DNA from: Pseudomonas sp.
GTDB taxonomy: Bacteria > Pseudomonadota > Gammaproteobacteria > Pseudomonadales > Pseudomonadaceae
Length of the DNA stretch: 64,000 nt
Direction of reading: 5' to 3'
Assembly: GCF_017744435.1 (NCBI RefSeq)
Contig: NZ_JAGIBG010000001.1
Location: forward strand, 163,556 to 227,555
Shown: positions 1-64,000 of the stretch, in pieces
Numbering within the stretch: position 1 is the stretch's first letter
Layout of the letters: the number at the start of each line of letters is the position of its first letter
Made by a program: the position numbers and the translations under genes
The notes under the pieces: generated by a model
What the model saw: only the letters and a program-made list of their open reading frames with translations
What the model was told of the DNA's origin: nothing
Databases searched by the model: none

Positions 1-814
1 TCGGCTTGTGCACGATGACGATCTCGTAGCTGTCCACTTCCGGCAACCCCTGGGCCTGCCCCAGCACCCGGTGCTCGCCGGTCGCCGCCCGCGGTGGCAG
101 CAGGCTGATGCCCATGCCGTCGGCCACTGCCGCCTGGATGCCACTGAGGCTGGAACTGGTGAAGCTGATGCGCCAGCGCCGGCCCATGCCTTCGATGGCA
201 CTGATCATGTCCTCGCGGTAAAGCCCCCGTGGCGGGAAGGTCACGAGCGGAATCGGATCGAGCTCGAACGCCGGCAGGCGCGCACTGTCGATCCACTGCA
301 GGCGCTCGGGCCAGCAGGCCACGCCCTCGCGGCTGTTGCGCCGCTGCTTGAGCAGCACCAAGTCGAGCTCGCCGTTGTCGTAGGCCTGGCTGAGGTCACG
401 GCACAGGCCGCTGGTGACTTCCAGCTTGACCTGCGGGTGCAGGCGGCTGAATGCCGACAGCGCATTGGTGGTGCGCCCGCCGACGAAATCCTCGGGCACG
501 CCCAGGCGCACGGTGACCCCGACCATGGCCCCGGCCAGGGCTTCGAGCATCTGGTCGTTCAGCGCCAGCATGTGCCGGGCATAACCGAGCAAGGTCTGGC
601 CGGCGTCGGTCGGCAACACGTCGCGGTTGCCGCGCACCAGCAGGCGGTGGCCGACCATGTCTTCGAGGCGACGCACCTTCTGGCTGATGGTCGACTGGGT
701 CGAGTGCAGGCGCGCGGCAGCCGTGGTGAAGCTGCCGCAATCGGCCACCACGACGATGGCGCGCAACAGGTCGAGGTCGAACAGGGCTCTATTCGATTTA
801 GCGCTGATGGACAT
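1..814 (-). CDS. LysR-family transcriptional regulator (3' end runs off the window)
   Basis: Manual translation from ATG at 814: MSISAKSNRALFDLDLLRAIVVVADCGSFTTAAARLHSTQSTISQKVRRLEDMVGHRLL, a typical LysR HTH. Not in the ORF track because it is truncated. Confidence 0.9.
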   Translation of the reverse strand, partial: MSISAKSNRALFDLDLLRAIVVVADCGSFTTAAARLHSTQSTISQKVRRLEDMVGHRLLVRGNRDVLPTDAGQTLLGYARHMLALNDQMLEALAGAMVGVTVRLGVPEDFVGGRTTNALSAFSRLHPQVKLEVTSGLCRDLSQAYDNGELDLVLLKQRRNSREGVACWPERLQWIDSARLPAFELDPIPLVTFPPRGLYREDMISAIEGMGRRWRISFTSSSLSGIQAAVADGMGISLLPPRAATGEHRVLGQAQGLPEVDSYEIVIVHKP

Positions 815-879
815 CTTGGTATTCAACTACTGAATGACAAGACTGACTTCTACCACGCCACTCCAGGCCCGGCAACGCA

Positions 880-2670
880 CTAGTCGCCGAGCGCCACACC
901 CTCGCGCCGCGGGTCGGCACCACCGGCCCAACCTTCGGCAGCGCGCTGGATGATCTGCATGCCGCTGGTCATGGTCATCGGCGTGACCTCGTGGCCCCAG
1001 GCAGCCAGCTGCCGGATCAGCGCCGGGCTGGCCAGCCCGGCCTCGACTTCGGTCCCGGCATTGCGGCTGCCGAAGTTGGGCAGGTTGGCCGCCTGTTGCG
1101 GGTCGAGATGCCAGTCCAGCAGGCCGATCAACGCCTTGTTCACGTAGCCGATGATCTGCGAGCCGCCGGGGGAGCCGAGGCTCGCCACCAGCTCGCCGGA
1201 GGCACGCGAGAACACCAGGGTTGGCGCCATCGCCGACAACGGCCGCTTGCCGGGCTGCACCCGGTTGGCCACCGGCTTGCCGTTTTCTGCGGGCAGGAAC
1301 GAAAAGTCGGTCAGGTGGTTGTTCAGCAAAAAGCCGCCGACCATCAGGTGCGAACCGAATGCCGACTCCACCGACGTGGTCATGGCCAGGGCCTGGCCGC
1401 TGTCATCGACGGCAGACAGGTGCGAGGTGGAGATCCGCAGCGGTGAGCGGTCGGGCGCCAGGGCCAGGTTGGCACCCTGCGGGGTGCCCGGGCGGGCGTG
1501 CTTCATGCTGTACTCGCCGACCCGTTTGGCGCGTTCGGCGAGGTAGGCCGGGTCGAGCAACGACTTGACCGGTACCGGCACGTAGTCACTGTCGGCCAGG
1601 TACTGGGCGCGGTCGGCGTAGGCCAGGCGCTCGGCTTCGGCCACCAGGTGCACGGCCTGCGGTGCGGGTTCGAGCCCCGCCACGGAGGTCACCTGGCGTG
1701 GCGGCAGGTCGGCCAGGTCTCGCTGCGCCGAGTTGCGCTGCAGGGCGTCGAGAATGCCCAGTGTCTGCAACACCGTCACTCCACCGGACGACGGCGGTGG
1801 CATGCCGCAGATTTTCCAGGCCTTGTACGGGCCACAGACCGGTTCGCGCTCCTTGGCCTGGTAACGCTGCAAATCTTCGAGCGACAACTGCCCGGCATTG
1901 GCGTGGTGACGCACTTCGTCCACCATGGCCTGGGCAATCTCACCGCCATAGAAGGCATCGACGCCCTGCTGCGCAATGCGCTCGAAGGTCTGCGCGAGCG
2001 CCGGATTGCGCAGGATCGTGCCGACGGCCAGCGGCTTGCCCTGGTCATCCAGGAAGTACTTCGCCATGGCCGGCGAGCGGGCAATGAAGGGGTCGCCGGC
2101 AACTAGCGTGTGCAACCGTTCGGAAACCGCAAAACCATTACGCGCCAAGGCGATTGCCGGCGCGAACAAGTCCTTCCACGGCAGCTTGCCGTGCTGATCA
2201 TGGGCCAGTTTCAGCGCCCGCAGCACGCCCGGCACCCCCACCGAGCGCCCGCCGATCTGCGCTGCGCGAAACGGCATGGGCGAACCATCCGCTTGCAGGA
2301 ACAACGTTTCCGTCACCCCTGCCGGTGCCGCTTCGCGGCCGTCGAAGGCCTGCACGCGCTGGCCATCCCAGTACAGGATGAATGCCCCACCACCGATACC
2401 GCTGGATTGCGGTTCGACCAAGGTCAGCACCATCTGCATGGCAATCGCCGCATCGATAGCGCTGCCACCGGCACGCAGCATTGCCCGCCCGGCCTCGCTG
2501 GCCAGCGGGTTGGCGGCCGCCACCATGTGCCGGCTGGCGTGCACCGGCTGCAGGCCGCTGCGGTAGCCGGACTCCAGCTCCGGTGGCGTAGGCAGCATCT
2601 GGTCGGCCCAGGCACCGCCACTGGCCGCGGCCAGGCACAAGGTGGTGATCAGTGCAGTGGAAACTCTCAT
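880..2670 (-). CDS. ggt: Gamma-glutamyltransferase with signal peptide
   Basis: GGSAIDAAIA, EPQSSGIGGG, DGREAAP, TSHLS catalytic Thr, PGKRPLSAM, GSPGGSQI motifs. Confidence 0.95.
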   Translation of the reverse strand: MRVSTALITTLCLAAASGGAWADQMLPTPPELESGYRSGLQPVHASRHMVAAANPLASEAGRAMLRAGGSAIDAAIAMQMVLTLVEPQSSGIGGGAFILYWDGQRVQAFDGREAAPAGVTETLFLQADGSPMPFRAAQIGGRSVGVPGVLRALKLAHDQHGKLPWKDLFAPAIALARNGFAVSERLHTLVAGDPFIARSPAMAKYFLDDQGKPLAVGTILRNPALAQTFERIAQQGVDAFYGGEIAQAMVDEVRHHANAGQLSLEDLQRYQAKEREPVCGPYKAWKICGMPPPSSGGVTVLQTLGILDALQRNSAQRDLADLPPRQVTSVAGLEPAPQAVHLVAEAERLAYADRAQYLADSDYVPVPVKSLLDPAYLAERAKRVGEYSMKHARPGTPQGANLALAPDRSPLRISTSHLSAVDDSGQALAMTTSVESAFGSHLMVGGFLLNNHLTDFSFLPAENGKPVANRVQPGKRPLSAMAPTLVFSRASGELVASLGSPGGSQIIGYVNKALIGLLDWHLDPQQAANLPNFGSRNAGTEVEAGLASPALIRQLAAWGHEVTPMTMTSGMQIIQRAAEGWAGGADPRREGVALGD

Positions 2671-2787
2671 CGGCGTGCATCCTGCCTTTACCTATTAAGC
2701 GGGCCACTGTGGGTCATGCGCATTCTTAACTTCAAGCCCCGGGGTGATTTTTCTAGGATACGGGCAGGTCATTCAGGAGCCCTTGCC

Positions 2788-3438
2788 ATGCGTTTATCCC
2801 TTGCCGCCCTGGCCCTCGCCCTTTGCACCAGCCTTGCCGCCCACGCCGAGACCACCGCCATGGACAAGCAGTTGCACAGCGCCGCCGCGCACAATGACGT
2901 CAACCGCCTGCATCACTTGCTCAAGCAGGGTGCCGGCCTGGACAGCCGCGATGGCCAGGGGCGCACCGCCTTGCTGGTGGCCACCCATGAGAACCAGGTC
3001 GCAGCAGCGAAAGCACTGATCGAGGCCGGTGCGGATGTGAACGCCAAGGACAACATCGACGACAGCCCCTACCTGTATGCCGGGGCGCGTGGCTTGAATG
3101 AAATTCTGCAGCTGACGCTGAGCCACGGTGCCGACCTCAAGAGCACCAACCGTTACGGCGGCACCGCGCTGATACCGGCGGCCGAGCGCGGGCATGTGGA
3201 CACCGTGCAGATGCTGATCGATGCGGGGGTGGACGTGAATCACCTGAACCGCCTGCACTGGACCGCGCTGCTCGAAGCGGTGATCCTCGGCGATGGCGGG
3301 CCACGCCATGTGGAGATCGTGCGGCGCCTGCTGGCAGCGGGGGCGGATCGGCAGATTGCCGACAAGGATGGGGTGACCGCGCTGGCGCATGCGCGCCAGC
3401 GGGGGTATCAACAGATGGTGCAACTACTCAGCGACTGA
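2788..3438 (+). CDS. Secreted ankyrin-repeat protein
   Basis: Signal peptide MRLSLAALALALCTSLAAHA; repeats GRTALLVA..GADVNAKD, GGTALIPAAERGH..GVDVN; SD aggag upstream of ATG 2788. Confidence 0.88.
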   Translation: MRLSLAALALALCTSLAAHAETTAMDKQLHSAAAHNDVNRLHHLLKQGAGLDSRDGQGRTALLVATHENQVAAAKALIEAGADVNAKDNIDDSPYLYAGARGLNEILQLTLSHGADLKSTNRYGGTALIPAAERGHVDTVQMLIDAGVDVNHLNRLHWTALLEAVILGDGGPRHVEIVRRLLAAGADRQIADKDGVTALAHARQRGYQQMVQLLSD

Positions 3439-3451
3439 GGCCTGCACAGCA

Positions 3452-3540
3452 CCTGTGGGAGCGGGCGTGCCCGCGAAACAGACACCGCGGAGTCAGGCAC
3501 CGGCTTCGCCGGTGTTCGCGGGCTAGCCCGCTCCCACAGG
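3452..3540. repeat. REP doublet (tail-to-tail)
   Basis: TGTGGGAGCGGGCGTGCCCGCGAA ... TTCGCGGGCTAGCCCGCTCCCACAGG. Confidence 0.9.
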
Positions 3541-3566
3541 TTTCGCGTCGAACTCCAGACCTGGCG

Positions 3567-4820
<1,254 letters not shown>

Positions 4821-4883
4821 TTATCCGATGCAAAAAATGCACTTTTAAAAAAAACGTTCGATTAACGGACAGGCGATCACGAC

Positions 4884-5762
4884 ATGAGATCCTCCCTCCC
4901 CGGCGTTCCGCTGTTCCAGTTGTATGGCGAAAACCAGCACTGGCCCGGCACCGACCTGCTGCATTGCGAGTCGATCCCGGCCCGCAGCCGCCTGCACCAT
5001 TGGGAGATCAAGCCGCATCAACACGCCGAGCTGTTTCAGCTGCTGTATGTGCAGCGCGGCAAGGCCGAGGTGGAAATCGAAGGCGTGCGCAGCAGCATTC
5101 TCGAGGCCGCGATACAAGTGGTGCCGCCCCTGACCGTGCATGGCTTTCGCTTCAGCGCCGATATCCAGGGCCATGTGCTGACCTTCGGCACCGCGCTGGT
5201 AGCCGACCTCGAACAGCGCCTGGGCGCGCCGCTGGGCGTGCTGGCGAAAGCGGCGTGTTACCCGCTGGGCAAGGACCGCATCCAGCTGCGTGGCCTGATC
5301 GAAACCTTGCAGCAGGAATACCAGGGCAACGCCCCCGCGCGGGCGGCCATGCTCGAAGCGCTGGTGACCGCGCTGATGGTGTGGATCAGCCGCCGCCAGC
5401 AACTGGGGCAGGCCCCTCGCAACCGCGACGAGCGTGACCGGCAGTTGCTCGGCCAGTACCTGCGGCTGGTCGAGGCGCATTACCGCGAACACCTGTCGGT
5501 GGAGGACTTCGCCGCCCGCCTGAACATCCCCAGCCTGCAGCTCAACCAGCTGTGCCGGGCGCTGAGCGGGCAGACCGCGTTGCAGGTGATCCACCAGCGC
5601 CTGCTGCTGGAGGCACGGCGCAACCTCATCTATACGCGCATGAGCATCGGCCAGCTGTCGGACAGCCTGGGCTTCAGCGACCCGACCTACTTCGCCCGCT
5701 TCTTCAAGCGCCTGAGCGGGCAGACGCCCAATGGCTACCGGCACGCAGTGCAGCCCGACTGA
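4884..5762 (+). CDS. pobR: AraC-family activator of pobA
   Basis: Divergent from pobA; N-terminal cupin (HWEIKPHQH) and C-terminal AraC HTH (LGFSDPTYFARFFKR). Confidence 0.92.
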   Translation: MRSSLPGVPLFQLYGENQHWPGTDLLHCESIPARSRLHHWEIKPHQHAELFQLLYVQRGKAEVEIEGVRSSILEAAIQVVPPLTVHGFRFSADIQGHVLTFGTALVADLEQRLGAPLGVLAKAACYPLGKDRIQLRGLIETLQQEYQGNAPARAAMLEALVTALMVWISRRQQLGQAPRNRDERDRQLLGQYLRLVEAHYREHLSVEDFAARLNIPSLQLNQLCRALSGQTALQVIHQRLLLEARRNLIYTRMSIGQLSDSLGFSDPTYFARFFKRLSGQTPNGYRHAVQPD

Positions 5763-5777
5763 TCTGCTTGGCCGGTA

Positions 5778-5873
5778 CCGGCCTCTTCGCGGGCACGCCC
5801 GCTCCCACAGGTACGGCGCTGTCTTCAAGGCAAGTGAAATCCCTGTGGGAGCGGGCATGCCCGCGAAAGGGCC
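5778..5873. repeat. REP doublet (REPIN)
   Basis: CCGGCCTCTTCGCGGGCACGCCCGCTCCCACAGG plus an inverted copy. Confidence 0.92.
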
Positions 5874-5951
5874 ATCAGCACCACCACACCTGCTTGACGT
5901 ATACGTCAACCTGCCCTCAGGATACTGGCATACCCCACGCCGAGCCCGAGC

Positions 5952-6350
5952 ATGAGCAGCCAGACCTACAGCATCTCCGACCTCTCCCGCGAACTGGACA
6001 TCACCACCCGCGCCATCCGCTTCTATGAGGAACAGGGCCTGCTGAGCCCCGAACGGCGTGGGCTGGAACGCATCTATTCGGCCCGTGACAAAGTCAGCCT
6101 GAAGCTCATCCTGCGCGGCAAGCGCATTGGCTTCTCGCTGGCCGAATGCCGTGAGCTGATCGAGCTGTACGACCCCAGCAGCGGCAACCTCAAGCAGCTG
6201 CACAGCATGCTGGCGAAGATCGCCGAGCGTCGCGCCCAGCTGGAGCAGCAAATGCTCGACATCCACCAGATGCAGCTTGAGCTGGACACCGCCCAGGAGC
6301 GCTGCGAACAAGCCCTGGCTGCCACCCTGAACAACAACGACAAACGCTGA
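5952..6350 (+). CDS. liuR: MerR-family regulator (LiuR-like)
   Basis: YSISDLSRELDITTRAIRFYEEQGLL MerR HTH; precedes HMG-CoA lyase. Confidence 0.8.
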   Translation: MSSQTYSISDLSRELDITTRAIRFYEEQGLLSPERRGLERIYSARDKVSLKLILRGKRIGFSLAECRELIELYDPSSGNLKQLHSMLAKIAERRAQLEQQMLDIHQMQLELDTAQERCEQALAATLNNNDKR

Positions 6351-6363
6351 CAGGAACCCCACC

Positions 6364-7263
6364 ATGCCCATGCCCGCAACAGTCCGCCTGGTCGAAGTCG
6401 GCCCCCGCGACGGCCTGCAGAACGAAGCCCAGCCCATCAGCGTCGCCGACAAGGTGCGCCTGGTCGACGACCTGACCGACGCCGGGCTGAGCTACATCGA
6501 GGTCGGCAGCTTCGTTTCGCCCAAGTGGGTGCCACAGATGGCCGGCTCCGCCGAAGTGTTCGCCGGCATCCGCCAGCGTGCCGGTGTTACCTATGCCGCG
6601 CTGGCACCCAACCTGCGCGGTTTCGAAGACGCCCTGGCAGCCGGGGTAAAGGAAGTGGCGGTGTTCGCCGCCGCTTCCGAAGCCTTCTCCCAGCGCAACA
6701 TCAACTGCTCGATCAGCGAAAGCCTGCAGCGCTTCGAACCGATCATGGAGGCCGCCCGCAGCCATGGCGTGCGGGTGCGCGGTTACGTGTCCTGTGTGCT
6801 GGGTTGCCCTTATGAAGGCAAGGTCAGCGCCGAGCAGGTAGCACCGGTGGCCAGGGCCTTGCACGACATGGGCTGCTACGAGGTATCGCTGGGTGACACC
6901 ATCGGCACCGGCACGGCCGGTGACACCCGTCGGCTGTTCGAAGTGGTGTCGGCCGTGGTGCCCCGCGAGCAGCTGGCCGGCCATTTCCACGACACCTATG
7001 GCCAGGCCCTGGCCAACGTGTATGCCAGCCTGCTCGAAGGCATCAGCGTGTTCGACAGCTCGGTCGCCGGCCTGGGCGGCTGCCCTTATGCCAAGGGCGC
7101 TACCGGCAACATCGCCACCGAGGATGTGCTGTACCTGCTGCAGGGGCTGGGTATCGAAACCGGTATCGACCTCGACCGGCTGATCGCCGCCGGGCAGCGC
7201 ATCAGTGCTGTGCTGGGCCGGGCCAACGGTTCGCGGGTGGCACGTGCGCGCAGTGCACAATGA
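6364..7263 (+). CDS. mvaB: Hydroxymethylglutaryl-CoA lyase
   Basis: EVGPRDGLQNE, HFHDTYG, GLGGCPYA motifs. Confidence 0.95.
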   Translation: MPMPATVRLVEVGPRDGLQNEAQPISVADKVRLVDDLTDAGLSYIEVGSFVSPKWVPQMAGSAEVFAGIRQRAGVTYAALAPNLRGFEDALAAGVKEVAVFAAASEAFSQRNINCSISESLQRFEPIMEAARSHGVRVRGYVSCVLGCPYEGKVSAEQVAPVARALHDMGCYEVSLGDTIGTGTAGDTRRLFEVVSAVVPREQLAGHFHDTYGQALANVYASLLEGISVFDSSVAGLGGCPYAKGATGNIATEDVLYLLQGLGIETGIDLDRLIAAGQRISAVLGRANGSRVARARSAQ

Positions 7264-7296
7264 GTTTCATACAGGTGTCACATGAGTGTGGGTGAG

Positions 7297-7337
7297 TGTT
7301 ACCGCCCCCACAGTTTTCAGCAAAAAATCGGGTAACA
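7297..7337. promoter_or_regulatory. Candidate CbrB enhancer half-sites
   Basis: TGTTAC (7297-7302) and inverted GTAACA (7332-7337), ~85-125 bp upstream of a sigma54 promoter. Confidence 0.65.
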
Positions 7338-7387
7338 GGGAAACAAATCGACAGATTTTCAGGTCGCCCGATTTCGCCAAATCCAGT

Positions 7388-7400
7388 CAAGCTATTGATT
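7388..7400 (-). promoter_or_regulatory. IHF site
   Basis: AATCAATAGCTTG on the minus strand is an exact WATCAANNNNTTR match, lying between enhancer and promoter. Confidence 0.7.
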
Positions 7401-7419
7401 TTAAAGGATTTTCAAAAGT

Positions 7420-7435
7420 TGGCACGGCACCTGCT
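7420..7435 (+). promoter_or_regulatory. Sigma54 (-24/-12) promoter of crcY
   Basis: TGGCACGGCACCTGCT. Confidence 0.85.
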
Positions 7436-7445
7436 ATATGTTTGG

Positions 7446-7800
7446 TACAACAACAAGAAAAACGCGATAACCAATAAAAACAACATGTAACGGCTCTGAC
7501 ATAACAAGAACAACACGGCAGAGACGCAGCAAGCAGATTTTTTTGGAGTCGACAGGCTTTTCAGGGGTTCGCCCCGCGGACTGACACAGAACAATAAAAC
7601 TACCTGAAGGTAGCGGCAGTCAGGCTCGGATCCACAGGATGAAAGCAGGTCAGCGCTCAAAAAAATACGTTTGCTCTTGACCCCGGATGGGGGTCGCACG
7701 CGACACCAAGGCCAGCCTACAAAAACAATAAAAGGCGGCCTCAATAATAAAAAAAGAGCAGGCAACAACGCTTTGAGGGGAGCTTCGGCTCCCCTCAGTG
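7446..7800 (+). ncRNA. crcY: CrcY sRNA (Crc/Hfq-sequestering RNA); ends approximate
   Basis: Non-coding gap after mvaB with six AANAANAA clusters (7449, 7473, 7503, 7590, 7721, 7743), a sigma54 promoter and a terminal hairpin; the position after mvaB matches P. putida crcY. Confidence 0.88.
7774..7797. terminator. Hairpin at the crcY 3' end overlapping the stop codon of the convergent MgtC-like gene
   Basis: TGAGGGGAGC-TTCG-GCTCCCCTCA. Confidence 0.75.
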
Positions 7801-8313
7801 CTTCCTGCCCTCCTCCTCTTTCTGCTTCCCCTCGTCCTGCCCCTCGACCTTCTCCACCACCAGCGGCATCGTGCCCAACACCAACAGCGCCAGCACCGTG
7901 CTGATCAGCGCCGTGGCTTCTCGCCCCATGCCCGCAGCAGTACCGATGGCAGCCGTCATCCACAACCCCGCAGCGGTGGTCAGGCCTTTGACGTGGCTGG
8001 TGTCCTGGCCGTTACCTTTGAGAATCGTCCCCGCACCGAGAAAGCCGATACCGGCGACGATACCCTGGATCACCCGGCTCAAGGCCTGCTCATCGGCACC
8101 GGCCATGCTTGGTGCCAGCACGAACAGCGCCGCGCCCAGCGATACCAGCATGTGCGTGCGCAGCCCGGCGGACTTGCCCCGGTGTTCGCGCTCGAAACCC
8201 AGTACCGCGCCGAGCAAGGCCGCCATCAGCAGACGTACGAGAATCCGCACGACCTCGCGCTCATCGGTGATGTCGGCGAACTCGGACTGGATAGTTTGCC
8301 AGATGAATTCCAT
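7795..8313 (-). CDS. MgtC/SapB-family membrane protein
   Basis: GAVLGFERE..KSAGLRTHMLV, GIGFLGAGTI, GLTTAAGLW motifs. Confidence 0.9.
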   Translation of the reverse strand: MEFIWQTIQSEFADITDEREVVRILVRLLMAALLGAVLGFEREHRGKSAGLRTHMLVSLGAALFVLAPSMAGADEQALSRVIQGIVAGIGFLGAGTILKGNGQDTSHVKGLTTAAGLWMTAAIGTAAGMGREATALISTVLALLVLGTMPLVVEKVEGQDEGKQKEEEGRKH

Positions 8314-8347
8314 GAGTCGGGTACCGGGCTGAAGAGATGTTGTGTCT

Positions 8348-8434
8348 GTGCCGGCCCCTTCGCGGGCACGCCCGCTCCCACAGGTATTGTGCAGCTCTTT
8401 GTGGGAGCGGGCGCGCCCGCGAAGAGGCCGGCAC
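8348..8434. repeat. REP doublet
   Basis: GCCGGCCCCTTCGCGGGCACGCCCGCTCCCACAGG plus an inverted copy. Confidence 0.9.
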
Positions 8435-8551
8435 AGGCGCCTAAGAAAGTTGACCCTTGCACACCCCGCAAAGTGCCCACCCGGCACCCCGATGCAGCAA
8501 CCGTTCACCGCCCGCGGTCATAACCTGTAACCGCCCCCGGAGGACCCGACC

Positions 8552-8791
8552 ATGCCCATCGAGATCGAAGAAAGCACCCAACGCTGCACCCTCATCGGCG
8601 ACAAACTGCGCATCGAAGGCAAAGGCCAGGAAGTCGAGATCATCACCGACGAACAGCTGCACATGTCGGTAGCCATCCTCGCCGGCGAGCGCTTCCCGAT
8701 CACCGAGGCCGAAGCCGACGCGCTGACCGTGATCGGTGCGGTAGATAGTCGCAGACACCTGAAGGCCAGCACGCCAGGCTCCGTGATCTAA
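8552..8791 (+). CDS. Small hypothetical protein (possibly DUF3203)
   Basis: 79 aa, SD ggagg, host-like codon usage; family recalled, not verified. Confidence 0.7.
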   Translation: MPIEIEESTQRCTLIGDKLRIEGKGQEVEIITDEQLHMSVAILAGERFPITEAEADALTVIGAVDSRRHLKASTPGSVI

Positions 8792-8913
8792 GCCTTCGGC
8801 AACATTTGGCGGCAATCTGATACGGTTTTTATCGACCAACCTGAGCCTGTGCTGAAAACAGTTCGGGGGCCATAGTGCTCGTGCCTGATCGAGGCCGTAA
8901 GAGCACCGACGCC

Positions 8914-10284
8914 ATGACCGAACGAATCCATGCCATCCAGATTGCCAGCAATGGCATCCACACCCGCAGCTTCAGCGGCCTGTACCGCACGCTGCGTATT
9001 GCCTTCGCCGGCGCGCTGTTCGTGCTGTTCTTCGGCACCGCCTGGCTCGACTGGAACGGTCGCCAGGCCGTGCTGTGGGACCTGGCCGACAGCAAGTTCC
9101 ACATCTTCGGCGCCACCTTCTGGCCGCAGGACTTCATCCTGCTTTCGGCCTTGCTGATCATCTGTGCCTTCGGCCTGTTCGCCATCACCGTCTACGCCGG
9201 CCGGGTGTGGTGCGGCTACAGCTGCCCGCAAAGCACCTGGACCTGGCTGTTCATGTGGTGCGAGAAGGTCACCGAAGGCGACCGCAACCAGCGCATCAAG
9301 CTTGCCGCCGCACCGTGGAGCCTGAACAAACTGGCCCGGCGCACGCTCAAGCACAGTCTGTGGCTGGCCATCGGCGTACTCACCGGGCTGACCTTCGTCG
9401 GTTACTTCACGCCGATCCGCCCACTGGCCCAAGAACTGTTCACCTTGCAACTGGGCGGCGTGGCGCTGTTCTGGGTGCTGTTCTTCACCGCTGCCACCTA
9501 CCTCAATGCCGGCTGGCTGCGTGAAGCGGTGTGCCTGCACATGTGCCCTTATGCACGCTTCCAGAGCGTGATGTTCGACAAGGACACCCTGGCCGTGGCC
9601 TACGACCCGCGCCGCGGCGAATCCCGCGGCCCGCGCAAGAAAGGCAGTGACGCCCGCGCCCAGGGCCTGGGTGACTGCATCGACTGCACCCTGTGCGTGC
9701 AGGTCTGCCCCACCGGCATCGATATCCGCGACGGCCTGCAGATGGCCTGCATCGGTTGCGCCGCCTGTATCGATGCCTGCGACAACGTCATGGACAAGAT
9801 GGGTTACCCCCGCGGCCTGATCGGCTACAAGTCCGAACACAGCCTGCAAGGCGGCACCACCCATTGGCTGCGCCCGCGCCTGCTGGGTTATGCCGCCGCC
9901 CTGGTGCTGATGGTCGGTGCCCTGGTGGTGGCCCTGCAACTGCGCCCGATGGTGTCGCTGGACGTGATCAAGGACCGTGGCCTGTTCCGCGAGAACGCCC
10001 AAGGCCAGATCGAGAACATCTACCTGCTCAAGGTCATCAACAAGACCGCGCAGCCCCAGCGTTACCACCTGCGCCTGCTCGATGCCGAGGGCTTCGAACT
10101 GCACGGCAACACCGAATTCAGCATCCCGGCCGGGGAAATGAGCGAGCTGCCGGTGTCGGTGGCGCTGCTGGCCGAGCGCCCGGCCAGCAGCTCGCAGGAA
10201 CTGGCCTTCGAAATCCGCGACAGCGACCAGCCCGCCGTGCGCAGCGTGGCCCGCAGCCGCTTCGTGGCGCCACTGAACCGCTGA
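8914..10284 (+). CDS. ccoG: CcoG/FixG-like 4Fe-4S membrane ferredoxin
   Basis: GRVWCGYSCPQ, CLHMCPYARFQ, CIDCTLCVQVCPTGIDIR, CIGCAACIDAC; C-terminal FixG domain. Confidence 0.9.
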   Translation: MTERIHAIQIASNGIHTRSFSGLYRTLRIAFAGALFVLFFGTAWLDWNGRQAVLWDLADSKFHIFGATFWPQDFILLSALLIICAFGLFAITVYAGRVWCGYSCPQSTWTWLFMWCEKVTEGDRNQRIKLAAAPWSLNKLARRTLKHSLWLAIGVLTGLTFVGYFTPIRPLAQELFTLQLGGVALFWVLFFTAATYLNAGWLREAVCLHMCPYARFQSVMFDKDTLAVAYDPRRGESRGPRKKGSDARAQGLGDCIDCTLCVQVCPTGIDIRDGLQMACIGCAACIDACDNVMDKMGYPRGLIGYKSEHSLQGGTTHWLRPRLLGYAAALVLMVGALVVALQLRPMVSLDVIKDRGLFRENAQGQIENIYLLKVINKTAQPQRYHLRLLDAEGFELHGNTEFSIPAGEMSELPVSVALLAERPASSSQELAFEIRDSDQPAVRSVARSRFVAPLNR

Positions 10285-10323
10285 TCCCTTACACTGCTTA
10301 TTCACCTTGCCTGCCGAGCCCCC

Positions 10324-11733
10324 ATGAAACGCTACGAACGCTTCGCCGACGACATTGCCGAACTGATCCGCTCCGGGGTGCTCGGCCCAGGCCAGCGCGT
10401 GCCGTCGGTACGCTATGCCAGCCAGACCCACGGCGTCAGCCCCTCCACGGTGTTCCAGGCCTACTACCTGCTCGAACGCCGCGGGCTGATCCGCGCACGA
10501 CCGCGCTCGGGCTACTTCGTCAACGCCCACGCCCCCCGCCAGTTCAGCGAACCCCAGGCGCTGGAGCCCGTGAGCGAGTCGACCGAGGTCGATGTCAGCG
10601 GCCTGGTGTTCTCCATCCTCGACTCGATCAAGGACCCGAGCACCGTGCCGTTCGGCTCGGCCTTCCCCAGCCCTGAGCTGTTCCCGCTGCAGCGCCTGTC
10701 GCGCTCGCTGGCCAGTGCCAGCCGGGCCATGGACCCGCGCATGGTGGTCACCGACCTGTCGCCGGGCAACCCGCAATTGCGCCGGCAGATTGCCCTGCGC
10801 TACATGGTCGGTGGGCTGATGCTGCCGATGGAAGAACTGCTGATCACCAATGGCGCGCTGGAAGCCCTGAACCTGTGCCTGCAGGCGGTCACCGAGCCCG
10901 GCGACCTGGTAGCCATCGAGGCGCCGGCCTTCTATGCCTGCCTTCAGGTGCTGGAGCGGCTCAAGCTCAAGGCCGTGGAGATCCCGGTGCACCCGCGCGA
11001 AGGCATGGACCTGGCGGTGCTGGCCCAGACCCTGGAAAAGCACCCGGTCAAGGCCGTGTGGTGCATGACCAACTTCCAGAACCCGGTGGGCGCGAGCATG
11101 CCCGAGGCGAAGAAACAGGCCCTGGTCGAGCTGCTGCGCCGCCACCAGGTGCCGTTGATCGAAGACGATGTCTACGCCGAACTGTACTACGCGCAACAGG
11201 CCCCGAAACCGGCCAAGGCCTTCGACACCCAAGGCCTGGTGATGCACTGCGGCTCGTTCGCCAAGAGCCTGGCACCGGGTTATCGCATCGGCTGGGTGGC
11301 CGCCGGGCGCTTCGCGCAGAAGATCGAGCGGCTGAAACTGATGACCTCGCTGTGCGCCTCGATGCCGGCCCAGGCGGCCATCGCCGACTACCTGCAGCAC
11401 GGCGGCTACGACCGTCACCTGCGCAAGTTGCGCTACGCCCTGGAAGGTCAGCAGGCCAACATGCTGGCAGCCATCGCCCGCCATTTCCCGGCGCAGACCC
11501 GTGTCAGCCAGCCCTCCGGCGGTTACTTCCTGTGGCTGGAACTGCCCGAACAGATGGACGCCCTGAAACTGTTCCACATGGCCCTGGCCCAGGGCATCAG
11601 CATTGCACCGGGGCCGATCTTTTCGCCGACCCGGCGCTTCGGCAACTGCATTCGCCTGAACTACGGCACACCGTGGAACGAGGCTGCCGAGCGTGCCATG
11701 GAAACCCTGGGGCGCATCATCCGCTCCTTCTGA
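10324..11733 (+). CDS. MocR-type GntR regulator with PLP aminotransferase domain
   Basis: GQRVPSVR..VSPSTVFQAY wHTH; IEDDVY, SFAKSLAPGYRIGW. Confidence 0.93.
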   Translation: MKRYERFADDIAELIRSGVLGPGQRVPSVRYASQTHGVSPSTVFQAYYLLERRGLIRARPRSGYFVNAHAPRQFSEPQALEPVSESTEVDVSGLVFSILDSIKDPSTVPFGSAFPSPELFPLQRLSRSLASASRAMDPRMVVTDLSPGNPQLRRQIALRYMVGGLMLPMEELLITNGALEALNLCLQAVTEPGDLVAIEAPAFYACLQVLERLKLKAVEIPVHPREGMDLAVLAQTLEKHPVKAVWCMTNFQNPVGASMPEAKKQALVELLRRHQVPLIEDDVYAELYYAQQAPKPAKAFDTQGLVMHCGSFAKSLAPGYRIGWVAAGRFAQKIERLKLMTSLCASMPAQAAIADYLQHGGYDRHLRKLRYALEGQQANMLAAIARHFPAQTRVSQPSGGYFLWLELPEQMDALKLFHMALAQGISIAPGPIFSPTRRFGNCIRLNYGTPWNEAAERAMETLGRIIRSF

Positions 11734-11790
11734 AGGAAGGCCTGAAGAAGTGCGGCTATAGTTGGGCGACCCACACGCTGGATCGCCGCA

Positions 11791-13410
11791 ATGTTGCCTG
11801 ATGATTCGACGCCTTCCACACAACAACTGCAGCAGCGCATCAACCAGGCCCAGGCCAACAGCAAGCTGCTGGGCGAACTGGTCGACCACAGCCAGGCCAA
11901 CGTGTTCGCCGCCGATCGCAACTTCCGCCTGCTGGCGATCAACCGCACCGCGCAGGAAACCTTCAAGCGCCTACGTGGCTTCGTACCGCAGGTGGGTGAC
12001 TACGTTCCGCAGTTCATTGCCAACCAGCCCGACATCATGAAATGGCTGGAGCCGGTGTGGCCGCGCGTGCTGGCCGGCGAGGCGTTCACCGACACCATCG
12101 CCCTCGGCCCACCCGACGCCCTGCGCCATTACGAAATCAGCTACAACACATTGCGCGACGCGCAGCAGCGGATTCAGGGCGGTTACCTGTTCGCCTACGA
12201 CATCAGCGAGCGGGTCGCCGAACAGGAGCGCGTGCGCAAGATCGAAGAGGCCCTGCGCCAATCGCAGAAGATGGAAGCGGTCGGCCAATTGACCGGCGGT
12301 ATCGCCCACGACTTCAACAACCTGCTCGGCGGTATCTTCGGTGCCCTGGAAATAGCCGAACAGCGCCAGGCCGAACAGCGCTACCAAGACACCACCCGGT
12401 TGCTTGGCATCGCCCGGCACAACGTGCAACGGGCCTCTGCGCTGGTACAGCGCCTGCTGGCCTTCTCGCGTCAACAGACGCTGATGCCCCAGGCCGTGGA
12501 CGTGCAGCAACTGGTGGCCGGCATGCACGAGCTGATTGCCAGTTCGCTCGATGCGCGCATCACCTTCATTGACCAGACCCAGAGTGGCCAGTGGCTGGTG
12601 CAGATCGATCAGCTCCAACTGGAAAGCGCGCTGCTCAACCTGTGCATCAATGCCCGCGACGCCATGCCGCTGGGGGGAACATTGCGTATCGCCAGTGAGA
12701 ACACCCAACTCGATGAGCTGCAGGCACGCGCGCTGGACCTGACCGGCGGCGCCTACCTGCACCTCAGCGTCTGCGACAACGGCATTGGCATGCCTGCCGA
12801 TGTGCTGCAAAGGGCATGCGAACCCTTCTTTACCACCAAGCCACTGGGCCAGGGCTCAGGGCTTGGGTTGTCGATCGTGTATGGGTTCGTGCGCCAGTCC
12901 GGTGGGCAGTTGCGCATCGCCAGCGAACCGGGGCAAGGGGCCTGCATCCACCTCTACCTGCCACGGGCCTCCTGCGACGCTGCCGGGCACGCGTGCGCGC
13001 AACCACAGACGCCAAGCCAACAGCCCCACGCAGCGCCACAGGTGGTCATGCTGGTGGAAGACCAGGACACCCTGCGGCTGCTGATCTGCGAGGTACTCGA
13101 GGACCAAGGGCACCTTGTGCATGCCTTCAGCGATGGCCGCTGCGCACTGGAAGCGCTGCAGGCAGGCTTGCACCCGGACATGCTGATCACCGATATCGGC
13201 CTGCCGGGCGGCATCGATGGCTACCAGGTAGCAGCAGCCTGCCAGAAACTCCCCGGCACCGTCGCGGTGCTGTACATCACCGGCTATGCCAGCAACCGGG
13301 TCGACGTCAGCCCTGGCAGGCACTGCGCCGTGCTGTACAAGCCGTTCGAATTGGCGGCCCTCAACCAGCACGTCGTTCGATTGCTGGAAAATCGGCGCTT
13401 GCCGCTGTAG
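11791..13410 (+). CDS. PAS hybrid sensor histidine kinase / response regulator
   Basis: [12 protein letters not shown]-box, [25 protein letters not shown], receiver ([13 protein letters not shown]). Confidence 0.93.
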
Positions 13411-13473
13411 CCCGCTATGCGCTCACAGTGCGGACAGGTAAAGTCTGTCCCTTCTTTTCTGTCGGACGTCGCC

Positions 13474-15534
<2,061 letters not shown>

Positions 15535-15544
15535 CGGGCAGCCT

Positions 15545-16291
15545 TCAGCGTCCGCCGCCCAGGTCGATGAAGCTGCCGGTGGAGTACGAGGCCTTGTCCG
15601 ACAGCAGCCAGAGGATCGCCTCGGCCACTTCCTCGGCACGGCCGCCGCGGCCCATGGGCAGGCCGGGTTCGAGCTTGGCCACGCGGTCCGGGTCACCGGA
15701 CAGGGCATGGAAACCGGTATGGATGTAACCCGGCCGCACGCCGTTGACCCGCACGCCCTCGCCCGCCACTTCCTTGGCCAGGCCGAGGGTGAAGGTATCC
15801 AGTGCGCCTTTGGAAGCGGCGTAGTCGACGTACTCGTTGGGTGACCCCAGGCGCGCCGCGACCGAAGACACATTGACGATCGCGCCACCCTGTCCGCCGT
15901 GGCGGCGGGCCATGCGCAGCAATGCATGTTTGGCGCAGAGCATGGGGCCGACGACGTTGGTCTTCATCACCTTGAGCAGGCGGAACTCGGACATGTCTTC
16001 GACGCGGCTTTGCTGGCCGATGGTGCCGGCGTTGTTGACCAGTGCGGTCACCGGGCCAAGCTCCTGGTCGACGCGGTGGAACAGCTGGATCACCTCGTCT
16101 TCGACACTGGCATCGGCACGCACGGTGATGGCTTCGGCGCCCAGCGCACGGACCTGGGCGAGGATGCGCTCGGCGGCCTGGTCGTCAGTGTGGTAGTTGA
16201 TGCAGATGCGGTAGCCCTCACGGGCGGCCTGCAGGGCGGTGGCGGCACCGATGCCACGGCTGGCACCGGTGATGACGATGACTTTCTCCAT
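15545..16291 (-). CDS. SDR-family oxidoreductase
   Basis: ITGASRGIG, LVNNAG, YAASKGA. Confidence 0.93.
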   Translation of the reverse strand: MEKVIVITGASRGIGAATALQAAREGYRICINYHTDDQAAERILAQVRALGAEAITVRADASVEDEVIQLFHRVDQELGPVTALVNNAGTIGQQSRVEDMSEFRLLKVMKTNVVGPMLCAKHALLRMARRHGGQGGAIVNVSSVAARLGSPNEYVDYAASKGALDTFTLGLAKEVAGEGVRVNGVRPGYIHTGFHALSGDPDRVAKLEPGLPMGRGGRAEEVAEAILWLLSDKASYSTGSFIDLGGGR

Positions 16292-16380
16292 GGGACTGCC
16301 GATCGTTTGGGATGGAAGGCTCGACAATAGGGGAAAAGACATCGCATTGGAATGACCCGCCTCAACCCAGCCATGGATAC

Positions 16381-16601
16381 GCTCTTGCTTTTGCTCTTGC
16401 TTTTGCTCTTGCTCTTGCTTTTGCTCTTGCTTTTGCTCTTGCTCTTGCTTTTGCTTTTTCTTTTAAGCGCGGTAGTCCAGACGACGCTGAGTGCGACTTC
16501 AGGACGCCTGCGTTCGGCCTCCTGAAGTCGCATTCTGCGTCGACTGAACTATCGCGCGCTTAGAAGCAAAAGCAGAGCAGGAGCAGGAGCAGGAGCAGGA
16601 A
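16381..16601. repeat. ~220-bp imperfect palindromic element: (GCTYTT)13-14, a 44/46-bp inverted repeat and an (AGGAGC)n tail
   Basis: Hexamer tract 16381-16464; arms 16464-16507 and 16517-16562 (38/44 identical, 2-nt gap); complementary-type tail 16563-16601. Confidence 0.85.
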
Positions 16602-16640
16602 GTTGCGTGGCTGATTCGGCTGACGATGCCAGCGCTTTCT

Positions 16641-17189
16641 TCACGCAATCGCCTCGATCAACGCCAGTATGTCGGCCCGGCTGACCGTGGTCTTGCTCAG
16701 GGCATTGTGGATGGTGAAGCCTTCGATCAGCGCATCCAGCGCCCGCGCGGTCTTTTCGTCGAAGTGAATCTGCAGGGCCTGACGCGACCGGGCCATCCAG
16801 TCATCCATCACGTAGGTGTACTCGGGATTGCGCGAAACGAAGGTGTACAACTCGAAGATCAGCAGCATCTGCCCCGAGGCCTTCCACAGGTCACCGCAGA
16901 TCAGGTCGGCAACCAGTTCGCGGGCGTGCGCCGTATCACGGGCCTCGCCGAGCTGGCGGAAGTACTGGTCGGCGATGCCGTTGCTCATCTTCACGAAGGC
17001 CGCCGCGACGATCTCGTTGATGTTGGCGAAGTGGTAGGTCATGGTCCCCGGCGAAACCCCGGCCTCGGCGGCGATGCGCCGGTAAGTCGCGCAGCCTGCA
17101 CCTTCCTGGCGGATGACCTGCAACGCGGCATCGATGATCAGCGCCTTGCTGTCTGCGGTGGTGAGGTCGTGCTTCTTCGGTCTTGGCAT
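16641..17189 (-). CDS. TetR-family regulator (YbjK/RcdA-like)
   Basis: IIDAALQVIRQEG..TYRRIAAEAGVSPGTMTYHF. Confidence 0.9.
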   Translation of the reverse strand: MPRPKKHDLTTADSKALIIDAALQVIRQEGAGCATYRRIAAEAGVSPGTMTYHFANINEIVAAAFVKMSNGIADQYFRQLGEARDTAHARELVADLICGDLWKASGQMLLIFELYTFVSRNPEYTYVMDDWMARSRQALQIHFDEKTARALDALIEGFTIHNALSKTTVSRADILALIEAIA

Positions 17190-17244
17190 GCTCGGCTCGC
17201 TGCGGTGAGTGCCGGCGAGGATAGCAAGGTTGGGCATGGGGCAA

Positions 17245-17275
17245 AAATCAAAAAAGGCGCCCCGACCGGGGCGCC
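17245..17275 (-). terminator. Intrinsic terminator downstream of the porin gene
   Basis: GGCGCCCC-N4-GGGGCGCC followed by a U-tract on the minus strand. Confidence 0.75.
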
Positions 17276-17324
17276 AAACCATCCACCTTTAACCAAAGGA
17301 GCTTGAGCGCTTCCAAAGGTGAAT

Positions 17325-18668
17325 TCACAGCACCGACAGCGGGTACTCGACGATCAGCCGCACTTCGTCCAGGTCCGACTCGAACGCCGTGGCCCGGGTG
17401 GTCGCCTGGCGCACCCGCAATGACAGGTCCTTGGCCGCGCCGCTCTGCACCACATACTTGACCTCGACATCCCGCTCCCAGCGCTTCTGGTCGGTCAACG
17501 GGTTGCCGTCTGCGTCGCGGCGCATGTAGAAGGCGTTGGCGTTGGAGTAGTCGGCATCGGTACCTTTTGCGTAACGGGTCATGAACGACAACCCCGGCAC
17601 CCCATAGGCCGCCATGTCCAGGTCATAACGCAGCATCCACGAGCGCTCCTTGGGCGAGTTGAAGTCGCTGTACTGGATCGAGTTGTCGAGGAAGATCGAA
17701 TCGGACTGGCGCAGGTAGTCGAAGTCATCGTCACCGTTGTTGCGCTGGTGGCTCAGCGCCACGGTATGCGCGCCGAAGCGCACCCCTGCTTTTGCGCTCC
17801 AGATAGCGTTGTCGAATTCGCCCAGGCGCTGTCGGCCTTCATCGACGGCCTTGTAGTAGTTGAGGCCGCCGATCAGGGCGAGGTCTTCACCGAGCGGCCA
17901 GCTGGCACTGGTACCGGCGTAGTACTGGTTCCACACATCCTTGAGCCGGCTGCTGAACAGGCTGACACTGATGTGTTCGTTGAGGTTGTAATCGCCACCG
18001 CCATAGGCGATCCAGGGCGAGTCCACCGGGCCGCCGTAGAAGGTCACGAAGTTCTCGCGCAGGTCGCTGGAGACCGGCTGGCTCATCGCGTGCAGGCGGC
18101 CGGCCTGCAGGGTCAGGTCCTTGAGGCTGGTGTTCGCCACGGTCACGCCGCGAAAGCTCTCCGGCAACAGGCGCGAATCGCCCGCGGCCACCACCGGGTT
18201 GGCCGGGAACACATCACCCACTTTCAGCACGGTATCGAACAGTCGCACCTTGGCGGCACCGCCCAGCTTGGTGTACTCGTCACGCGCCTGGCCGTCGTGG
18301 TCCACCGGCAGCACATCGAACGAACTGCGCCCGCCGTTGCGCCCAGCGCCGGTGTCCAGCTTGAGGCCGAGCATGGCGAAGGCGTCCAGGCCGAAACCCA
18401 CCGTGCCTTGGGTGAAACCGGATTCGTAGCGGGCGATGATGGCGTGCGCCCAGGCTTCGGAATAACCACTGCTGGCCGGCTTGCTACCGTTGTACACCGG
18501 GGCTGGCCCGTCGCGGTTGTCGCGGTTGAAGTAGAAGTTGCGGTTGAGCACGTTGAGCGTGCTGCCCTCGATAAAACCTTCGGCTGCTTCTTCGGCGGCG
18601 CTTGCCGGTGCACTGACGCCAGACAGCGCCAGGCATGCAGCCAGGGACAGGGGTGCGGTTCGGGTCAT
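17325..18668 (-). CDS. OprD/Occ-family outer membrane porin
   Basis: Signal peptide; RNFYFNRD, SGFTQGTVGFGLDA, DSRLLPESF, FNSPKERSW, EVRLIVEYPL. Confidence 0.95.
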   Translation of the reverse strand: MTRTAPLSLAACLALSGVSAPASAAEEAAEGFIEGSTLNVLNRNFYFNRDNRDGPAPVYNGSKPASSGYSEAWAHAIIARYESGFTQGTVGFGLDAFAMLGLKLDTGAGRNGGRSSFDVLPVDHDGQARDEYTKLGGAAKVRLFDTVLKVGDVFPANPVVAAGDSRLLPESFRGVTVANTSLKDLTLQAGRLHAMSQPVSSDLRENFVTFYGGPVDSPWIAYGGGDYNLNEHISVSLFSSRLKDVWNQYYAGTSASWPLGEDLALIGGLNYYKAVDEGRQRLGEFDNAIWSAKAGVRFGAHTVALSHQRNNGDDDFDYLRQSDSIFLDNSIQYSDFNSPKERSWMLRYDLDMAAYGVPGLSFMTRYAKGTDADYSNANAFYMRRDADGNPLTDQKRWERDVEVKYVVQSGAAKDLSLRVRQATTRATAFESDLDEVRLIVEYPLSVL

Positions 18669-18950
18669 CCGAAGCTCCTTGGGGGACGTTTTTTGTTATG
18701 TCGGCGGAGTCGGAGAGTGAGGCTTGGCGGATAACGCCAAGGTGATCGCAGCATTACAATCGTGTCATGGGCGCGCAGCGCCTCTAGCGCGGCTTTTGCA
18801 ACATCCTGTTGGTAATTCCTACATCCAGCAGTGAACCTGCTTACAAAAATGCGGTCTGTCCCTGACGGTCAATTCACCGACCGGTTCGCCGGCCCCGTCG
18901 CTGATCTACAGTTACCGGGCCTATTTTTCCTGTTGCAGCGAAGACCCAAC

Positions 18951-19601
18951 ATGCCCGAATCCCGCCCAGCCTCTCTTGCCCTCCCTGCCCTGCGCGGCAG
19001 CCTGCTCGCCGCCCTCGTGGCTCTTGCCGTCCCCGCGCATGCCGAAGAGCCGGCCAGCGATGCGCGCTGGGTCAGCGACAGCCTGAGCACCTATGTGCGC
19101 AGTGGCCCGACGGATGGCCACCGCATCGTCGGCACGCTCAAGTCCGGGCAGAAACTCACCCTGGTCGGCAGCCAGGGCAACTACAGCCAGGTGCGTGGGC
19201 AGAATGGCGACCTGGTGTGGATCCTCACCAACGACCTGCAGTCGGTACCGGGCCAGAACGAGCGCCTGCCGCAACTCGACGCCCAGGTGGCGGAGCTGTC
19301 CGGGCAACTCAAGACCATCGATGACAGCTGGAAGAACCGCGTGCAGGGCATGCAGGAAACCCTCGACTCGCGCAAGAAGCTGATCGATGAACTGGAAGCC
19401 CGCAACCAGGCGCTCAACGAACAGCTCGACCAGAGCCAGTCGAGCCTGCGCGATACCCAGGCACGCCTGGGCGACGAGAACAAGCAGGTGATGATGCGTT
19501 ACATGGTGTATGGCGGCAGCATTGCCGGTGCCGGCCTGCTGGCGGGGCTGATCCTGCCGGCGCTGACCCGCGGCCGGAAGAAGAACGACCGCTGGTTCTG
19601 A
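18951..19601 (+). CDS. SH3-domain protein (YgiM/TIGR04211-like)
   Basis: Signal peptide, TYVRSGPTDGHRIVGTL SH3 motif, coiled coil, C-terminal TM. Confidence 0.85.
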   Translation: MPESRPASLALPALRGSLLAALVALAVPAHAEEPASDARWVSDSLSTYVRSGPTDGHRIVGTLKSGQKLTLVGSQGNYSQVRGQNGDLVWILTNDLQSVPGQNERLPQLDAQVAELSGQLKTIDDSWKNRVQGMQETLDSRKKLIDELEARNQALNEQLDQSQSSLRDTQARLGDENKQVMMRYMVYGGSIAGAGLLAGLILPALTRGRKKNDRWF

Positions 19602-19659
19602 CCCTTGGCAGTTGCCGCCCATCGCAGGCAAGCCGGCGATGGGCGCCTGCCAGGTGGAG

Positions 19660-19929
19660 CTACTTGCCGCGAGCCTTGTTGTAAATGGTGAGTGCCCGGT
19701 CGGCACTGGCCTGGCAATTTTTCATGTCGCCCTTGGCCTGGGCGGCCTTGGCCTGTTTCAGCAGCTTCTGATAGTCAGTCGCCATCCCGCCATGCAGCGC
19801 CTGCCCGTCAGTTTTGTGGATCTCTTCCAGGTTGTTGATCTTTGCTTCGCAATTGGTCTTGGCCTCATCAGCGGCTTGGGCACCAAAACTCAACAAAGTG
19901 GCAGCCACCAGCAGTGTCACGTATCTCAT
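19660..19929 (-). CDS. Small secreted hypothetical protein (89 aa, two Cys)
   Basis: MRYVTLLVAATLLSFGAQA signal peptide; SD ggag upstream. Confidence 0.75.
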   Translation of the reverse strand: MRYVTLLVAATLLSFGAQAADEAKTNCEAKINNLEEIHKTDGQALHGGMATDYQKLLKQAKAAQAKGDMKNCQASADRALTIYNKARGK

Positions 19930-20021
19930 GTCGCGTTCTCCTGGGTAATCGGAATGGTCATCGAGAGACATTTGGCTCGACGCAGCGAGAAGCATAGTCG
20001 GCGATCGTCCCCTGTGTCGGT

Positions 20022-20942
20022 TCAGCTCCGCGCTCGTGCAGTCTCGGCAAACAGGAAGTCGATGAACGCCCGCACCCGCAATGGCATGTGCCGGGCCTGG
20101 GGGTAGATCAGCATGAAGGGACGCGAGGTGCCGCCGTATGCGCCCAGCACCTCGACCAGTTCGCCACTGGCCAGCGCGTCCTGCACGGTGAAGCGGTAGG
20201 CCTGCATCAGGCCGCCACCATGGCGCACCAGTGTCGCGGTCGCCAGGAAATCCCCCAGGCAGGTGAAACCACCTTGGGTCTCCATTTCGACCGCGCGGCC
20301 TTCGATGCGGAAACTCCACGGTGGGCGGCGGCCGTTGCTGGCCAGTTCGAACTGGATGCACTCATGCCCGGCCAGGTCCTGCGGCACCTGCGGCGTACCC
20401 ATGCGGGCCAGGTAGCCCGGCGTCGCTACCACCACCAACTCGGCATCTTCCAGGCGCCGCGCCACCAGCCGCGAATCGGCCGGCTCGCGGCCACGGATGG
20501 CGAGGTCGAAGGGCTCTTCGGCGAAGTCGACGTTGCGATTGCTGACGTGCACGTCTACCTGCACCTGTGGATAGCGCTGGCGGAACGCCGGCAGCAACGG
20601 CAGCAGACGGTGATGCGCATAAGGGGTGGGCGCGCTGATGCGCAGGCGGCCACTGGGCACGGCCTGGCCACCGGTGGCCTGGCGCTCCGCCTCGACCAGT
20701 TGCCCGAGCGCCTGTCGGCATTGCTGGTAATAGGCCTGGCCGGCGTCGGACAGGCGCATCTGCCGTGTGGTCCGCACGAACAGGCGCACGCCCAGGCGTT
20801 CTTCCAGGCGCGCCACGCTGCGGCTCACCGCTGCCGGCGTGACGCCGGCCTCGCTTGCCGCAGCGGTGAAGCTACCGGTATCGGCTGCCAGGCAGAACAG
20901 TTCCAGGCTGCCCAGTTGCAAGTCGTCGAAGTGGCGGGTCAT
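20022..20942 (-). CDS. LysR-family regulator
   Basis: GSFTAAASEAGVTPAAVSRSVARLEERLGVRLFVRTTR. Confidence 0.93.
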   Translation of the reverse strand: MTRHFDDLQLGSLELFCLAADTGSFTAAASEAGVTPAAVSRSVARLEERLGVRLFVRTTRQMRLSDAGQAYYQQCRQALGQLVEAERQATGGQAVPSGRLRISAPTPYAHHRLLPLLPAFRQRYPQVQVDVHVSNRNVDFAEEPFDLAIRGREPADSRLVARRLEDAELVVVATPGYLARMGTPQVPQDLAGHECIQFELASNGRRPPWSFRIEGRAVEMETQGGFTCLGDFLATATLVRHGGGLMQAYRFTVQDALASGELVEVLGAYGGTSRPFMLIYPQARHMPLRVRAFIDFLFAETARARS

Positions 20943-21065
20943 GGCGGCTCGATTGATTACATGGTGTATCGATTGAAATGCCATCTGGCTCATTTTTCAA
21001 GCAAGCGTTGCGCCCTACAGTGAGCTCCACCACGAGCCACCGGCTCACTTTCGGAGAACGCAACC

Positions 21066-21800
21066 ATGAGCACGCCAAGAACCGTCATCATCACCGGGGC
21101 CTCCAGCGGCCTGGGCTTCGCCCTCGCCGAGGCCTTCCTCGAACGCGGCGACAACGTGGTCGGCAATGCCCGCAGCCAGGCACGCCTGGACCAGGCCGCC
21201 GCCCGTCTCGGCCATCCGCAGCGCTTCGTCGGCGTGGCCGGCGACATCGCCGAGGCCGAAACTGCCCAGCGCCTGATCGCCACGGCCCAGGCGACCTTCG
21301 GCGGCGTCGACATCCTGATCAATAACGCCGGGATCTTCATCCCCAAGCCCTTCACCGAGTACAGCGAGGCCGACGTCGACGCGCTGGTTGGCACCAACCT
21401 CAAGGGCTTTTTCTATCCGTCACAGGCAGCGGCAAGGGTGATGGCCGCACAAGGCCACGGGCAGATCATCGCCATCACCGCTTCCATCGCCCTGCAGCCG
21501 GATACCCGCGTGCCGGCGCTGTTGCCGGTGCTGGTCAAGGGCGGGCTCAACCAGGCGGTCAAAGGCCTGGCCCTGGAACTGGCCGCCAGCGGCGTGCAGG
21601 TCAATGCAGTGGCACCGGGGATCATCGATACACCGCTGCACAGCGGCAACGTCGAAGGGCTTGGCGGGCTGTCACCGAGCGGTCGCACGGGCAACCCGCA
21701 GGATGTGGTGGATGCCGTGCTGTACCTGACCGATGCGCGCTTTGTCAGCGGCGTCATCCTGCCCGTGGACGGTGGTAGCACCGCCGGCACCTGGCACTGA
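21066..21800 (+). CDS. SDR-family oxidoreductase
   Basis: ITGASSGLG, LINNAG, VNAVAPG; catalytic YxxxK is atypical (PVLVKGG). Confidence 0.9.
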   Translation: MSTPRTVIITGASSGLGFALAEAFLERGDNVVGNARSQARLDQAAARLGHPQRFVGVAGDIAEAETAQRLIATAQATFGGVDILINNAGIFIPKPFTEYSEADVDALVGTNLKGFFYPSQAAARVMAAQGHGQIIAITASIALQPDTRVPALLPVLVKGGLNQAVKGLALELAASGVQVNAVAPGIIDTPLHSGNVEGLGGLSPSGRTGNPQDVVDAVLYLTDARFVSGVILPVDGGSTAGTWH

Positions 21801-21818
21801 CCCGAGGAGCGAGCAGCC

Positions 21819-22025
21819 ATGCCATACGTTCATATCCGGGTGACCGATGAAGGGGTGACCCCGCAACACAAGCGCCAGCTGATCGAGGGCACCACGCAGT
21901 TGCTGCAACAGGTACTGGGCAAGCCGCCGGCCAGTACCTTCGTGGTGATCGAGGAAGTGCCGACGGACAACTGGGGGGTTGGCGGCGAGACCGTGACGGC
22001 GGTACGCCTGCGAGAGCGGGGCTGA
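21819..22025 (+). CDS. 4-oxalocrotonate tautomerase-family protein
   Basis: N-terminal Pro (MPYVHIRV), 68 aa, EVPTDNWGVGG. Confidence 0.9.
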   Translation: MPYVHIRVTDEGVTPQHKRQLIEGTTQLLQQVLGKPPASTFVVIEEVPTDNWGVGGETVTAVRLRERG

Positions 22026-22044
22026 GCCCTGGGGGCGTTCTGCG

Positions 22045-22077
22045 CCCCTTTCGCCGGCAAGCGCGGCGCCCACAGGT
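22045..22077. repeat. Single degenerate REP
   Basis: CCCCTTTCGCCGGCAAGCGCGGCGCCCACAGG. Confidence 0.6.
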
Positions 22078-22089
22078 GTGGAGCAGCCC

Positions 22090-22971
22090 CTACTGGCGCA
22101 AGCGCTCCAGCGCCTCCAGCACAAACCCGGTGGCCCGCTCCACCTGCCCCTCCCGGCAGGCAATTCCCAGCTGGCGCCACAACCCAGGCCGCAGCGGCCG
22201 GCGCGCAATGCGCCGGTCCAGTTCGGCGGCCTCTCCTTCCTGCGGCAACAAGGTCGCACCATAGCCGGCGCCCACCAGGCTCTTGATCGCATCGTTGTAG
22301 TTCAGCTCGATGCGCGGCTCGGGATACAAGCCCGCCGCCGCGAACCACTCACCCGTCACCCGCGACAACTGGGTGCTGTTGTCATTGAGGATCAACGCAC
22401 GCTGCGCCAGCCAGGCGGGAGTGACTTTGGCGGGTGGCTGCCAGTCGGCCGGCACATACGCCAGGATCGGGTCACGCCGCCAGGGCGTGAGCCTGACGCC
22501 CTTGCCAGCCACCTGCGGCAGCGCCACCAGGCCGATATCCAGGGTGCCTTCGCGCAAACGCGCCAGGGAAGCCTGGGAGGTCAGCACCTGAACCTGCACG
22601 TCGATGCCGGGGTGCGCCACCCGCAGGTGCTCGAGGGCCCTGGGCAGCAAATGGGCAATGGCCCCTGTGGAGGCGCCCAGGCGCACCCGCCCAGTCAGGC
22701 CTTCGACCTGGCGGCGCACCTCGTCCAGGGCTAGGTCGGCATCAGCCAGCAAACGACGAGCACGTGCCAGCAAGGTCTCGCCGATAGTCGTGGGGCGCAC
22801 CTGGTTGCGGTTGCGGGTCAGCAGCGGCGCACCGACCCGCGCCTCCAGCTCGGCCACGTGCAGGCTGATGGTGGGCGGCGCCAGGTTGAGCTGGCGGGCG
22901 GCTTCGGCAAAGGAGCCCAGGTCGGCAATCACCACCAGGGTGCGCAGGCGGTCGAGGCTGATTTCACGCAT
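22090..22971 (-). CDS. LysR-family regulator
   Basis: LDRLRTLVVIADLGSFAEAARQLNLAPPTISLHV. Confidence 0.92.
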   Translation of the reverse strand: MREISLDRLRTLVVIADLGSFAEAARQLNLAPPTISLHVAELEARVGAPLLTRNRNQVRPTTIGETLLARARRLLADADLALDEVRRQVEGLTGRVRLGASTGAIAHLLPRALEHLRVAHPGIDVQVQVLTSQASLARLREGTLDIGLVALPQVAGKGVRLTPWRRDPILAYVPADWQPPAKVTPAWLAQRALILNDNSTQLSRVTGEWFAAAGLYPEPRIELNYNDAIKSLVGAGYGATLLPQEGEAAELDRRIARRPLRPGLWRQLGIACREGQVERATGFVLEALERLRQ

Positions 22972-23085
22972 GGGCGGCGATCCTTGATTCATCAAAACTG
23001 AACGTCAGCATCATGATATTCAAATTTTCTTTCTCAAGGCCACAGGCGAGCATAGGCCATCCCCTCCCCTGACCGGACCCCGACC

Positions 23086-24021
23086 ATGCACACTCCAGTT
23101 GTCTTCATCGACGGCGACCAAGGCACCACCGGCCTGCAGATCCACGCCCGCCTGCAAGGCCGTAGCGACCTGCGTCTGCTGACCCTGCCCGAAGCCGAGC
23201 GCAAGGACCCGCAGCGCCGCGCCGACGCCATCAACAGCGCCGACATCGCCTTGCTGTGCCTGCCCGACGACGCCGCCCGCGAGGCCGTGGCGGCCATCGA
23301 AAATCCGGCTGTGCGGGTGATCGACGCCAGCTCCGCGCACCGCACTACACCCGGCTGGGTCTATGGTTTGCCAGAACTGGACGGGCAGCAGGCCGAGCGT
23401 ATCGCCCAGGCCAAGCGTGTCAGCAACCCTGGCTGCTACCCCACTGGCGCCATCGCCCTGCTGCGCCCACTGGTCAAGGCCGGCCTGCTGCCGGCCGACT
23501 ACCCGCTGAGCATCCATGCCATTTCCGGCTATTCCGGCGGTGGCCGCGCCGCAGTGGAACGGCACGAGACACCGGGTGCCGAGCACGCCCCGACCTTGCA
23601 GCTGTATGGCCTGGAACTGGCGCACAAGCACGTGCCGGAAATCCAGCAGCACGCCGGCCTGTCGGCACGGCCGATGTTCCTGCCGGGTTACGCGGCCTAT
23701 CGCCAGGGCATCGTCCTGAGCATCCCGCTGCAACTGCGCCTGCTGCCGGGCCAGGCCAATGCCGAACAGTTGCAGGCTTGCCTGGAACAGCACTACCAGG
23801 GCGCCCGCCATGTGCAAGTGATGCCCCTGCACCAACAGGGCCCGGCCACCCCGCTCGACCCTGAGGCGCTGAACGACAGCAACGACCTGCGCCTGGCCCT
23901 GTTCGCCAACCCCGAGCACGGCCAGGTGGTGCTGACGGCGGTGTTCGACAACCTCGGCAAGGGGGCCTCGGGCGCGGCGGTGCAGAACCTCGACCTGATG
24001 CTTGCCGCGATGCGCGGCTAA
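23086..24021 (+). CDS. argC: N-acetyl-gamma-glutamyl-phosphate reductase, type 2
   Basis: [35 protein letters not shown]. Confidence 0.92.
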
Positions 24022-24094
24022 AAAGGGTTTAGACTGTGCACCCCGCGCCAACCCGGCGCGGGGTGAGCCAACCGCAGCCGGAGCCCGTCCACCG

Positions 24095-24781
24095 ATGTTC
24101 ATCCTGAGCCGCCTCGACAGCGTGCCGCCCGAATCCTTCCAGAACCAGATCCGCGAGCTGGTGATCCACAACGTCGGCGACCTGAGCAGCGTCGCCATTC
24201 GTGCCGAAAACCCGCTGTATCCGCTGTACCAGTACGGTGTCGGCATGGAGATGCACCAGTACCTGCAGGCCATGGACGGCACCCGCGGCCTGGCGGTGCA
24301 GCTGACCCTGGCCCTGGATGCCGACGCCCCGGACCAGTTGCTCGGTTTCGCCCTGACCTTGCCGGCCCAGGACACCCCCCAGGCCTGCGCCCTGGCGTTT
24401 CTGGCCGTGGCGCCCGGCCACCGCCGCCAAGGCATTGCCCGTGCCCTGCTGGGTGACGTGCAGGCGCGCTTTGCCAGCGTCGAACTGAATGCCTTTGCCC
24501 ATCAGGTGCCCTGGTTCGAAAGCATGGGCATGCAGGTGGTCGCCGCCAGCGGGCCGCAGGTGCTGATGAGCAGCACCGGCCAGGCCAGTGGTGCGCTGAT
24601 CGGTCGGTTGGACATTGCGCCGATCTACCAGACCGCCGAAGTGCTGCAGATTCACACTTACCTGCTCAATCAGCAGGGTGAGGATGCCATGCTCGATGCC
24701 GAGCAACAGCGCGATGAATGGCTGGATGAGTTGACGGTGCAAGCCAAGGAATGTGTACGGCAGCGCAGATCGGTGCATTGA
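24095..24781 (+). CDS. GNAT-family acetyltransferase
   Basis: Motif A LAVAPGHRRQGIARALL. Confidence 0.85.
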   Translation: MFILSRLDSVPPESFQNQIRELVIHNVGDLSSVAIRAENPLYPLYQYGVGMEMHQYLQAMDGTRGLAVQLTLALDADAPDQLLGFALTLPAQDTPQACALAFLAVAPGHRRQGIARALLGDVQARFASVELNAFAHQVPWFESMGMQVVAASGPQVLMSSTGQASGALIGRLDIAPIYQTAEVLQIHTYLLNQQGEDAMLDAEQQRDEWLDELTVQAKECVRQRRSVH

Positions 24782-24787
24782 TCTGAG

Positions 24788-24880
24788 GGCCTCTTCGCGG
24801 GCAAGCCCGCTCCCACAGGGACCACACAGGATTTGAAACCTGCGCGATTCCTGTGGGAGCGGGCGTGCCCGCGAAGAAGC
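24788..24880. repeat. REP doublet
   Basis: GGCCTCTTCGCGGGCAAGCCCGCTCCCACAGG plus an inverted copy between convergent genes. Confidence 0.9.
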
Positions 24881-24892
24881 AACACTGGCCGG

Positions 24893-25648
24893 TCAGGCAT
24901 GCACCCAACGCCGATGCAGCCCGCGGGCCAGGGCATCGAGCATGAACCCCAGCATGCCGATCAGCAGCACCATCGCCATCAGCTCCGAGTACGCCAGGCG
25001 ATCGCGGGTATCGAGAATGAAATACCCCAGCCCCGCACTCACCCCGAGCATCTCGCACGGCACCAGCACGATCCACAGGATGCCGATGGCCAGGCGCACG
25101 CCGGTCAGTACATGGCCAATCACCCCGGGGAGGATCACCTTGCACAAGGTTTCCCAGCGCGTGGCACTGAGGCTGCGGCTCAGCTGCAGCCAGCGCGGGT
25201 CGAGCTGGCGCACGCCAGCGGCGGTATTGAGCAGAATCGGCCACAGTGCGGCGAAGGCCAGCAGGAAGTAGATCGGCTGGTCGCCCACGCCCACCAGCAT
25301 CACCACCACGGGCATCCACGACAGTGGCGAAATCATCCGCAGGAACTGGAACGCCGGCGTGGTCGCCGCCTCCAGGTGCCGGTAGCTGCCGACCAGCAAT
25401 CCCAGCGGCACGCCGATCAGCAACGCCAGCAACAAGCCGACCAGAATGCGCTTGAGGCTGACCCAGACATGCCCATAGACCTCGCCCTGGCCGAGCAACT
25501 CGACCAGGCTGGCCAGGGTCGCCTGGGGCGAGAAGCGCGCCGACAGGCCGTCGGCCTCGCCGAACAACCGCACCCCCAGCCACCACAGCAACAGCAACCC
25601 CAGCAGGCCGGCCAAACCCAGGCCGGCATGGACGACGTGCTTGCGCAT
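24893..25648 (-). CDS. ABC transporter permease (SsuC/NrtB-like)
   Basis: Multiple TM segments; EAA-like loop LSRSLSATRWETLCKVILP. Confidence 0.92.
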   Translation of the reverse strand: MRKHVVHAGLGLAGLLGLLLLWWLGVRLFGEADGLSARFSPQATLASLVELLGQGEVYGHVWVSLKRILVGLLLALLIGVPLGLLVGSYRHLEAATTPAFQFLRMISPLSWMPVVVMLVGVGDQPIYFLLAFAALWPILLNTAAGVRQLDPRWLQLSRSLSATRWETLCKVILPGVIGHVLTGVRLAIGILWIVLVPCEMLGVSAGLGYFILDTRDRLAYSELMAMVLLIGMLGFMLDALARGLHRRWVHA

Positions 25649-26853
25649 CAGACCGCGAACTCCTCGCTACGCTGGAAGTTCTCGGCAATGCCGAACACCG
25701 AGGGGCCGCCGACGGCGGCAATGGCGTTGCGCACGAAGCGGTCGTCGACCAGGTCGCGGGCCGTCTGCGCCGGGTCCAGCCCAGCGAGGAAGCCGCTTTC
25801 GCCCTCGATCAGGGTGTGCTTCAGGCGCTTGACCAGTTCCTCGGTGTAGCTGGGGTATGGGTAGGGCTGGAAGTCGATGCGTTTTTCATCCCACTGCTGG
25901 TGCTGAATCGCGCCACTGGCAATGTAGCTGGCACGGTCTTCGGCGGCCGGGGCCAGCACCTTGGTCAGCACTGCCGGTTCATGCGGGGTGTATTTGTTGA
26001 GGCCCGCCTTGGACAGCAGCGCTGCCGCTTCGGCGCGGTGGTCACGGGTCCAGTGCTGGGCCTTGACGATGGCGTTGACCACCTTCTGCGACCATTCCGG
26101 GCGGTTGTTAAGGTCGTGCTCGTGCATGAACACCACGCAGCAGGCGTGGTTGCGCCAGACATCGCCGGTAAAGCGCTGCACGCGGCCGATCTTGAGGTTC
26201 TCGGCCAGGGCATTGAACGGTTCGGCGACGATGTAGCCGGCGATGCGCTTGCTGGCCAGGGCTGGCGGCATGTCCGAGGGTGGCAGCACCAGCAGGTTGA
26301 CTTCGTTGGCCGCCAGCTGAGCATTGGCGGGCTTCGACACCGGGGTCAGGCCGTTGTCGTTGAGCATCTGCTGCAGCACCACGTTGTGGATCGAGTACCA
26401 GAACGGGATGGCCACGGTCTTGCCGCCCAGCTGCTTCATGTCGGTGATGTCTGGCGCCACGGTCAGGCCCGAACCGCCGACATGGTTCCAGGCCACCACC
26501 TTGGCCGGTACCTTGCTGCCATAACGTGCCCACACGGTCATCGGCGACAGCAGGTGAATAACGTTGACCTGGCCCGAGATGAACGCCTCGATCACCTGCG
26601 CCCAGCTGCGCAGCAGCACCGGGCGCTCGGCCTTGATGCCTTCGGCCTCGAACAGGCCGTTGTTGTGCGCCACCAGCAGCGGCGTTGCATCGGTGATCGG
26701 CAGGTAGCCGATGCGCACCGGCGCGTCGGGTTCGGCGGCGGCGCGGGCCTGCAGGCTGGAAAGCAGTGGCACGGCACCGGCGGCAGTAAGCATGGCGCTG
26801 AGCTTGAGGAAATCACGACGGGAAGTGGCGGAACAGCAGTCATCCATGCACAT
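25648..26853 (-). CDS. ABC substrate-binding protein (NrtA/CmpA/SsuA-like), Tat signal
   Basis: SRRDFLKL twin-arginine motif; IGYLPITDATPLLVA. Confidence 0.9.
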   Translation of the reverse strand: MCMDDCCSATSRRDFLKLSAMLTAAGAVPLLSSLQARAAAEPDAPVRIGYLPITDATPLLVAHNNGLFEAEGIKAERPVLLRSWAQVIEAFISGQVNVIHLLSPMTVWARYGSKVPAKVVAWNHVGGSGLTVAPDITDMKQLGGKTVAIPFWYSIHNVVLQQMLNDNGLTPVSKPANAQLAANEVNLLVLPPSDMPPALASKRIAGYIVAEPFNALAENLKIGRVQRFTGDVWRNHACCVVFMHEHDLNNRPEWSQKVVNAIVKAQHWTRDHRAEAAALLSKAGLNKYTPHEPAVLTKVLAPAAEDRASYIASGAIQHQQWDEKRIDFQPYPYPSYTEELVKRLKHTLIEGESGFLAGLDPAQTARDLVDDRFVRNAIAAVGGPSVFGIAENFQRSEEFAV

Positions 26854-27661
26854 GTGCAGGCTCCGAAGGCAACGAGGTAGGGGAAGGTTCAGCCGTGCGG
26901 CTTGCCCGCCGAAGGGTTTTCAGGATCTCGATTCGCAGTGCGCCCAGCTCTTCGACCCGGTGTGCGCGCGGTTGCGGCAGGTCGATGTGCCATTGGCCAA
27001 GGATGTGCGCCGGGTGGTCGCCCAGTAGCAGCACCCGGTCGGACAACAACAGGGCTTCGTCGATATCGTGGGTAATCAGCACCGCCGCCGTGTTGTGGGT
27101 GGCGATCAGTTGCAGCAGCAATTGCTGCATGTCGGCACGGGTCACTTCGTCGAGCGCACCGAACGGCTCGTCGAGCAGCAGGACTTCGGGCTGGCGCGCC
27201 AGGCAGCGGGCCAGCGCAGTTCGCTGGGCCATGCCGCCGGACAACTGCGCCGGGTACTGGTTGCGCGCATGGGCCAGGCCCACCGCGCTGATGGCATGGT
27301 CGATGCGCGCACGGCGCTCGGCTGCGGCCAGCTTGGGCTGGCGGGCGAAGTCCAGGCCGAAGGCGACGTTCTTTTCCAGGCTCAGCCAGGGCAGCAGGCT
27401 CGGGTCCTGGAAGGCCACTGCCAGACGCGGGTGCGGCCCTTGCAACGGCTCGCCGTGCAGGGTCACGCGCCCGCTACGCGGTTGCTGCAGGCCGGCCAGC
27501 ACCCGCAGCAGGCTGGACTTGCCGACGCCACTGGGGCCGAGGATGGTCACCACCTCCCCTGGCGCCAGTTGCAGGTCGAAGCGCGCCAGCACGTCCTGCC
27601 AGCCGCCCTCGCGCGGGTAGCCCAGGCTGATCTCGCGGGCTTCGAGTAACGCTTGGCTCAT
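26840..27661 (-). CDS. ABC transporter ATP-binding protein
   Basis: GPSGVGKS Walker A, LSGGMAQR, LLDEPFGALD. Confidence 0.95.
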   Translation of the reverse strand: MSQALLEAREISLGYPREGGWQDVLARFDLQLAPGEVVTILGPSGVGKSSLLRVLAGLQQPRSGRVTLHGEPLQGPHPRLAVAFQDPSLLPWLSLEKNVAFGLDFARQPKLAAAERRARIDHAISAVGLAHARNQYPAQLSGGMAQRTALARCLARQPEVLLLDEPFGALDEVTRADMQQLLLQLIATHNTAAVLITHDIDEALLLSDRVLLLGDHPAHILGQWHIDLPQPRAHRVEELGALRIEILKTLRRASRTAEPSPTSLPSEPAHVHG

Positions 27662-28722
27662 GCGCTGGCGGCCTGGCGATGCAGCTCGGCGCGCAGTTGC
27701 ACCAGGCTTGGGGTGACGATCGGCACGAACGCCGACTCGCGCCAGCGGCGGGCGAAGCCGGCACCGAACTCATCCAGGTACGCCTTGCCGCCGCTGGCCT
27801 GCAGCTCCAGCTGCACGGCGTCGGCCGCACTTTCGGCCAGGGTGATGCGCAGCTTGAACAGCGCCGCCGGCTGGCTCTGGAAGCGCTCTTCGAGCAGGCC
27901 TTGCTTGAGCTCGGCCACGGTGTTTTCCAGGCGTTCCTTGAGCACCTGACGGTGTTCTTCGAGGAACGACAGGCGCCCGTGCAGGTGTTCATGCACTTCG
28001 TGCAGCGACCGCCGCGCCAGGCCGATGGCCATGCCGCACTGCAGGGCGAGAAACGCCGGGCGCACCTTGGGCAGGAATTCGCGGGCGTTTTCGTGCAGCA
28101 GCCAGTCGCGGCTCAACTCGACCTGGTGGAACGCCAGCGCTGCCGTATTGCTCGATTGCAGGCCCATCAGTTCCAGGTCGTCGGAGCGCTCCAGGCCCTG
28201 GCTGTCGGAGGGAATGGCCATCACGAACGGCGAGCCGCCGGCGTCGTCCTCGATGGCCGCTGCCACGACGAAGCCGCTCTTGCGCAGGTTGGTCACCCAG
28301 TGCAGGCGGCCTTCCAGCGTCCAGCCCGCCGCGTCGGGGCGGCCACGCACCTGCAAGGTCTCGATCCCGGAGAGGAACTTCATGGCGTTGGACAAACCGG
28401 TGGCACCGGCCAGCTCGCCAGTCAGCAGGCTGGGCAGCAAGCGCTCGCGCAAGGCCTGGTTGGGGCTTTGCAGCAGGTATTCGATGAACGCGCGCTGGCC
28501 CCAGCAGACGAAGGCTGCGGCCAGTGAGCGGCTGGCGATGGCGGCGATGGCTTCGACCGCATGGGTGACCGCGCCCCCGCTGCCGCCCAGTACCGGGGCG
28601 ACGCCGACGCGCAGCAGTTGCGATTCGGCGATGTGCGCCAGCACCTGCTGCGGGTCGCATTGGCCCTGGTCGATAGCCTCGGCGTTGGCATCCAGCCACT
28701 GACGAAATGCAGCATCAAGCAT
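27658..28722 (-). CDS. Acyl-CoA dehydrogenase-like flavoprotein
   Basis: ATGLSNAM, GRLHWVTN, LMGLQSSNT, LQASGGKAY resemble the ACAD/DszC-like fold. Confidence 0.8.
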   Translation of the reverse strand: MLDAAFRQWLDANAEAIDQGQCDPQQVLAHIAESQLLRVGVAPVLGGSGGAVTHAVEAIAAIASRSLAAAFVCWGQRAFIEYLLQSPNQALRERLLPSLLTGELAGATGLSNAMKFLSGIETLQVRGRPDAAGWTLEGRLHWVTNLRKSGFVVAAAIEDDAGGSPFVMAIPSDSQGLERSDDLELMGLQSSNTAALAFHQVELSRDWLLHENAREFLPKVRPAFLALQCGMAIGLARRSLHEVHEHLHGRLSFLEEHRQVLKERLENTVAELKQGLLEERFQSQPAALFKLRITLAESAADAVQLELQASGGKAYLDEFGAGFARRWRESAFVPIVTPSLVQLRAELHRQAASA

Positions 28723-28770
28723 GTCCCTACTCCTTTTGAAATCGCAGGCGCCACCAGCGCCAGGCGTCAA

Positions 28771-29331
28771 TTACGCAGTTGGCTGCCAGCGGTACTTGCT
28801 CAGCTCGTCGTTGAGCGGCGTCTGGGCGAACACATTAGCAAAGTTGCACAGGGTTGCGAGACTCACGCCAAGAATCACTTCCAGGGCGTTGCCCTCGGTG
28901 AAACCCGCTGCGCGGAAGGCCTGGTAGGTGGCGTCGCTGACATTGCCGCGGGTGGCGATGACTTCACGGGCGAATTCGGCCAGGGTCTCGTAGCGGGCAT
29001 CTGGCAGTTCGCCACGGGCACGCAGGGCGTCGACCACTTCGGCGGGCAGTTTGGCCTTGTTCAGGGCCACGGCGGTATGGCCGGCGACGCAGAAATCGCA
29101 ACCGTGCTTGGTGGCGGCAATCAGTTGTACCACTTCACGCTCGGCCAGGGTCAGCTCGGATTTGCCGTTCAGGGCCGAGACGGTGACGTAGGTTTCCAGC
29201 GCTGCCGGGGCGTTGGCCAGCACGCCGAGCAGGTTGGGAATGAAACCGGAGTTCTTCTGGGCGTTTTCGAGGAATGGGCGGGCCGCTTCCGGGGCGCTCT
29301 GCAGAGTGTGTAGAGTAATGCGCGAGGTCAT
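28771..29331 (-). CDS. AhpD-like / carboxymuconolactone decarboxylase-family peroxidase
   Basis: CxxCxxxH core (HGCDFCVAGH). Confidence 0.88.
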   Translation of the reverse strand: MTSRITLHTLQSAPEAARPFLENAQKNSGFIPNLLGVLANAPAALETYVTVSALNGKSELTLAEREVVQLIAATKHGCDFCVAGHTAVALNKAKLPAEVVDALRARGELPDARYETLAEFAREVIATRGNVSDATYQAFRAAGFTEGNALEVILGVSLATLCNFANVFAQTPLNDELSKYRWQPTA

Positions 29332-29434
29332 GGAGTGGTCTCCTGTTGATGTGTGTCGCTACAGTCTGTTGGTTATAAGAATTACCCTCCATATTCATCA
29401 GTCGCCTTTCCTTGCTCCTGAGTCTTTGCATTAG

Positions 29435-30340
29435 ATGATTTCATCCAGCCATCTTGTCGATTGGTTATTAGAAAGCCTCGAGCTCGACGCCAGCCTGTTC
29501 CATGTCGGCCGCTACTGCGGCGGCTGGCATGCCAGCACCCAGGGCATGGGCCGCGCCAGCTTCCACCTGGTGGTGCAGGGCCATTGCTGGCTGCACCTCG
29601 ATGGCCAGGCCGAGGCCGTGCGCCTGGCAACCGGCGATGCCGTGTTCCTGCTGCGCGACCTGGGCTATCGGCTGTCCAGCGACCAGGACCCGATCGCAGC
29701 CTGCGAGCAGCCACGCCGTGAGATGCAGGCATTGGATGCGACGGCGAGCGATGGTGTGGGCCTGGTCTGCGGGTTCTTCGACTTCCGCCCCGGGTTGTCG
29801 TCACTGATCGTCGAAGGGCTGGCCGACTGGATCGTGCTGCGCGCCGATGAACCGGCCGGGCATGCGGCGCGGGCGTTGTTCGGGCTGATTCTGGAGGAGT
29901 GCCAGCGCTCGCCCTCGCAAATGCTGCTGGAGCGCCTGACCCACCTGCTGTTTCTGTATGTGCTGCGCCAGCAGGTACACGCCGGGCAATCGCTGGGCGG
30001 GCTGGTCGCCCTCGCCCGCCAGCCGGCGTTTGCCGGGTTGCTGGAGCAATTGATCGAACAGCCTGGCCAGGCCTGGACACTGGAGAGCATGGCAGCCTGC
30101 ACCGGGTTGTCGCGTTCGGCGTTCTTCAAGCGCTTCAATGAACTGGCCGGGCAGTCGCCGGGGCAAGTGTTGCTGGCGCTGCGCATGCGCCATGCCTGCC
30201 GGTTGCTGCAGGCGGGCAATACCGTGGAACAGGTTGGGGGGCAGGTGGGGTATCAGTCGGTGGCTGCGTTTACCCGGGCGTTCGCCAAGGCCATGGGGGT
30301 GCAGCCTGGGGCTTATCGTCGGCAACATGAAGGAAGGTGA
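29435..30340 (+). CDS. AraC-family regulator with Cupin_6 N-terminus (RclR-like)
   Basis: YCGGW..FHLVVQGHCW..LVCGFF; C-terminal WTLESMA..LSRSAFFKRF..GYQSVAAFTRAF. Confidence 0.88.
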   Translation: MISSSHLVDWLLESLELDASLFHVGRYCGGWHASTQGMGRASFHLVVQGHCWLHLDGQAEAVRLATGDAVFLLRDLGYRLSSDQDPIAACEQPRREMQALDATASDGVGLVCGFFDFRPGLSSLIVEGLADWIVLRADEPAGHAARALFGLILEECQRSPSQMLLERLTHLLFLYVLRQQVHAGQSLGGLVALARQPAFAGLLEQLIEQPGQAWTLESMAACTGLSRSAFFKRFNELAGQSPGQVLLALRMRHACRLLQAGNTVEQVGGQVGYQSVAAFTRAFAKAMGVQPGAYRRQHEGR

Positions 30341-30348
30341 CCTGTACT

Positions 30349-30444
30349 GGCCTATTCGCGGGTAAACCCGCTCCCACAGGATCGCCACAGGTTTCAATAC
30401 CTGTGCAGTACCTGTGGGAGCGGGCTCGCCCGCGAAGAGGCCGG
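30349..30444. repeat. REP doublet
   Basis: GGCCTATTCGCGGGTAAACCCGCTCCCACAGG plus an inverted copy. Confidence 0.9.
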
Positions 30445-30458
30445 GACAGGCGTTAGAT

Positions 30459-30998
30459 TCAGGCCTGGCTGACCGGGATATCCCCCGCCCCCTTGCCATC
30501 ACGTCGCTCGCACATCCACTCATTGACCTGCTGCCCGAACTCGGCCGGCGCCTTGCGCCCAAACCGCCGTGCCAGGTCAAGGATGGTCTGCTGCGCCAAC
30601 GCCTCTTCCATACGTTTCTGCGCCCCCAGCATCACCGCATGTATGGCGCAGGTGCCTTCGGTCGCCCAGCCCGGCGCTGAACCTTCGAACAAGGTGCAAC
30701 GTTCGCGGATCTCGCGGCAATCGAAGATCTTCTTCGGCCCGTCGATGGCGTTGACGATATCCAGCACGGTGATTTCGTCCGACGGCCGGGCCAGGCGAAA
30801 ACCGCCGCGCACGCCTTCGGTGGCCGCCACCAGCTTGGCCCGGGCGAGCTTGGTGAAGACCTTGGCCAGGTACTCCTGCGGCACGCCCTGCAGCTCCGCC
30901 AGGTCACGCACGCTGGACTCACGGGTATCACCTCGTTCATCCACGAGGTACAGCAGGCAATGGATGCCGTATTCGACGCCAGCACTGTAGAGCGACAT
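30459..30998 (-). CDS. Rrf2-family regulator, RsrR-like
   Basis: SAGVEYGIHC (E9, H13), FDCREIR (C94), GTCAI (C117); EGVRGGFRLAR wing. Confidence 0.88.
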   Translation of the reverse strand: MSLYSAGVEYGIHCLLYLVDERGDTRESSVRDLAELQGVPQEYLAKVFTKLARAKLVAATEGVRGGFRLARPSDEITVLDIVNAIDGPKKIFDCREIRERCTLFEGSAPGWATEGTCAIHAVMLGAQKRMEEALAQQTILDLARRFGRKAPAEFGQQVNEWMCERRDGKGAGDIPVSQA

Positions 30999-31002
30999 AT
31001 AA

Positions 31003-31027
31003 ATCTCCGACCAACTTTGTCGCAAAT
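31003..31027. promoter_or_regulatory. Degenerate second Rrf2 operator just upstream of the Rrf2 start codon
   Basis: ATCTCCGA-N9-TCGCAAAT; 6/8 and 5/8 match to the half-sites of the perfect site at 31185. Confidence 0.5.
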
Positions 31028-31173
31028 ACTACGCTGATCACGGGCGCAGCGCAAAGCTGACCTGCGCCATTCATCGCTATTTCATGCCCCCGACTTTCCC
31101 TTTAAAGCCCAGCCACAAAGGCATCCGCCCGGTTTTTACCGCCTGTCGTCCGCTGCCCGTTCAAAAAAAACGC

Positions 31174-31209
31174 TTGCCGATTCAAACTACGATCAATACA
31201 GTCGTAGTT
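31174..31209 (+). promoter_or_regulatory. Sigma70 promoter overlapped by a 25-bp palindromic operator
   Basis: TTGCCG(31174)-N17-TACAGT(31197); AACTACGA-N9-TCGTAGTT at 31185-31209. Confidence 0.7.
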
Positions 31210-31266
31210 ATTCGAGCAGCACAACCAACGCCCTCGAAGCCCTCTTCAACCTTGCGGAGCACTTCC

Positions 31267-32469
31267 ATGAAATCGAACATCCTGATCATCGGTGCCGGCT
31301 TTGCCGGTGTCTGGAGCGCCCTGAGCGCCGCCCGCCTGCTCGACCAGGCCCAGCGCGACGACCTGAGCATCAGCGTGCTCGCCCCGCAACCGGAACTGCG
31401 TATCCGCCCGCGCTTCTACGAGGCCGACGTGCACAGCCTGAAGGCACCGGTCGGTGAACTGTTCGATGCAGTCGGCGTGCGCTTCATCACCGGCAACGCC
31501 GAGGCCATCGATGCCGCAGGCCGCAGCGTCAGCTTTACCGATGTCGATGGCCAGCGTCAGCAGATTGCCTACGACCGCCTGATCCTCGCCGCCGGCAGCC
31601 AGGTGGCGCGCCCGGCGATTCCAGGCCTGGCCGAACATGCCTTCGATGTCGACCAGATGGAGTCGGCCGTGAAGCTCGAGCAGCACTTGCACAGCCTGGC
31701 CGCCCTGCCCGCCTCGCCGGCACGTAATACGGTGGTGGTCTGCGGCGGTGGCTTCACCGGCATCGAAACCGCCACGGAAATCCCCGTCCGCCTGCGCGCC
31801 ATCCTCGGCAACGACGCTGAAGTACGGGTACTGGTGATCGATCGTGGCACCCGCGTCGGTGCCGCACTCGGTGCCGGCATCACCCCGTCGATCGTCGCCG
31901 CCAGTGCACAGGCTGGCGCAGAGTGGCTGACCGGCACCTCGGTGGTGGCGGTGGATGCCGGCGGCGTGACCCTGGACAGCGGTGAGTACATCGCCAGCAA
32001 GACCGTGATCTGGACCGCCGGTGTCAAAGCCAGCCCGCTGACCGCCCAGGTCGTCGGCGAGCGTGACAACTTCGGCCGCCTCAAGGTCGACGACCACCTC
32101 AAGGTGATCGGCCAGGACCACATCTATGCCACCGGTGACACCGCCTGGGCCGCCGTCGACGAGCTGGGCAACCATGCCCTGATGACCTGCCAGCACGCGA
32201 TCCCCATGGGCCGCCATTCCGGCAACAACGCCATGGCCGACCTGCTGGGCGTAGCACCGGTGGTCTACCGTCAACCCAAGTACGTCACCTGCCTGGACCT
32301 CGGCGAATGGGGTGCGGCCTTCAGTGAAGGCTGGGAGCGCGAACTGAAACTGCAGGGCCAGGAAGGCAAGGACCTGAAGCGCCAGATCAACGGGGTATGG
32401 ATCTACCCACCAGCCGCCGATCGCGCCCAGGCACTGGCTGCTGCCGACCCGCTGATCGCGATCGTCTAA
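31267..32469 (+). CDS. NAD(P)/FAD-dependent oxidoreductase (NDH-2-like)
   Basis: ILIIGAGFAG (FAD), VVCGGGFTGIE (NAD), YATGD. Confidence 0.9.
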   Translation: MKSNILIIGAGFAGVWSALSAARLLDQAQRDDLSISVLAPQPELRIRPRFYEADVHSLKAPVGELFDAVGVRFITGNAEAIDAAGRSVSFTDVDGQRQQIAYDRLILAAGSQVARPAIPGLAEHAFDVDQMESAVKLEQHLHSLAALPASPARNTVVVCGGGFTGIETATEIPVRLRAILGNDAEVRVLVIDRGTRVGAALGAGITPSIVAASAQAGAEWLTGTSVVAVDAGGVTLDSGEYIASKTVIWTAGVKASPLTAQVVGERDNFGRLKVDDHLKVIGQDHIYATGDTAWAAVDELGNHALMTCQHAIPMGRHSGNNAMADLLGVAPVVYRQPKYVTCLDLGEWGAAFSEGWERELKLQGQEGKDLKRQINGVWIYPPAADRAQALAAADPLIAIV

Positions 32470-32482
32470 GTGCAAAAAACCT

Positions 32483-32513
32483 GACAGATCCGTCAAAAAA
32501 TGACGGATTTGTC
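32483..32513. terminator. Hairpin after the oxidoreductase
   Basis: GACAGATCCGTCA-AAAAA-TGACGGATTTGTC. Confidence 0.6.
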
Positions 32514-32703
32514 GGGAAATGTATTTACATTGAATGACTGGTCAATATTAATGGCCATATGGCATCATTCAAATAAAAACAGATTCAAGAGGGTGAGGCA
32601 CACACTTAAATCCGCAGCGCATCGAGAGCCTGGCACCATCCCCGGTGGCCCGGCCATCCGTCCATGCTCTTGACGCCTGCACGCCAACGTCAAGGAGCAT
32701 TCC

Positions 32704-34329
32704 ATGCAGTTACGGAATATGAAGATCGGCACCCGCGCTACCAGCGTTTTCGCCCTGTTGGGCGCATTGGTCCTGGCCATGGGCCTTATCGCAATCTATG
32801 AAACCCGGCAGATGGATTCGGCCACGGACGAGATCCGTGTCACCTGGATGCCCGCCGTGGTCGCCCTCAGTGAAATCAGCACCAACCTCGGCCGTGCCCG
32901 CGCCGTCACCCTGCGCGCCGCGCTGGATGACAACACCGCCGAGCGTGCGCGCAACATCGACCTGCTCAAAGGCATCAACGAGCAGCTCAAAAGTGGCCTG
33001 AAAGATTACGAGGACACCATCATCGCCGCCGATGACCGTGCCCTGTTCAACGCCTTCAATGCTGCCCACCAGCAATACCTCGACCTCCAGGCCCGGGTAC
33101 TGCAGGACATCAACGCCGGCCGCATGGATGAGGCCAAGCAGCAGATGACTGGTCCGCTCAGCCAGTACGCCGACACCATGATGAAAGCCATGGCCGCGCT
33201 CATTGCCTACAACGGCAAAGGTGCCGAGGATGCTTCGCAACGCAGCAGTGATGTTGCCGATCAGGCCTTCACCGCGATCATCGCTTCGCTGGCAGTCATC
33301 ATGATTGCCCTGGCCACCATCGCCACCGTGCTCACCCGCAGTATCGTGGTGCCGCTGGCCGATGCGGTCGCCGTGGCCGAGCGTGTGGCCACTGGCGACC
33401 TGACCCAGGATATCCGGGTCGTCGGCCGCGACGAGCCGGCCCTGCTGCTGCGCGCCCTGAGCCGCATGCAGAACAGCCTGCGCGAGACCATCCGCAAGAT
33501 CGCCGCCTCCTCCGACCAACTGGCCTCCGCCTCTGAAGAGCTGCACACCGTCACCGAGGACACCAGCCGCGGCCTGCACCAGCAGAGCGCGGAAATCGAC
33601 CAGGCCGCCACCGCCGTCAACCAGATGACCGCGGCGGTGGAAGAAGTGGCGAACAACGCAGTCAGCACGGCCGATGCTTCGAAAGGTGCCGACCAGAACA
33701 CCCGCGATGGCCGCGATCAGGTCAACCAGGCCCTGGCCTCCATCGAGCATCTGGTCAATGACGTGACCGGCACCTCGAGCGAGATCGAACAGCTGGCCAG
33801 CAACGCCAACGAGATCAGCCGCGTGCTGGACGTGATCGGCGCAATTGCCGGACAGACCAACCTGCTGGCGCTCAACGCGGCGATCGAAGCAGCCCGCGCC
33901 GGTGAGGCAGGTCGTGGCTTTGCCGTGGTGGCCGATGAGGTGCGCGCCCTCGCCCACCGTACCCAGCAGTCGACGGCAGAGATCGAGCAGATGATCGCCG
34001 GGATCCAGAACGGTACCGAGCGGGCGGTGTCGGCAATGCACAGCAGCCGCGGGCGGGCCAACGGCACGCTGGAAGTGGCGCAGGGTGCGGGTCAGGCGCT
34101 GGAGGTGATTGCCGAGGCGATCGCTTCGATCAACCAGCGCAACCTGGTAATCGCCAGTGCTTCCGAGGAGCAGGCGCAGGTGGCGAGGGAGGTGGATCGC
34201 AACCTGGTGAACATTCGTGACCTGGCGATGCAGACGTCGGCGGGGGCGAACCAGACCAGTGCGGCGGCGCAGGACCTGTCGCGCCTTGCCGTGGACCTGA
34301 ATGGCATGGTGGCGCAGTTCAAGGTCTGA
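32704..34329 (+). CDS. Methyl-accepting chemotaxis protein (4HB sensor, HAMP)
   Basis: Two TMs; [31 protein letters not shown]. Confidence 0.96.
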
Positions 34330-34341
34330 TCTGAAACAGCT

Positions 34342-34460
34342 GCGGCCGCGTTGCGGCCCTTCGCGGGCACGCCCGCTCCCACAAGGTACAGCGCAAGCCT
34401 TGGGCTTTATGCAATCCCTGTGGGAGCGGGCGTGCCCGCGAAGGGCTGCAAAGCAGCCCC
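34342..34460. repeat. REP doublet with flanking small hairpins
   Basis: GCCCTTCGCGGGCACGCCCGCTCCCACA plus an inverted copy ending GGGCTGCAAAGCAGCCCC. Confidence 0.88.
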
Positions 34461-34470
34461 TTCTTTAAAA

Positions 34471-35877
34471 TCAATCGTTAACGCAAATCGCCCGACCCGC
34501 CTTCACGGCAGCCTTGCCGCGCGTCGCCAGGCAGTAGTACAGCGGCACCGTCACCAGCAGGCCAAACAGCCACGACAAGTCAGCCCCTTCGACAATGTTC
34601 GAATACGGCCCCACATACAGCGACGTGTTGGCAAACGGCAACTGCACCAGGATCCCGCAGGCATAGGCAATGATCGCGTGGTGATTGAAGCGGCCATAGA
34701 TGCCGCCGTCGGCACGGAAGATCGACGCGATGTCGTACTGGCCCTTCTTGATCAGGTAGAAGTCGATCAGGTTGATCGATGCCCACGGCACCAGCACCAG
34801 CAGCAGCGCCAGGATCAGGCCGATGAACTGGCCGATGAAGCCGGCCGACGCATTCAGCGCCACCATCCCGCAGCCCACCAGGATCACCGAAGCCAGGATC
34901 ACCCGCACCTTGATGCTCGGCGTCCACTCGGCGACGAACGTCTGGATCGCGGTAACGATCGACAGCACCGCGCCATACAGGTTGAGGGCGTTGTGGCTGA
35001 TGATGTTGAGCAGGAACAGCACCATCAGGATCGGGCCCAGCCAGCCGGTGGCCTGCTTGACCGCATCCATCGCGTCGGTGCCATCCGGCACGCACAGCAC
35101 CGCGATCGTGCCGAAGCTGAAGCACAGGATGGTGCCCAGGGTGGCGCCGAAGTAGGTCGCCCAGAACGGCTTGGCGATGCCTACTTCACGCGGCAGGTAG
35201 CGCGAGTAGTCGGAGGTGTACGGCGAGAAGCTGATCTGCCAGATGATGCCCAGCGACACCGTGGCGATGAAGCCCGACAGGTTGAACGCGCCGCGGGTCA
35301 GGAAGTCGGCCGGCAGCTCCTGGACGAACATCATGATGAAGCCGGCCAGCAGTGCCGAACCCATCACCCAGGTACCGATGCGGTTGAGGATGTGGATGAA
35401 GCGGTAGCCGATCACGCCGATGGCCGTCGCACTCAGGGCGCCGATCACGATCGCGCCTGGCATCGGCACGCTCGGGGCGATGCCATGGATGGTCTTGCCC
35501 GCCAGGACGATGTTGGAGATGAAGAAGCCGACATAGATCAGCGCGGTGAAGAACACGATCAGCAAGGCGCCGTAACGGCCGAACTGGCCGCGGCTCTGGA
35601 CCATCTGCGGAATGCCCAGCTGCGGTCCCTGCGCAGAGGCCAGGGCGATGAACACGCCCCCGACGAGATGACCCAGCACGATTGCGATCAGCCCCCACAG
35701 CAGGTTCAGGTGGAACACCTGGACCACCATGGCGCCGGTGACGATAGGCAGTGGCGCGATGTTGGTACTGAACCAGAGGGTGAACAGGTCGCGCGCCTTC
35801 CCATGGCGCTCGGCAGGTGGAACGTAATCGACCGTGTGATTCTCGACAAACTGGTGTTGCGACGACGGTTGGGACAT
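34471..35877 (-). CDS. NCS1 purine/cytosine-permease-family transporter
   Basis: YVPPAERHG..LFTLWF, GIPQMVQSRGQFG, SDYSRYLP. Confidence 0.92.
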   Translation of the reverse strand: MSQPSSQHQFVENHTVDYVPPAERHGKARDLFTLWFSTNIAPLPIVTGAMVVQVFHLNLLWGLIAIVLGHLVGGVFIALASAQGPQLGIPQMVQSRGQFGRYGALLIVFFTALIYVGFFISNIVLAGKTIHGIAPSVPMPGAIVIGALSATAIGVIGYRFIHILNRIGTWVMGSALLAGFIMMFVQELPADFLTRGAFNLSGFIATVSLGIIWQISFSPYTSDYSRYLPREVGIAKPFWATYFGATLGTILCFSFGTIAVLCVPDGTDAMDAVKQATGWLGPILMVLFLLNIISHNALNLYGAVLSIVTAIQTFVAEWTPSIKVRVILASVILVGCGMVALNASAGFIGQFIGLILALLLVLVPWASINLIDFYLIKKGQYDIASIFRADGGIYGRFNHHAIIAYACGILVQLPFANTSLYVGPYSNIVEGADLSWLFGLLVTVPLYYCLATRGKAAVKAGRAICVND

Positions 35878-35950
35878 AGGATTCAGCTCGAAAGGTCGTT
35901 TTTATCTTTGTAAGGAAACCGCATCTAGGCGGCCTCTCAGCTGCGGACCA

Positions 35951-35966
35951 TATTATGGTATTCCAA
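35951..35966. promoter_or_regulatory. GntR(FadR)-type operator copy 1, near the permease promoter
   Basis: TATTATGGTATTCCAA, a variant of the motif at 36122 and 38063. Confidence 0.55.
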
Positions 35967-36109
35967 ACTTTTGACAACACTGATCCGTAGGAAAAAACGC
36001 CCGCTGATCTGCTCGCACAACCCCTGCGACAAACCGCCTCAGCACTCTATCCCACGGTTTACGTGGCCTTGCGCCGTTCATCGTGAAAAACCACGGCTGA
36101 AAATTCCAC

Positions 36110-36143
36110 TTGCAAAATAGGTATTACGGTATACCATCAGACA
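36110..36143 (+). promoter_or_regulatory. Promoter with GntR-type operator (copy 2)
   Basis: TTGCAA-N16-TACCAT; TATTACGGTATACCATCAGACA at 36122-36143. Confidence 0.7.
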
Positions 36144-36193
36144 CATCAACGATAAAAACCGCGGACCACCGCAGCCCTTTAGAGGTACACCAG

Positions 36194-36679
36194 ATGATCG
36201 ACGCAAGCATCTACAAGAACGTCCTGGGCTCCTTCCCGTCCGGCGTGACCGTCATCACCACCCTGGACGACGACGGCTCGGTCGTCGGCCTGACCGCCAG
36301 CGCCTTCTCCTCCCTGTCGATGGACCCGCCGCTGGTGCTGTTCTGCCCCAACTACACCTCCGACTCCTACCCGGTCCTGATCAAGAACAAGCGCTTCGCC
36401 ATTCACCTGCTCTCCGGTGGGCAGCAGGCCGAAGCCTACGCGTTCGCCAAGAAGGGCAAGGACAAGGCCGCCGGCATCGAGTGGACCCTGAGCGAACTGG
36501 GCAACCCGATCCTGGCCGGCGCCACCGCTGTCATCGAATGCGAACTGTGGCGCGAATATGAAGGTGGCGACCACGCCATCATGGTCGGCAAGGTGCACAA
36601 CCTGATCGTCCCCGAGGAAGCGCCTCGGCCGATGGTCTACTGCCGCGGCAAGATGGCCAGCCTGCCGGCCTTTGCCTGA
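36194..36679 (+). CDS. Flavin reductase (TgnA/HpaC-like)
   Basis: GSFPSGVTVITT, ASAFSSLSMDPPLVL, GGDHAIMVG. Confidence 0.92.
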   Translation: MIDASIYKNVLGSFPSGVTVITTLDDDGSVVGLTASAFSSLSMDPPLVLFCPNYTSDSYPVLIKNKRFAIHLLSGGQQAEAYAFAKKGKDKAAGIEWTLSELGNPILAGATAVIECELWREYEGGDHAIMVGKVHNLIVPEEAPRPMVYCRGKMASLPAFA

Positions 36680-36754
36680 AGCCTATTCTGAATCGAGACA
36701 CCTGGCGCCTGCGCAGCCTGGCGACAGACACTTTCAAGCGTTGAGGAAAGCCCC

Positions 36755-37795
36755 ATGAAATTTTCGTTGTTCGTGCACATGGAACGTTGGGATGAACAGG
36801 TCAGCCACCGCCAGCTGTTCGAAGACCTGACCGAACTGACCCTGATGGCCGAGCACGGCGGTTTCAGCACCGTGTGGATCGGCGAACACCACGCCATGGA
36901 ATACACCATCTCGCCAAGCCCGATGCCGCTGCTGGCCTACCTGGCCGCGCGCACCGAGAAGATCCGCCTGGGTGCCGGCACCATCATCGCGCCGTTCTGG
37001 AACCCGATCCGCGTTGCCGGCGAATGCGCCCTGCTCGACGTGATCAGCAACGGCCGCATGGAAGTGGGCCTGGCCCGTGGTGCCTACCAGTTCGAATTCG
37101 ACCGCATGGCCGGTGGCATGCCGGCCACCGACGGCGGCAAGGCCCTGCGCGAAATGGTCCCGGTGGTACGCAAGCTGTGGGAAGGCGACTACGCCCATGA
37201 CGGCGAAGTCTACAAGTTTCCCACCTCCACCAGCGTACCGAAGCCGTTCAACGCCACCCCGCCGATGTGGATCGCCGCCCGCGATCCGGACTCGCACAAC
37301 TTTGCCGTGGCCAACGGCTGCAACGTCATGGTCACCCCGCTGATGAAGGGCGACGAGGAAGTGCTGGACCTGAAGAACAAGTTCCAGGCCGCCCTCGACA
37401 ACAACCCGGACGTGCCACGCCCGCAACTGATGGTGCTGCGCCACACCCACGTGCACAGCCCGTCGGAGCCTGAAGGCTGGAAAATCGGCGCCCAGGCCAT
37501 CTCGCGCTTCTACCGCACCTTCGATGCCTGGTTCGGCAACAAGACCACCCCGGTCAACGGCTTCCTCGAGCCGAGCCCTGAGTCGAAGTTCGCCGAAGTG
37601 CCGGCGTTCCAGCTGGAGAACATCCGCAAGAACACCATGATCGGCACCCCGGAAGAGATCATCGCCCGGATCAAGTACTACCAGGAGCTCGGTGTCGACG
37701 AGTTCAGCTTCTGGTGCGACAACAGCCTGCCCCACGCCGAGAAGAAGAAGTCGCTCGAGCTGTTCATCAAGGAAGTGGTGCCGGCCTTCGCCTGA
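36755..37795 (+). CDS. Luciferase-like flavin monooxygenase (TgnB-like)
   Basis: MKFSLFVHMER, WIGEHH, GLARGAYQFE, WIAARDPDSHNFAV, VMVTPL; recalls A. baylyi TgnB. Confidence 0.85.
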   Translation: MKFSLFVHMERWDEQVSHRQLFEDLTELTLMAEHGGFSTVWIGEHHAMEYTISPSPMPLLAYLAARTEKIRLGAGTIIAPFWNPIRVAGECALLDVISNGRMEVGLARGAYQFEFDRMAGGMPATDGGKALREMVPVVRKLWEGDYAHDGEVYKFPTSTSVPKPFNATPPMWIAARDPDSHNFAVANGCNVMVTPLMKGDEEVLDLKNKFQAALDNNPDVPRPQLMVLRHTHVHSPSEPEGWKIGAQAISRFYRTFDAWFGNKTTPVNGFLEPSPESKFAEVPAFQLENIRKNTMIGTPEEIIARIKYYQELGVDEFSFWCDNSLPHAEKKKSLELFIKEVVPAFA

Positions 37796-37846
37796 ATTCC
37801 CATTGCCTGAGTCATTGCGGGACGCGCCCGCTCCCGTGGGCCCCCG

Positions 37847-37872
37847 AAGCCCGCGTGAGCGGGCTTTTTTTT
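37847..37872 (+). terminator. Intrinsic terminator after the monooxygenase
   Basis: AAGCCCGC-GTGA-GCGGGCTT followed by a T-run. Confidence 0.85.
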
Positions 37873-37882
37873 GAAACCTGCA

Positions 37883-37978
37883 CCGGCCTCTTCGCGGGCA
37901 CGCCCGCTCCCACAGGGTGGTGCAAACCTTAGAGGCTGCGCAGTCCCTGTGGGAGCGGGCGTGCCCGCGAAGAGGCCA
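37883..37978. repeat. REP doublet
   Basis: CCGGCCTCTTCGCGGGCACGCCCGCTCCCACAGG plus an inverted copy. Confidence 0.9.
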
Positions 37979-38050
37979 GTACAGACAGCACAAGATTCAA
38001 GGGATCAGCCCACCTTTCGTCCCCCCGCAAGAGAAATTTCAAGCCACCTC

Positions 38051-38084
38051 TTGCACAACAAATATTATGGTATACCATCAGACA
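38051..38084 (+). promoter_or_regulatory. Promoter with GntR-type operator (copy 3)
   Basis: TTGCAC-N16-TACCAT; TATTATGGTATACCATCAGACA containing the perfect palindrome ATGGTATACCAT. Confidence 0.72.
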
Positions 38085-38117
38085 ACAAGAGCTGATAACC
38101 CTCACCAGGAGCCACCC

Positions 38118-38714
38118 ATGAGTTTCGAAATCCGCAAGATCGTCACCTACTCCGAAGAGACCCGCATCGAAGGCGGCAAGGCCACCGACAAGCCGGTGAC
38201 CATGGTCGGCCTGGCCGTCGTGATCAAGAACCCATGGGCCGGTCGCGGTTTCGTTGAAGATCTGAAGCCGGAAATCCGCGCCAACTGCTCGGAGCTGGGT
38301 GCCCTGATGGTCGAGCGCCTGACCGCAGCCATCGGCGGTGCCGACAAGATCGAGGCCTACGGTAAGGCTGCAGTGGTCGGCGCCGATGGCGAAATCGAAC
38401 ACGCCTCGGCAGTGATCCACACCCTGCGCTTCGGCAACCACTACCGCGAAGCGGTGCAGGCCAAGAGCTACCTGAGCTTCACCAACAAGCGCGGCGGCCC
38501 GGGCACCTCGATCCAGATCCCGATGATGCAGAAGGACGACGAAGGCCTGCGTTCGCACTACATCACCCTGGAAATGCAGATCGAAGACGCCCCGCGCGCC
38601 GATGAAATCGTCGTGGTCCTGGGCGCTGCCGACGGCGGCCGCCTGCACCCGCGCATCGGCAACCGCTACATCGACCTGGAAGAACTGGCTGCCGAAAAAG
38701 CCAACGCTCAATAA
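38118..38714 (+). CDS. Amino-acid-synthesis-family (DUF1185-like) protein
   Basis: IRKIVTYSEE, AVVIKNPWAGR, YGKAAVVGADGEIEHA, PRADEIVV. Confidence 0.8.
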   Translation: MSFEIRKIVTYSEETRIEGGKATDKPVTMVGLAVVIKNPWAGRGFVEDLKPEIRANCSELGALMVERLTAAIGGADKIEAYGKAAVVGADGEIEHASAVIHTLRFGNHYREAVQAKSYLSFTNKRGGPGTSIQIPMMQKDDEGLRSHYITLEMQIEDAPRADEIVVVLGAADGGRLHPRIGNRYIDLEELAAEKANAQ

Positions 38715-38782
38715 CAACAACCAAGACGGGCCGGGGCGTGGCGTGCTTACCCGCCGCGCCCGACCTTCAAGGAGCGCCCTCC

Positions 38783-39616
38783 ATGATTCAGCCTGTCGCT
38801 GAACGTACACCTGCCGGCACCAGCTACCTGTCCGTCGGCCAGGGCCAACCCGTGGTACTGATCCACGGCGTGGGCCTGAACAAGGAAATGTGGGGCGGGC
38901 AGATCGTTGGCCTGGCCAATGACTACCGCGTCATCACCTACGACATGCTCGGCCACGGCCAGAGCCGCGTACCGGCTGCAGACACCCCACTGGAAGGCTA
39001 TGCCGACCAGCTCGCCGAACTGCTTGACCACCTGCAGCTTCAACAAGCCACCGTGATCGGCTTCTCCATGGGTGGCCTGGTCGCTCGTGCATTCGCCCTC
39101 AACTACCCGCAGCGCCTGGCTGCGCTGGTGGTACTCAACAGCGTGTTCAACCGCACCCCCGAGCAGAGTGCCGGCGTCATCGCCCGCGCCGCCCAGGCTG
39201 CGGAGCTCGGCCCCGACGCCAACGTCGACGCCGCCCTCGACCGCTGGTTCAGCCGTGAATACAAGGCTGCCAACCCGGCCCAGGTCGCTGCCATTCGCCA
39301 GGTGCTGGCGAACAACGACCCGCAGGGTTACCACACCACTTATGCGCTGTTCGCCACCCAGGACATGTACCGCGCCGGTGACCTGGGCAACATCCAGGTG
39401 CCGACGCTGATCGCCACCGGCGAACTCGACTCGGGCTCCACCCCGGCCATGACCCGCCAGCTCGCTGCCAGCATTCCTGGCGCGCAAAGCGTGGTCCTCG
39501 CCGAGCAACGGCATATGATGCCCGTGGAAGCACCGCGTGAAGTCAACAAGATGCTGCTGGACTTCCTCGCCCAAGCCCGCACCCTCACCGAATCCGCCAA
39601 GGGGATTGTTGCATGA
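38783..39616 (+). CDS. Alpha/beta hydrolase (TgnD-like)
   Basis: LIHGVG, GFSMGG nucleophile elbow, RHMMP. Confidence 0.88.
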   Translation: MIQPVAERTPAGTSYLSVGQGQPVVLIHGVGLNKEMWGGQIVGLANDYRVITYDMLGHGQSRVPAADTPLEGYADQLAELLDHLQLQQATVIGFSMGGLVARAFALNYPQRLAALVVLNSVFNRTPEQSAGVIARAAQAAELGPDANVDAALDRWFSREYKAANPAQVAAIRQVLANNDPQGYHTTYALFATQDMYRAGDLGNIQVPTLIATGELDSGSTPAMTRQLAASIPGAQSVVLAEQRHMMPVEAPREVNKMLLDFLAQARTLTESAKGIVA

Positions 39617-41094
39617 CCCTCGTTCGTTTCCAGATGTGCATCGACGGCCAATGGCTCGATGCCCAGAGCGGCAAGACCTTCGACAGCCTCAACCCGGCCA
39701 CCGCCCAGGCCTGGGCGCAACTGCCCGACGCCGACGAAGCCGATGTCGAGCTGGCCGTACAGGCCGCCCAGCGTGCCTTCGACAGCAAGGCATGGCGCAG
39801 CATCACCGCCACCGCGCGCGGCAAGCTGTTGCGTCGCCTGGGTGACCTGATCGCCGAGAACAAGGAGCACCTGGCCCAGCTGGAAAGCCGTGACAACGGC
39901 AAGCTGATCCGCGAAACCCGCGGCCAGGTCGGCTACCTGCCGGAGTTCTTCCACTACACCGCGGGCCTGGCCGACAAGCTCGAAGGCGGCACCCTGCCCC
40001 TCGACAAGCCAGACCTGTTCGCCTACACCGTGCACGAGCCGATCGGCGTGGTCGCCGCGATCATCCCGTGGAACAGCCCGCTGTACCTGACCGCGATCAA
40101 GCTGGCGCCGGCCCTGGCTGCCGGCAACACCATCGTGATCAAGCCCTCCGAGCACGCCTCGGCGACCATCCTCGAACTGGCTCGCCTGGCCCTGGAAGCC
40201 GGCTTCCCGGCGGGCGTGGTCAACGTGGTCACTGGCTACGGCCCAAGCACCGGCGCGGCGCTGACCCGCCACCCGCTGGTGCGCAAGATCGCCTTCACCG
40301 GCGGCGCCGCCACTGCCCGCCACGTGGTGCGCAGCAGTGCCGAGAACTTCGCCAAGCTGTCGCTGGAACTGGGCGGCAAGTCGCCAAACATCATCTTCGC
40401 CGACGCCGACCTGGACAGCGCCATCAACGGCGCCGTGGCCGGCATCTATGCCGCCTCCGGGCAGAGCTGCGTGGCCGGCTCGCGCCTGCTGGTGCAGGAC
40501 GAGATCTTCGACGAATTTGTCGAGCGCCTGATCGCCCGTGCCAAGCGCATCCGCATCGGCAACCCGCAGGACGACGCCAGCGAAATGGGCCCGATGGCCA
40601 CCGCACAACAGCTGGCCGTAGTCGAAGGCCTGGTCGCTGCGGCCAAGGCCGAAGGCGCCAAGCTGCACATGGGCGGCAAGCGTGCCGAGGTCGAGGGTGA
40701 TGGCTGGTTCTACGAGCCGACCCTGTTCGAGTGCGACAGCAACTCGATGACCATCATGCAGGAAGAGGTGTTCGGCCCGGTTGCTGCGGTGATCCGCTTC
40801 AAGACCGAAGAAGAGGCCCTGGAAATCGCCAACGACTCGCAGTTCGGCCTTGCTGCCGGCATCTGGACCCGCGACCTGGGCCGTGCCCACCGCCTGGCCC
40901 GCGACGTGCGTTCGGGGATCATCTGGGTCAACACCTACCGCGCAGTGTCGGCCATGGCGCCGATCGGCGGCTTCAAGAACAGCGGCTACGGCCGTGAGAG
41001 CGGCATCGATTCGGTGCTGGCCTATACCGAGCTGAAGACCGTGTGGATCAACCTGTCCACCGCGCCGATGCCCGACCCGTTTGTGATGCGCTAA
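39613..41094 (+). CDS. Aldehyde dehydrogenase (TgnC-like)
   Basis: AFTGG, LELGGKSP, GQSCVAGS, EEVFGPV; C-terminal DPFVMR as remembered for TgnC. Confidence 0.92.
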   Translation: MTLVRFQMCIDGQWLDAQSGKTFDSLNPATAQAWAQLPDADEADVELAVQAAQRAFDSKAWRSITATARGKLLRRLGDLIAENKEHLAQLESRDNGKLIRETRGQVGYLPEFFHYTAGLADKLEGGTLPLDKPDLFAYTVHEPIGVVAAIIPWNSPLYLTAIKLAPALAAGNTIVIKPSEHASATILELARLALEAGFPAGVVNVVTGYGPSTGAALTRHPLVRKIAFTGGAATARHVVRSSAENFAKLSLELGGKSPNIIFADADLDSAINGAVAGIYAASGQSCVAGSRLLVQDEIFDEFVERLIARAKRIRIGNPQDDASEMGPMATAQQLAVVEGLVAAAKAEGAKLHMGGKRAEVEGDGWFYEPTLFECDSNSMTIMQEEVFGPVAAVIRFKTEEEALEIANDSQFGLAAGIWTRDLGRAHRLARDVRSGIIWVNTYRAVSAMAPIGGFKNSGYGRESGIDSVLAYTELKTVWINLSTAPMPDPFVMR

Positions 41095-41107
41095 GAGGTA
41101 GCACGAG

Positions 41108-41593
41108 ATGATCGAACCTGGCATCTACAAAGACGTGATGGGCTCGTTCCCGTCCGGCGTCACCGTGGTCACCACCCTGGACGCCGATGGCGGCATCGTC
41201 GGCATCACCGCCAGCGCGTTCAGCGCGCTGTCGATCGAGCCGGCGCTGGTGCTGTTCTGCCCCAACTACGCATCGGACACCTACCCGATCCTGCGTGACA
41301 GCAAGCAGTTCGCCATTCACCTACTGTCCGCCGACCAGACCGCCGAGGCCTATGCCTTCGCCGGCAAGGGCAAGGACAAAGCCAAGGGCGTCGAGTGGCA
41401 GTTGAGCGAGCTGGGCAACCCGCTGCTGACCAAGGCCACGGCGATCATCGAGTGCGAACTGTGGCGCGAATACGACGGCGGTGACCACGCGATCATCGTC
41501 GGCGCGGTGAAGAACCTGGTGCTGCCGGCCGAGCCGGTGACGCCGATGGTCTACCACAAGGGCAAGCTGGGTGCCCTGCCGCCGCTTGGCTGA
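41108..41593 (+). CDS. Flavin reductase, paralog of 36194-36679
   Basis: GSFPSGVTVVTT, LFCPNY, GGDHAIIVG; also 161 aa. Confidence 0.92.
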   Translation: MIEPGIYKDVMGSFPSGVTVVTTLDADGGIVGITASAFSALSIEPALVLFCPNYASDTYPILRDSKQFAIHLLSADQTAEAYAFAGKGKDKAKGVEWQLSELGNPLLTKATAIIECELWREYDGGDHAIIVGAVKNLVLPAEPVTPMVYHKGKLGALPPLG

Positions 41594-41616
41594 TCGCCCT
41601 TGAAGTCGGCGCTGGT

Positions 41617-41707
41617 GCCTTCGCGGGCAAGCCCGCTCCCACAGGGACCGCACAGTTCTCAAGAGCTCTGCAATACCTGTGGGAGCGGGCTTGCCCGCGA
41701 AGAAGCC
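41617..41707. repeat. REP doublet
   Basis: CCTTCGCGGGCAAGCCCGCTCCCACAGG plus an inverted copy. Confidence 0.9.
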
Positions 41708-41790
41708 ACCACCGATGTCCCTGTTTTTCAGGGGCCGCACTAATCGTCTCACCCTCGGTTGCGGCCCCTTTTTATTCCGGAGTACTGCGC

Positions 41791-42180
41791 ATGAGCAACG
41801 AAAAGTACGAGAAAGGCCTGCAGATCCGCACCCAGGTGCTGGGCGAGGAGTACGTCAACCGCTCGATCCAGAACGCCGACGACTTCACCCAGCCGCTGCA
41901 GGAGCTGGTCACCGAGTACTGCTGGGGCCACGTCTGGGGCCGCGAAGGCCTCTCGCTGAAAGAGCGCAGCATGATAAACTTGGCCATGATTTCCGCGCTC
42001 AACCGGCCCCACGAGCTCAAGCTGCACATTCGCGGCGCATTGCGTAATGGCCTGAGCCGTGAACAGATTCGCGAGATCCTGCTCCAGGTCGGCATTTATT
42101 GCGGCGTGCCCGCGGCGGTGGACAGTTTCCGCCTGGCCCGCGAGGCGTTCGCCGAAGCCGATGCGGAGTCAACCCGTTAA
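41791..42180 (+). CDS. Carboxymuconolactone decarboxylase-family protein (PcaC-like)
   Basis: YCWGHVWGREGLS..RSMI, ELKLHIRGALRNG, QVGIYCGVPA. Confidence 0.9.
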   Translation: MSNEKYEKGLQIRTQVLGEEYVNRSIQNADDFTQPLQELVTEYCWGHVWGREGLSLKERSMINLAMISALNRPHELKLHIRGALRNGLSREQIREILLQVGIYCGVPAAVDSFRLAREAFAEADAESTR

Positions 42181-42268
42181 CAACGGGCTGTTCGAACCAC
42201 TGCAAGGAGTGCCTCGGTTCAGGGGGCTCCGTGATGTTGGCGCAACAGCCTCATAAAGAGCGCACCTG

Positions 42269-43033
42269 ATGAAACGCCAGCCACTCGACGACAGCTTCAA
42301 GGTCAACCGCAACCCCGTTACCCTGCGCGAAATCGTGCTCGACAAGCTGCGCGGCGCGATCATGAACTTCCACCTGCTGCCCGGCGACCGCCTGGTCGAG
42401 CGCGACCTCTGCGACCGCCTGGGGGTCAGCCGCACCTCGGTGCGTGAGGCCCTGCGCCACCTGGAGTCCGAAGGCCTGGTGGAATTCGCCGACGCCAAGG
42501 GCCCGCGCGTGGCCATCATCACCCTGGAAGACGCCCGCGATATCTACGAGCTGCGTTGCGTGCTCGAAGGCCTGATCGTGCAGTTGTTCACCCTCAACGC
42601 CAAGGCCAAGGACATCCGTGCCCTGGAGCGCGCACTCGAGGTCAACCGCGAAGCCCTCGAAGAAGGCGAGCTGCAACAGGTGCTGGACTCGGTGCAAGGT
42701 TTCTACGACGTGCTCCTGGAAGGCTCTGGCAACCAGGTCGCCGCCCAACAGCTGCGCCAGCTGCAGGCACGCATCAGCTACCTGCGCGCCACCTCGGTGT
42801 CGCAGGAAAACCGCCGCGGCGCCAGCAACCGTGAAATGGAAAAGATCGTCGAGGCAATCAAGGGCGGCGACCCGCTGGTGGCGCACCAGGCCTCGGTCGA
42901 CCACGTTCGCGCCGCTGCCAAGGTGGCCCTGGACTACCTGCGCCAGAAGCAGGACGACAACAGCAAGGTGCGCGACATGGTCGAGCCCCTGGCCCTGAAA
43001 GAGCCCCGCATAGAACCCCGCATAGGCCGCTGA
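42269..43033 (+). CDS. GntR-family (FadR/FCD) regulator
   Basis: PGDRLVERDLCDRLGVSRTSVREAL; FCD domain. Confidence 0.93.
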   Translation: MKRQPLDDSFKVNRNPVTLREIVLDKLRGAIMNFHLLPGDRLVERDLCDRLGVSRTSVREALRHLESEGLVEFADAKGPRVAIITLEDARDIYELRCVLEGLIVQLFTLNAKAKDIRALERALEVNREALEEGELQQVLDSVQGFYDVLLEGSGNQVAAQQLRQLQARISYLRATSVSQENRRGASNREMEKIVEAIKGGDPLVAHQASVDHVRAAAKVALDYLRQKQDDNSKVRDMVEPLALKEPRIEPRIGR

Positions 43034-43034
43034 C

Positions 43035-43598
43035 ATGCCCAACGCCCCGCGCTACTGCCCGCACTGCACCACGGAACTGGCCCGGGGCGTTCCCACAGGC
43101 GACACCCACGAACGCCTGCACTGCACCGGCTGCGGTTATATCCACTACATCAATCCGAAGATCATCGCCGGCTGCATCATCGAGCGCGACGGCAAGTACC
43201 TGCTGTGCCAGCGCGCCATCCCGCCGCGCCCCGGCACCTGGACCTTGCCGGCCGGGTTCATGGAAGCCGGCGAGACCACCGAGCAGGCGGCCTTGCGCGA
43301 GGTCTGGGAAGAAAGCGGCGTACGTGCCGATATCGTCTCGCCCTATTCGATCTTCAGCGTGCCGAAAATCAGCGAGGTGTACATCATCTTCCGCGCCATC
43401 GCCACCGAAGAGACCGGGCAGTACGGGCCGGAAACGTTGGCGTACAAGTTCTTCGAACCTGACGAGATTCCCTGGGACGAGATCTATTACCCGGCGATCC
43501 GGCAGATTCTCGAGCGCTACATCCTCGAACGCCAGGCCGGTGTGTATGGCATCTACATGGGCAATGACGACACCGGCAAGGTGCATTTCATGCGCTGA
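43035..43598 (+). CDS. NUDIX hydrolase with N-terminal zinc ribbon
   Basis: CPHC..CTGC; GFMEAGETTEQAALREVWEE Nudix box. Confidence 0.93.
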   Translation: MPNAPRYCPHCTTELARGVPTGDTHERLHCTGCGYIHYINPKIIAGCIIERDGKYLLCQRAIPPRPGTWTLPAGFMEAGETTEQAALREVWEESGVRADIVSPYSIFSVPKISEVYIIFRAIATEETGQYGPETLAYKFFEPDEIPWDEIYYPAIRQILERYILERQAGVYGIYMGNDDTGKVHFMR

Positions 43599-43672
43599 GG
43601 AACCGCCCCCCTCGCCAACCGTCTATTCTCGGTGCAATCTAGAGGCCTCAAGCAAACGGACCGGCACTGCAC

Positions 43673-45838
43673 ATGGCAAACTGGCTAGACGGCGGCGGGC
43701 TGATGGCCGAGCGCATTCGCAACCACGACTGGGCTGCCACACCCCTGGGGCCGCTTGGCCAATGGCCTGAAACACTCAGGACCAGCGTCGCCCTGTGCCT
43801 GGACTCGCGCTTTCCCCAGGCCGTGCTTTGGGGCCCAGAGCTGATCACCCTGCACAACGATGCCTTCGCCCGGATCCTCGGCGACAAACCGTCGGCCCTG
43901 GGCAGCCCCTTCAGTGTGGTATGGCAAGAAGCCTGGCACGAAATTGGTGACATGGCCGCGCGGGCACTCGCTGGCGAGGCGGTGTTCATCGAGGACTTCC
44001 CCCTGCTGATCGACCGCTGCGGCAGCCCGGAAAGGGCCTATTTCACCTTCTGCTACAGCCCCATCCGCGGTGAGGATGGCCGCGTGCTGGGGATGCTCGA
44101 CACGGTCACCGAAACCACCGCCAGCGTGGTCACCAACCAGCGCCTGAACTTTCTCGACAACCTGGGCCGCGCCGTGGCCAATGCCACCGACCCGGACCAC
44201 ATCATGGCGATCACCACGCGCATGCTGGTGGAGCACCTGGAGCTGTCGAGTTGCGCCTATGCCGTGATGGAAGCCGACGAAGACGGCTTCACCATCTGCG
44301 GCGATTGGGTCGCACCGGGCTCGCCGCGCCTGCTCGGCCAGTACCGCCTGGCCGATTTCGGCCGCCTGGCCGTCAGCCGCCTGCGTGCCGGCCTGCCCCT
44401 GGTGATCAACGACAACCTCAACGAACTGGCCAGCGAAGAGGCGGCCACCTTCCAGGCCATCGGCATCACCGCCACCGTCTGCATGCCGCTGATCAAGAAT
44501 GGCCGGCTGACGGCGCTCATGGCCATCCATGACCGTGAGCCACGGACCTGGACACGCTACGAGCAAGCGCTGCTCAGCGAAGTCACCGAACGCTCCTGGG
44601 CGCACATCCAGCGCATCCAGGCCCACGCCGAAGTGCGCGAGGCCATGGCTGCCCTGGAAGCGCTCAACGCCACCCTGGAACACCGGGTCGAAGAGCGTAC
44701 CGCGCAGCTGCTGCACACCGAGGCCGTGCTGCGCCAGACGCAGAAGCTCGAAGCCATCGGCCAGTTGACCGGCGGCGTGGCCCACGACTTCAACAACCTG
44801 CTGACCATCATCCGCTCGTCGCTGCACTTTCTGCAGCGCCCCAACCTCGACGAACAGCGCCGCGAACGCTACCTCAAGACCATGGCCGACACCGTCGACC
44901 GCGGCGCCAAGCTGACTGGCCAACTGCTCGCCTTCGCCCGGCGCCAGACGCTGAGCCCGCAAGTGTTCGAAGCCGGGCCGCGGCTGGAGGCGATGGCTGA
45001 CATGCTCGACACGGCCACCGGCGCACGCATCCATGTCGAGCTGCAACTGCCGGCATCACCCTGCCATATCCGCGCCGACCTCAGCCAGCTGGAAACCGCG
45101 GTGATCAACCTGATGCTCAATGGCCGCGACGCCATGGCCGGTGAAGGCACCCTGCGCCTGCGCCTGCAGGCCGACCAGCGCATGCCCGGCCACGACGGGC
45201 TGTTCGCGGCCATTTCGGTGAGTGACAGTGGGGTCGGCATCGCCCCCGAGTTGCTGGAGCGCATCTTCGATCCGTTCTTCACCACCAAGGCGCCGGGTGA
45301 AGGCACCGGGCTGGGCTTGTCCCAGGTATTTGGCTTTGCCAAGCAATCCGATGGCGACGTCAAGGTCGATAGCGTCCAGGGCCAGGGCACCCGTTTCACC
45401 CTATACCTGCCACAAGAGCCGACACCGGCCAGCGGCGCACCTGCCAGCGACCCGCACAACGTGCCTCAACCCAGTGGCCAGCGACGGCGCATCCTGGTGG
45501 TCGAGGACAATCCCGATGTGGGCAGCTTCACTGCGCAAATCCTTGAAGACCATGGCTACCAGATCAGTTGGGCCAGCTCGGCCGAAGCTGCCCTGGTGCA
45601 GCTTGACAACGCGCCCGAAGGCTTCGATGCCGTGTTTTCCGATGTGGTCATGCCAGGCATGGGCGGCTTGGCACTGGCCAGGCAGCTGCGCCGCCAGCGG
45701 CCGCAATTACCGGTAATCCTCACCTCCGGTTACAGCGAAGCGATTGCCGAAGGCGGGCACCAAGGGTTTGCCTTCCTGGCCAAACCCTACTCGGCCGAAC
45801 AGGTGTGTCAGCTGCTCGGCAAAGTGCTGGGCGTGTAA
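43673..45838 (+). CDS. PAS/GAF hybrid histidine kinase / response regulator
   Basis: [10 protein letters not shown]-terminus, [20 protein letters not shown], receiver (VFSDVVMPG). Confidence 0.93.
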
Positions 45839-45878
45839 AGCCATAACCGCCACATTTGCGCCGAGCTTCAGCTGTCGT

Positions 45879-46511
45879 TCAACGCCGCCCTTCAGCCAGC
45901 ATGCGCACGGCCAGCCCCGCCAGCACCGTGCCCATCAGCCAGCGCTGAACCTGCTGCCACAGCGGGCGACCGGCGAGGAACACGGCGATGGAGCCCGCCA
46001 TGACCGCAATCAGCGCATTGACCGAAACGCTGATGGCGATCTGCGTCGAACCCAGTACCAGCGATTGCAGCAGCACGCTGCCATGCCCCGGCTCGATGAA
46101 CTGCGGCATCAGCGACAGGTACATGACGGCAATCTTGGGGTTGAGCAAACTGGTGGCAAACCCCATGGTAAACAGCCGCCGCGGGCTGTCGGCAGGCAGG
46201 TCCCGCACCTGGAAGGGCGAGCGGCCACCGGGGCGCAGCGCCTGCCAGGCCAGGTACAACAGGTACAACGCACCACCGATGCGCAGTGCGTCATAGGCAA
46301 AGGGCACAGCCATTACCAGTGCGGTGATGCCCAATGCAGCGCAGAACATGTAGATGACAAAGCCCAGCGCCACACCGCCAAGGGAAATCAACCCAGCCTT
46401 GCGGCCCTGGCAGATCGACCGGGAAATCAGGTAGATCATGTTCGGCCCCGGGGTCAGGACCATGCCCAGGCAGATCAGGGCGAAGGTAAGCAGTTGGGTA
46501 GTATCGGGCAT
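45879..46511 (-). CDS. LysE/RhtB-family translocator
   Basis: LTPGPNMIY, LLNPKIAV. Confidence 0.92.
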   Translation of the reverse strand: MPDTTQLLTFALICLGMVLTPGPNMIYLISRSICQGRKAGLISLGGVALGFVIYMFCAALGITALVMAVPFAYDALRIGGALYLLYLAWQALRPGGRSPFQVRDLPADSPRRLFTMGFATSLLNPKIAVMYLSLMPQFIEPGHGSVLLQSLVLGSTQIAISVSVNALIAVMAGSIAVFLAGRPLWQQVQRWLMGTVLAGLAVRMLAEGRR

Positions 46512-46577
46512 GGGGCACATCCTGGTGGTGCGCTGGAATGCGGCGAGTGTATCCGAAGCTGTTGGTCACCGCTGAAG

Positions 46578-47192
46578 TCAGTGGATCTGCCCGGCTATCA
46601 AACCCAGGGCCACGGTAATCATCGCCACCCCCGACACCCGTCCGACCAGCTTTGCCGCCCCTGGCCGGGTGCTCAGCACAGCCTTGGCGCCAAAACCGAC
46701 CAACGAATAGATCACCAGCGAGCTGCACAGGTGCACCAGCCCCAGCAGCAAGATCTGCAACGGCACCGGCCAGCTCGACTGGGGGTCAGTGAATTGCGGC
46801 AGCAGGGCCAGAAACAGCAGGAACACCTTGGGGTTCAGCCCACTCACGCAAAAACCTTTCAATGCCCAGCGTGAGCCCGACTCACCGGCCCCGCCCTGCC
46901 CGGCCGAAGGCAATGCCGGGCTCAGCAACAGGTTACCGCCCAACCACAGCAGGTAGCTGCACCCCGCCAGGGTCAGCAAGGTCAACGCCAACGGGTGGCC
47001 CGCCAGCAGGCTGCCGACCCCGGCCGCCACCACCAGGGTGGCGAGGAAATGTCCCGACAACATCCCCGCCACTGCGGGCATTACCCAACGCCCGCGCATG
47101 CCCGCCGAAATGGCATAGGCCCAGTCTGCTCCGGGGGTCATCACGAACAGCATCGAAACAGCCCAGAACGCCGTCAGCACACTGATAGCCAC
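46578..47192 (-). CDS. LysE/RhtB-family translocator
   Basis: MTPGADWAY, GLNPKVFL; GTG start. Confidence 0.9.
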   Translation of the reverse strand: MAISVLTAFWAVSMLFVMTPGADWAYAISAGMRGRWVMPAVAGMLSGHFLATLVVAAGVGSLLAGHPLALTLLTLAGCSYLLWLGGNLLLSPALPSAGQGGAGESGSRWALKGFCVSGLNPKVFLLFLALLPQFTDPQSSWPVPLQILLLGLVHLCSSLVIYSLVGFGAKAVLSTRPGAAKLVGRVSGVAMITVALGLIAGQIH

Positions 47193-47303
47193 TTGAATCT
47201 TCCTTATCTACTGCCTTGGGATGAGGAAAGATTACGGATTCCGCCCGGGGATTTTCTTTCGTATATTCCCTCTCATCATTCACTTACTGGAAGATTCTTC
47301 CCC

Positions 47304-47756
47304 ATGGACAGAACTGATCGAAAAATCCTTGCCGAGCTGCAAAAAGACGGTCGGCTGTCGGTCACCGAGCTGGCCGACCGCGTGGGGCTCAGCCTGTCCC
47401 CCTGCCATCGGCGCCTGAAGGCACTGGAGGAGTCCGGGGCCATTCTGGGCTACCACGCCCGCCTGGCGCCGAGCGCCCTGGGGCTGAACTTTGCCGCGCT
47501 GGTGTTCGTGACCCTGCGCGAAGTGACCCGCCAGCCCGTGGCGGACTTCGAAGCGGCGTTGGCCGAGATCCCGCAGATTGTCGAGGCGCAACGGCTGTTC
47601 GGCGATCCGGATTACCTGCTACATGTGGTGGCCAAGGACTTGCCGGCGTTTCAGAAGCTGTATGACGAGCAGCTGACCAGCATTCCCAATGTGAAGCGCC
47701 TGAGTTCGACCCTGGTGATGAAGGAAGTGATTCAGGATCGGTTGTTGCCGATGTAG
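47304..47756 (+). CDS. Lrp/AsnC-family regulator
   Basis: MDRTDRKILAELQKDGRLSVTELADRVGLSLSPCHRR. Confidence 0.94.
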   Translation: MDRTDRKILAELQKDGRLSVTELADRVGLSLSPCHRRLKALEESGAILGYHARLAPSALGLNFAALVFVTLREVTRQPVADFEAALAEIPQIVEAQRLFGDPDYLLHVVAKDLPAFQKLYDEQLTSIPNVKRLSSTLVMKEVIQDRLLPM

Positions 47757-47770
47757 CACTGTTCTACCGT

Positions 47771-47869
47771 GCCGGCCCCTTCGCGGGCTCGCCCGCTCCC
47801 ACAGTGCCCCACAGATTTTAAGATCTGTGCAGTACCTGTGGGAGCGGGCAAGCCCGCGAAAAGGCCGGC
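47771..47869. repeat. REP doublet
   Basis: GCCGGCCCCTTCGCGGGCTCGCCCGCTCCCACAG plus an inverted copy. Confidence 0.9.
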
Positions 47870-47979
47870 ACAGACAACCTTTTCACCTGCCCTGTTAACG
47901 CACACTGTGCACCACCACAGCCCACCCTTCCCGCCAAAAACCATCGCAACCCCCCTCTACCCCAAGCCCTCCCGCCAAC

Positions 47980-47995
47980 TGGCACCCTCCTTGCT
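47980..47995 (+). promoter_or_regulatory. Sigma54 promoter upstream of the second NCS1 permease
   Basis: TGGCAC-CCTCC-TTGCT, an exact consensus match. Confidence 0.72.
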
Positions 47996-48170
47996 ACCGT
48001 CCACCGCTTAAGCTTTTGTCAGCCTTAGGTTTTTTAAGGTTTATGGGCACATATTTACTAATTTCTCGTTATCCCCGCGCCCCGCATCATCGCTCCAACA
48101 AGAACGCGTCGCCCTTCGCCGGCACGCACCCGGGCAGCACCCGATGCCCCACCTTGCCTTGGAGTCAGTC

Positions 48171-49583
48171 ATGACCAGTGCAGCCAATTCGGCACCCCTG
48201 ATAGAAAAACACACGATCGGCTATGTGCCGCCGGAAGACCGCCATGGAAAGGTGAGGGATCTGTTTACACTGTGGTTCGGCGGCAATATCGCGCCGCTGC
48301 CCATCGTCACCGGCGCGCTGGGCGTGCAGCTGTTTCACCTGAACCTGATATGGGGCATTGTCGCCATCCTCGTTGGCCACCTGGTCGGCGGCGTGCTGAT
48401 GGCGCTGCACTCGGCCCAGGGCCCGCAGATGGGCATCCCGCAGATGATCCAGAGCCGCGCCCAGTTCGGCACCCTCGGCGCGTTGCTGGTGGTGGTGATC
48501 GCCGGGGTGATGTACATCGGCTTCTTCGCCTCCAACATCGTGCTGGCCGGCAAGTCGCTACATGGCGTGGTCGAGGCCGTTCCGGTGCCGGTGGGCATCG
48601 TCATCGGTGCGCTGGGTTCAGGCATCATCGGCATCATCGGCTACCGCTTCATCCACGTGCTCAACCGCATCGGCACCTGGGTGCTGGGCGTCGGCATCGT
48701 GGTCGGCTTCGGCTACATCTTCAGCCATGTGCAAAGTGACGACTTCCTCACCCGCGGCGGCTTCAACCTGGCCGGCTGGCTGGCCACCGTGTCGCTGGCG
48801 GCGCTGTGGCAGATCGCCTTTGCCCCGTACGTGTCGGATTACTCGCGCTACCTGCCGGCCGACGTGAAGGTCAGCTCGACCTTCTGGACCACCTACCTGG
48901 GTTCGGCCCTGGGTTCGAGCCTGTCGTTCGTCTTCGGCGCCGTGGCGGTGCTGGCGATCCCGGCCGGCATGGACACCATGGACGCGGTCAAGCTGGCCAC
49001 CGGCACCCTCGGCCCGCTCATGCTGGTGCTGTTCCTGCTCAGCGTGATCAGCCACAACGCCCTCAACCTGTATGGCGCGGTGCTGTCGATCATCACCCTG
49101 GTGCAGACCTTCGCCTACCGCTGGATCCCGACCGCCAAGAGCCGTGCAGTGCTGTCGCTGCTCGTGCTGTCGGCCTGCTGCGTGGTGGCGGTGTTCGCCT
49201 CGGCGGACTTCATCGGCCACTTCGTCGACATGGTGCTGGTGCTGCTGGTAGTGCTGGTGCCATGGACGGCGATCAACCTGATCGACTTCTACGCAATCCA
49301 CAAGGGCGACTACGACATCCAGTCGATCTTCCAGGTCGATGGCGGCATCTACGGTCGTTACAACCCGCAGGCGCTGATTGCCTATGCGGTGGGTATCGTG
49401 GTGCAGATCCCGTTCATGAACACGCCGCTGTACGTCGGGCCGATCTCCGAGCACATCAACGGGGCCGACCTGTCGTGGCTGGTTGGCCTGGCAGTGACCT
49501 CGCCGCTGTACTGGTGGCTGGCCAGCCGTGACAGTGCCTATCGTCGTCGGCAGACCAGTGCCAAGCTGGCCATGGGGCACTGA
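48171..49583 (+). CDS. NCS1 purine/cytosine-permease-family transporter, paralog of 34471-35877
   Basis: YVPPEDRHG..LFTLWF, NIAPLPIVTGA, SDYSRYLP, ISHNALNLYGAVLSI shared with the first permease. Confidence 0.92.
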   Translation: MTSAANSAPLIEKHTIGYVPPEDRHGKVRDLFTLWFGGNIAPLPIVTGALGVQLFHLNLIWGIVAILVGHLVGGVLMALHSAQGPQMGIPQMIQSRAQFGTLGALLVVVIAGVMYIGFFASNIVLAGKSLHGVVEAVPVPVGIVIGALGSGIIGIIGYRFIHVLNRIGTWVLGVGIVVGFGYIFSHVQSDDFLTRGGFNLAGWLATVSLAALWQIAFAPYVSDYSRYLPADVKVSSTFWTTYLGSALGSSLSFVFGAVAVLAIPAGMDTMDAVKLATGTLGPLMLVLFLLSVISHNALNLYGAVLSIITLVQTFAYRWIPTAKSRAVLSLLVLSACCVVAVFASADFIGHFVDMVLVLLVVLVPWTAINLIDFYAIHKGDYDIQSIFQVDGGIYGRYNPQALIAYAVGIVVQIPFMNTPLYVGPISEHINGADLSWLVGLAVTSPLYWWLASRDSAYRRRQTSAKLAMGH

Positions 49584-49613
49584 TTTGCACTTCTGTGCAA
49601 TTGGAGATGCATC

Positions 49614-49718
49614 GGGGGCCGCTTTGCGGCCCTTTCGCGACACAAGGCCGCTCCTACAGAAGCTCACGATTACCTGTAGGAGCGGCCTTGTGTCGCGAAA
49701 GGGCTGCAAGGCAGCCCC
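49614..49718. repeat. REP doublet of a second sequence class
   Basis: CCCTTTCGCGACACAAGGCCGCTCCTACAG plus an inverted copy, flanked by GGGGCCGC/GCAGCCCC hairpins. Confidence 0.85.
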
Positions 49719-49729
49719 AGAAAGCTGGA

Positions 49730-51055
49730 TCAGTACTGGGCCTGGCCCGGTACCCAGGCGGTGCCTGCCAGCGGCACCCGGGCCATGGCGGCGGCCTCGA
49801 CGGTCAGCGCCACCAGGTCCTCGGGGTCGAGGTTGTGCAGGTGTGATTTGCCGCAGGCGCGGGCCATGGTCTGCGCCTCCAGCACCAGCACCCGCAGGTA
49901 GTTGGCCAGGCGCCGGCCCGCCTCTTCCGGGTTCAGGCGCCTGGCCAGTTCCGGGTCCTGGGTGGTGATGCCGGCCGGGTCGCGGCCGTTTTGCCAGTCG
50001 TCGTAGAAGCCGGCAGCCGAGCCGATCGTCTTCAGCTCGCTGTCCAGTCGCGGGTGGTTGTCGCCCAGGGCGATCAGCGCCGCCGTGCCGATGGCCACCG
50101 CGTCGGCACCCAGGGCCATGGCCTTGGCCACGTCGGCACCGTTGCGGATGCCACCGGAGACAATCAGCTGCACCTTGCGGTGCATGCCCATTTCCTGCAG
50201 CGCCTGCACAGCCTGTGGAATGGCCGGCAGAATCGGGATGCCAACGTGTTCGATGAACACTTCCTGGGTGGCTGCCGTGCCGCCCTGCATGCCGTCGAGC
50301 ACGATCACGTCGGCACCGGCCTTCACCGCCAGCTTGACGTCGTAGTACGGGCGGCTGGCGCCGATCTTCACGTAGATCGGTTTCTCCCAGTCAGTGATCT
50401 CGCGGATCTCGGCAATCTTGATCGCCAGGTCGTCCGGGCCGGTCCAGTCCGGGTGTCGGCAGGCGCTGCGTTGGTCGACGCCGATCGGCAGGGTGCGCAT
50501 GCCGGCGACACGCTCGGTGACCTTCATGCCCAGCAGCATGCCGCCACCGCCGGGCTTGGCACCCTGGCCGAGGACGATCTCGATGGCGTCGGCCTTGCGC
50601 AGGTCATCGGGGTTCATGCCGTAGCGCGACGGCAGGTACTGGTAGACCAGGTGCTGCGACTGGCCGCGCTCTTCCGGGGTCATGCCGCCGTCGCCGGTGG
50701 TGGTGCTGGTGCCGGCGATGGTCGCGCCACGGCCCAGGGCCTCCTTGGCATTGGCCGACAACGCGCCGAAGCTCATGCCGGCAATGGTCACCGGGATCTT
50801 CAGGTGGATCGGCTGCTTGGCGAAGCGGTTGCCCAACACCACGTCGGTGCCGCATTTTTCGCGGTAGCCTTCCAGCGGGTAGCGCGACACGCTGGCGCCC
50901 AGCAGCAGCAGGTCGTCGAAGTGCGGCACGCGGCGCTTGGTGCCACCGCCGCGGATATCGTAGATGCCGGTTTCAGCGGCGCGCTGGATTTCCTGGATGG
51001 TCAGGCGATCGAAGGTGGCCGACTCACGCAGTACCGGGGGGAATTGTTCGCTCAT
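49730..51055 (-). CDS. glxD: FMN-binding glutamate-synthase-family protein (GlxD / MgsC-like)
   Basis: AGMSFGALS, TGDGG, GQGAKPGGGG, IVSGGIRNG. Confidence 0.88.
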   Translation of the reverse strand: MSEQFPPVLRESATFDRLTIQEIQRAAETGIYDIRGGGTKRRVPHFDDLLLLGASVSRYPLEGYREKCGTDVVLGNRFAKQPIHLKIPVTIAGMSFGALSANAKEALGRGATIAGTSTTTGDGGMTPEERGQSQHLVYQYLPSRYGMNPDDLRKADAIEIVLGQGAKPGGGGMLLGMKVTERVAGMRTLPIGVDQRSACRHPDWTGPDDLAIKIAEIREITDWEKPIYVKIGASRPYYDVKLAVKAGADVIVLDGMQGGTAATQEVFIEHVGIPILPAIPQAVQALQEMGMHRKVQLIVSGGIRNGADVAKAMALGADAVAIGTAALIALGDNHPRLDSELKTIGSAAGFYDDWQNGRDPAGITTQDPELARRLNPEEAGRRLANYLRVLVLEAQTMARACGKSHLHNLDPEDLVALTVEAAAMARVPLAGTAWVPGQAQY

Positions 51056-51070
51056 GGGAATGCTCCTGGA

Positions 51071-60628: not shown

Positions 60629-61783
60629 ATGGATGCACTGAAGAAACAGTTTTTCCCGTTCACCCTCAACCCGCTGTCAAACGTCGTCAGCATCGCCGCC
60701 CTCGGCAGCGTCCCCGCCGCACTGAGGGCGTCCAACGACCTGCCCATCGATCAGCAACTGGCAGATGCCTTCAATGCCAACAACGATGTGATGGCCTACG
60801 TGCTCGGCATCACCAACACCCAACTGCCGACCATCACCCCTGCCCCCACCTGGTACAGCACGTTCCAGACTGCCTTCAGCAACGCCCAGATCCACGCCAA
60901 CGCCTGGTACGGGATTTCCGCGAACCTGGTGAGCATCCCCAACGCCATTGCCGGCTATGGCATTGCCTTCAACGTCAGCATGTCGACGATCAACTCGCTG
61001 ATCGCGGTGCTTCAAACCGACCCGGGCAATACCCAGGCCATCAACTCGCTCAAGCAGCAGTTCACCGGGCTGATTTCCCAGCTTCGCGCGTTCAGCCAAA
61101 GCGCCGTGTCGGTGCACCAGTCGATCACCGACTACTCCAACAACCTGATCCAGGACAGCCAGATACTCGCCAAGGCCGTCTCTGACTCCACCCAGCAGCA
61201 GGACGTCAACCGCGATCAGGTTCGGCAGTACCAGGCCAAGATCGAAGAGATGCGCAAGCAGATCAAGACCTGGCAAGTGGTGGAAACCGCCTCGGCCATC
61301 GGTGCTGGCGTCGCCTTCTTCGCCGGTGCCGTGATCGCGATCTTCAGCCTTGGCTTTGGCCTGGCTTTCGGCATCGTCGGTGCGGCTGCAGGGATTGCGA
61401 CCATGGTCGCCGCAGAGGTCAAGATCAAGCAGCTGCGCAGCGAGATCGCGGCCGATACGACGCGCATGAACGCAGTGACTCAGCAATCTGCCAGCCTGGC
61501 AGCATTGAATGATCAGCTGAGCAAGCTGATCCAGCTGTCCCAGGCTGCGGGTTCGCTGATCGGCCTGCTGTTGAAGGTGTGGGAGGAACTTGAGGGCGAA
61601 CTGAATACCGTCCTGACCGACCTCGGCAACTGCAAGGGCAATGTCGACAACCTCAACCTGCCCGAGCTGCAACGCAACCTGAACCTGGCCAACCAGGACT
61701 GGCAGACACTGGTCGGGCTGTGCAACAGCGTAGCGTCGATCAAGTACAACCAGGCCACGCCGGCCAAGGCCAATATCCAATAG
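60629..61783 (+). CDS. Putative alpha-helical pore-forming toxin (ClyA/Hbl/Nhe superfamily)
   Basis: 384 aa helical/coiled-coil protein; AQIHANAW motif like Hbl/Nhe HAxxW; long Gly/Ala-rich hydrophobic hairpin SAIGAGVAFFAGAVIAIFSLGFGLAFGIVGAAAGIATMVAA; SD aggagaag. Confidence 0.7.
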   Translation: MDALKKQFFPFTLNPLSNVVSIAALGSVPAALRASNDLPIDQQLADAFNANNDVMAYVLGITNTQLPTITPAPTWYSTFQTAFSNAQIHANAWYGISANLVSIPNAIAGYGIAFNVSMSTINSLIAVLQTDPGNTQAINSLKQQFTGLISQLRAFSQSAVSVHQSITDYSNNLIQDSQILAKAVSDSTQQQDVNRDQVRQYQAKIEEMRKQIKTWQVVETASAIGAGVAFFAGAVIAIFSLGFGLAFGIVGAAAGIATMVAAEVKIKQLRSEIAADTTRMNAVTQQSASLAALNDQLSKLIQLSQAAGSLIGLLLKVWEELEGELNTVLTDLGNCKGNVDNLNLPELQRNLNLANQDWQTLVGLCNSVASIKYNQATPAKANIQ

Positions 61784-61790
61784 CCCCCTT

Positions 61791-61822
61791 ACCCGCCCCT
61801 GCTGCCGGCAGCAGGGGCGGGT
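61791..61822. terminator. Perfect 32-bp palindrome between convergent genes
   Basis: ACCCGCCCCTGCTGCC|GGCAGCAGGGGCGGGT. Confidence 0.6.
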
Positions 61823-62712
61823 TACGTGGCCCCGGTGCGCTGGCCCACGCACAGCTCCATGAACCGCGCGGCCGCCCGCGACGGCGTGGCGGCATGGGGC
61901 AAGAGGATGGAAAAGCGCCGCACCAACGGTTCAGGCGCAATTCTCAGTTGTCGCAATACACCCTGCTCATGGCGGATCGACATGGCCGAGACAAAGCCAA
62001 TCCCCATCCCGGCCCGTACCGCCTCTTTCACCCCTTCCACGCCGGCGATCTCCAGCGCCACGCGCATGGCCACACCGTGCCGGGCAAATGCCCGCTCGAC
62101 GATCTGGCGCACCCCCGAACCACTTTCACGCAGCACCAACGGGTAAGCCCCCAACGCCTGCAAGCCCTGCTGCTCGGCACCTGCCAAGGGATGATCGCGC
62201 GGCACGATGGCCACGATCTCATCCTCGCGCCACGCCGTCACTTCGGTGCCCAGTGGCAGCTCCTGCCCTGGTGGGCCTTCGATGAGGGCGATATCGACGC
62301 TGTCCAGCGCTGCGACGATTTCCGCCGTGTTGCCGTGGGACGTGGTCACCAGCACCTCTGGATAGCGCCCATGGAAGTCGGCAATCAGGTACGGCAGCAG
62401 GTAGCTGGCCGGCGTGGTGCTGGCGCCAATGCGCAAGGTGCCGCGCTCCAGTCCGCGCATGGCCTCGCACAAGGCCTGGGCCTGGCGAAAGGTGTCCCGC
62501 AGGCGCTGGGCATGGGCCAGCAGTTGCTCGCCAGCCGCCGTCAGGCGCACGCCACGGCCGGCACGCTGGTACAGGGGCTCGCCAAAGGCCTCCTGCAGCA
62601 ACTTGAGCTGGCCGGACACCGCTGGCTGCGACAGATGCAGGGCCTGGGCCGCATGGCTGATGTTGCCGTGCTCGGCTACGGTGGCGAAGGTTATCAGCTG
62701 TTCTGGGGTCAT
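61822..62712 (-). CDS. LysR-family regulator (YeiE/CysL-like)
   Basis: EQLITFATVAEHGNISHAAQALHLSQPAVSGQL; GASTTPASYLLP; divergent from yeiH. Confidence 0.92.
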   Translation of the reverse strand: MTPEQLITFATVAEHGNISHAAQALHLSQPAVSGQLKLLQEAFGEPLYQRAGRGVRLTAAGEQLLAHAQRLRDTFRQAQALCEAMRGLERGTLRIGASTTPASYLLPYLIADFHGRYPEVLVTTSHGNTAEIVAALDSVDIALIEGPPGQELPLGTEVTAWREDEIVAIVPRDHPLAGAEQQGLQALGAYPLVLRESGSGVRQIVERAFARHGVAMRVALEIAGVEGVKEAVRAGMGIGFVSAMSIRHEQGVLRQLRIAPEPLVRRFSILLPHAATPSRAAARFMELCVGQRTGAT

Positions 62713-62823
62713 CTTTTGAAAATATCAGCTAAACGGATATTTGCCATCCTAAATTACGATTTTTTATAAGCTTATAACCAGATTAACGTAGGCCATGTCG
62801 AAACACTTTCCCGGAGGACTCAC

Positions 62824-63885
62824 ATGGCCACGGCAACTTCCAACCCCGCGCTTGCGCCCACCCTCTCCACCCGAGGGCGGCTCAACGGCATCCTGTTCGT
62901 CGCGCTGTTCGCGCTCGCCGTCACCCAGCTGGCGGCCCTGCCCGCCATCGCCAGCCTGGGCATCAGCCCGCTGATCGTCGGCATCGTCGCCGGTGCCCTG
63001 TACGGCAACGCCCTGCGCGATGGCGTGCCGGCCAGCTGGGCGGCCGGCATCAACTTCTCGGCCCGTGGGCTGCTGCGCATTGCCGTGGCCTTCTTCGGCC
63101 TGCGCGTGAGCCTGCAGGAGATCGCCGAAGTCGGCTGGTCCGGCTTGACCGTCTCGCTGCTGGTGGTGACCAGCACTTTGCTGATCGGCCTGTGGTGCGG
63201 CACCAAGCTGTTCAAGCTGGACCGCGACACCGCCCTGCTCACCGCAGCCGGCAGTGCGATCTGTGGCGCCGCCGCCGTGCTGGCCTTCGAATCGGCGCTG
63301 CGCAGCGCCCCGCACAAGAGCGCCATGGCAGTCGGCAGCGTGGTGCTGTTCGGTACCTTGTCGATGTTCCTCTACCCAGTGGCGATCAATGCCGGCTGGC
63401 TGCCCCTGGATACGATGGGAGCCGGCCTGTTCCTCGGCGGGACCATTCATGAAGTGGCGCAGGTGGTGGGCGCGGCCAGCAACGTCAGCCCCGAAGCTAC
63501 GCACATCGCCACCATCGTCAAGATGACCCGGGTGATGCTGCTGGTGCCGGTGCTGCTGGTGGTCGGCCTGTGGATCAGCCGTTCGCGCCAGCCCGGCCAG
63601 GCACAAGGTAATGGCCGCATCGCCATGCCCTGGTTCGCCTTCGGCTTCCTCGCCCTGGTGCTGGTGAACTCGCTGCAGGTGCTGCCAGGCAGCGTGACCC
63701 AGGCCATCAACAGCCTGGACACCTTCGCCCTGACCATGGCCATGACCGCGCTGGGCATGGAAACCCGCTGGAGCCAGATCCGCCAGGCCGGCCCCAAGGC
63801 GCTGATCACCGGGGCGATCCTCAACCTGTGGCTGGTGGGCGGCGGCATGGCGATCACCCTGGGTGTGCAACGCCTTTTAGGTTGA
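62824..63885 (+). CDS. yeiH: YeiH / putative sulfate-exporter-family membrane protein
   Basis: LLRIAVAFFG, GSAICGAAAV, TIHEVAQVV, IVKMTRV. Confidence 0.9.
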   Translation: MATATSNPALAPTLSTRGRLNGILFVALFALAVTQLAALPAIASLGISPLIVGIVAGALYGNALRDGVPASWAAGINFSARGLLRIAVAFFGLRVSLQEIAEVGWSGLTVSLLVVTSTLLIGLWCGTKLFKLDRDTALLTAAGSAICGAAAVLAFESALRSAPHKSAMAVGSVVLFGTLSMFLYPVAINAGWLPLDTMGAGLFLGGTIHEVAQVVGAASNVSPEATHIATIVKMTRVMLLVPVLLVVGLWISRSRQPGQAQGNGRIAMPWFAFGFLALVLVNSLQVLPGSVTQAINSLDTFALTMAMTALGMETRWSQIRQAGPKALITGAILNLWLVGGGMAITLGVQRLLG

Positions 63886-63948
63886 CGTGCAGGGATCGGT
63901 ATGGTGTTGTCTTGCAAGGATGTTTTTACCTGCACAGGAACGACTTAG

Positions 63949-64000
63949 ATGCCTCAACGCCATGTCATCAATGCATCCGTCAGCCCCAAGGGCAGCCTGG
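63949..64000 (+). CDS. ppnN: Start of a LOG-family nucleotide 5'-monophosphate nucleosidase (partial)
   Basis: MPQRHVINASVSPKGSL matches the remembered N-terminus of Pseudomonas PpnN/YgdH; only 17 codons visible. Confidence 0.6.
   Translation, partial: MPQRHVINASVSPKGSL

What the first reader, a model, noticed from the sequence alone, without database searches (positions are those of the whole stretch)
34471..43598. tgn-like N-methylpyridinium ring-cleavage cluster with a non-canonical transporter and accessory genes
The LLM monooxygenase, flavin reductase, ALDH ending DPFVMR, alpha/beta hydrolase, DUF1185 protein and GntR mirror the Acinetobacter baylyi trigonelline pathway (TgnAB ring opening, TgnC oxidation, TgnD hydrolysis to succinic semialdehyde, formate, methylamine and CO2). 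Similarity is judged from remembered sequences and looks moderate, so the substrate may be trigonelline or a relative such as homarine (N-methylpicolinate) or another N-substituted pyridine. The differences are an NCS1 importer, two reductases, a PcaC-like protein, a Nudix enzyme and no local succinic-semialdehyde dehydrogenase.
Basis: partly seen in the sequence, partly recalled or inferred. Interest (0 to 1): 0.68.

Follow-up and report, generated by a model that had tools for sequence, protein, structure and literature searches.

The report
Pseudomonas-type trigonelline breakdown gene cluster
This is an intact, widespread Pseudomonas version of the known bacterial pathway that opens and degrades trigonelline (N-methylnicotinate, a common plant compound); most of the parts flagged as unusual also occur in the reference Acinetobacter cluster, so it is largely ordinary.

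Summary
The ten genes are real and intact at 34471-43598: a divergent NCS1 permease, then flavin reductase, LLM oxygenase, DUF1185, alpha/beta hydrolase, ALDH, second flavin reductase, PcaC-like CMD, GntR/FCD and Nudix.

I located the Acinetobacter baylyi ADP1 tgn locus (TgnB = ACIAD2543) and compared directly. Identities were TgnB 48%, TgnC 52%, TgnD 35%, TgnF 55%, TgnA 39% and TgnR 37%. The ADP1 proteins other than TgnA hit this cluster best, and the TgnD reverse check agreed.

Two supposed differences are canonical. The ADP1 locus also holds an NCS1 permease (55%) and the CMD protein (77%). The Nudix gene matches the degenerate C-terminal domain fused to TgnA.

The real differences are:
- the split reductase;
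- a duplicated reductase (70% identical);
- a different gene order in three transcription units;
- SSADH encoded elsewhere;
- an oxygenase in a well-supported sister clade (Pseudomonas, Halomonadaceae, Actinobacteria).

An operator-like motif (ATATTATGGT) is shared with Acinetobacter, Marinomonas and a Halomonadaceae (Vreelandella) locus. Methylamine-assimilation genes (gmaS-mgsABC) lie 6 kb away. The two P. syringae-group genomes tested carry only this type, and kiwifruit P. syringae strains in one study all grew on trigonelline.

Homarine now has a different known operon. Verdict: very probably trigonelline catabolism, a new member of a known kind, of low to moderate interest.

The parts
34471..35877 (-). 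NCS1-family permease, counterpart of the permease inside the A. baylyi tgn locus (presumed TgnP); probable trigonelline importer
   Evidence: PF02133, 160 bits. It is 55% identical over 450 aa to the NCS1 gene that follows tgnC in A. baylyi and is the best hit of that protein in this genome.
35947..35959 (.). Operator-like palindrome ACCATATTATGGT in the divergent NCS1|FR1 promoter region; overlaps the -10 hexamer of a sigma-70-like promoter for the permease
   Evidence: It is conserved letter for letter upstream of FR1 in the P. putida-group loci and in several more distant Pseudomonas loci. The same ATATTATGGT core lies in the tgnR|tgnF intergenic region of A. baylyi.
36194..36679 (+). Flavin reductase FR1 (161 aa from ATG 36194; longest ORF starts at TTG 36110), counterpart of the N-terminal domain of TgnA
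   Evidence: PF01613, 152 bits. It is 39% identical to TgnA residues 14-143. A ribosome-binding site precedes ATG 36194.
36755..37795 (+). Luciferase-like (LLM) flavin-dependent oxygenase, TgnB homologue of the Pseudomonas/actinobacterial sister clade; probable pyridinium ring-opening enzyme
   Evidence: PF00296. It is 48% identical over its full length to A. baylyi TgnB (ACIAD2543, P0252). It is the only close homologue in the genome. JGI names relatives that are 75-79% identical 'trigonelline monooxygenase, oxygenase component'.
37846..37867 (+). Intrinsic-terminator-like hairpin with a T-run, followed by a REP element; separates the FR1-LLM unit from the next unit
   Evidence: 9 pairs, 6 G-C, T-run; sequence shown.
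38062..38071 (+). Second operator half-site ATATTATGGT, 47 bp upstream of the DUF1185 start
   Evidence: three matches in 64 kb against 0.01 expected, all in this cluster's two promoter regions.
38118..38714 (+). DUF1185/AA_synth protein (198 aa from ATG 38118; longest ORF from GTG 37917), TgnF homologue
   Evidence: PF06684, 240 bits. It is 55% identical to the A. baylyi protein. TgnF stimulates TgnE-dependent SSA oxidation (PMC7913881, citing Perchat 2018).
38783..39616 (+). Alpha/beta-fold hydrolase (277 aa from ATG 38783), TgnD homologue
   Evidence: PF00561. It is below the PcaD cut-off (182.7 against 255.85 bits). It is 35% identical to TgnD and a reciprocal best hit in both directions. 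The GFSMG nucleophile motif is present.
39613..41094 (+). Aldehyde dehydrogenase, TgnC homologue
   Evidence: PF00171, 584 bits. It is 52% identical to TgnC over 493 aa and is that protein's best hit in the genome. The shared C-terminal DPF[VI]MR tail is absent from the SSADH.
41108..41593 (+). Second flavin reductase FR2, a paralogue of FR1
   Evidence: PF01613. It is 70% identical to FR1. Both copies are present across Pseudomonas loci. The Vreelandella locus has only one.
41791..42180 (+). CMD-family (PcaC-like) protein, orthologue of the CMD gene at the end of the A. baylyi tgn locus; role unassigned
   Evidence: PF02627. TIGR02425 scores 156.1 against a cut-off of 155.7. It is 77% identical to the A. 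baylyi protein. It also occurs in the Marinomonas, Vreelandella, Agrobacterium pAt and Mesorhizobium clusters.
42269..43033 (+). GntR/FCD transcription regulator, TgnR homologue; probable repressor acting at the ATATTATGGT sites
   Evidence: PF00392 plus PF07729. It is 37% identical to the A. baylyi regulator and is that protein's only hit in the genome at E <= 1e-10.
43035..43598 (+). Zn-ribbon Nudix hydrolase with an intact Nudix box; stand-alone homologue of the degenerate C-terminal domain of TgnA-type reductases
   Evidence: PF00293 plus PF14803. BLASTP against the S. meliloti pSymA reductase C-terminus gives E 1e-11, and against A. baylyi TgnA residues 173-302 gives E 8e-7. The closest solved structure is 3CNG, of unassigned function. 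It is conserved in the Pseudomonas and Vreelandella loci and in one unnamed Pseudomonadales genome; the Arthrobacter cluster also has an annotated NUDIX gene.
48144..49583 (+). Second NCS1 permease (associated, not part of the core cluster)
   Evidence: PF02133. It is 62% identical to the first permease and 50% identical to the A. baylyi permease. In four relatives it lies next after the AsnC-type regulator gene that follows Nudix, or directly after Nudix, with no sensor-kinase gene between.
49730..54078 (-). gmaS-mgsA-mgsB-mgsC (N-methylglutamate route of methylamine assimilation); associated downstream module that can consume the methylamine released from trigonelline
   Evidence: TIGR03105 scores 676 bits against a cut-off of 469.6; a GATase, an FwdC-like GXGXG protein and a glutamate-synthase-like protein follow. 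The module is physically linked to the LLM gene in many Pseudomonas loci. The function is assigned from established knowledge of the NMG pathway.

Best explanation
This is the Pseudomonas-type version of the trigonelline (N-methylnicotinate) catabolic system tgn.

Inferred mechanism, by homology to the pathway reconstituted in A. baylyi ADP1:
1. The NCS1 permease imports trigonelline.
2. FR1 (and its paralogue FR2) reduce flavin with NADH and pass it to the LLM oxygenase, which opens the pyridinium ring without prior hydroxylation.
3. The ALDH oxidises the cyclic hemiacetal product to the N-methylformamido-methylene succinate.
4. The alpha/beta hydrolase splits that product into succinate semialdehyde, methylamine, formate and CO2.
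5. Succinate semialdehyde is oxidised by an SSADH encoded elsewhere (contigs C27 or C7), helped by the DUF1185 protein.
6. Methylamine is assimilated by gmaS-mgsABC, 6 kb downstream, and by an N-methylglutamate dehydrogenase on contig C4.

The GntR/FCD protein probably represses at least two promoter regions through ATATTATGGT operators until the substrate or an intermediate binds.

The CMD protein and the Nudix protein are conserved parts of the system whose roles are not known.

What is shown here: gene content, homology, synteny, operator conservation and phylogenetic placement. What is inferred: every catalytic step and the substrate.
For: - Eight cluster proteins have a counterpart in the A. 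baylyi ADP1 locus whose oxygenase is ACIAD2543/TgnB. For the seven ADP1 proteins other than TgnA, the cluster gene is the best hit in this genome; TgnA's best hit lies on contig C73, narrowly ahead of FR1 (110 against 107 bits). The least similar enzyme, the hydrolase, is also a best hit in the reverse direction.
- The ADP1 locus itself contains the NCS1 permease and the CMD gene.
- The Nudix protein is homologous to the TgnA C-terminal domain.
- The TgnC-specific C-terminal DPFVMR tail is shared.
- The operator core ATATTATGGT occurs three times in 64 kb (0.01 expected), only in this cluster's promoter regions. It also occurs in the regulator-operon intergenic regions of A. baylyi, A. baumannii, Marinomonas and Vreelandella.
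- Methylamine-assimilation genes lie next to the cluster here and in many other Pseudomonas loci. N-methylglutamate-dehydrogenase/sarcosine-oxidase-like genes lie next to tgn in A. baylyi.
- Nine named Pseudomonas genomes, including P. avellanae and P. cichorii, carry only this type of TgnB homologue. All 53 P. syringae-group kiwifruit strains of one study grew on trigonelline as sole carbon source (PMC10890144).
- No genome among two samples of 401 carried both this type and the canonical type. This fits functional equivalence.
- JGI already labels 75-79% identical relatives as trigonelline monooxygenase.
Against: - The oxygenase is only 48% identical to TgnB. It falls in a separate, fully supported clade (100/100) rather than inside the clade that holds the characterised Acinetobacter enzyme and the S. 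meliloti pSymA homologue.
- The hydrolase is only 35% identical to TgnD.
- I found no experiment on any member of this clade in the searchable literature.
- NCBI does not transfer the TgnB name to the Pseudomonas proteins, although it does so within Acinetobacter.
- The link to P. syringae growth is a correlation across different strains.
- The primary paper (Perchat et al. 2018) could not be read here. Pathway chemistry therefore rests on my knowledge of it and on citing papers.
Confidence: 0.75

Rival explanations
1. The cluster degrades a different N-alkylated pyridinium or related N-heterocyclic carboxylate, using the same ring-opening chemistry. Candidates include N-methylnicotinamide, another pyridine betaine, or a plant alkaloid fragment. 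On this view the Pseudomonas/actinobacterial clade is a paralogous specificity class rather than an isofunctional orthologue.
For: - The oxygenase sits in a sister clade at 48% identity, and the hydrolase is 35% identical.
- The wider family has diversified. A third clade sits on Agrobacterium pAt and Mesorhizobium plasmids with different regulators and ProX-type or amino-acid ABC transporters.
- One sampled genome carries homologues at 52% and 44% identity to the window's oxygenase, which I read as canonical type plus third type; P. putida QH1 carries this type plus a second homologue 40% identical to TgnB. Specificity can therefore differ within the family.
- Two related NCS1 permeases lie nearby.
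Against: - The full canonical gene complement is present, the operator motif is shared, and this type and the canonical type never occurred together in the samples.
- The two P. syringae-group genomes tested have no other candidate, and strains of that group in one study all grew on trigonelline (PMC10890144).
- The linkage to methylamine genes still demands an N-methyl substrate.
Confidence: 0.17
2. The cluster degrades homarine (N-methylpicolinate).
For: Homarine is an isomer of trigonelline.
Against: - Homarine catabolism was assigned genetically to homABCDER in Cobetia and Ruegeria. Its proteins are described as FAD-binding HomA, HomB, peptidase-like HomC and ALDH-like HomD, with N-methylglutamate and glutamate as products (PMC13236597). 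That enzyme set differs from the one here.
- Steric arguments against TgnAB acting on homarine are given in PMC8269262.
- These are soil and plant Pseudomonas, whereas homarine is a marine metabolite.
Confidence: 0.03
3. The genes are a protocatechuate/beta-ketoadipate-type module (PcaC plus PcaD) with unrelated neighbours.
For: The CMD protein just passes the PcaC equivalog cut-off (156.1 against 155.7 bits). The hydrolase's best NCBIfam hit is PcaD.
Against: - The hydrolase is well below the PcaD cut-off (182.7 against 255.85 bits).
- Both proteins have their best A. baylyi counterparts inside the tgn locus, not at pca.
- No pcaB, pcaG, pcaH, pcaI, pcaJ or pcaF genes are adjacent.
- Other CMD homologues exist elsewhere in the genome.
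Confidence: 0.02

Closest known systems
tgn trigonelline degradation cluster of Acinetobacter baylyi ADP1 (order in the locus: tgnR | DUF1185-hydrolase-reductase-TgnB(ACIAD2543)-ALDH-NCS1-unknown-SSADH-CMD; Perchat et al. 2018, PNAS 115:E4358)
   Same: - Both have a two-component reductase/LLM oxygenase, a TgnC-type ALDH with the DPFVMR tail, a TgnD-type hydrolase, DUF1185, a GntR/FCD regulator, an NCS1 permease and a CMD protein.
- Both share the ATATTATGGT operator core.
- Both have a methylamine/N-methylglutamate module nearby.
   Different: - Protein identities are only 35-55%, except CMD at 77%.
- The oxygenase is in a sister clade.
- TgnA (310 aa: reductase plus a degenerate Nudix-like domain) is replaced by 161-aa reductases plus a separate Zn-ribbon Nudix with an intact catalytic box.
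- The reductase is duplicated.
- Gene order is FR1-LLM | DUF1185-hydrolase-ALDH-FR2 | CMD-GntR-Nudix instead of one F-D-A-B-C operon.
- There is no SSADH in the cluster, and no homologue of the 388-aa unknown gene of ADP1.
Tgn-type operon on Sinorhizobium meliloti pSymA (genetically defined trc trigonelline catabolism region, from my knowledge)
   Same: Both have DUF1185, hydrolase, reductase, LLM, ALDH and GntR. The LLM is 50% identical and the ALDH 56% identical.
   Different: - S. meliloti uses an ABC transporter.
- It has a NIPSNAP protein and no CMD.
- Its reductase is the fused type.
- It has a local SSADH.
homABCDER homarine catabolic operon (Cobetia sp. OBi1, Ruegeria pomeroyi DSS-3; PMC13236597)
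   Same: Both catabolise an N-methylpyridine carboxylate. Both include an ALDH-like enzyme, are proposed to use a two-protein ring-opening pair, and are coupled to N-methyl amine metabolism.
   Different: The enzyme families are different as described (FAD-binding HomA, HomB, peptidase-like HomC). The products are N-methylglutamate and glutamate rather than succinate semialdehyde and methylamine.

Membership tests
tgn trigonelline catabolic cluster (A. baylyi ADP1 type) | Two-component oxygenase: a flavin reductase plus an LLM oxygenase homologous to TgnA/TgnB | tested here: met
   The LLM is 48% identical over its full length to ACIAD2543 and is that protein's best hit in this genome. FR1 is 39% identical to the reductase domain of TgnA.
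tgn trigonelline catabolic cluster (A. baylyi ADP1 type) | Oxygenase falls inside the clade of the characterised TgnB | tested here: not met
   Maximum-likelihood tree of 33 sequences. The window's protein lies in a separate clade with 100/100 support, with Pseudomonas and Actinobacteria (Nitrincola joins this side at weaker support, 86/93; the Vreelandella type branches next to it). TgnB groups with the S. meliloti, Marinomonas and Roseobacter sequences, also with 100/100 support. The root is unreliable because the outgroup branch is very long.
tgn trigonelline catabolic cluster (A. baylyi ADP1 type) | TgnC-type aldehyde dehydrogenase | tested here: met
   52% identity over 493 aa, the best hit of TgnC in this genome, and a shared C-terminal DPFVMR tail.
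tgn trigonelline catabolic cluster (A. baylyi ADP1 type) | TgnD-type alpha/beta hydrolase | tested here: met
   35% identity, with reciprocal best hits in both genomes. The catalytic G-x-S-x-G motif is present.
tgn trigonelline catabolic cluster (A. baylyi ADP1 type) | DUF1185 (TgnF) helper protein | tested here: met
   PF06684 at 240 bits; 55% identity to the A. baylyi protein.
tgn trigonelline catabolic cluster (A. baylyi ADP1 type) | GntR/FCD regulator with a conserved operator | tested here: met
   37% identity, and the only hit of TgnR in this genome at E <= 1e-10. The ATATTATGGT core occurs in the promoter regions here and in the tgnR|tgnF intergenic region of A. baylyi. Binding itself was not tested.
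tgn trigonelline catabolic cluster (A. baylyi ADP1 type) | NCS1 permease and CMD protein within the locus | tested here: met
   55% and 77% identity to the A. baylyi genes in the same locus.
tgn trigonelline catabolic cluster (A. baylyi ADP1 type) | SSADH (TgnE) encoded in the cluster | tested here: not met
   The only ALDH in the cluster is the TgnC type. TgnE's best hits are on contigs C27 (63%) and C7 (58%).
tgn trigonelline catabolic cluster (A. baylyi ADP1 type) | Fused TgnA architecture (reductase plus a C-terminal Nudix-like domain in one protein of about 310 aa) | tested here: not met
   The reductases here are 161 aa. The homologous Nudix domain is a separate gene with a Zn ribbon and an intact Nudix box.
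tgn trigonelline catabolic cluster (A. baylyi ADP1 type) | Turnover of trigonelline and growth on it | not testable with these tools
   There is only a correlation. P. syringae-group strains grow on trigonelline (PMC10890144), and the P. syringae-group genomes tested carry only this cluster type.
homABCDER homarine operon | FAD-binding HomA, HomB, peptidase-like HomC and ALDH-like HomD | tested here: not met
   Pfam content here is LLM, Flavin_Reduct, AA_synth and alpha/beta hydrolase. There is no FAD-binding HomA-like protein and no peptidase. The comparison is against the paper's description, not against Hom sequences.
PcaC/PcaD of the beta-ketoadipate pathway | Scores above the equivalog cut-offs, in a pca gene context | tested here: not met
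   CMD scores 156.1 against 155.7 (borderline). The hydrolase scores 182.7 against 255.85 (fails). No pca neighbours are present.

The most novel reading that the evidence does not exclude
The Pseudomonas/actinobacterial lineage may preserve an unfused, catalytically competent form of two parts that the published six-protein pathway does not explain.

- The Zn-ribbon Nudix enzyme, whose dead copy is fused to TgnA elsewhere, may have a real catalytic role for the two-component oxygenase. One example would be cleaving FAD or an NAD-type dinucleotide to supply FMN or manage the reductase's cofactor. In an Arthrobacter plasmid cluster of the same clade the Nudix gene sits next to a riboflavin kinase gene.
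- The CMD protein is the most conserved protein of the whole system (77% between Pseudomonas and Acinetobacter). It may be an unrecognised core enzyme, for example catalysing the decarboxylation or an isomerisation currently credited to TgnD or to spontaneous chemistry.

Alternatively, this clade may have a substrate other than trigonelline.
Probability: 0.2. Interest if true: 0.5.

Novelty: new member of a known kind. Interest (0 to 1): 0.27.

Why it matters
Trigonelline is abundant in legumes, seeds, root exudates and algae, and growth on it is a classical diagnostic trait of plant-associated pseudomonads.

This work ties that trait to a concrete, very widespread Pseudomonas cluster. At least 584 species-level genomes encode a relative of the oxygenase. 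That gives a testable gene-to-phenotype assignment for rhizosphere and phyllosphere strains, and corrects generic annotations such as 'LLM class oxidoreductase' and '4-carboxymuconolactone decarboxylase'.

The comparison also shows that three proteins left out of the published reconstitution are conserved parts of the system across distant lineages: the CMD protein, the Nudix (or Nudix-like) domain and the NCS1 permease. That is a modest but concrete lead for completing the pathway. None of this changes the known chemistry.

Tried and rejected
- The primary paper (Perchat 2018, PMC5948990) is not held. Pathway chemistry is therefore taken from my knowledge of it and from citing papers (PMC13236597, PMC8269262, PMC7913881).
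- I first guessed that a low-GC hit of the order-wide search was Acinetobacter. It was Marinomonas sp. THO17, and that cost one protein search.
- I reached Acinetobacter through the 16S probe target TAGAGTATGGGAGAGGAT, followed by a genus-wide search and an exact-sequence look-up.
- Literature searches for experiments on Pseudomonas tgn genes, RB-TnSeq on trigonelline, Biotype-100 data and ACIAD locus tags found nothing usable.
- Pfam does not recognise the C-terminal domain of TgnA as Nudix. The homology shows only in pairwise BLASTP.
- The tree's outgroup (the genome's own 30% paralogue) is too distant to root the family, so I make no claim about which clade is ancestral.
- I considered and rejected two readings: a PcaC/PcaD module and a homarine operon (see the rival explanations).
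- I did not run structure prediction. No TgnB structure or mapped substrate pocket exists to compare with.

Full report
**Observation.**
- An NCS1 permease lies on the minus strand.
- On the plus strand follow a flavin reductase (FR1), a luciferase-like monooxygenase (LLM), a DUF1185/AA_synth protein, an alpha/beta hydrolase, an aldehyde dehydrogenase, a second flavin reductase (FR2), a CMD/PcaC-like protein, a GntR/FCD regulator and a Zn-ribbon Nudix hydrolase.
- The ALDH does end in DPFVMR.
- Three longest-ORF starts are probably too early. Ribosome-binding sites and the Pfam and homologue alignments point to ATG 36194 for FR1, ATG 38118 for DUF1185 and ATG 38783 for the hydrolase.
- P. putida-type REP elements and a strong terminator-like hairpin (37846-37867) separate FR1-LLM from DUF1185-hydrolase-ALDH-FR2. 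A REP pair and a second hairpin precede CMD-GntR-Nudix.

**Whose genome.** The LLM is 100% identical to that of Pseudomonas sp. NPDC089422 and P. vlassakiae RW4S2. It is 96-98% identical in P. monteilii, P. mosselii, P. capeferrum WCS358, P. fulva, P. entomophila and P. taiwanensis, and 88% identical in P. cichorii, P. avellanae and P. brassicacearum. The window is therefore from a P. putida-group strain. At least 584 species-level genomes encode a relative.

**Finding the reference.**
- The primary tgn paper is not held, so I located the reference locus myself.
- A tblastn search of plasmid records turned up an Acinetobacter baumannii record with a 48% identical LLM.
- A 16S probe pattern gave an Acinetobacter handle.
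- A genus-wide search found the gene in 32 of 247 Acinetobacter species.
- An exact-sequence look-up identified one of them as CAG69308.1 = ACIAD2543, named 'flavin-dependent trigonelline monooxygenase, oxygenase component' of A. baylyi.
- The 20-kb locus (L050) reads: GntR, then divergently DUF1185, hydrolase, a 310-aa reductase, TgnB, ALDH, an NCS1 permease, a 388-aa protein with no Pfam match, SSADH and a CMD protein. Sarcosine-oxidase/N-methylglutamate-dehydrogenase-like genes lie on the other side.

**Direct comparison.** Window proteins against the A. baylyi locus gave these identities:

| Window protein | Identity to A. baylyi counterpart |
|---|---|
| LLM | 48% |
| ALDH | 52% |
| Hydrolase | 35% |
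| DUF1185 | 55% |
| FR1 | 39% |
| GntR | 37% |
| NCS1 | 55% |
| CMD | 77% |

- In the other direction, seven of the eight A. baylyi proteins compared hit this cluster best in the window's genome. TgnA's best hit is a reductase on contig C73, narrowly ahead of FR1 (110 against 107 bits). The genome holds no second close TgnB homologue.
- The least similar enzyme, the hydrolase, finds TgnD as its best hit in the A. baylyi genome.
- The Nudix protein aligns with the C-terminal 130-150 residues of the long TgnA-type reductases (E 1e-11 for S. meliloti pSymA, 8e-7 for A. baylyi). There the Nudix box is degenerate. Here it is intact (GFMEAGE...REVWEESGV).
- The real differences are a split and duplicated reductase (FR1 and FR2 are 70% identical), a different gene order, and no SSADH in the cluster. 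The best TgnE homologues lie on contigs C27 and C7.

**Family structure.** A maximum-likelihood tree of 33 oxygenases shows three well-supported groups.
- The window's group holds Pseudomonas and Actinobacteria at 75-88% identity. Nitrincola (75%) joins this side at weaker support, and the Vreelandella type (66%) branches next to it.
- The canonical group holds Acinetobacter TgnB, S. meliloti pSymA, Marinomonas/Vibrio and Roseobacter sequences.
- A third group lies on Agrobacterium pAt and Mesorhizobium plasmids and in a few Pseudomonadales. It has other regulators and ProX-type, amino-acid ABC or BCCT transporters.

The window's oxygenase is therefore not inside the characterised clade. This is the main reason for caution about the substrate. 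The outgroup was too distant to root the tree.

**Evidence that the function is nevertheless the same.**
1. The whole gene complement is shared, including the unexplained CMD protein and the Nudix-like part.
2. The half-site ATATTATGGT occurs three times in the 64-kb window against 0.01 expected.
   - Two occurrences form the palindrome ACCATATTATGGT at 35947-35959. It overlaps the -10 hexamer of a promoter-like site for the permease.
   - The third lies 47 bp upstream of the DUF1185 start.
   - The palindrome is conserved letter for letter across the P. putida-group loci and several more distant Pseudomonas species.
   - The same core lies in the regulator-operon intergenic regions of A. baylyi, A. 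baumannii, Marinomonas and Vreelandella.
3. A gmaS-mgsABC methylamine-assimilation unit lies at 49730-54078. In many other Pseudomonas loci it directly follows the LLM gene. In A. baylyi and Marinomonas the N-methylglutamate-dehydrogenase-like genes adjoin tgn. All of this fits a substrate that releases methylamine.
4. Nine named Pseudomonas genomes, including P. avellanae BPIC 631 and P. cichorii, have only this type of TgnB homologue. All 53 P. syringae-group strains of one study grew on trigonelline as sole carbon source (PMC10890144).
5. Among 401 Pseudomonadales and 401 Pseudomonadota genomes sampled, no genome carried both this type and the canonical type. One sampled genome carried homologues at 52% and 44% identity, which I read as canonical plus third type.
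6. JGI already names 75-79% identical relatives 'trigonelline monooxygenase, oxygenase component'.

**Homarine.** Homarine catabolism was assigned in 2026 to homABCDER. That enzyme set is described quite differently and its products are N-methylglutamate and glutamate (PMC13236597). Members of the same group had earlier argued that TgnAB is unlikely to act on homarine (PMC8269262).

**Mechanism (inferred).**
1. The NCS1 permease takes up trigonelline.
2. FR1 or FR2 with the LLM opens the ring.
3. The ALDH oxidises the product.
4. The hydrolase releases succinate semialdehyde, methylamine, formate and CO2.
5. SSADH acts from elsewhere in the genome, with help from the DUF1185 protein. TgnF stimulates TgnE according to PMC7913881, citing Perchat 2018.
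6. Methylamine passes to the N-methylglutamate route.
7. The GntR/FCD protein represses at the shared operators.

The roles of CMD and Nudix are unknown. An Arthrobacter plasmid cluster of the same clade places a Nudix gene beside a riboflavin kinase and replaces CMD with a tautomerase-family gene. This hints at flavin supply for the first and an isomerisation or decarboxylation aid for the second. Both ideas are speculation.

**Earlier notes of this scan.** Several notes describe tgn-like clusters in other genomes. One covers a Pseudomonas copy and another the 'dead Nudix-like tail' of TgnA-type reductases. They agree with what I found independently. I do not count them as evidence.

**Verdict.** This is very probably the Pseudomonas-type trigonelline catabolic cluster (confidence 0.75). 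There is a residual chance (about 0.2) that the clade acts on a related N-methylated heterocycle. It is a new member of a known kind: widespread, already half-annotated by one pipeline, and of low to moderate interest. The conserved but unassigned CMD and Nudix components are the only real leads.

Noticed in passing
window 32704-34329: A four-helix-bundle methyl-accepting chemotaxis protein sits directly upstream of the NCS1 permease. It keeps that position in most P. putida-group loci but not in other Pseudomonas groups. Whether it senses trigonelline is unknown.
   Followed up: partly
window 43673-47756: A hybrid PAS-GAF histidine kinase, a LysE-type exporter ORF on the opposite strand (45879-46520; a 376-aa ORF without a Pfam match overlaps it on the plus strand) and an AsnC regulator separate the cluster from the second NCS1 permease and gmaS-mgsABC. 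In several relatives (L052, L055, L074, L077, L078) the kinase is missing and the modules are adjacent. This looks like an insertion into a former super-cluster.
   Followed up: partly
protein hits; L133 (Arthrobacter dokdonellae plasmid pDCT5): The oxygenase is 75-79% identical between Pseudomonas and Streptomyces, Nocardia, Mycolicibacterium and Arthrobacter. That is closer than to the Vreelandella (Halomonadaceae) protein (66%), which suggests transfer between phyla. The Arthrobacter copy is on a mobilizable plasmid and adds a riboflavin kinase, a tautomerase-family gene, two DUF1185 genes and both a long reductase and a separate Nudix.
   Followed up: partly
L131 (Mesorhizobium ciceri pMc1284), L132 (Agrobacterium fabrum pAt), L015 (unnamed Pseudomonadales genome G325): A third, uncharacterised clade of tgn-like clusters has the order reductase-ALDH-LLM-hydrolase-CMD, with or without NIPSNAP and DUF1185. 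It has large HTH or LysR regulators and ProX-type, amino-acid ABC or BCCT transporters. It probably acts on a different betaine.
   Followed up: partly
L050 5307-6473 (A. baylyi ADP1 tgn locus): A 388-aa gene between the NCS1 permease and the SSADH of the reference tgn locus has no Pfam match and no homologue in the window's genome.
   Followed up: no
L052, L097, L112 (genome contigs records): Records titled Pantoea sp. Ap-967, 'Enterobacterales bacterium' and Leclercia tamurae Ew19 (a 7.1-Mb 'chromosome') carry Pseudomonas-type loci whose oxygenase is 88-99% identical to the window's; two of them keep the full P. putida-group gene order. These are likely mislabelled or contaminated assemblies.
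   Followed up: no
L018 (NZ_CP064203.1 in the plasmid collection): A 3.97-Mb record labelled 'Acinetobacter baumannii plasmid unnamed1' is evidently a chromosome. It carries a complete canonical tgn cluster.
   Followed up: no
window 34330-34470, 37880-37916, 41594-41720, 47757-47900, 49584-49729, 54200-54290: P. putida-type REP elements (…CGCGGGCACGCCCGCTCCCACAGG…), often as inverted pairs, fill most intergenic gaps around and inside the cluster.
   Followed up: no
window 57525-60321: A nicotinate phosphoribosyltransferase gene (59122-60321) lies about 14 kb from the cluster. I found no evidence of a functional link to trigonelline.
   Followed up: no
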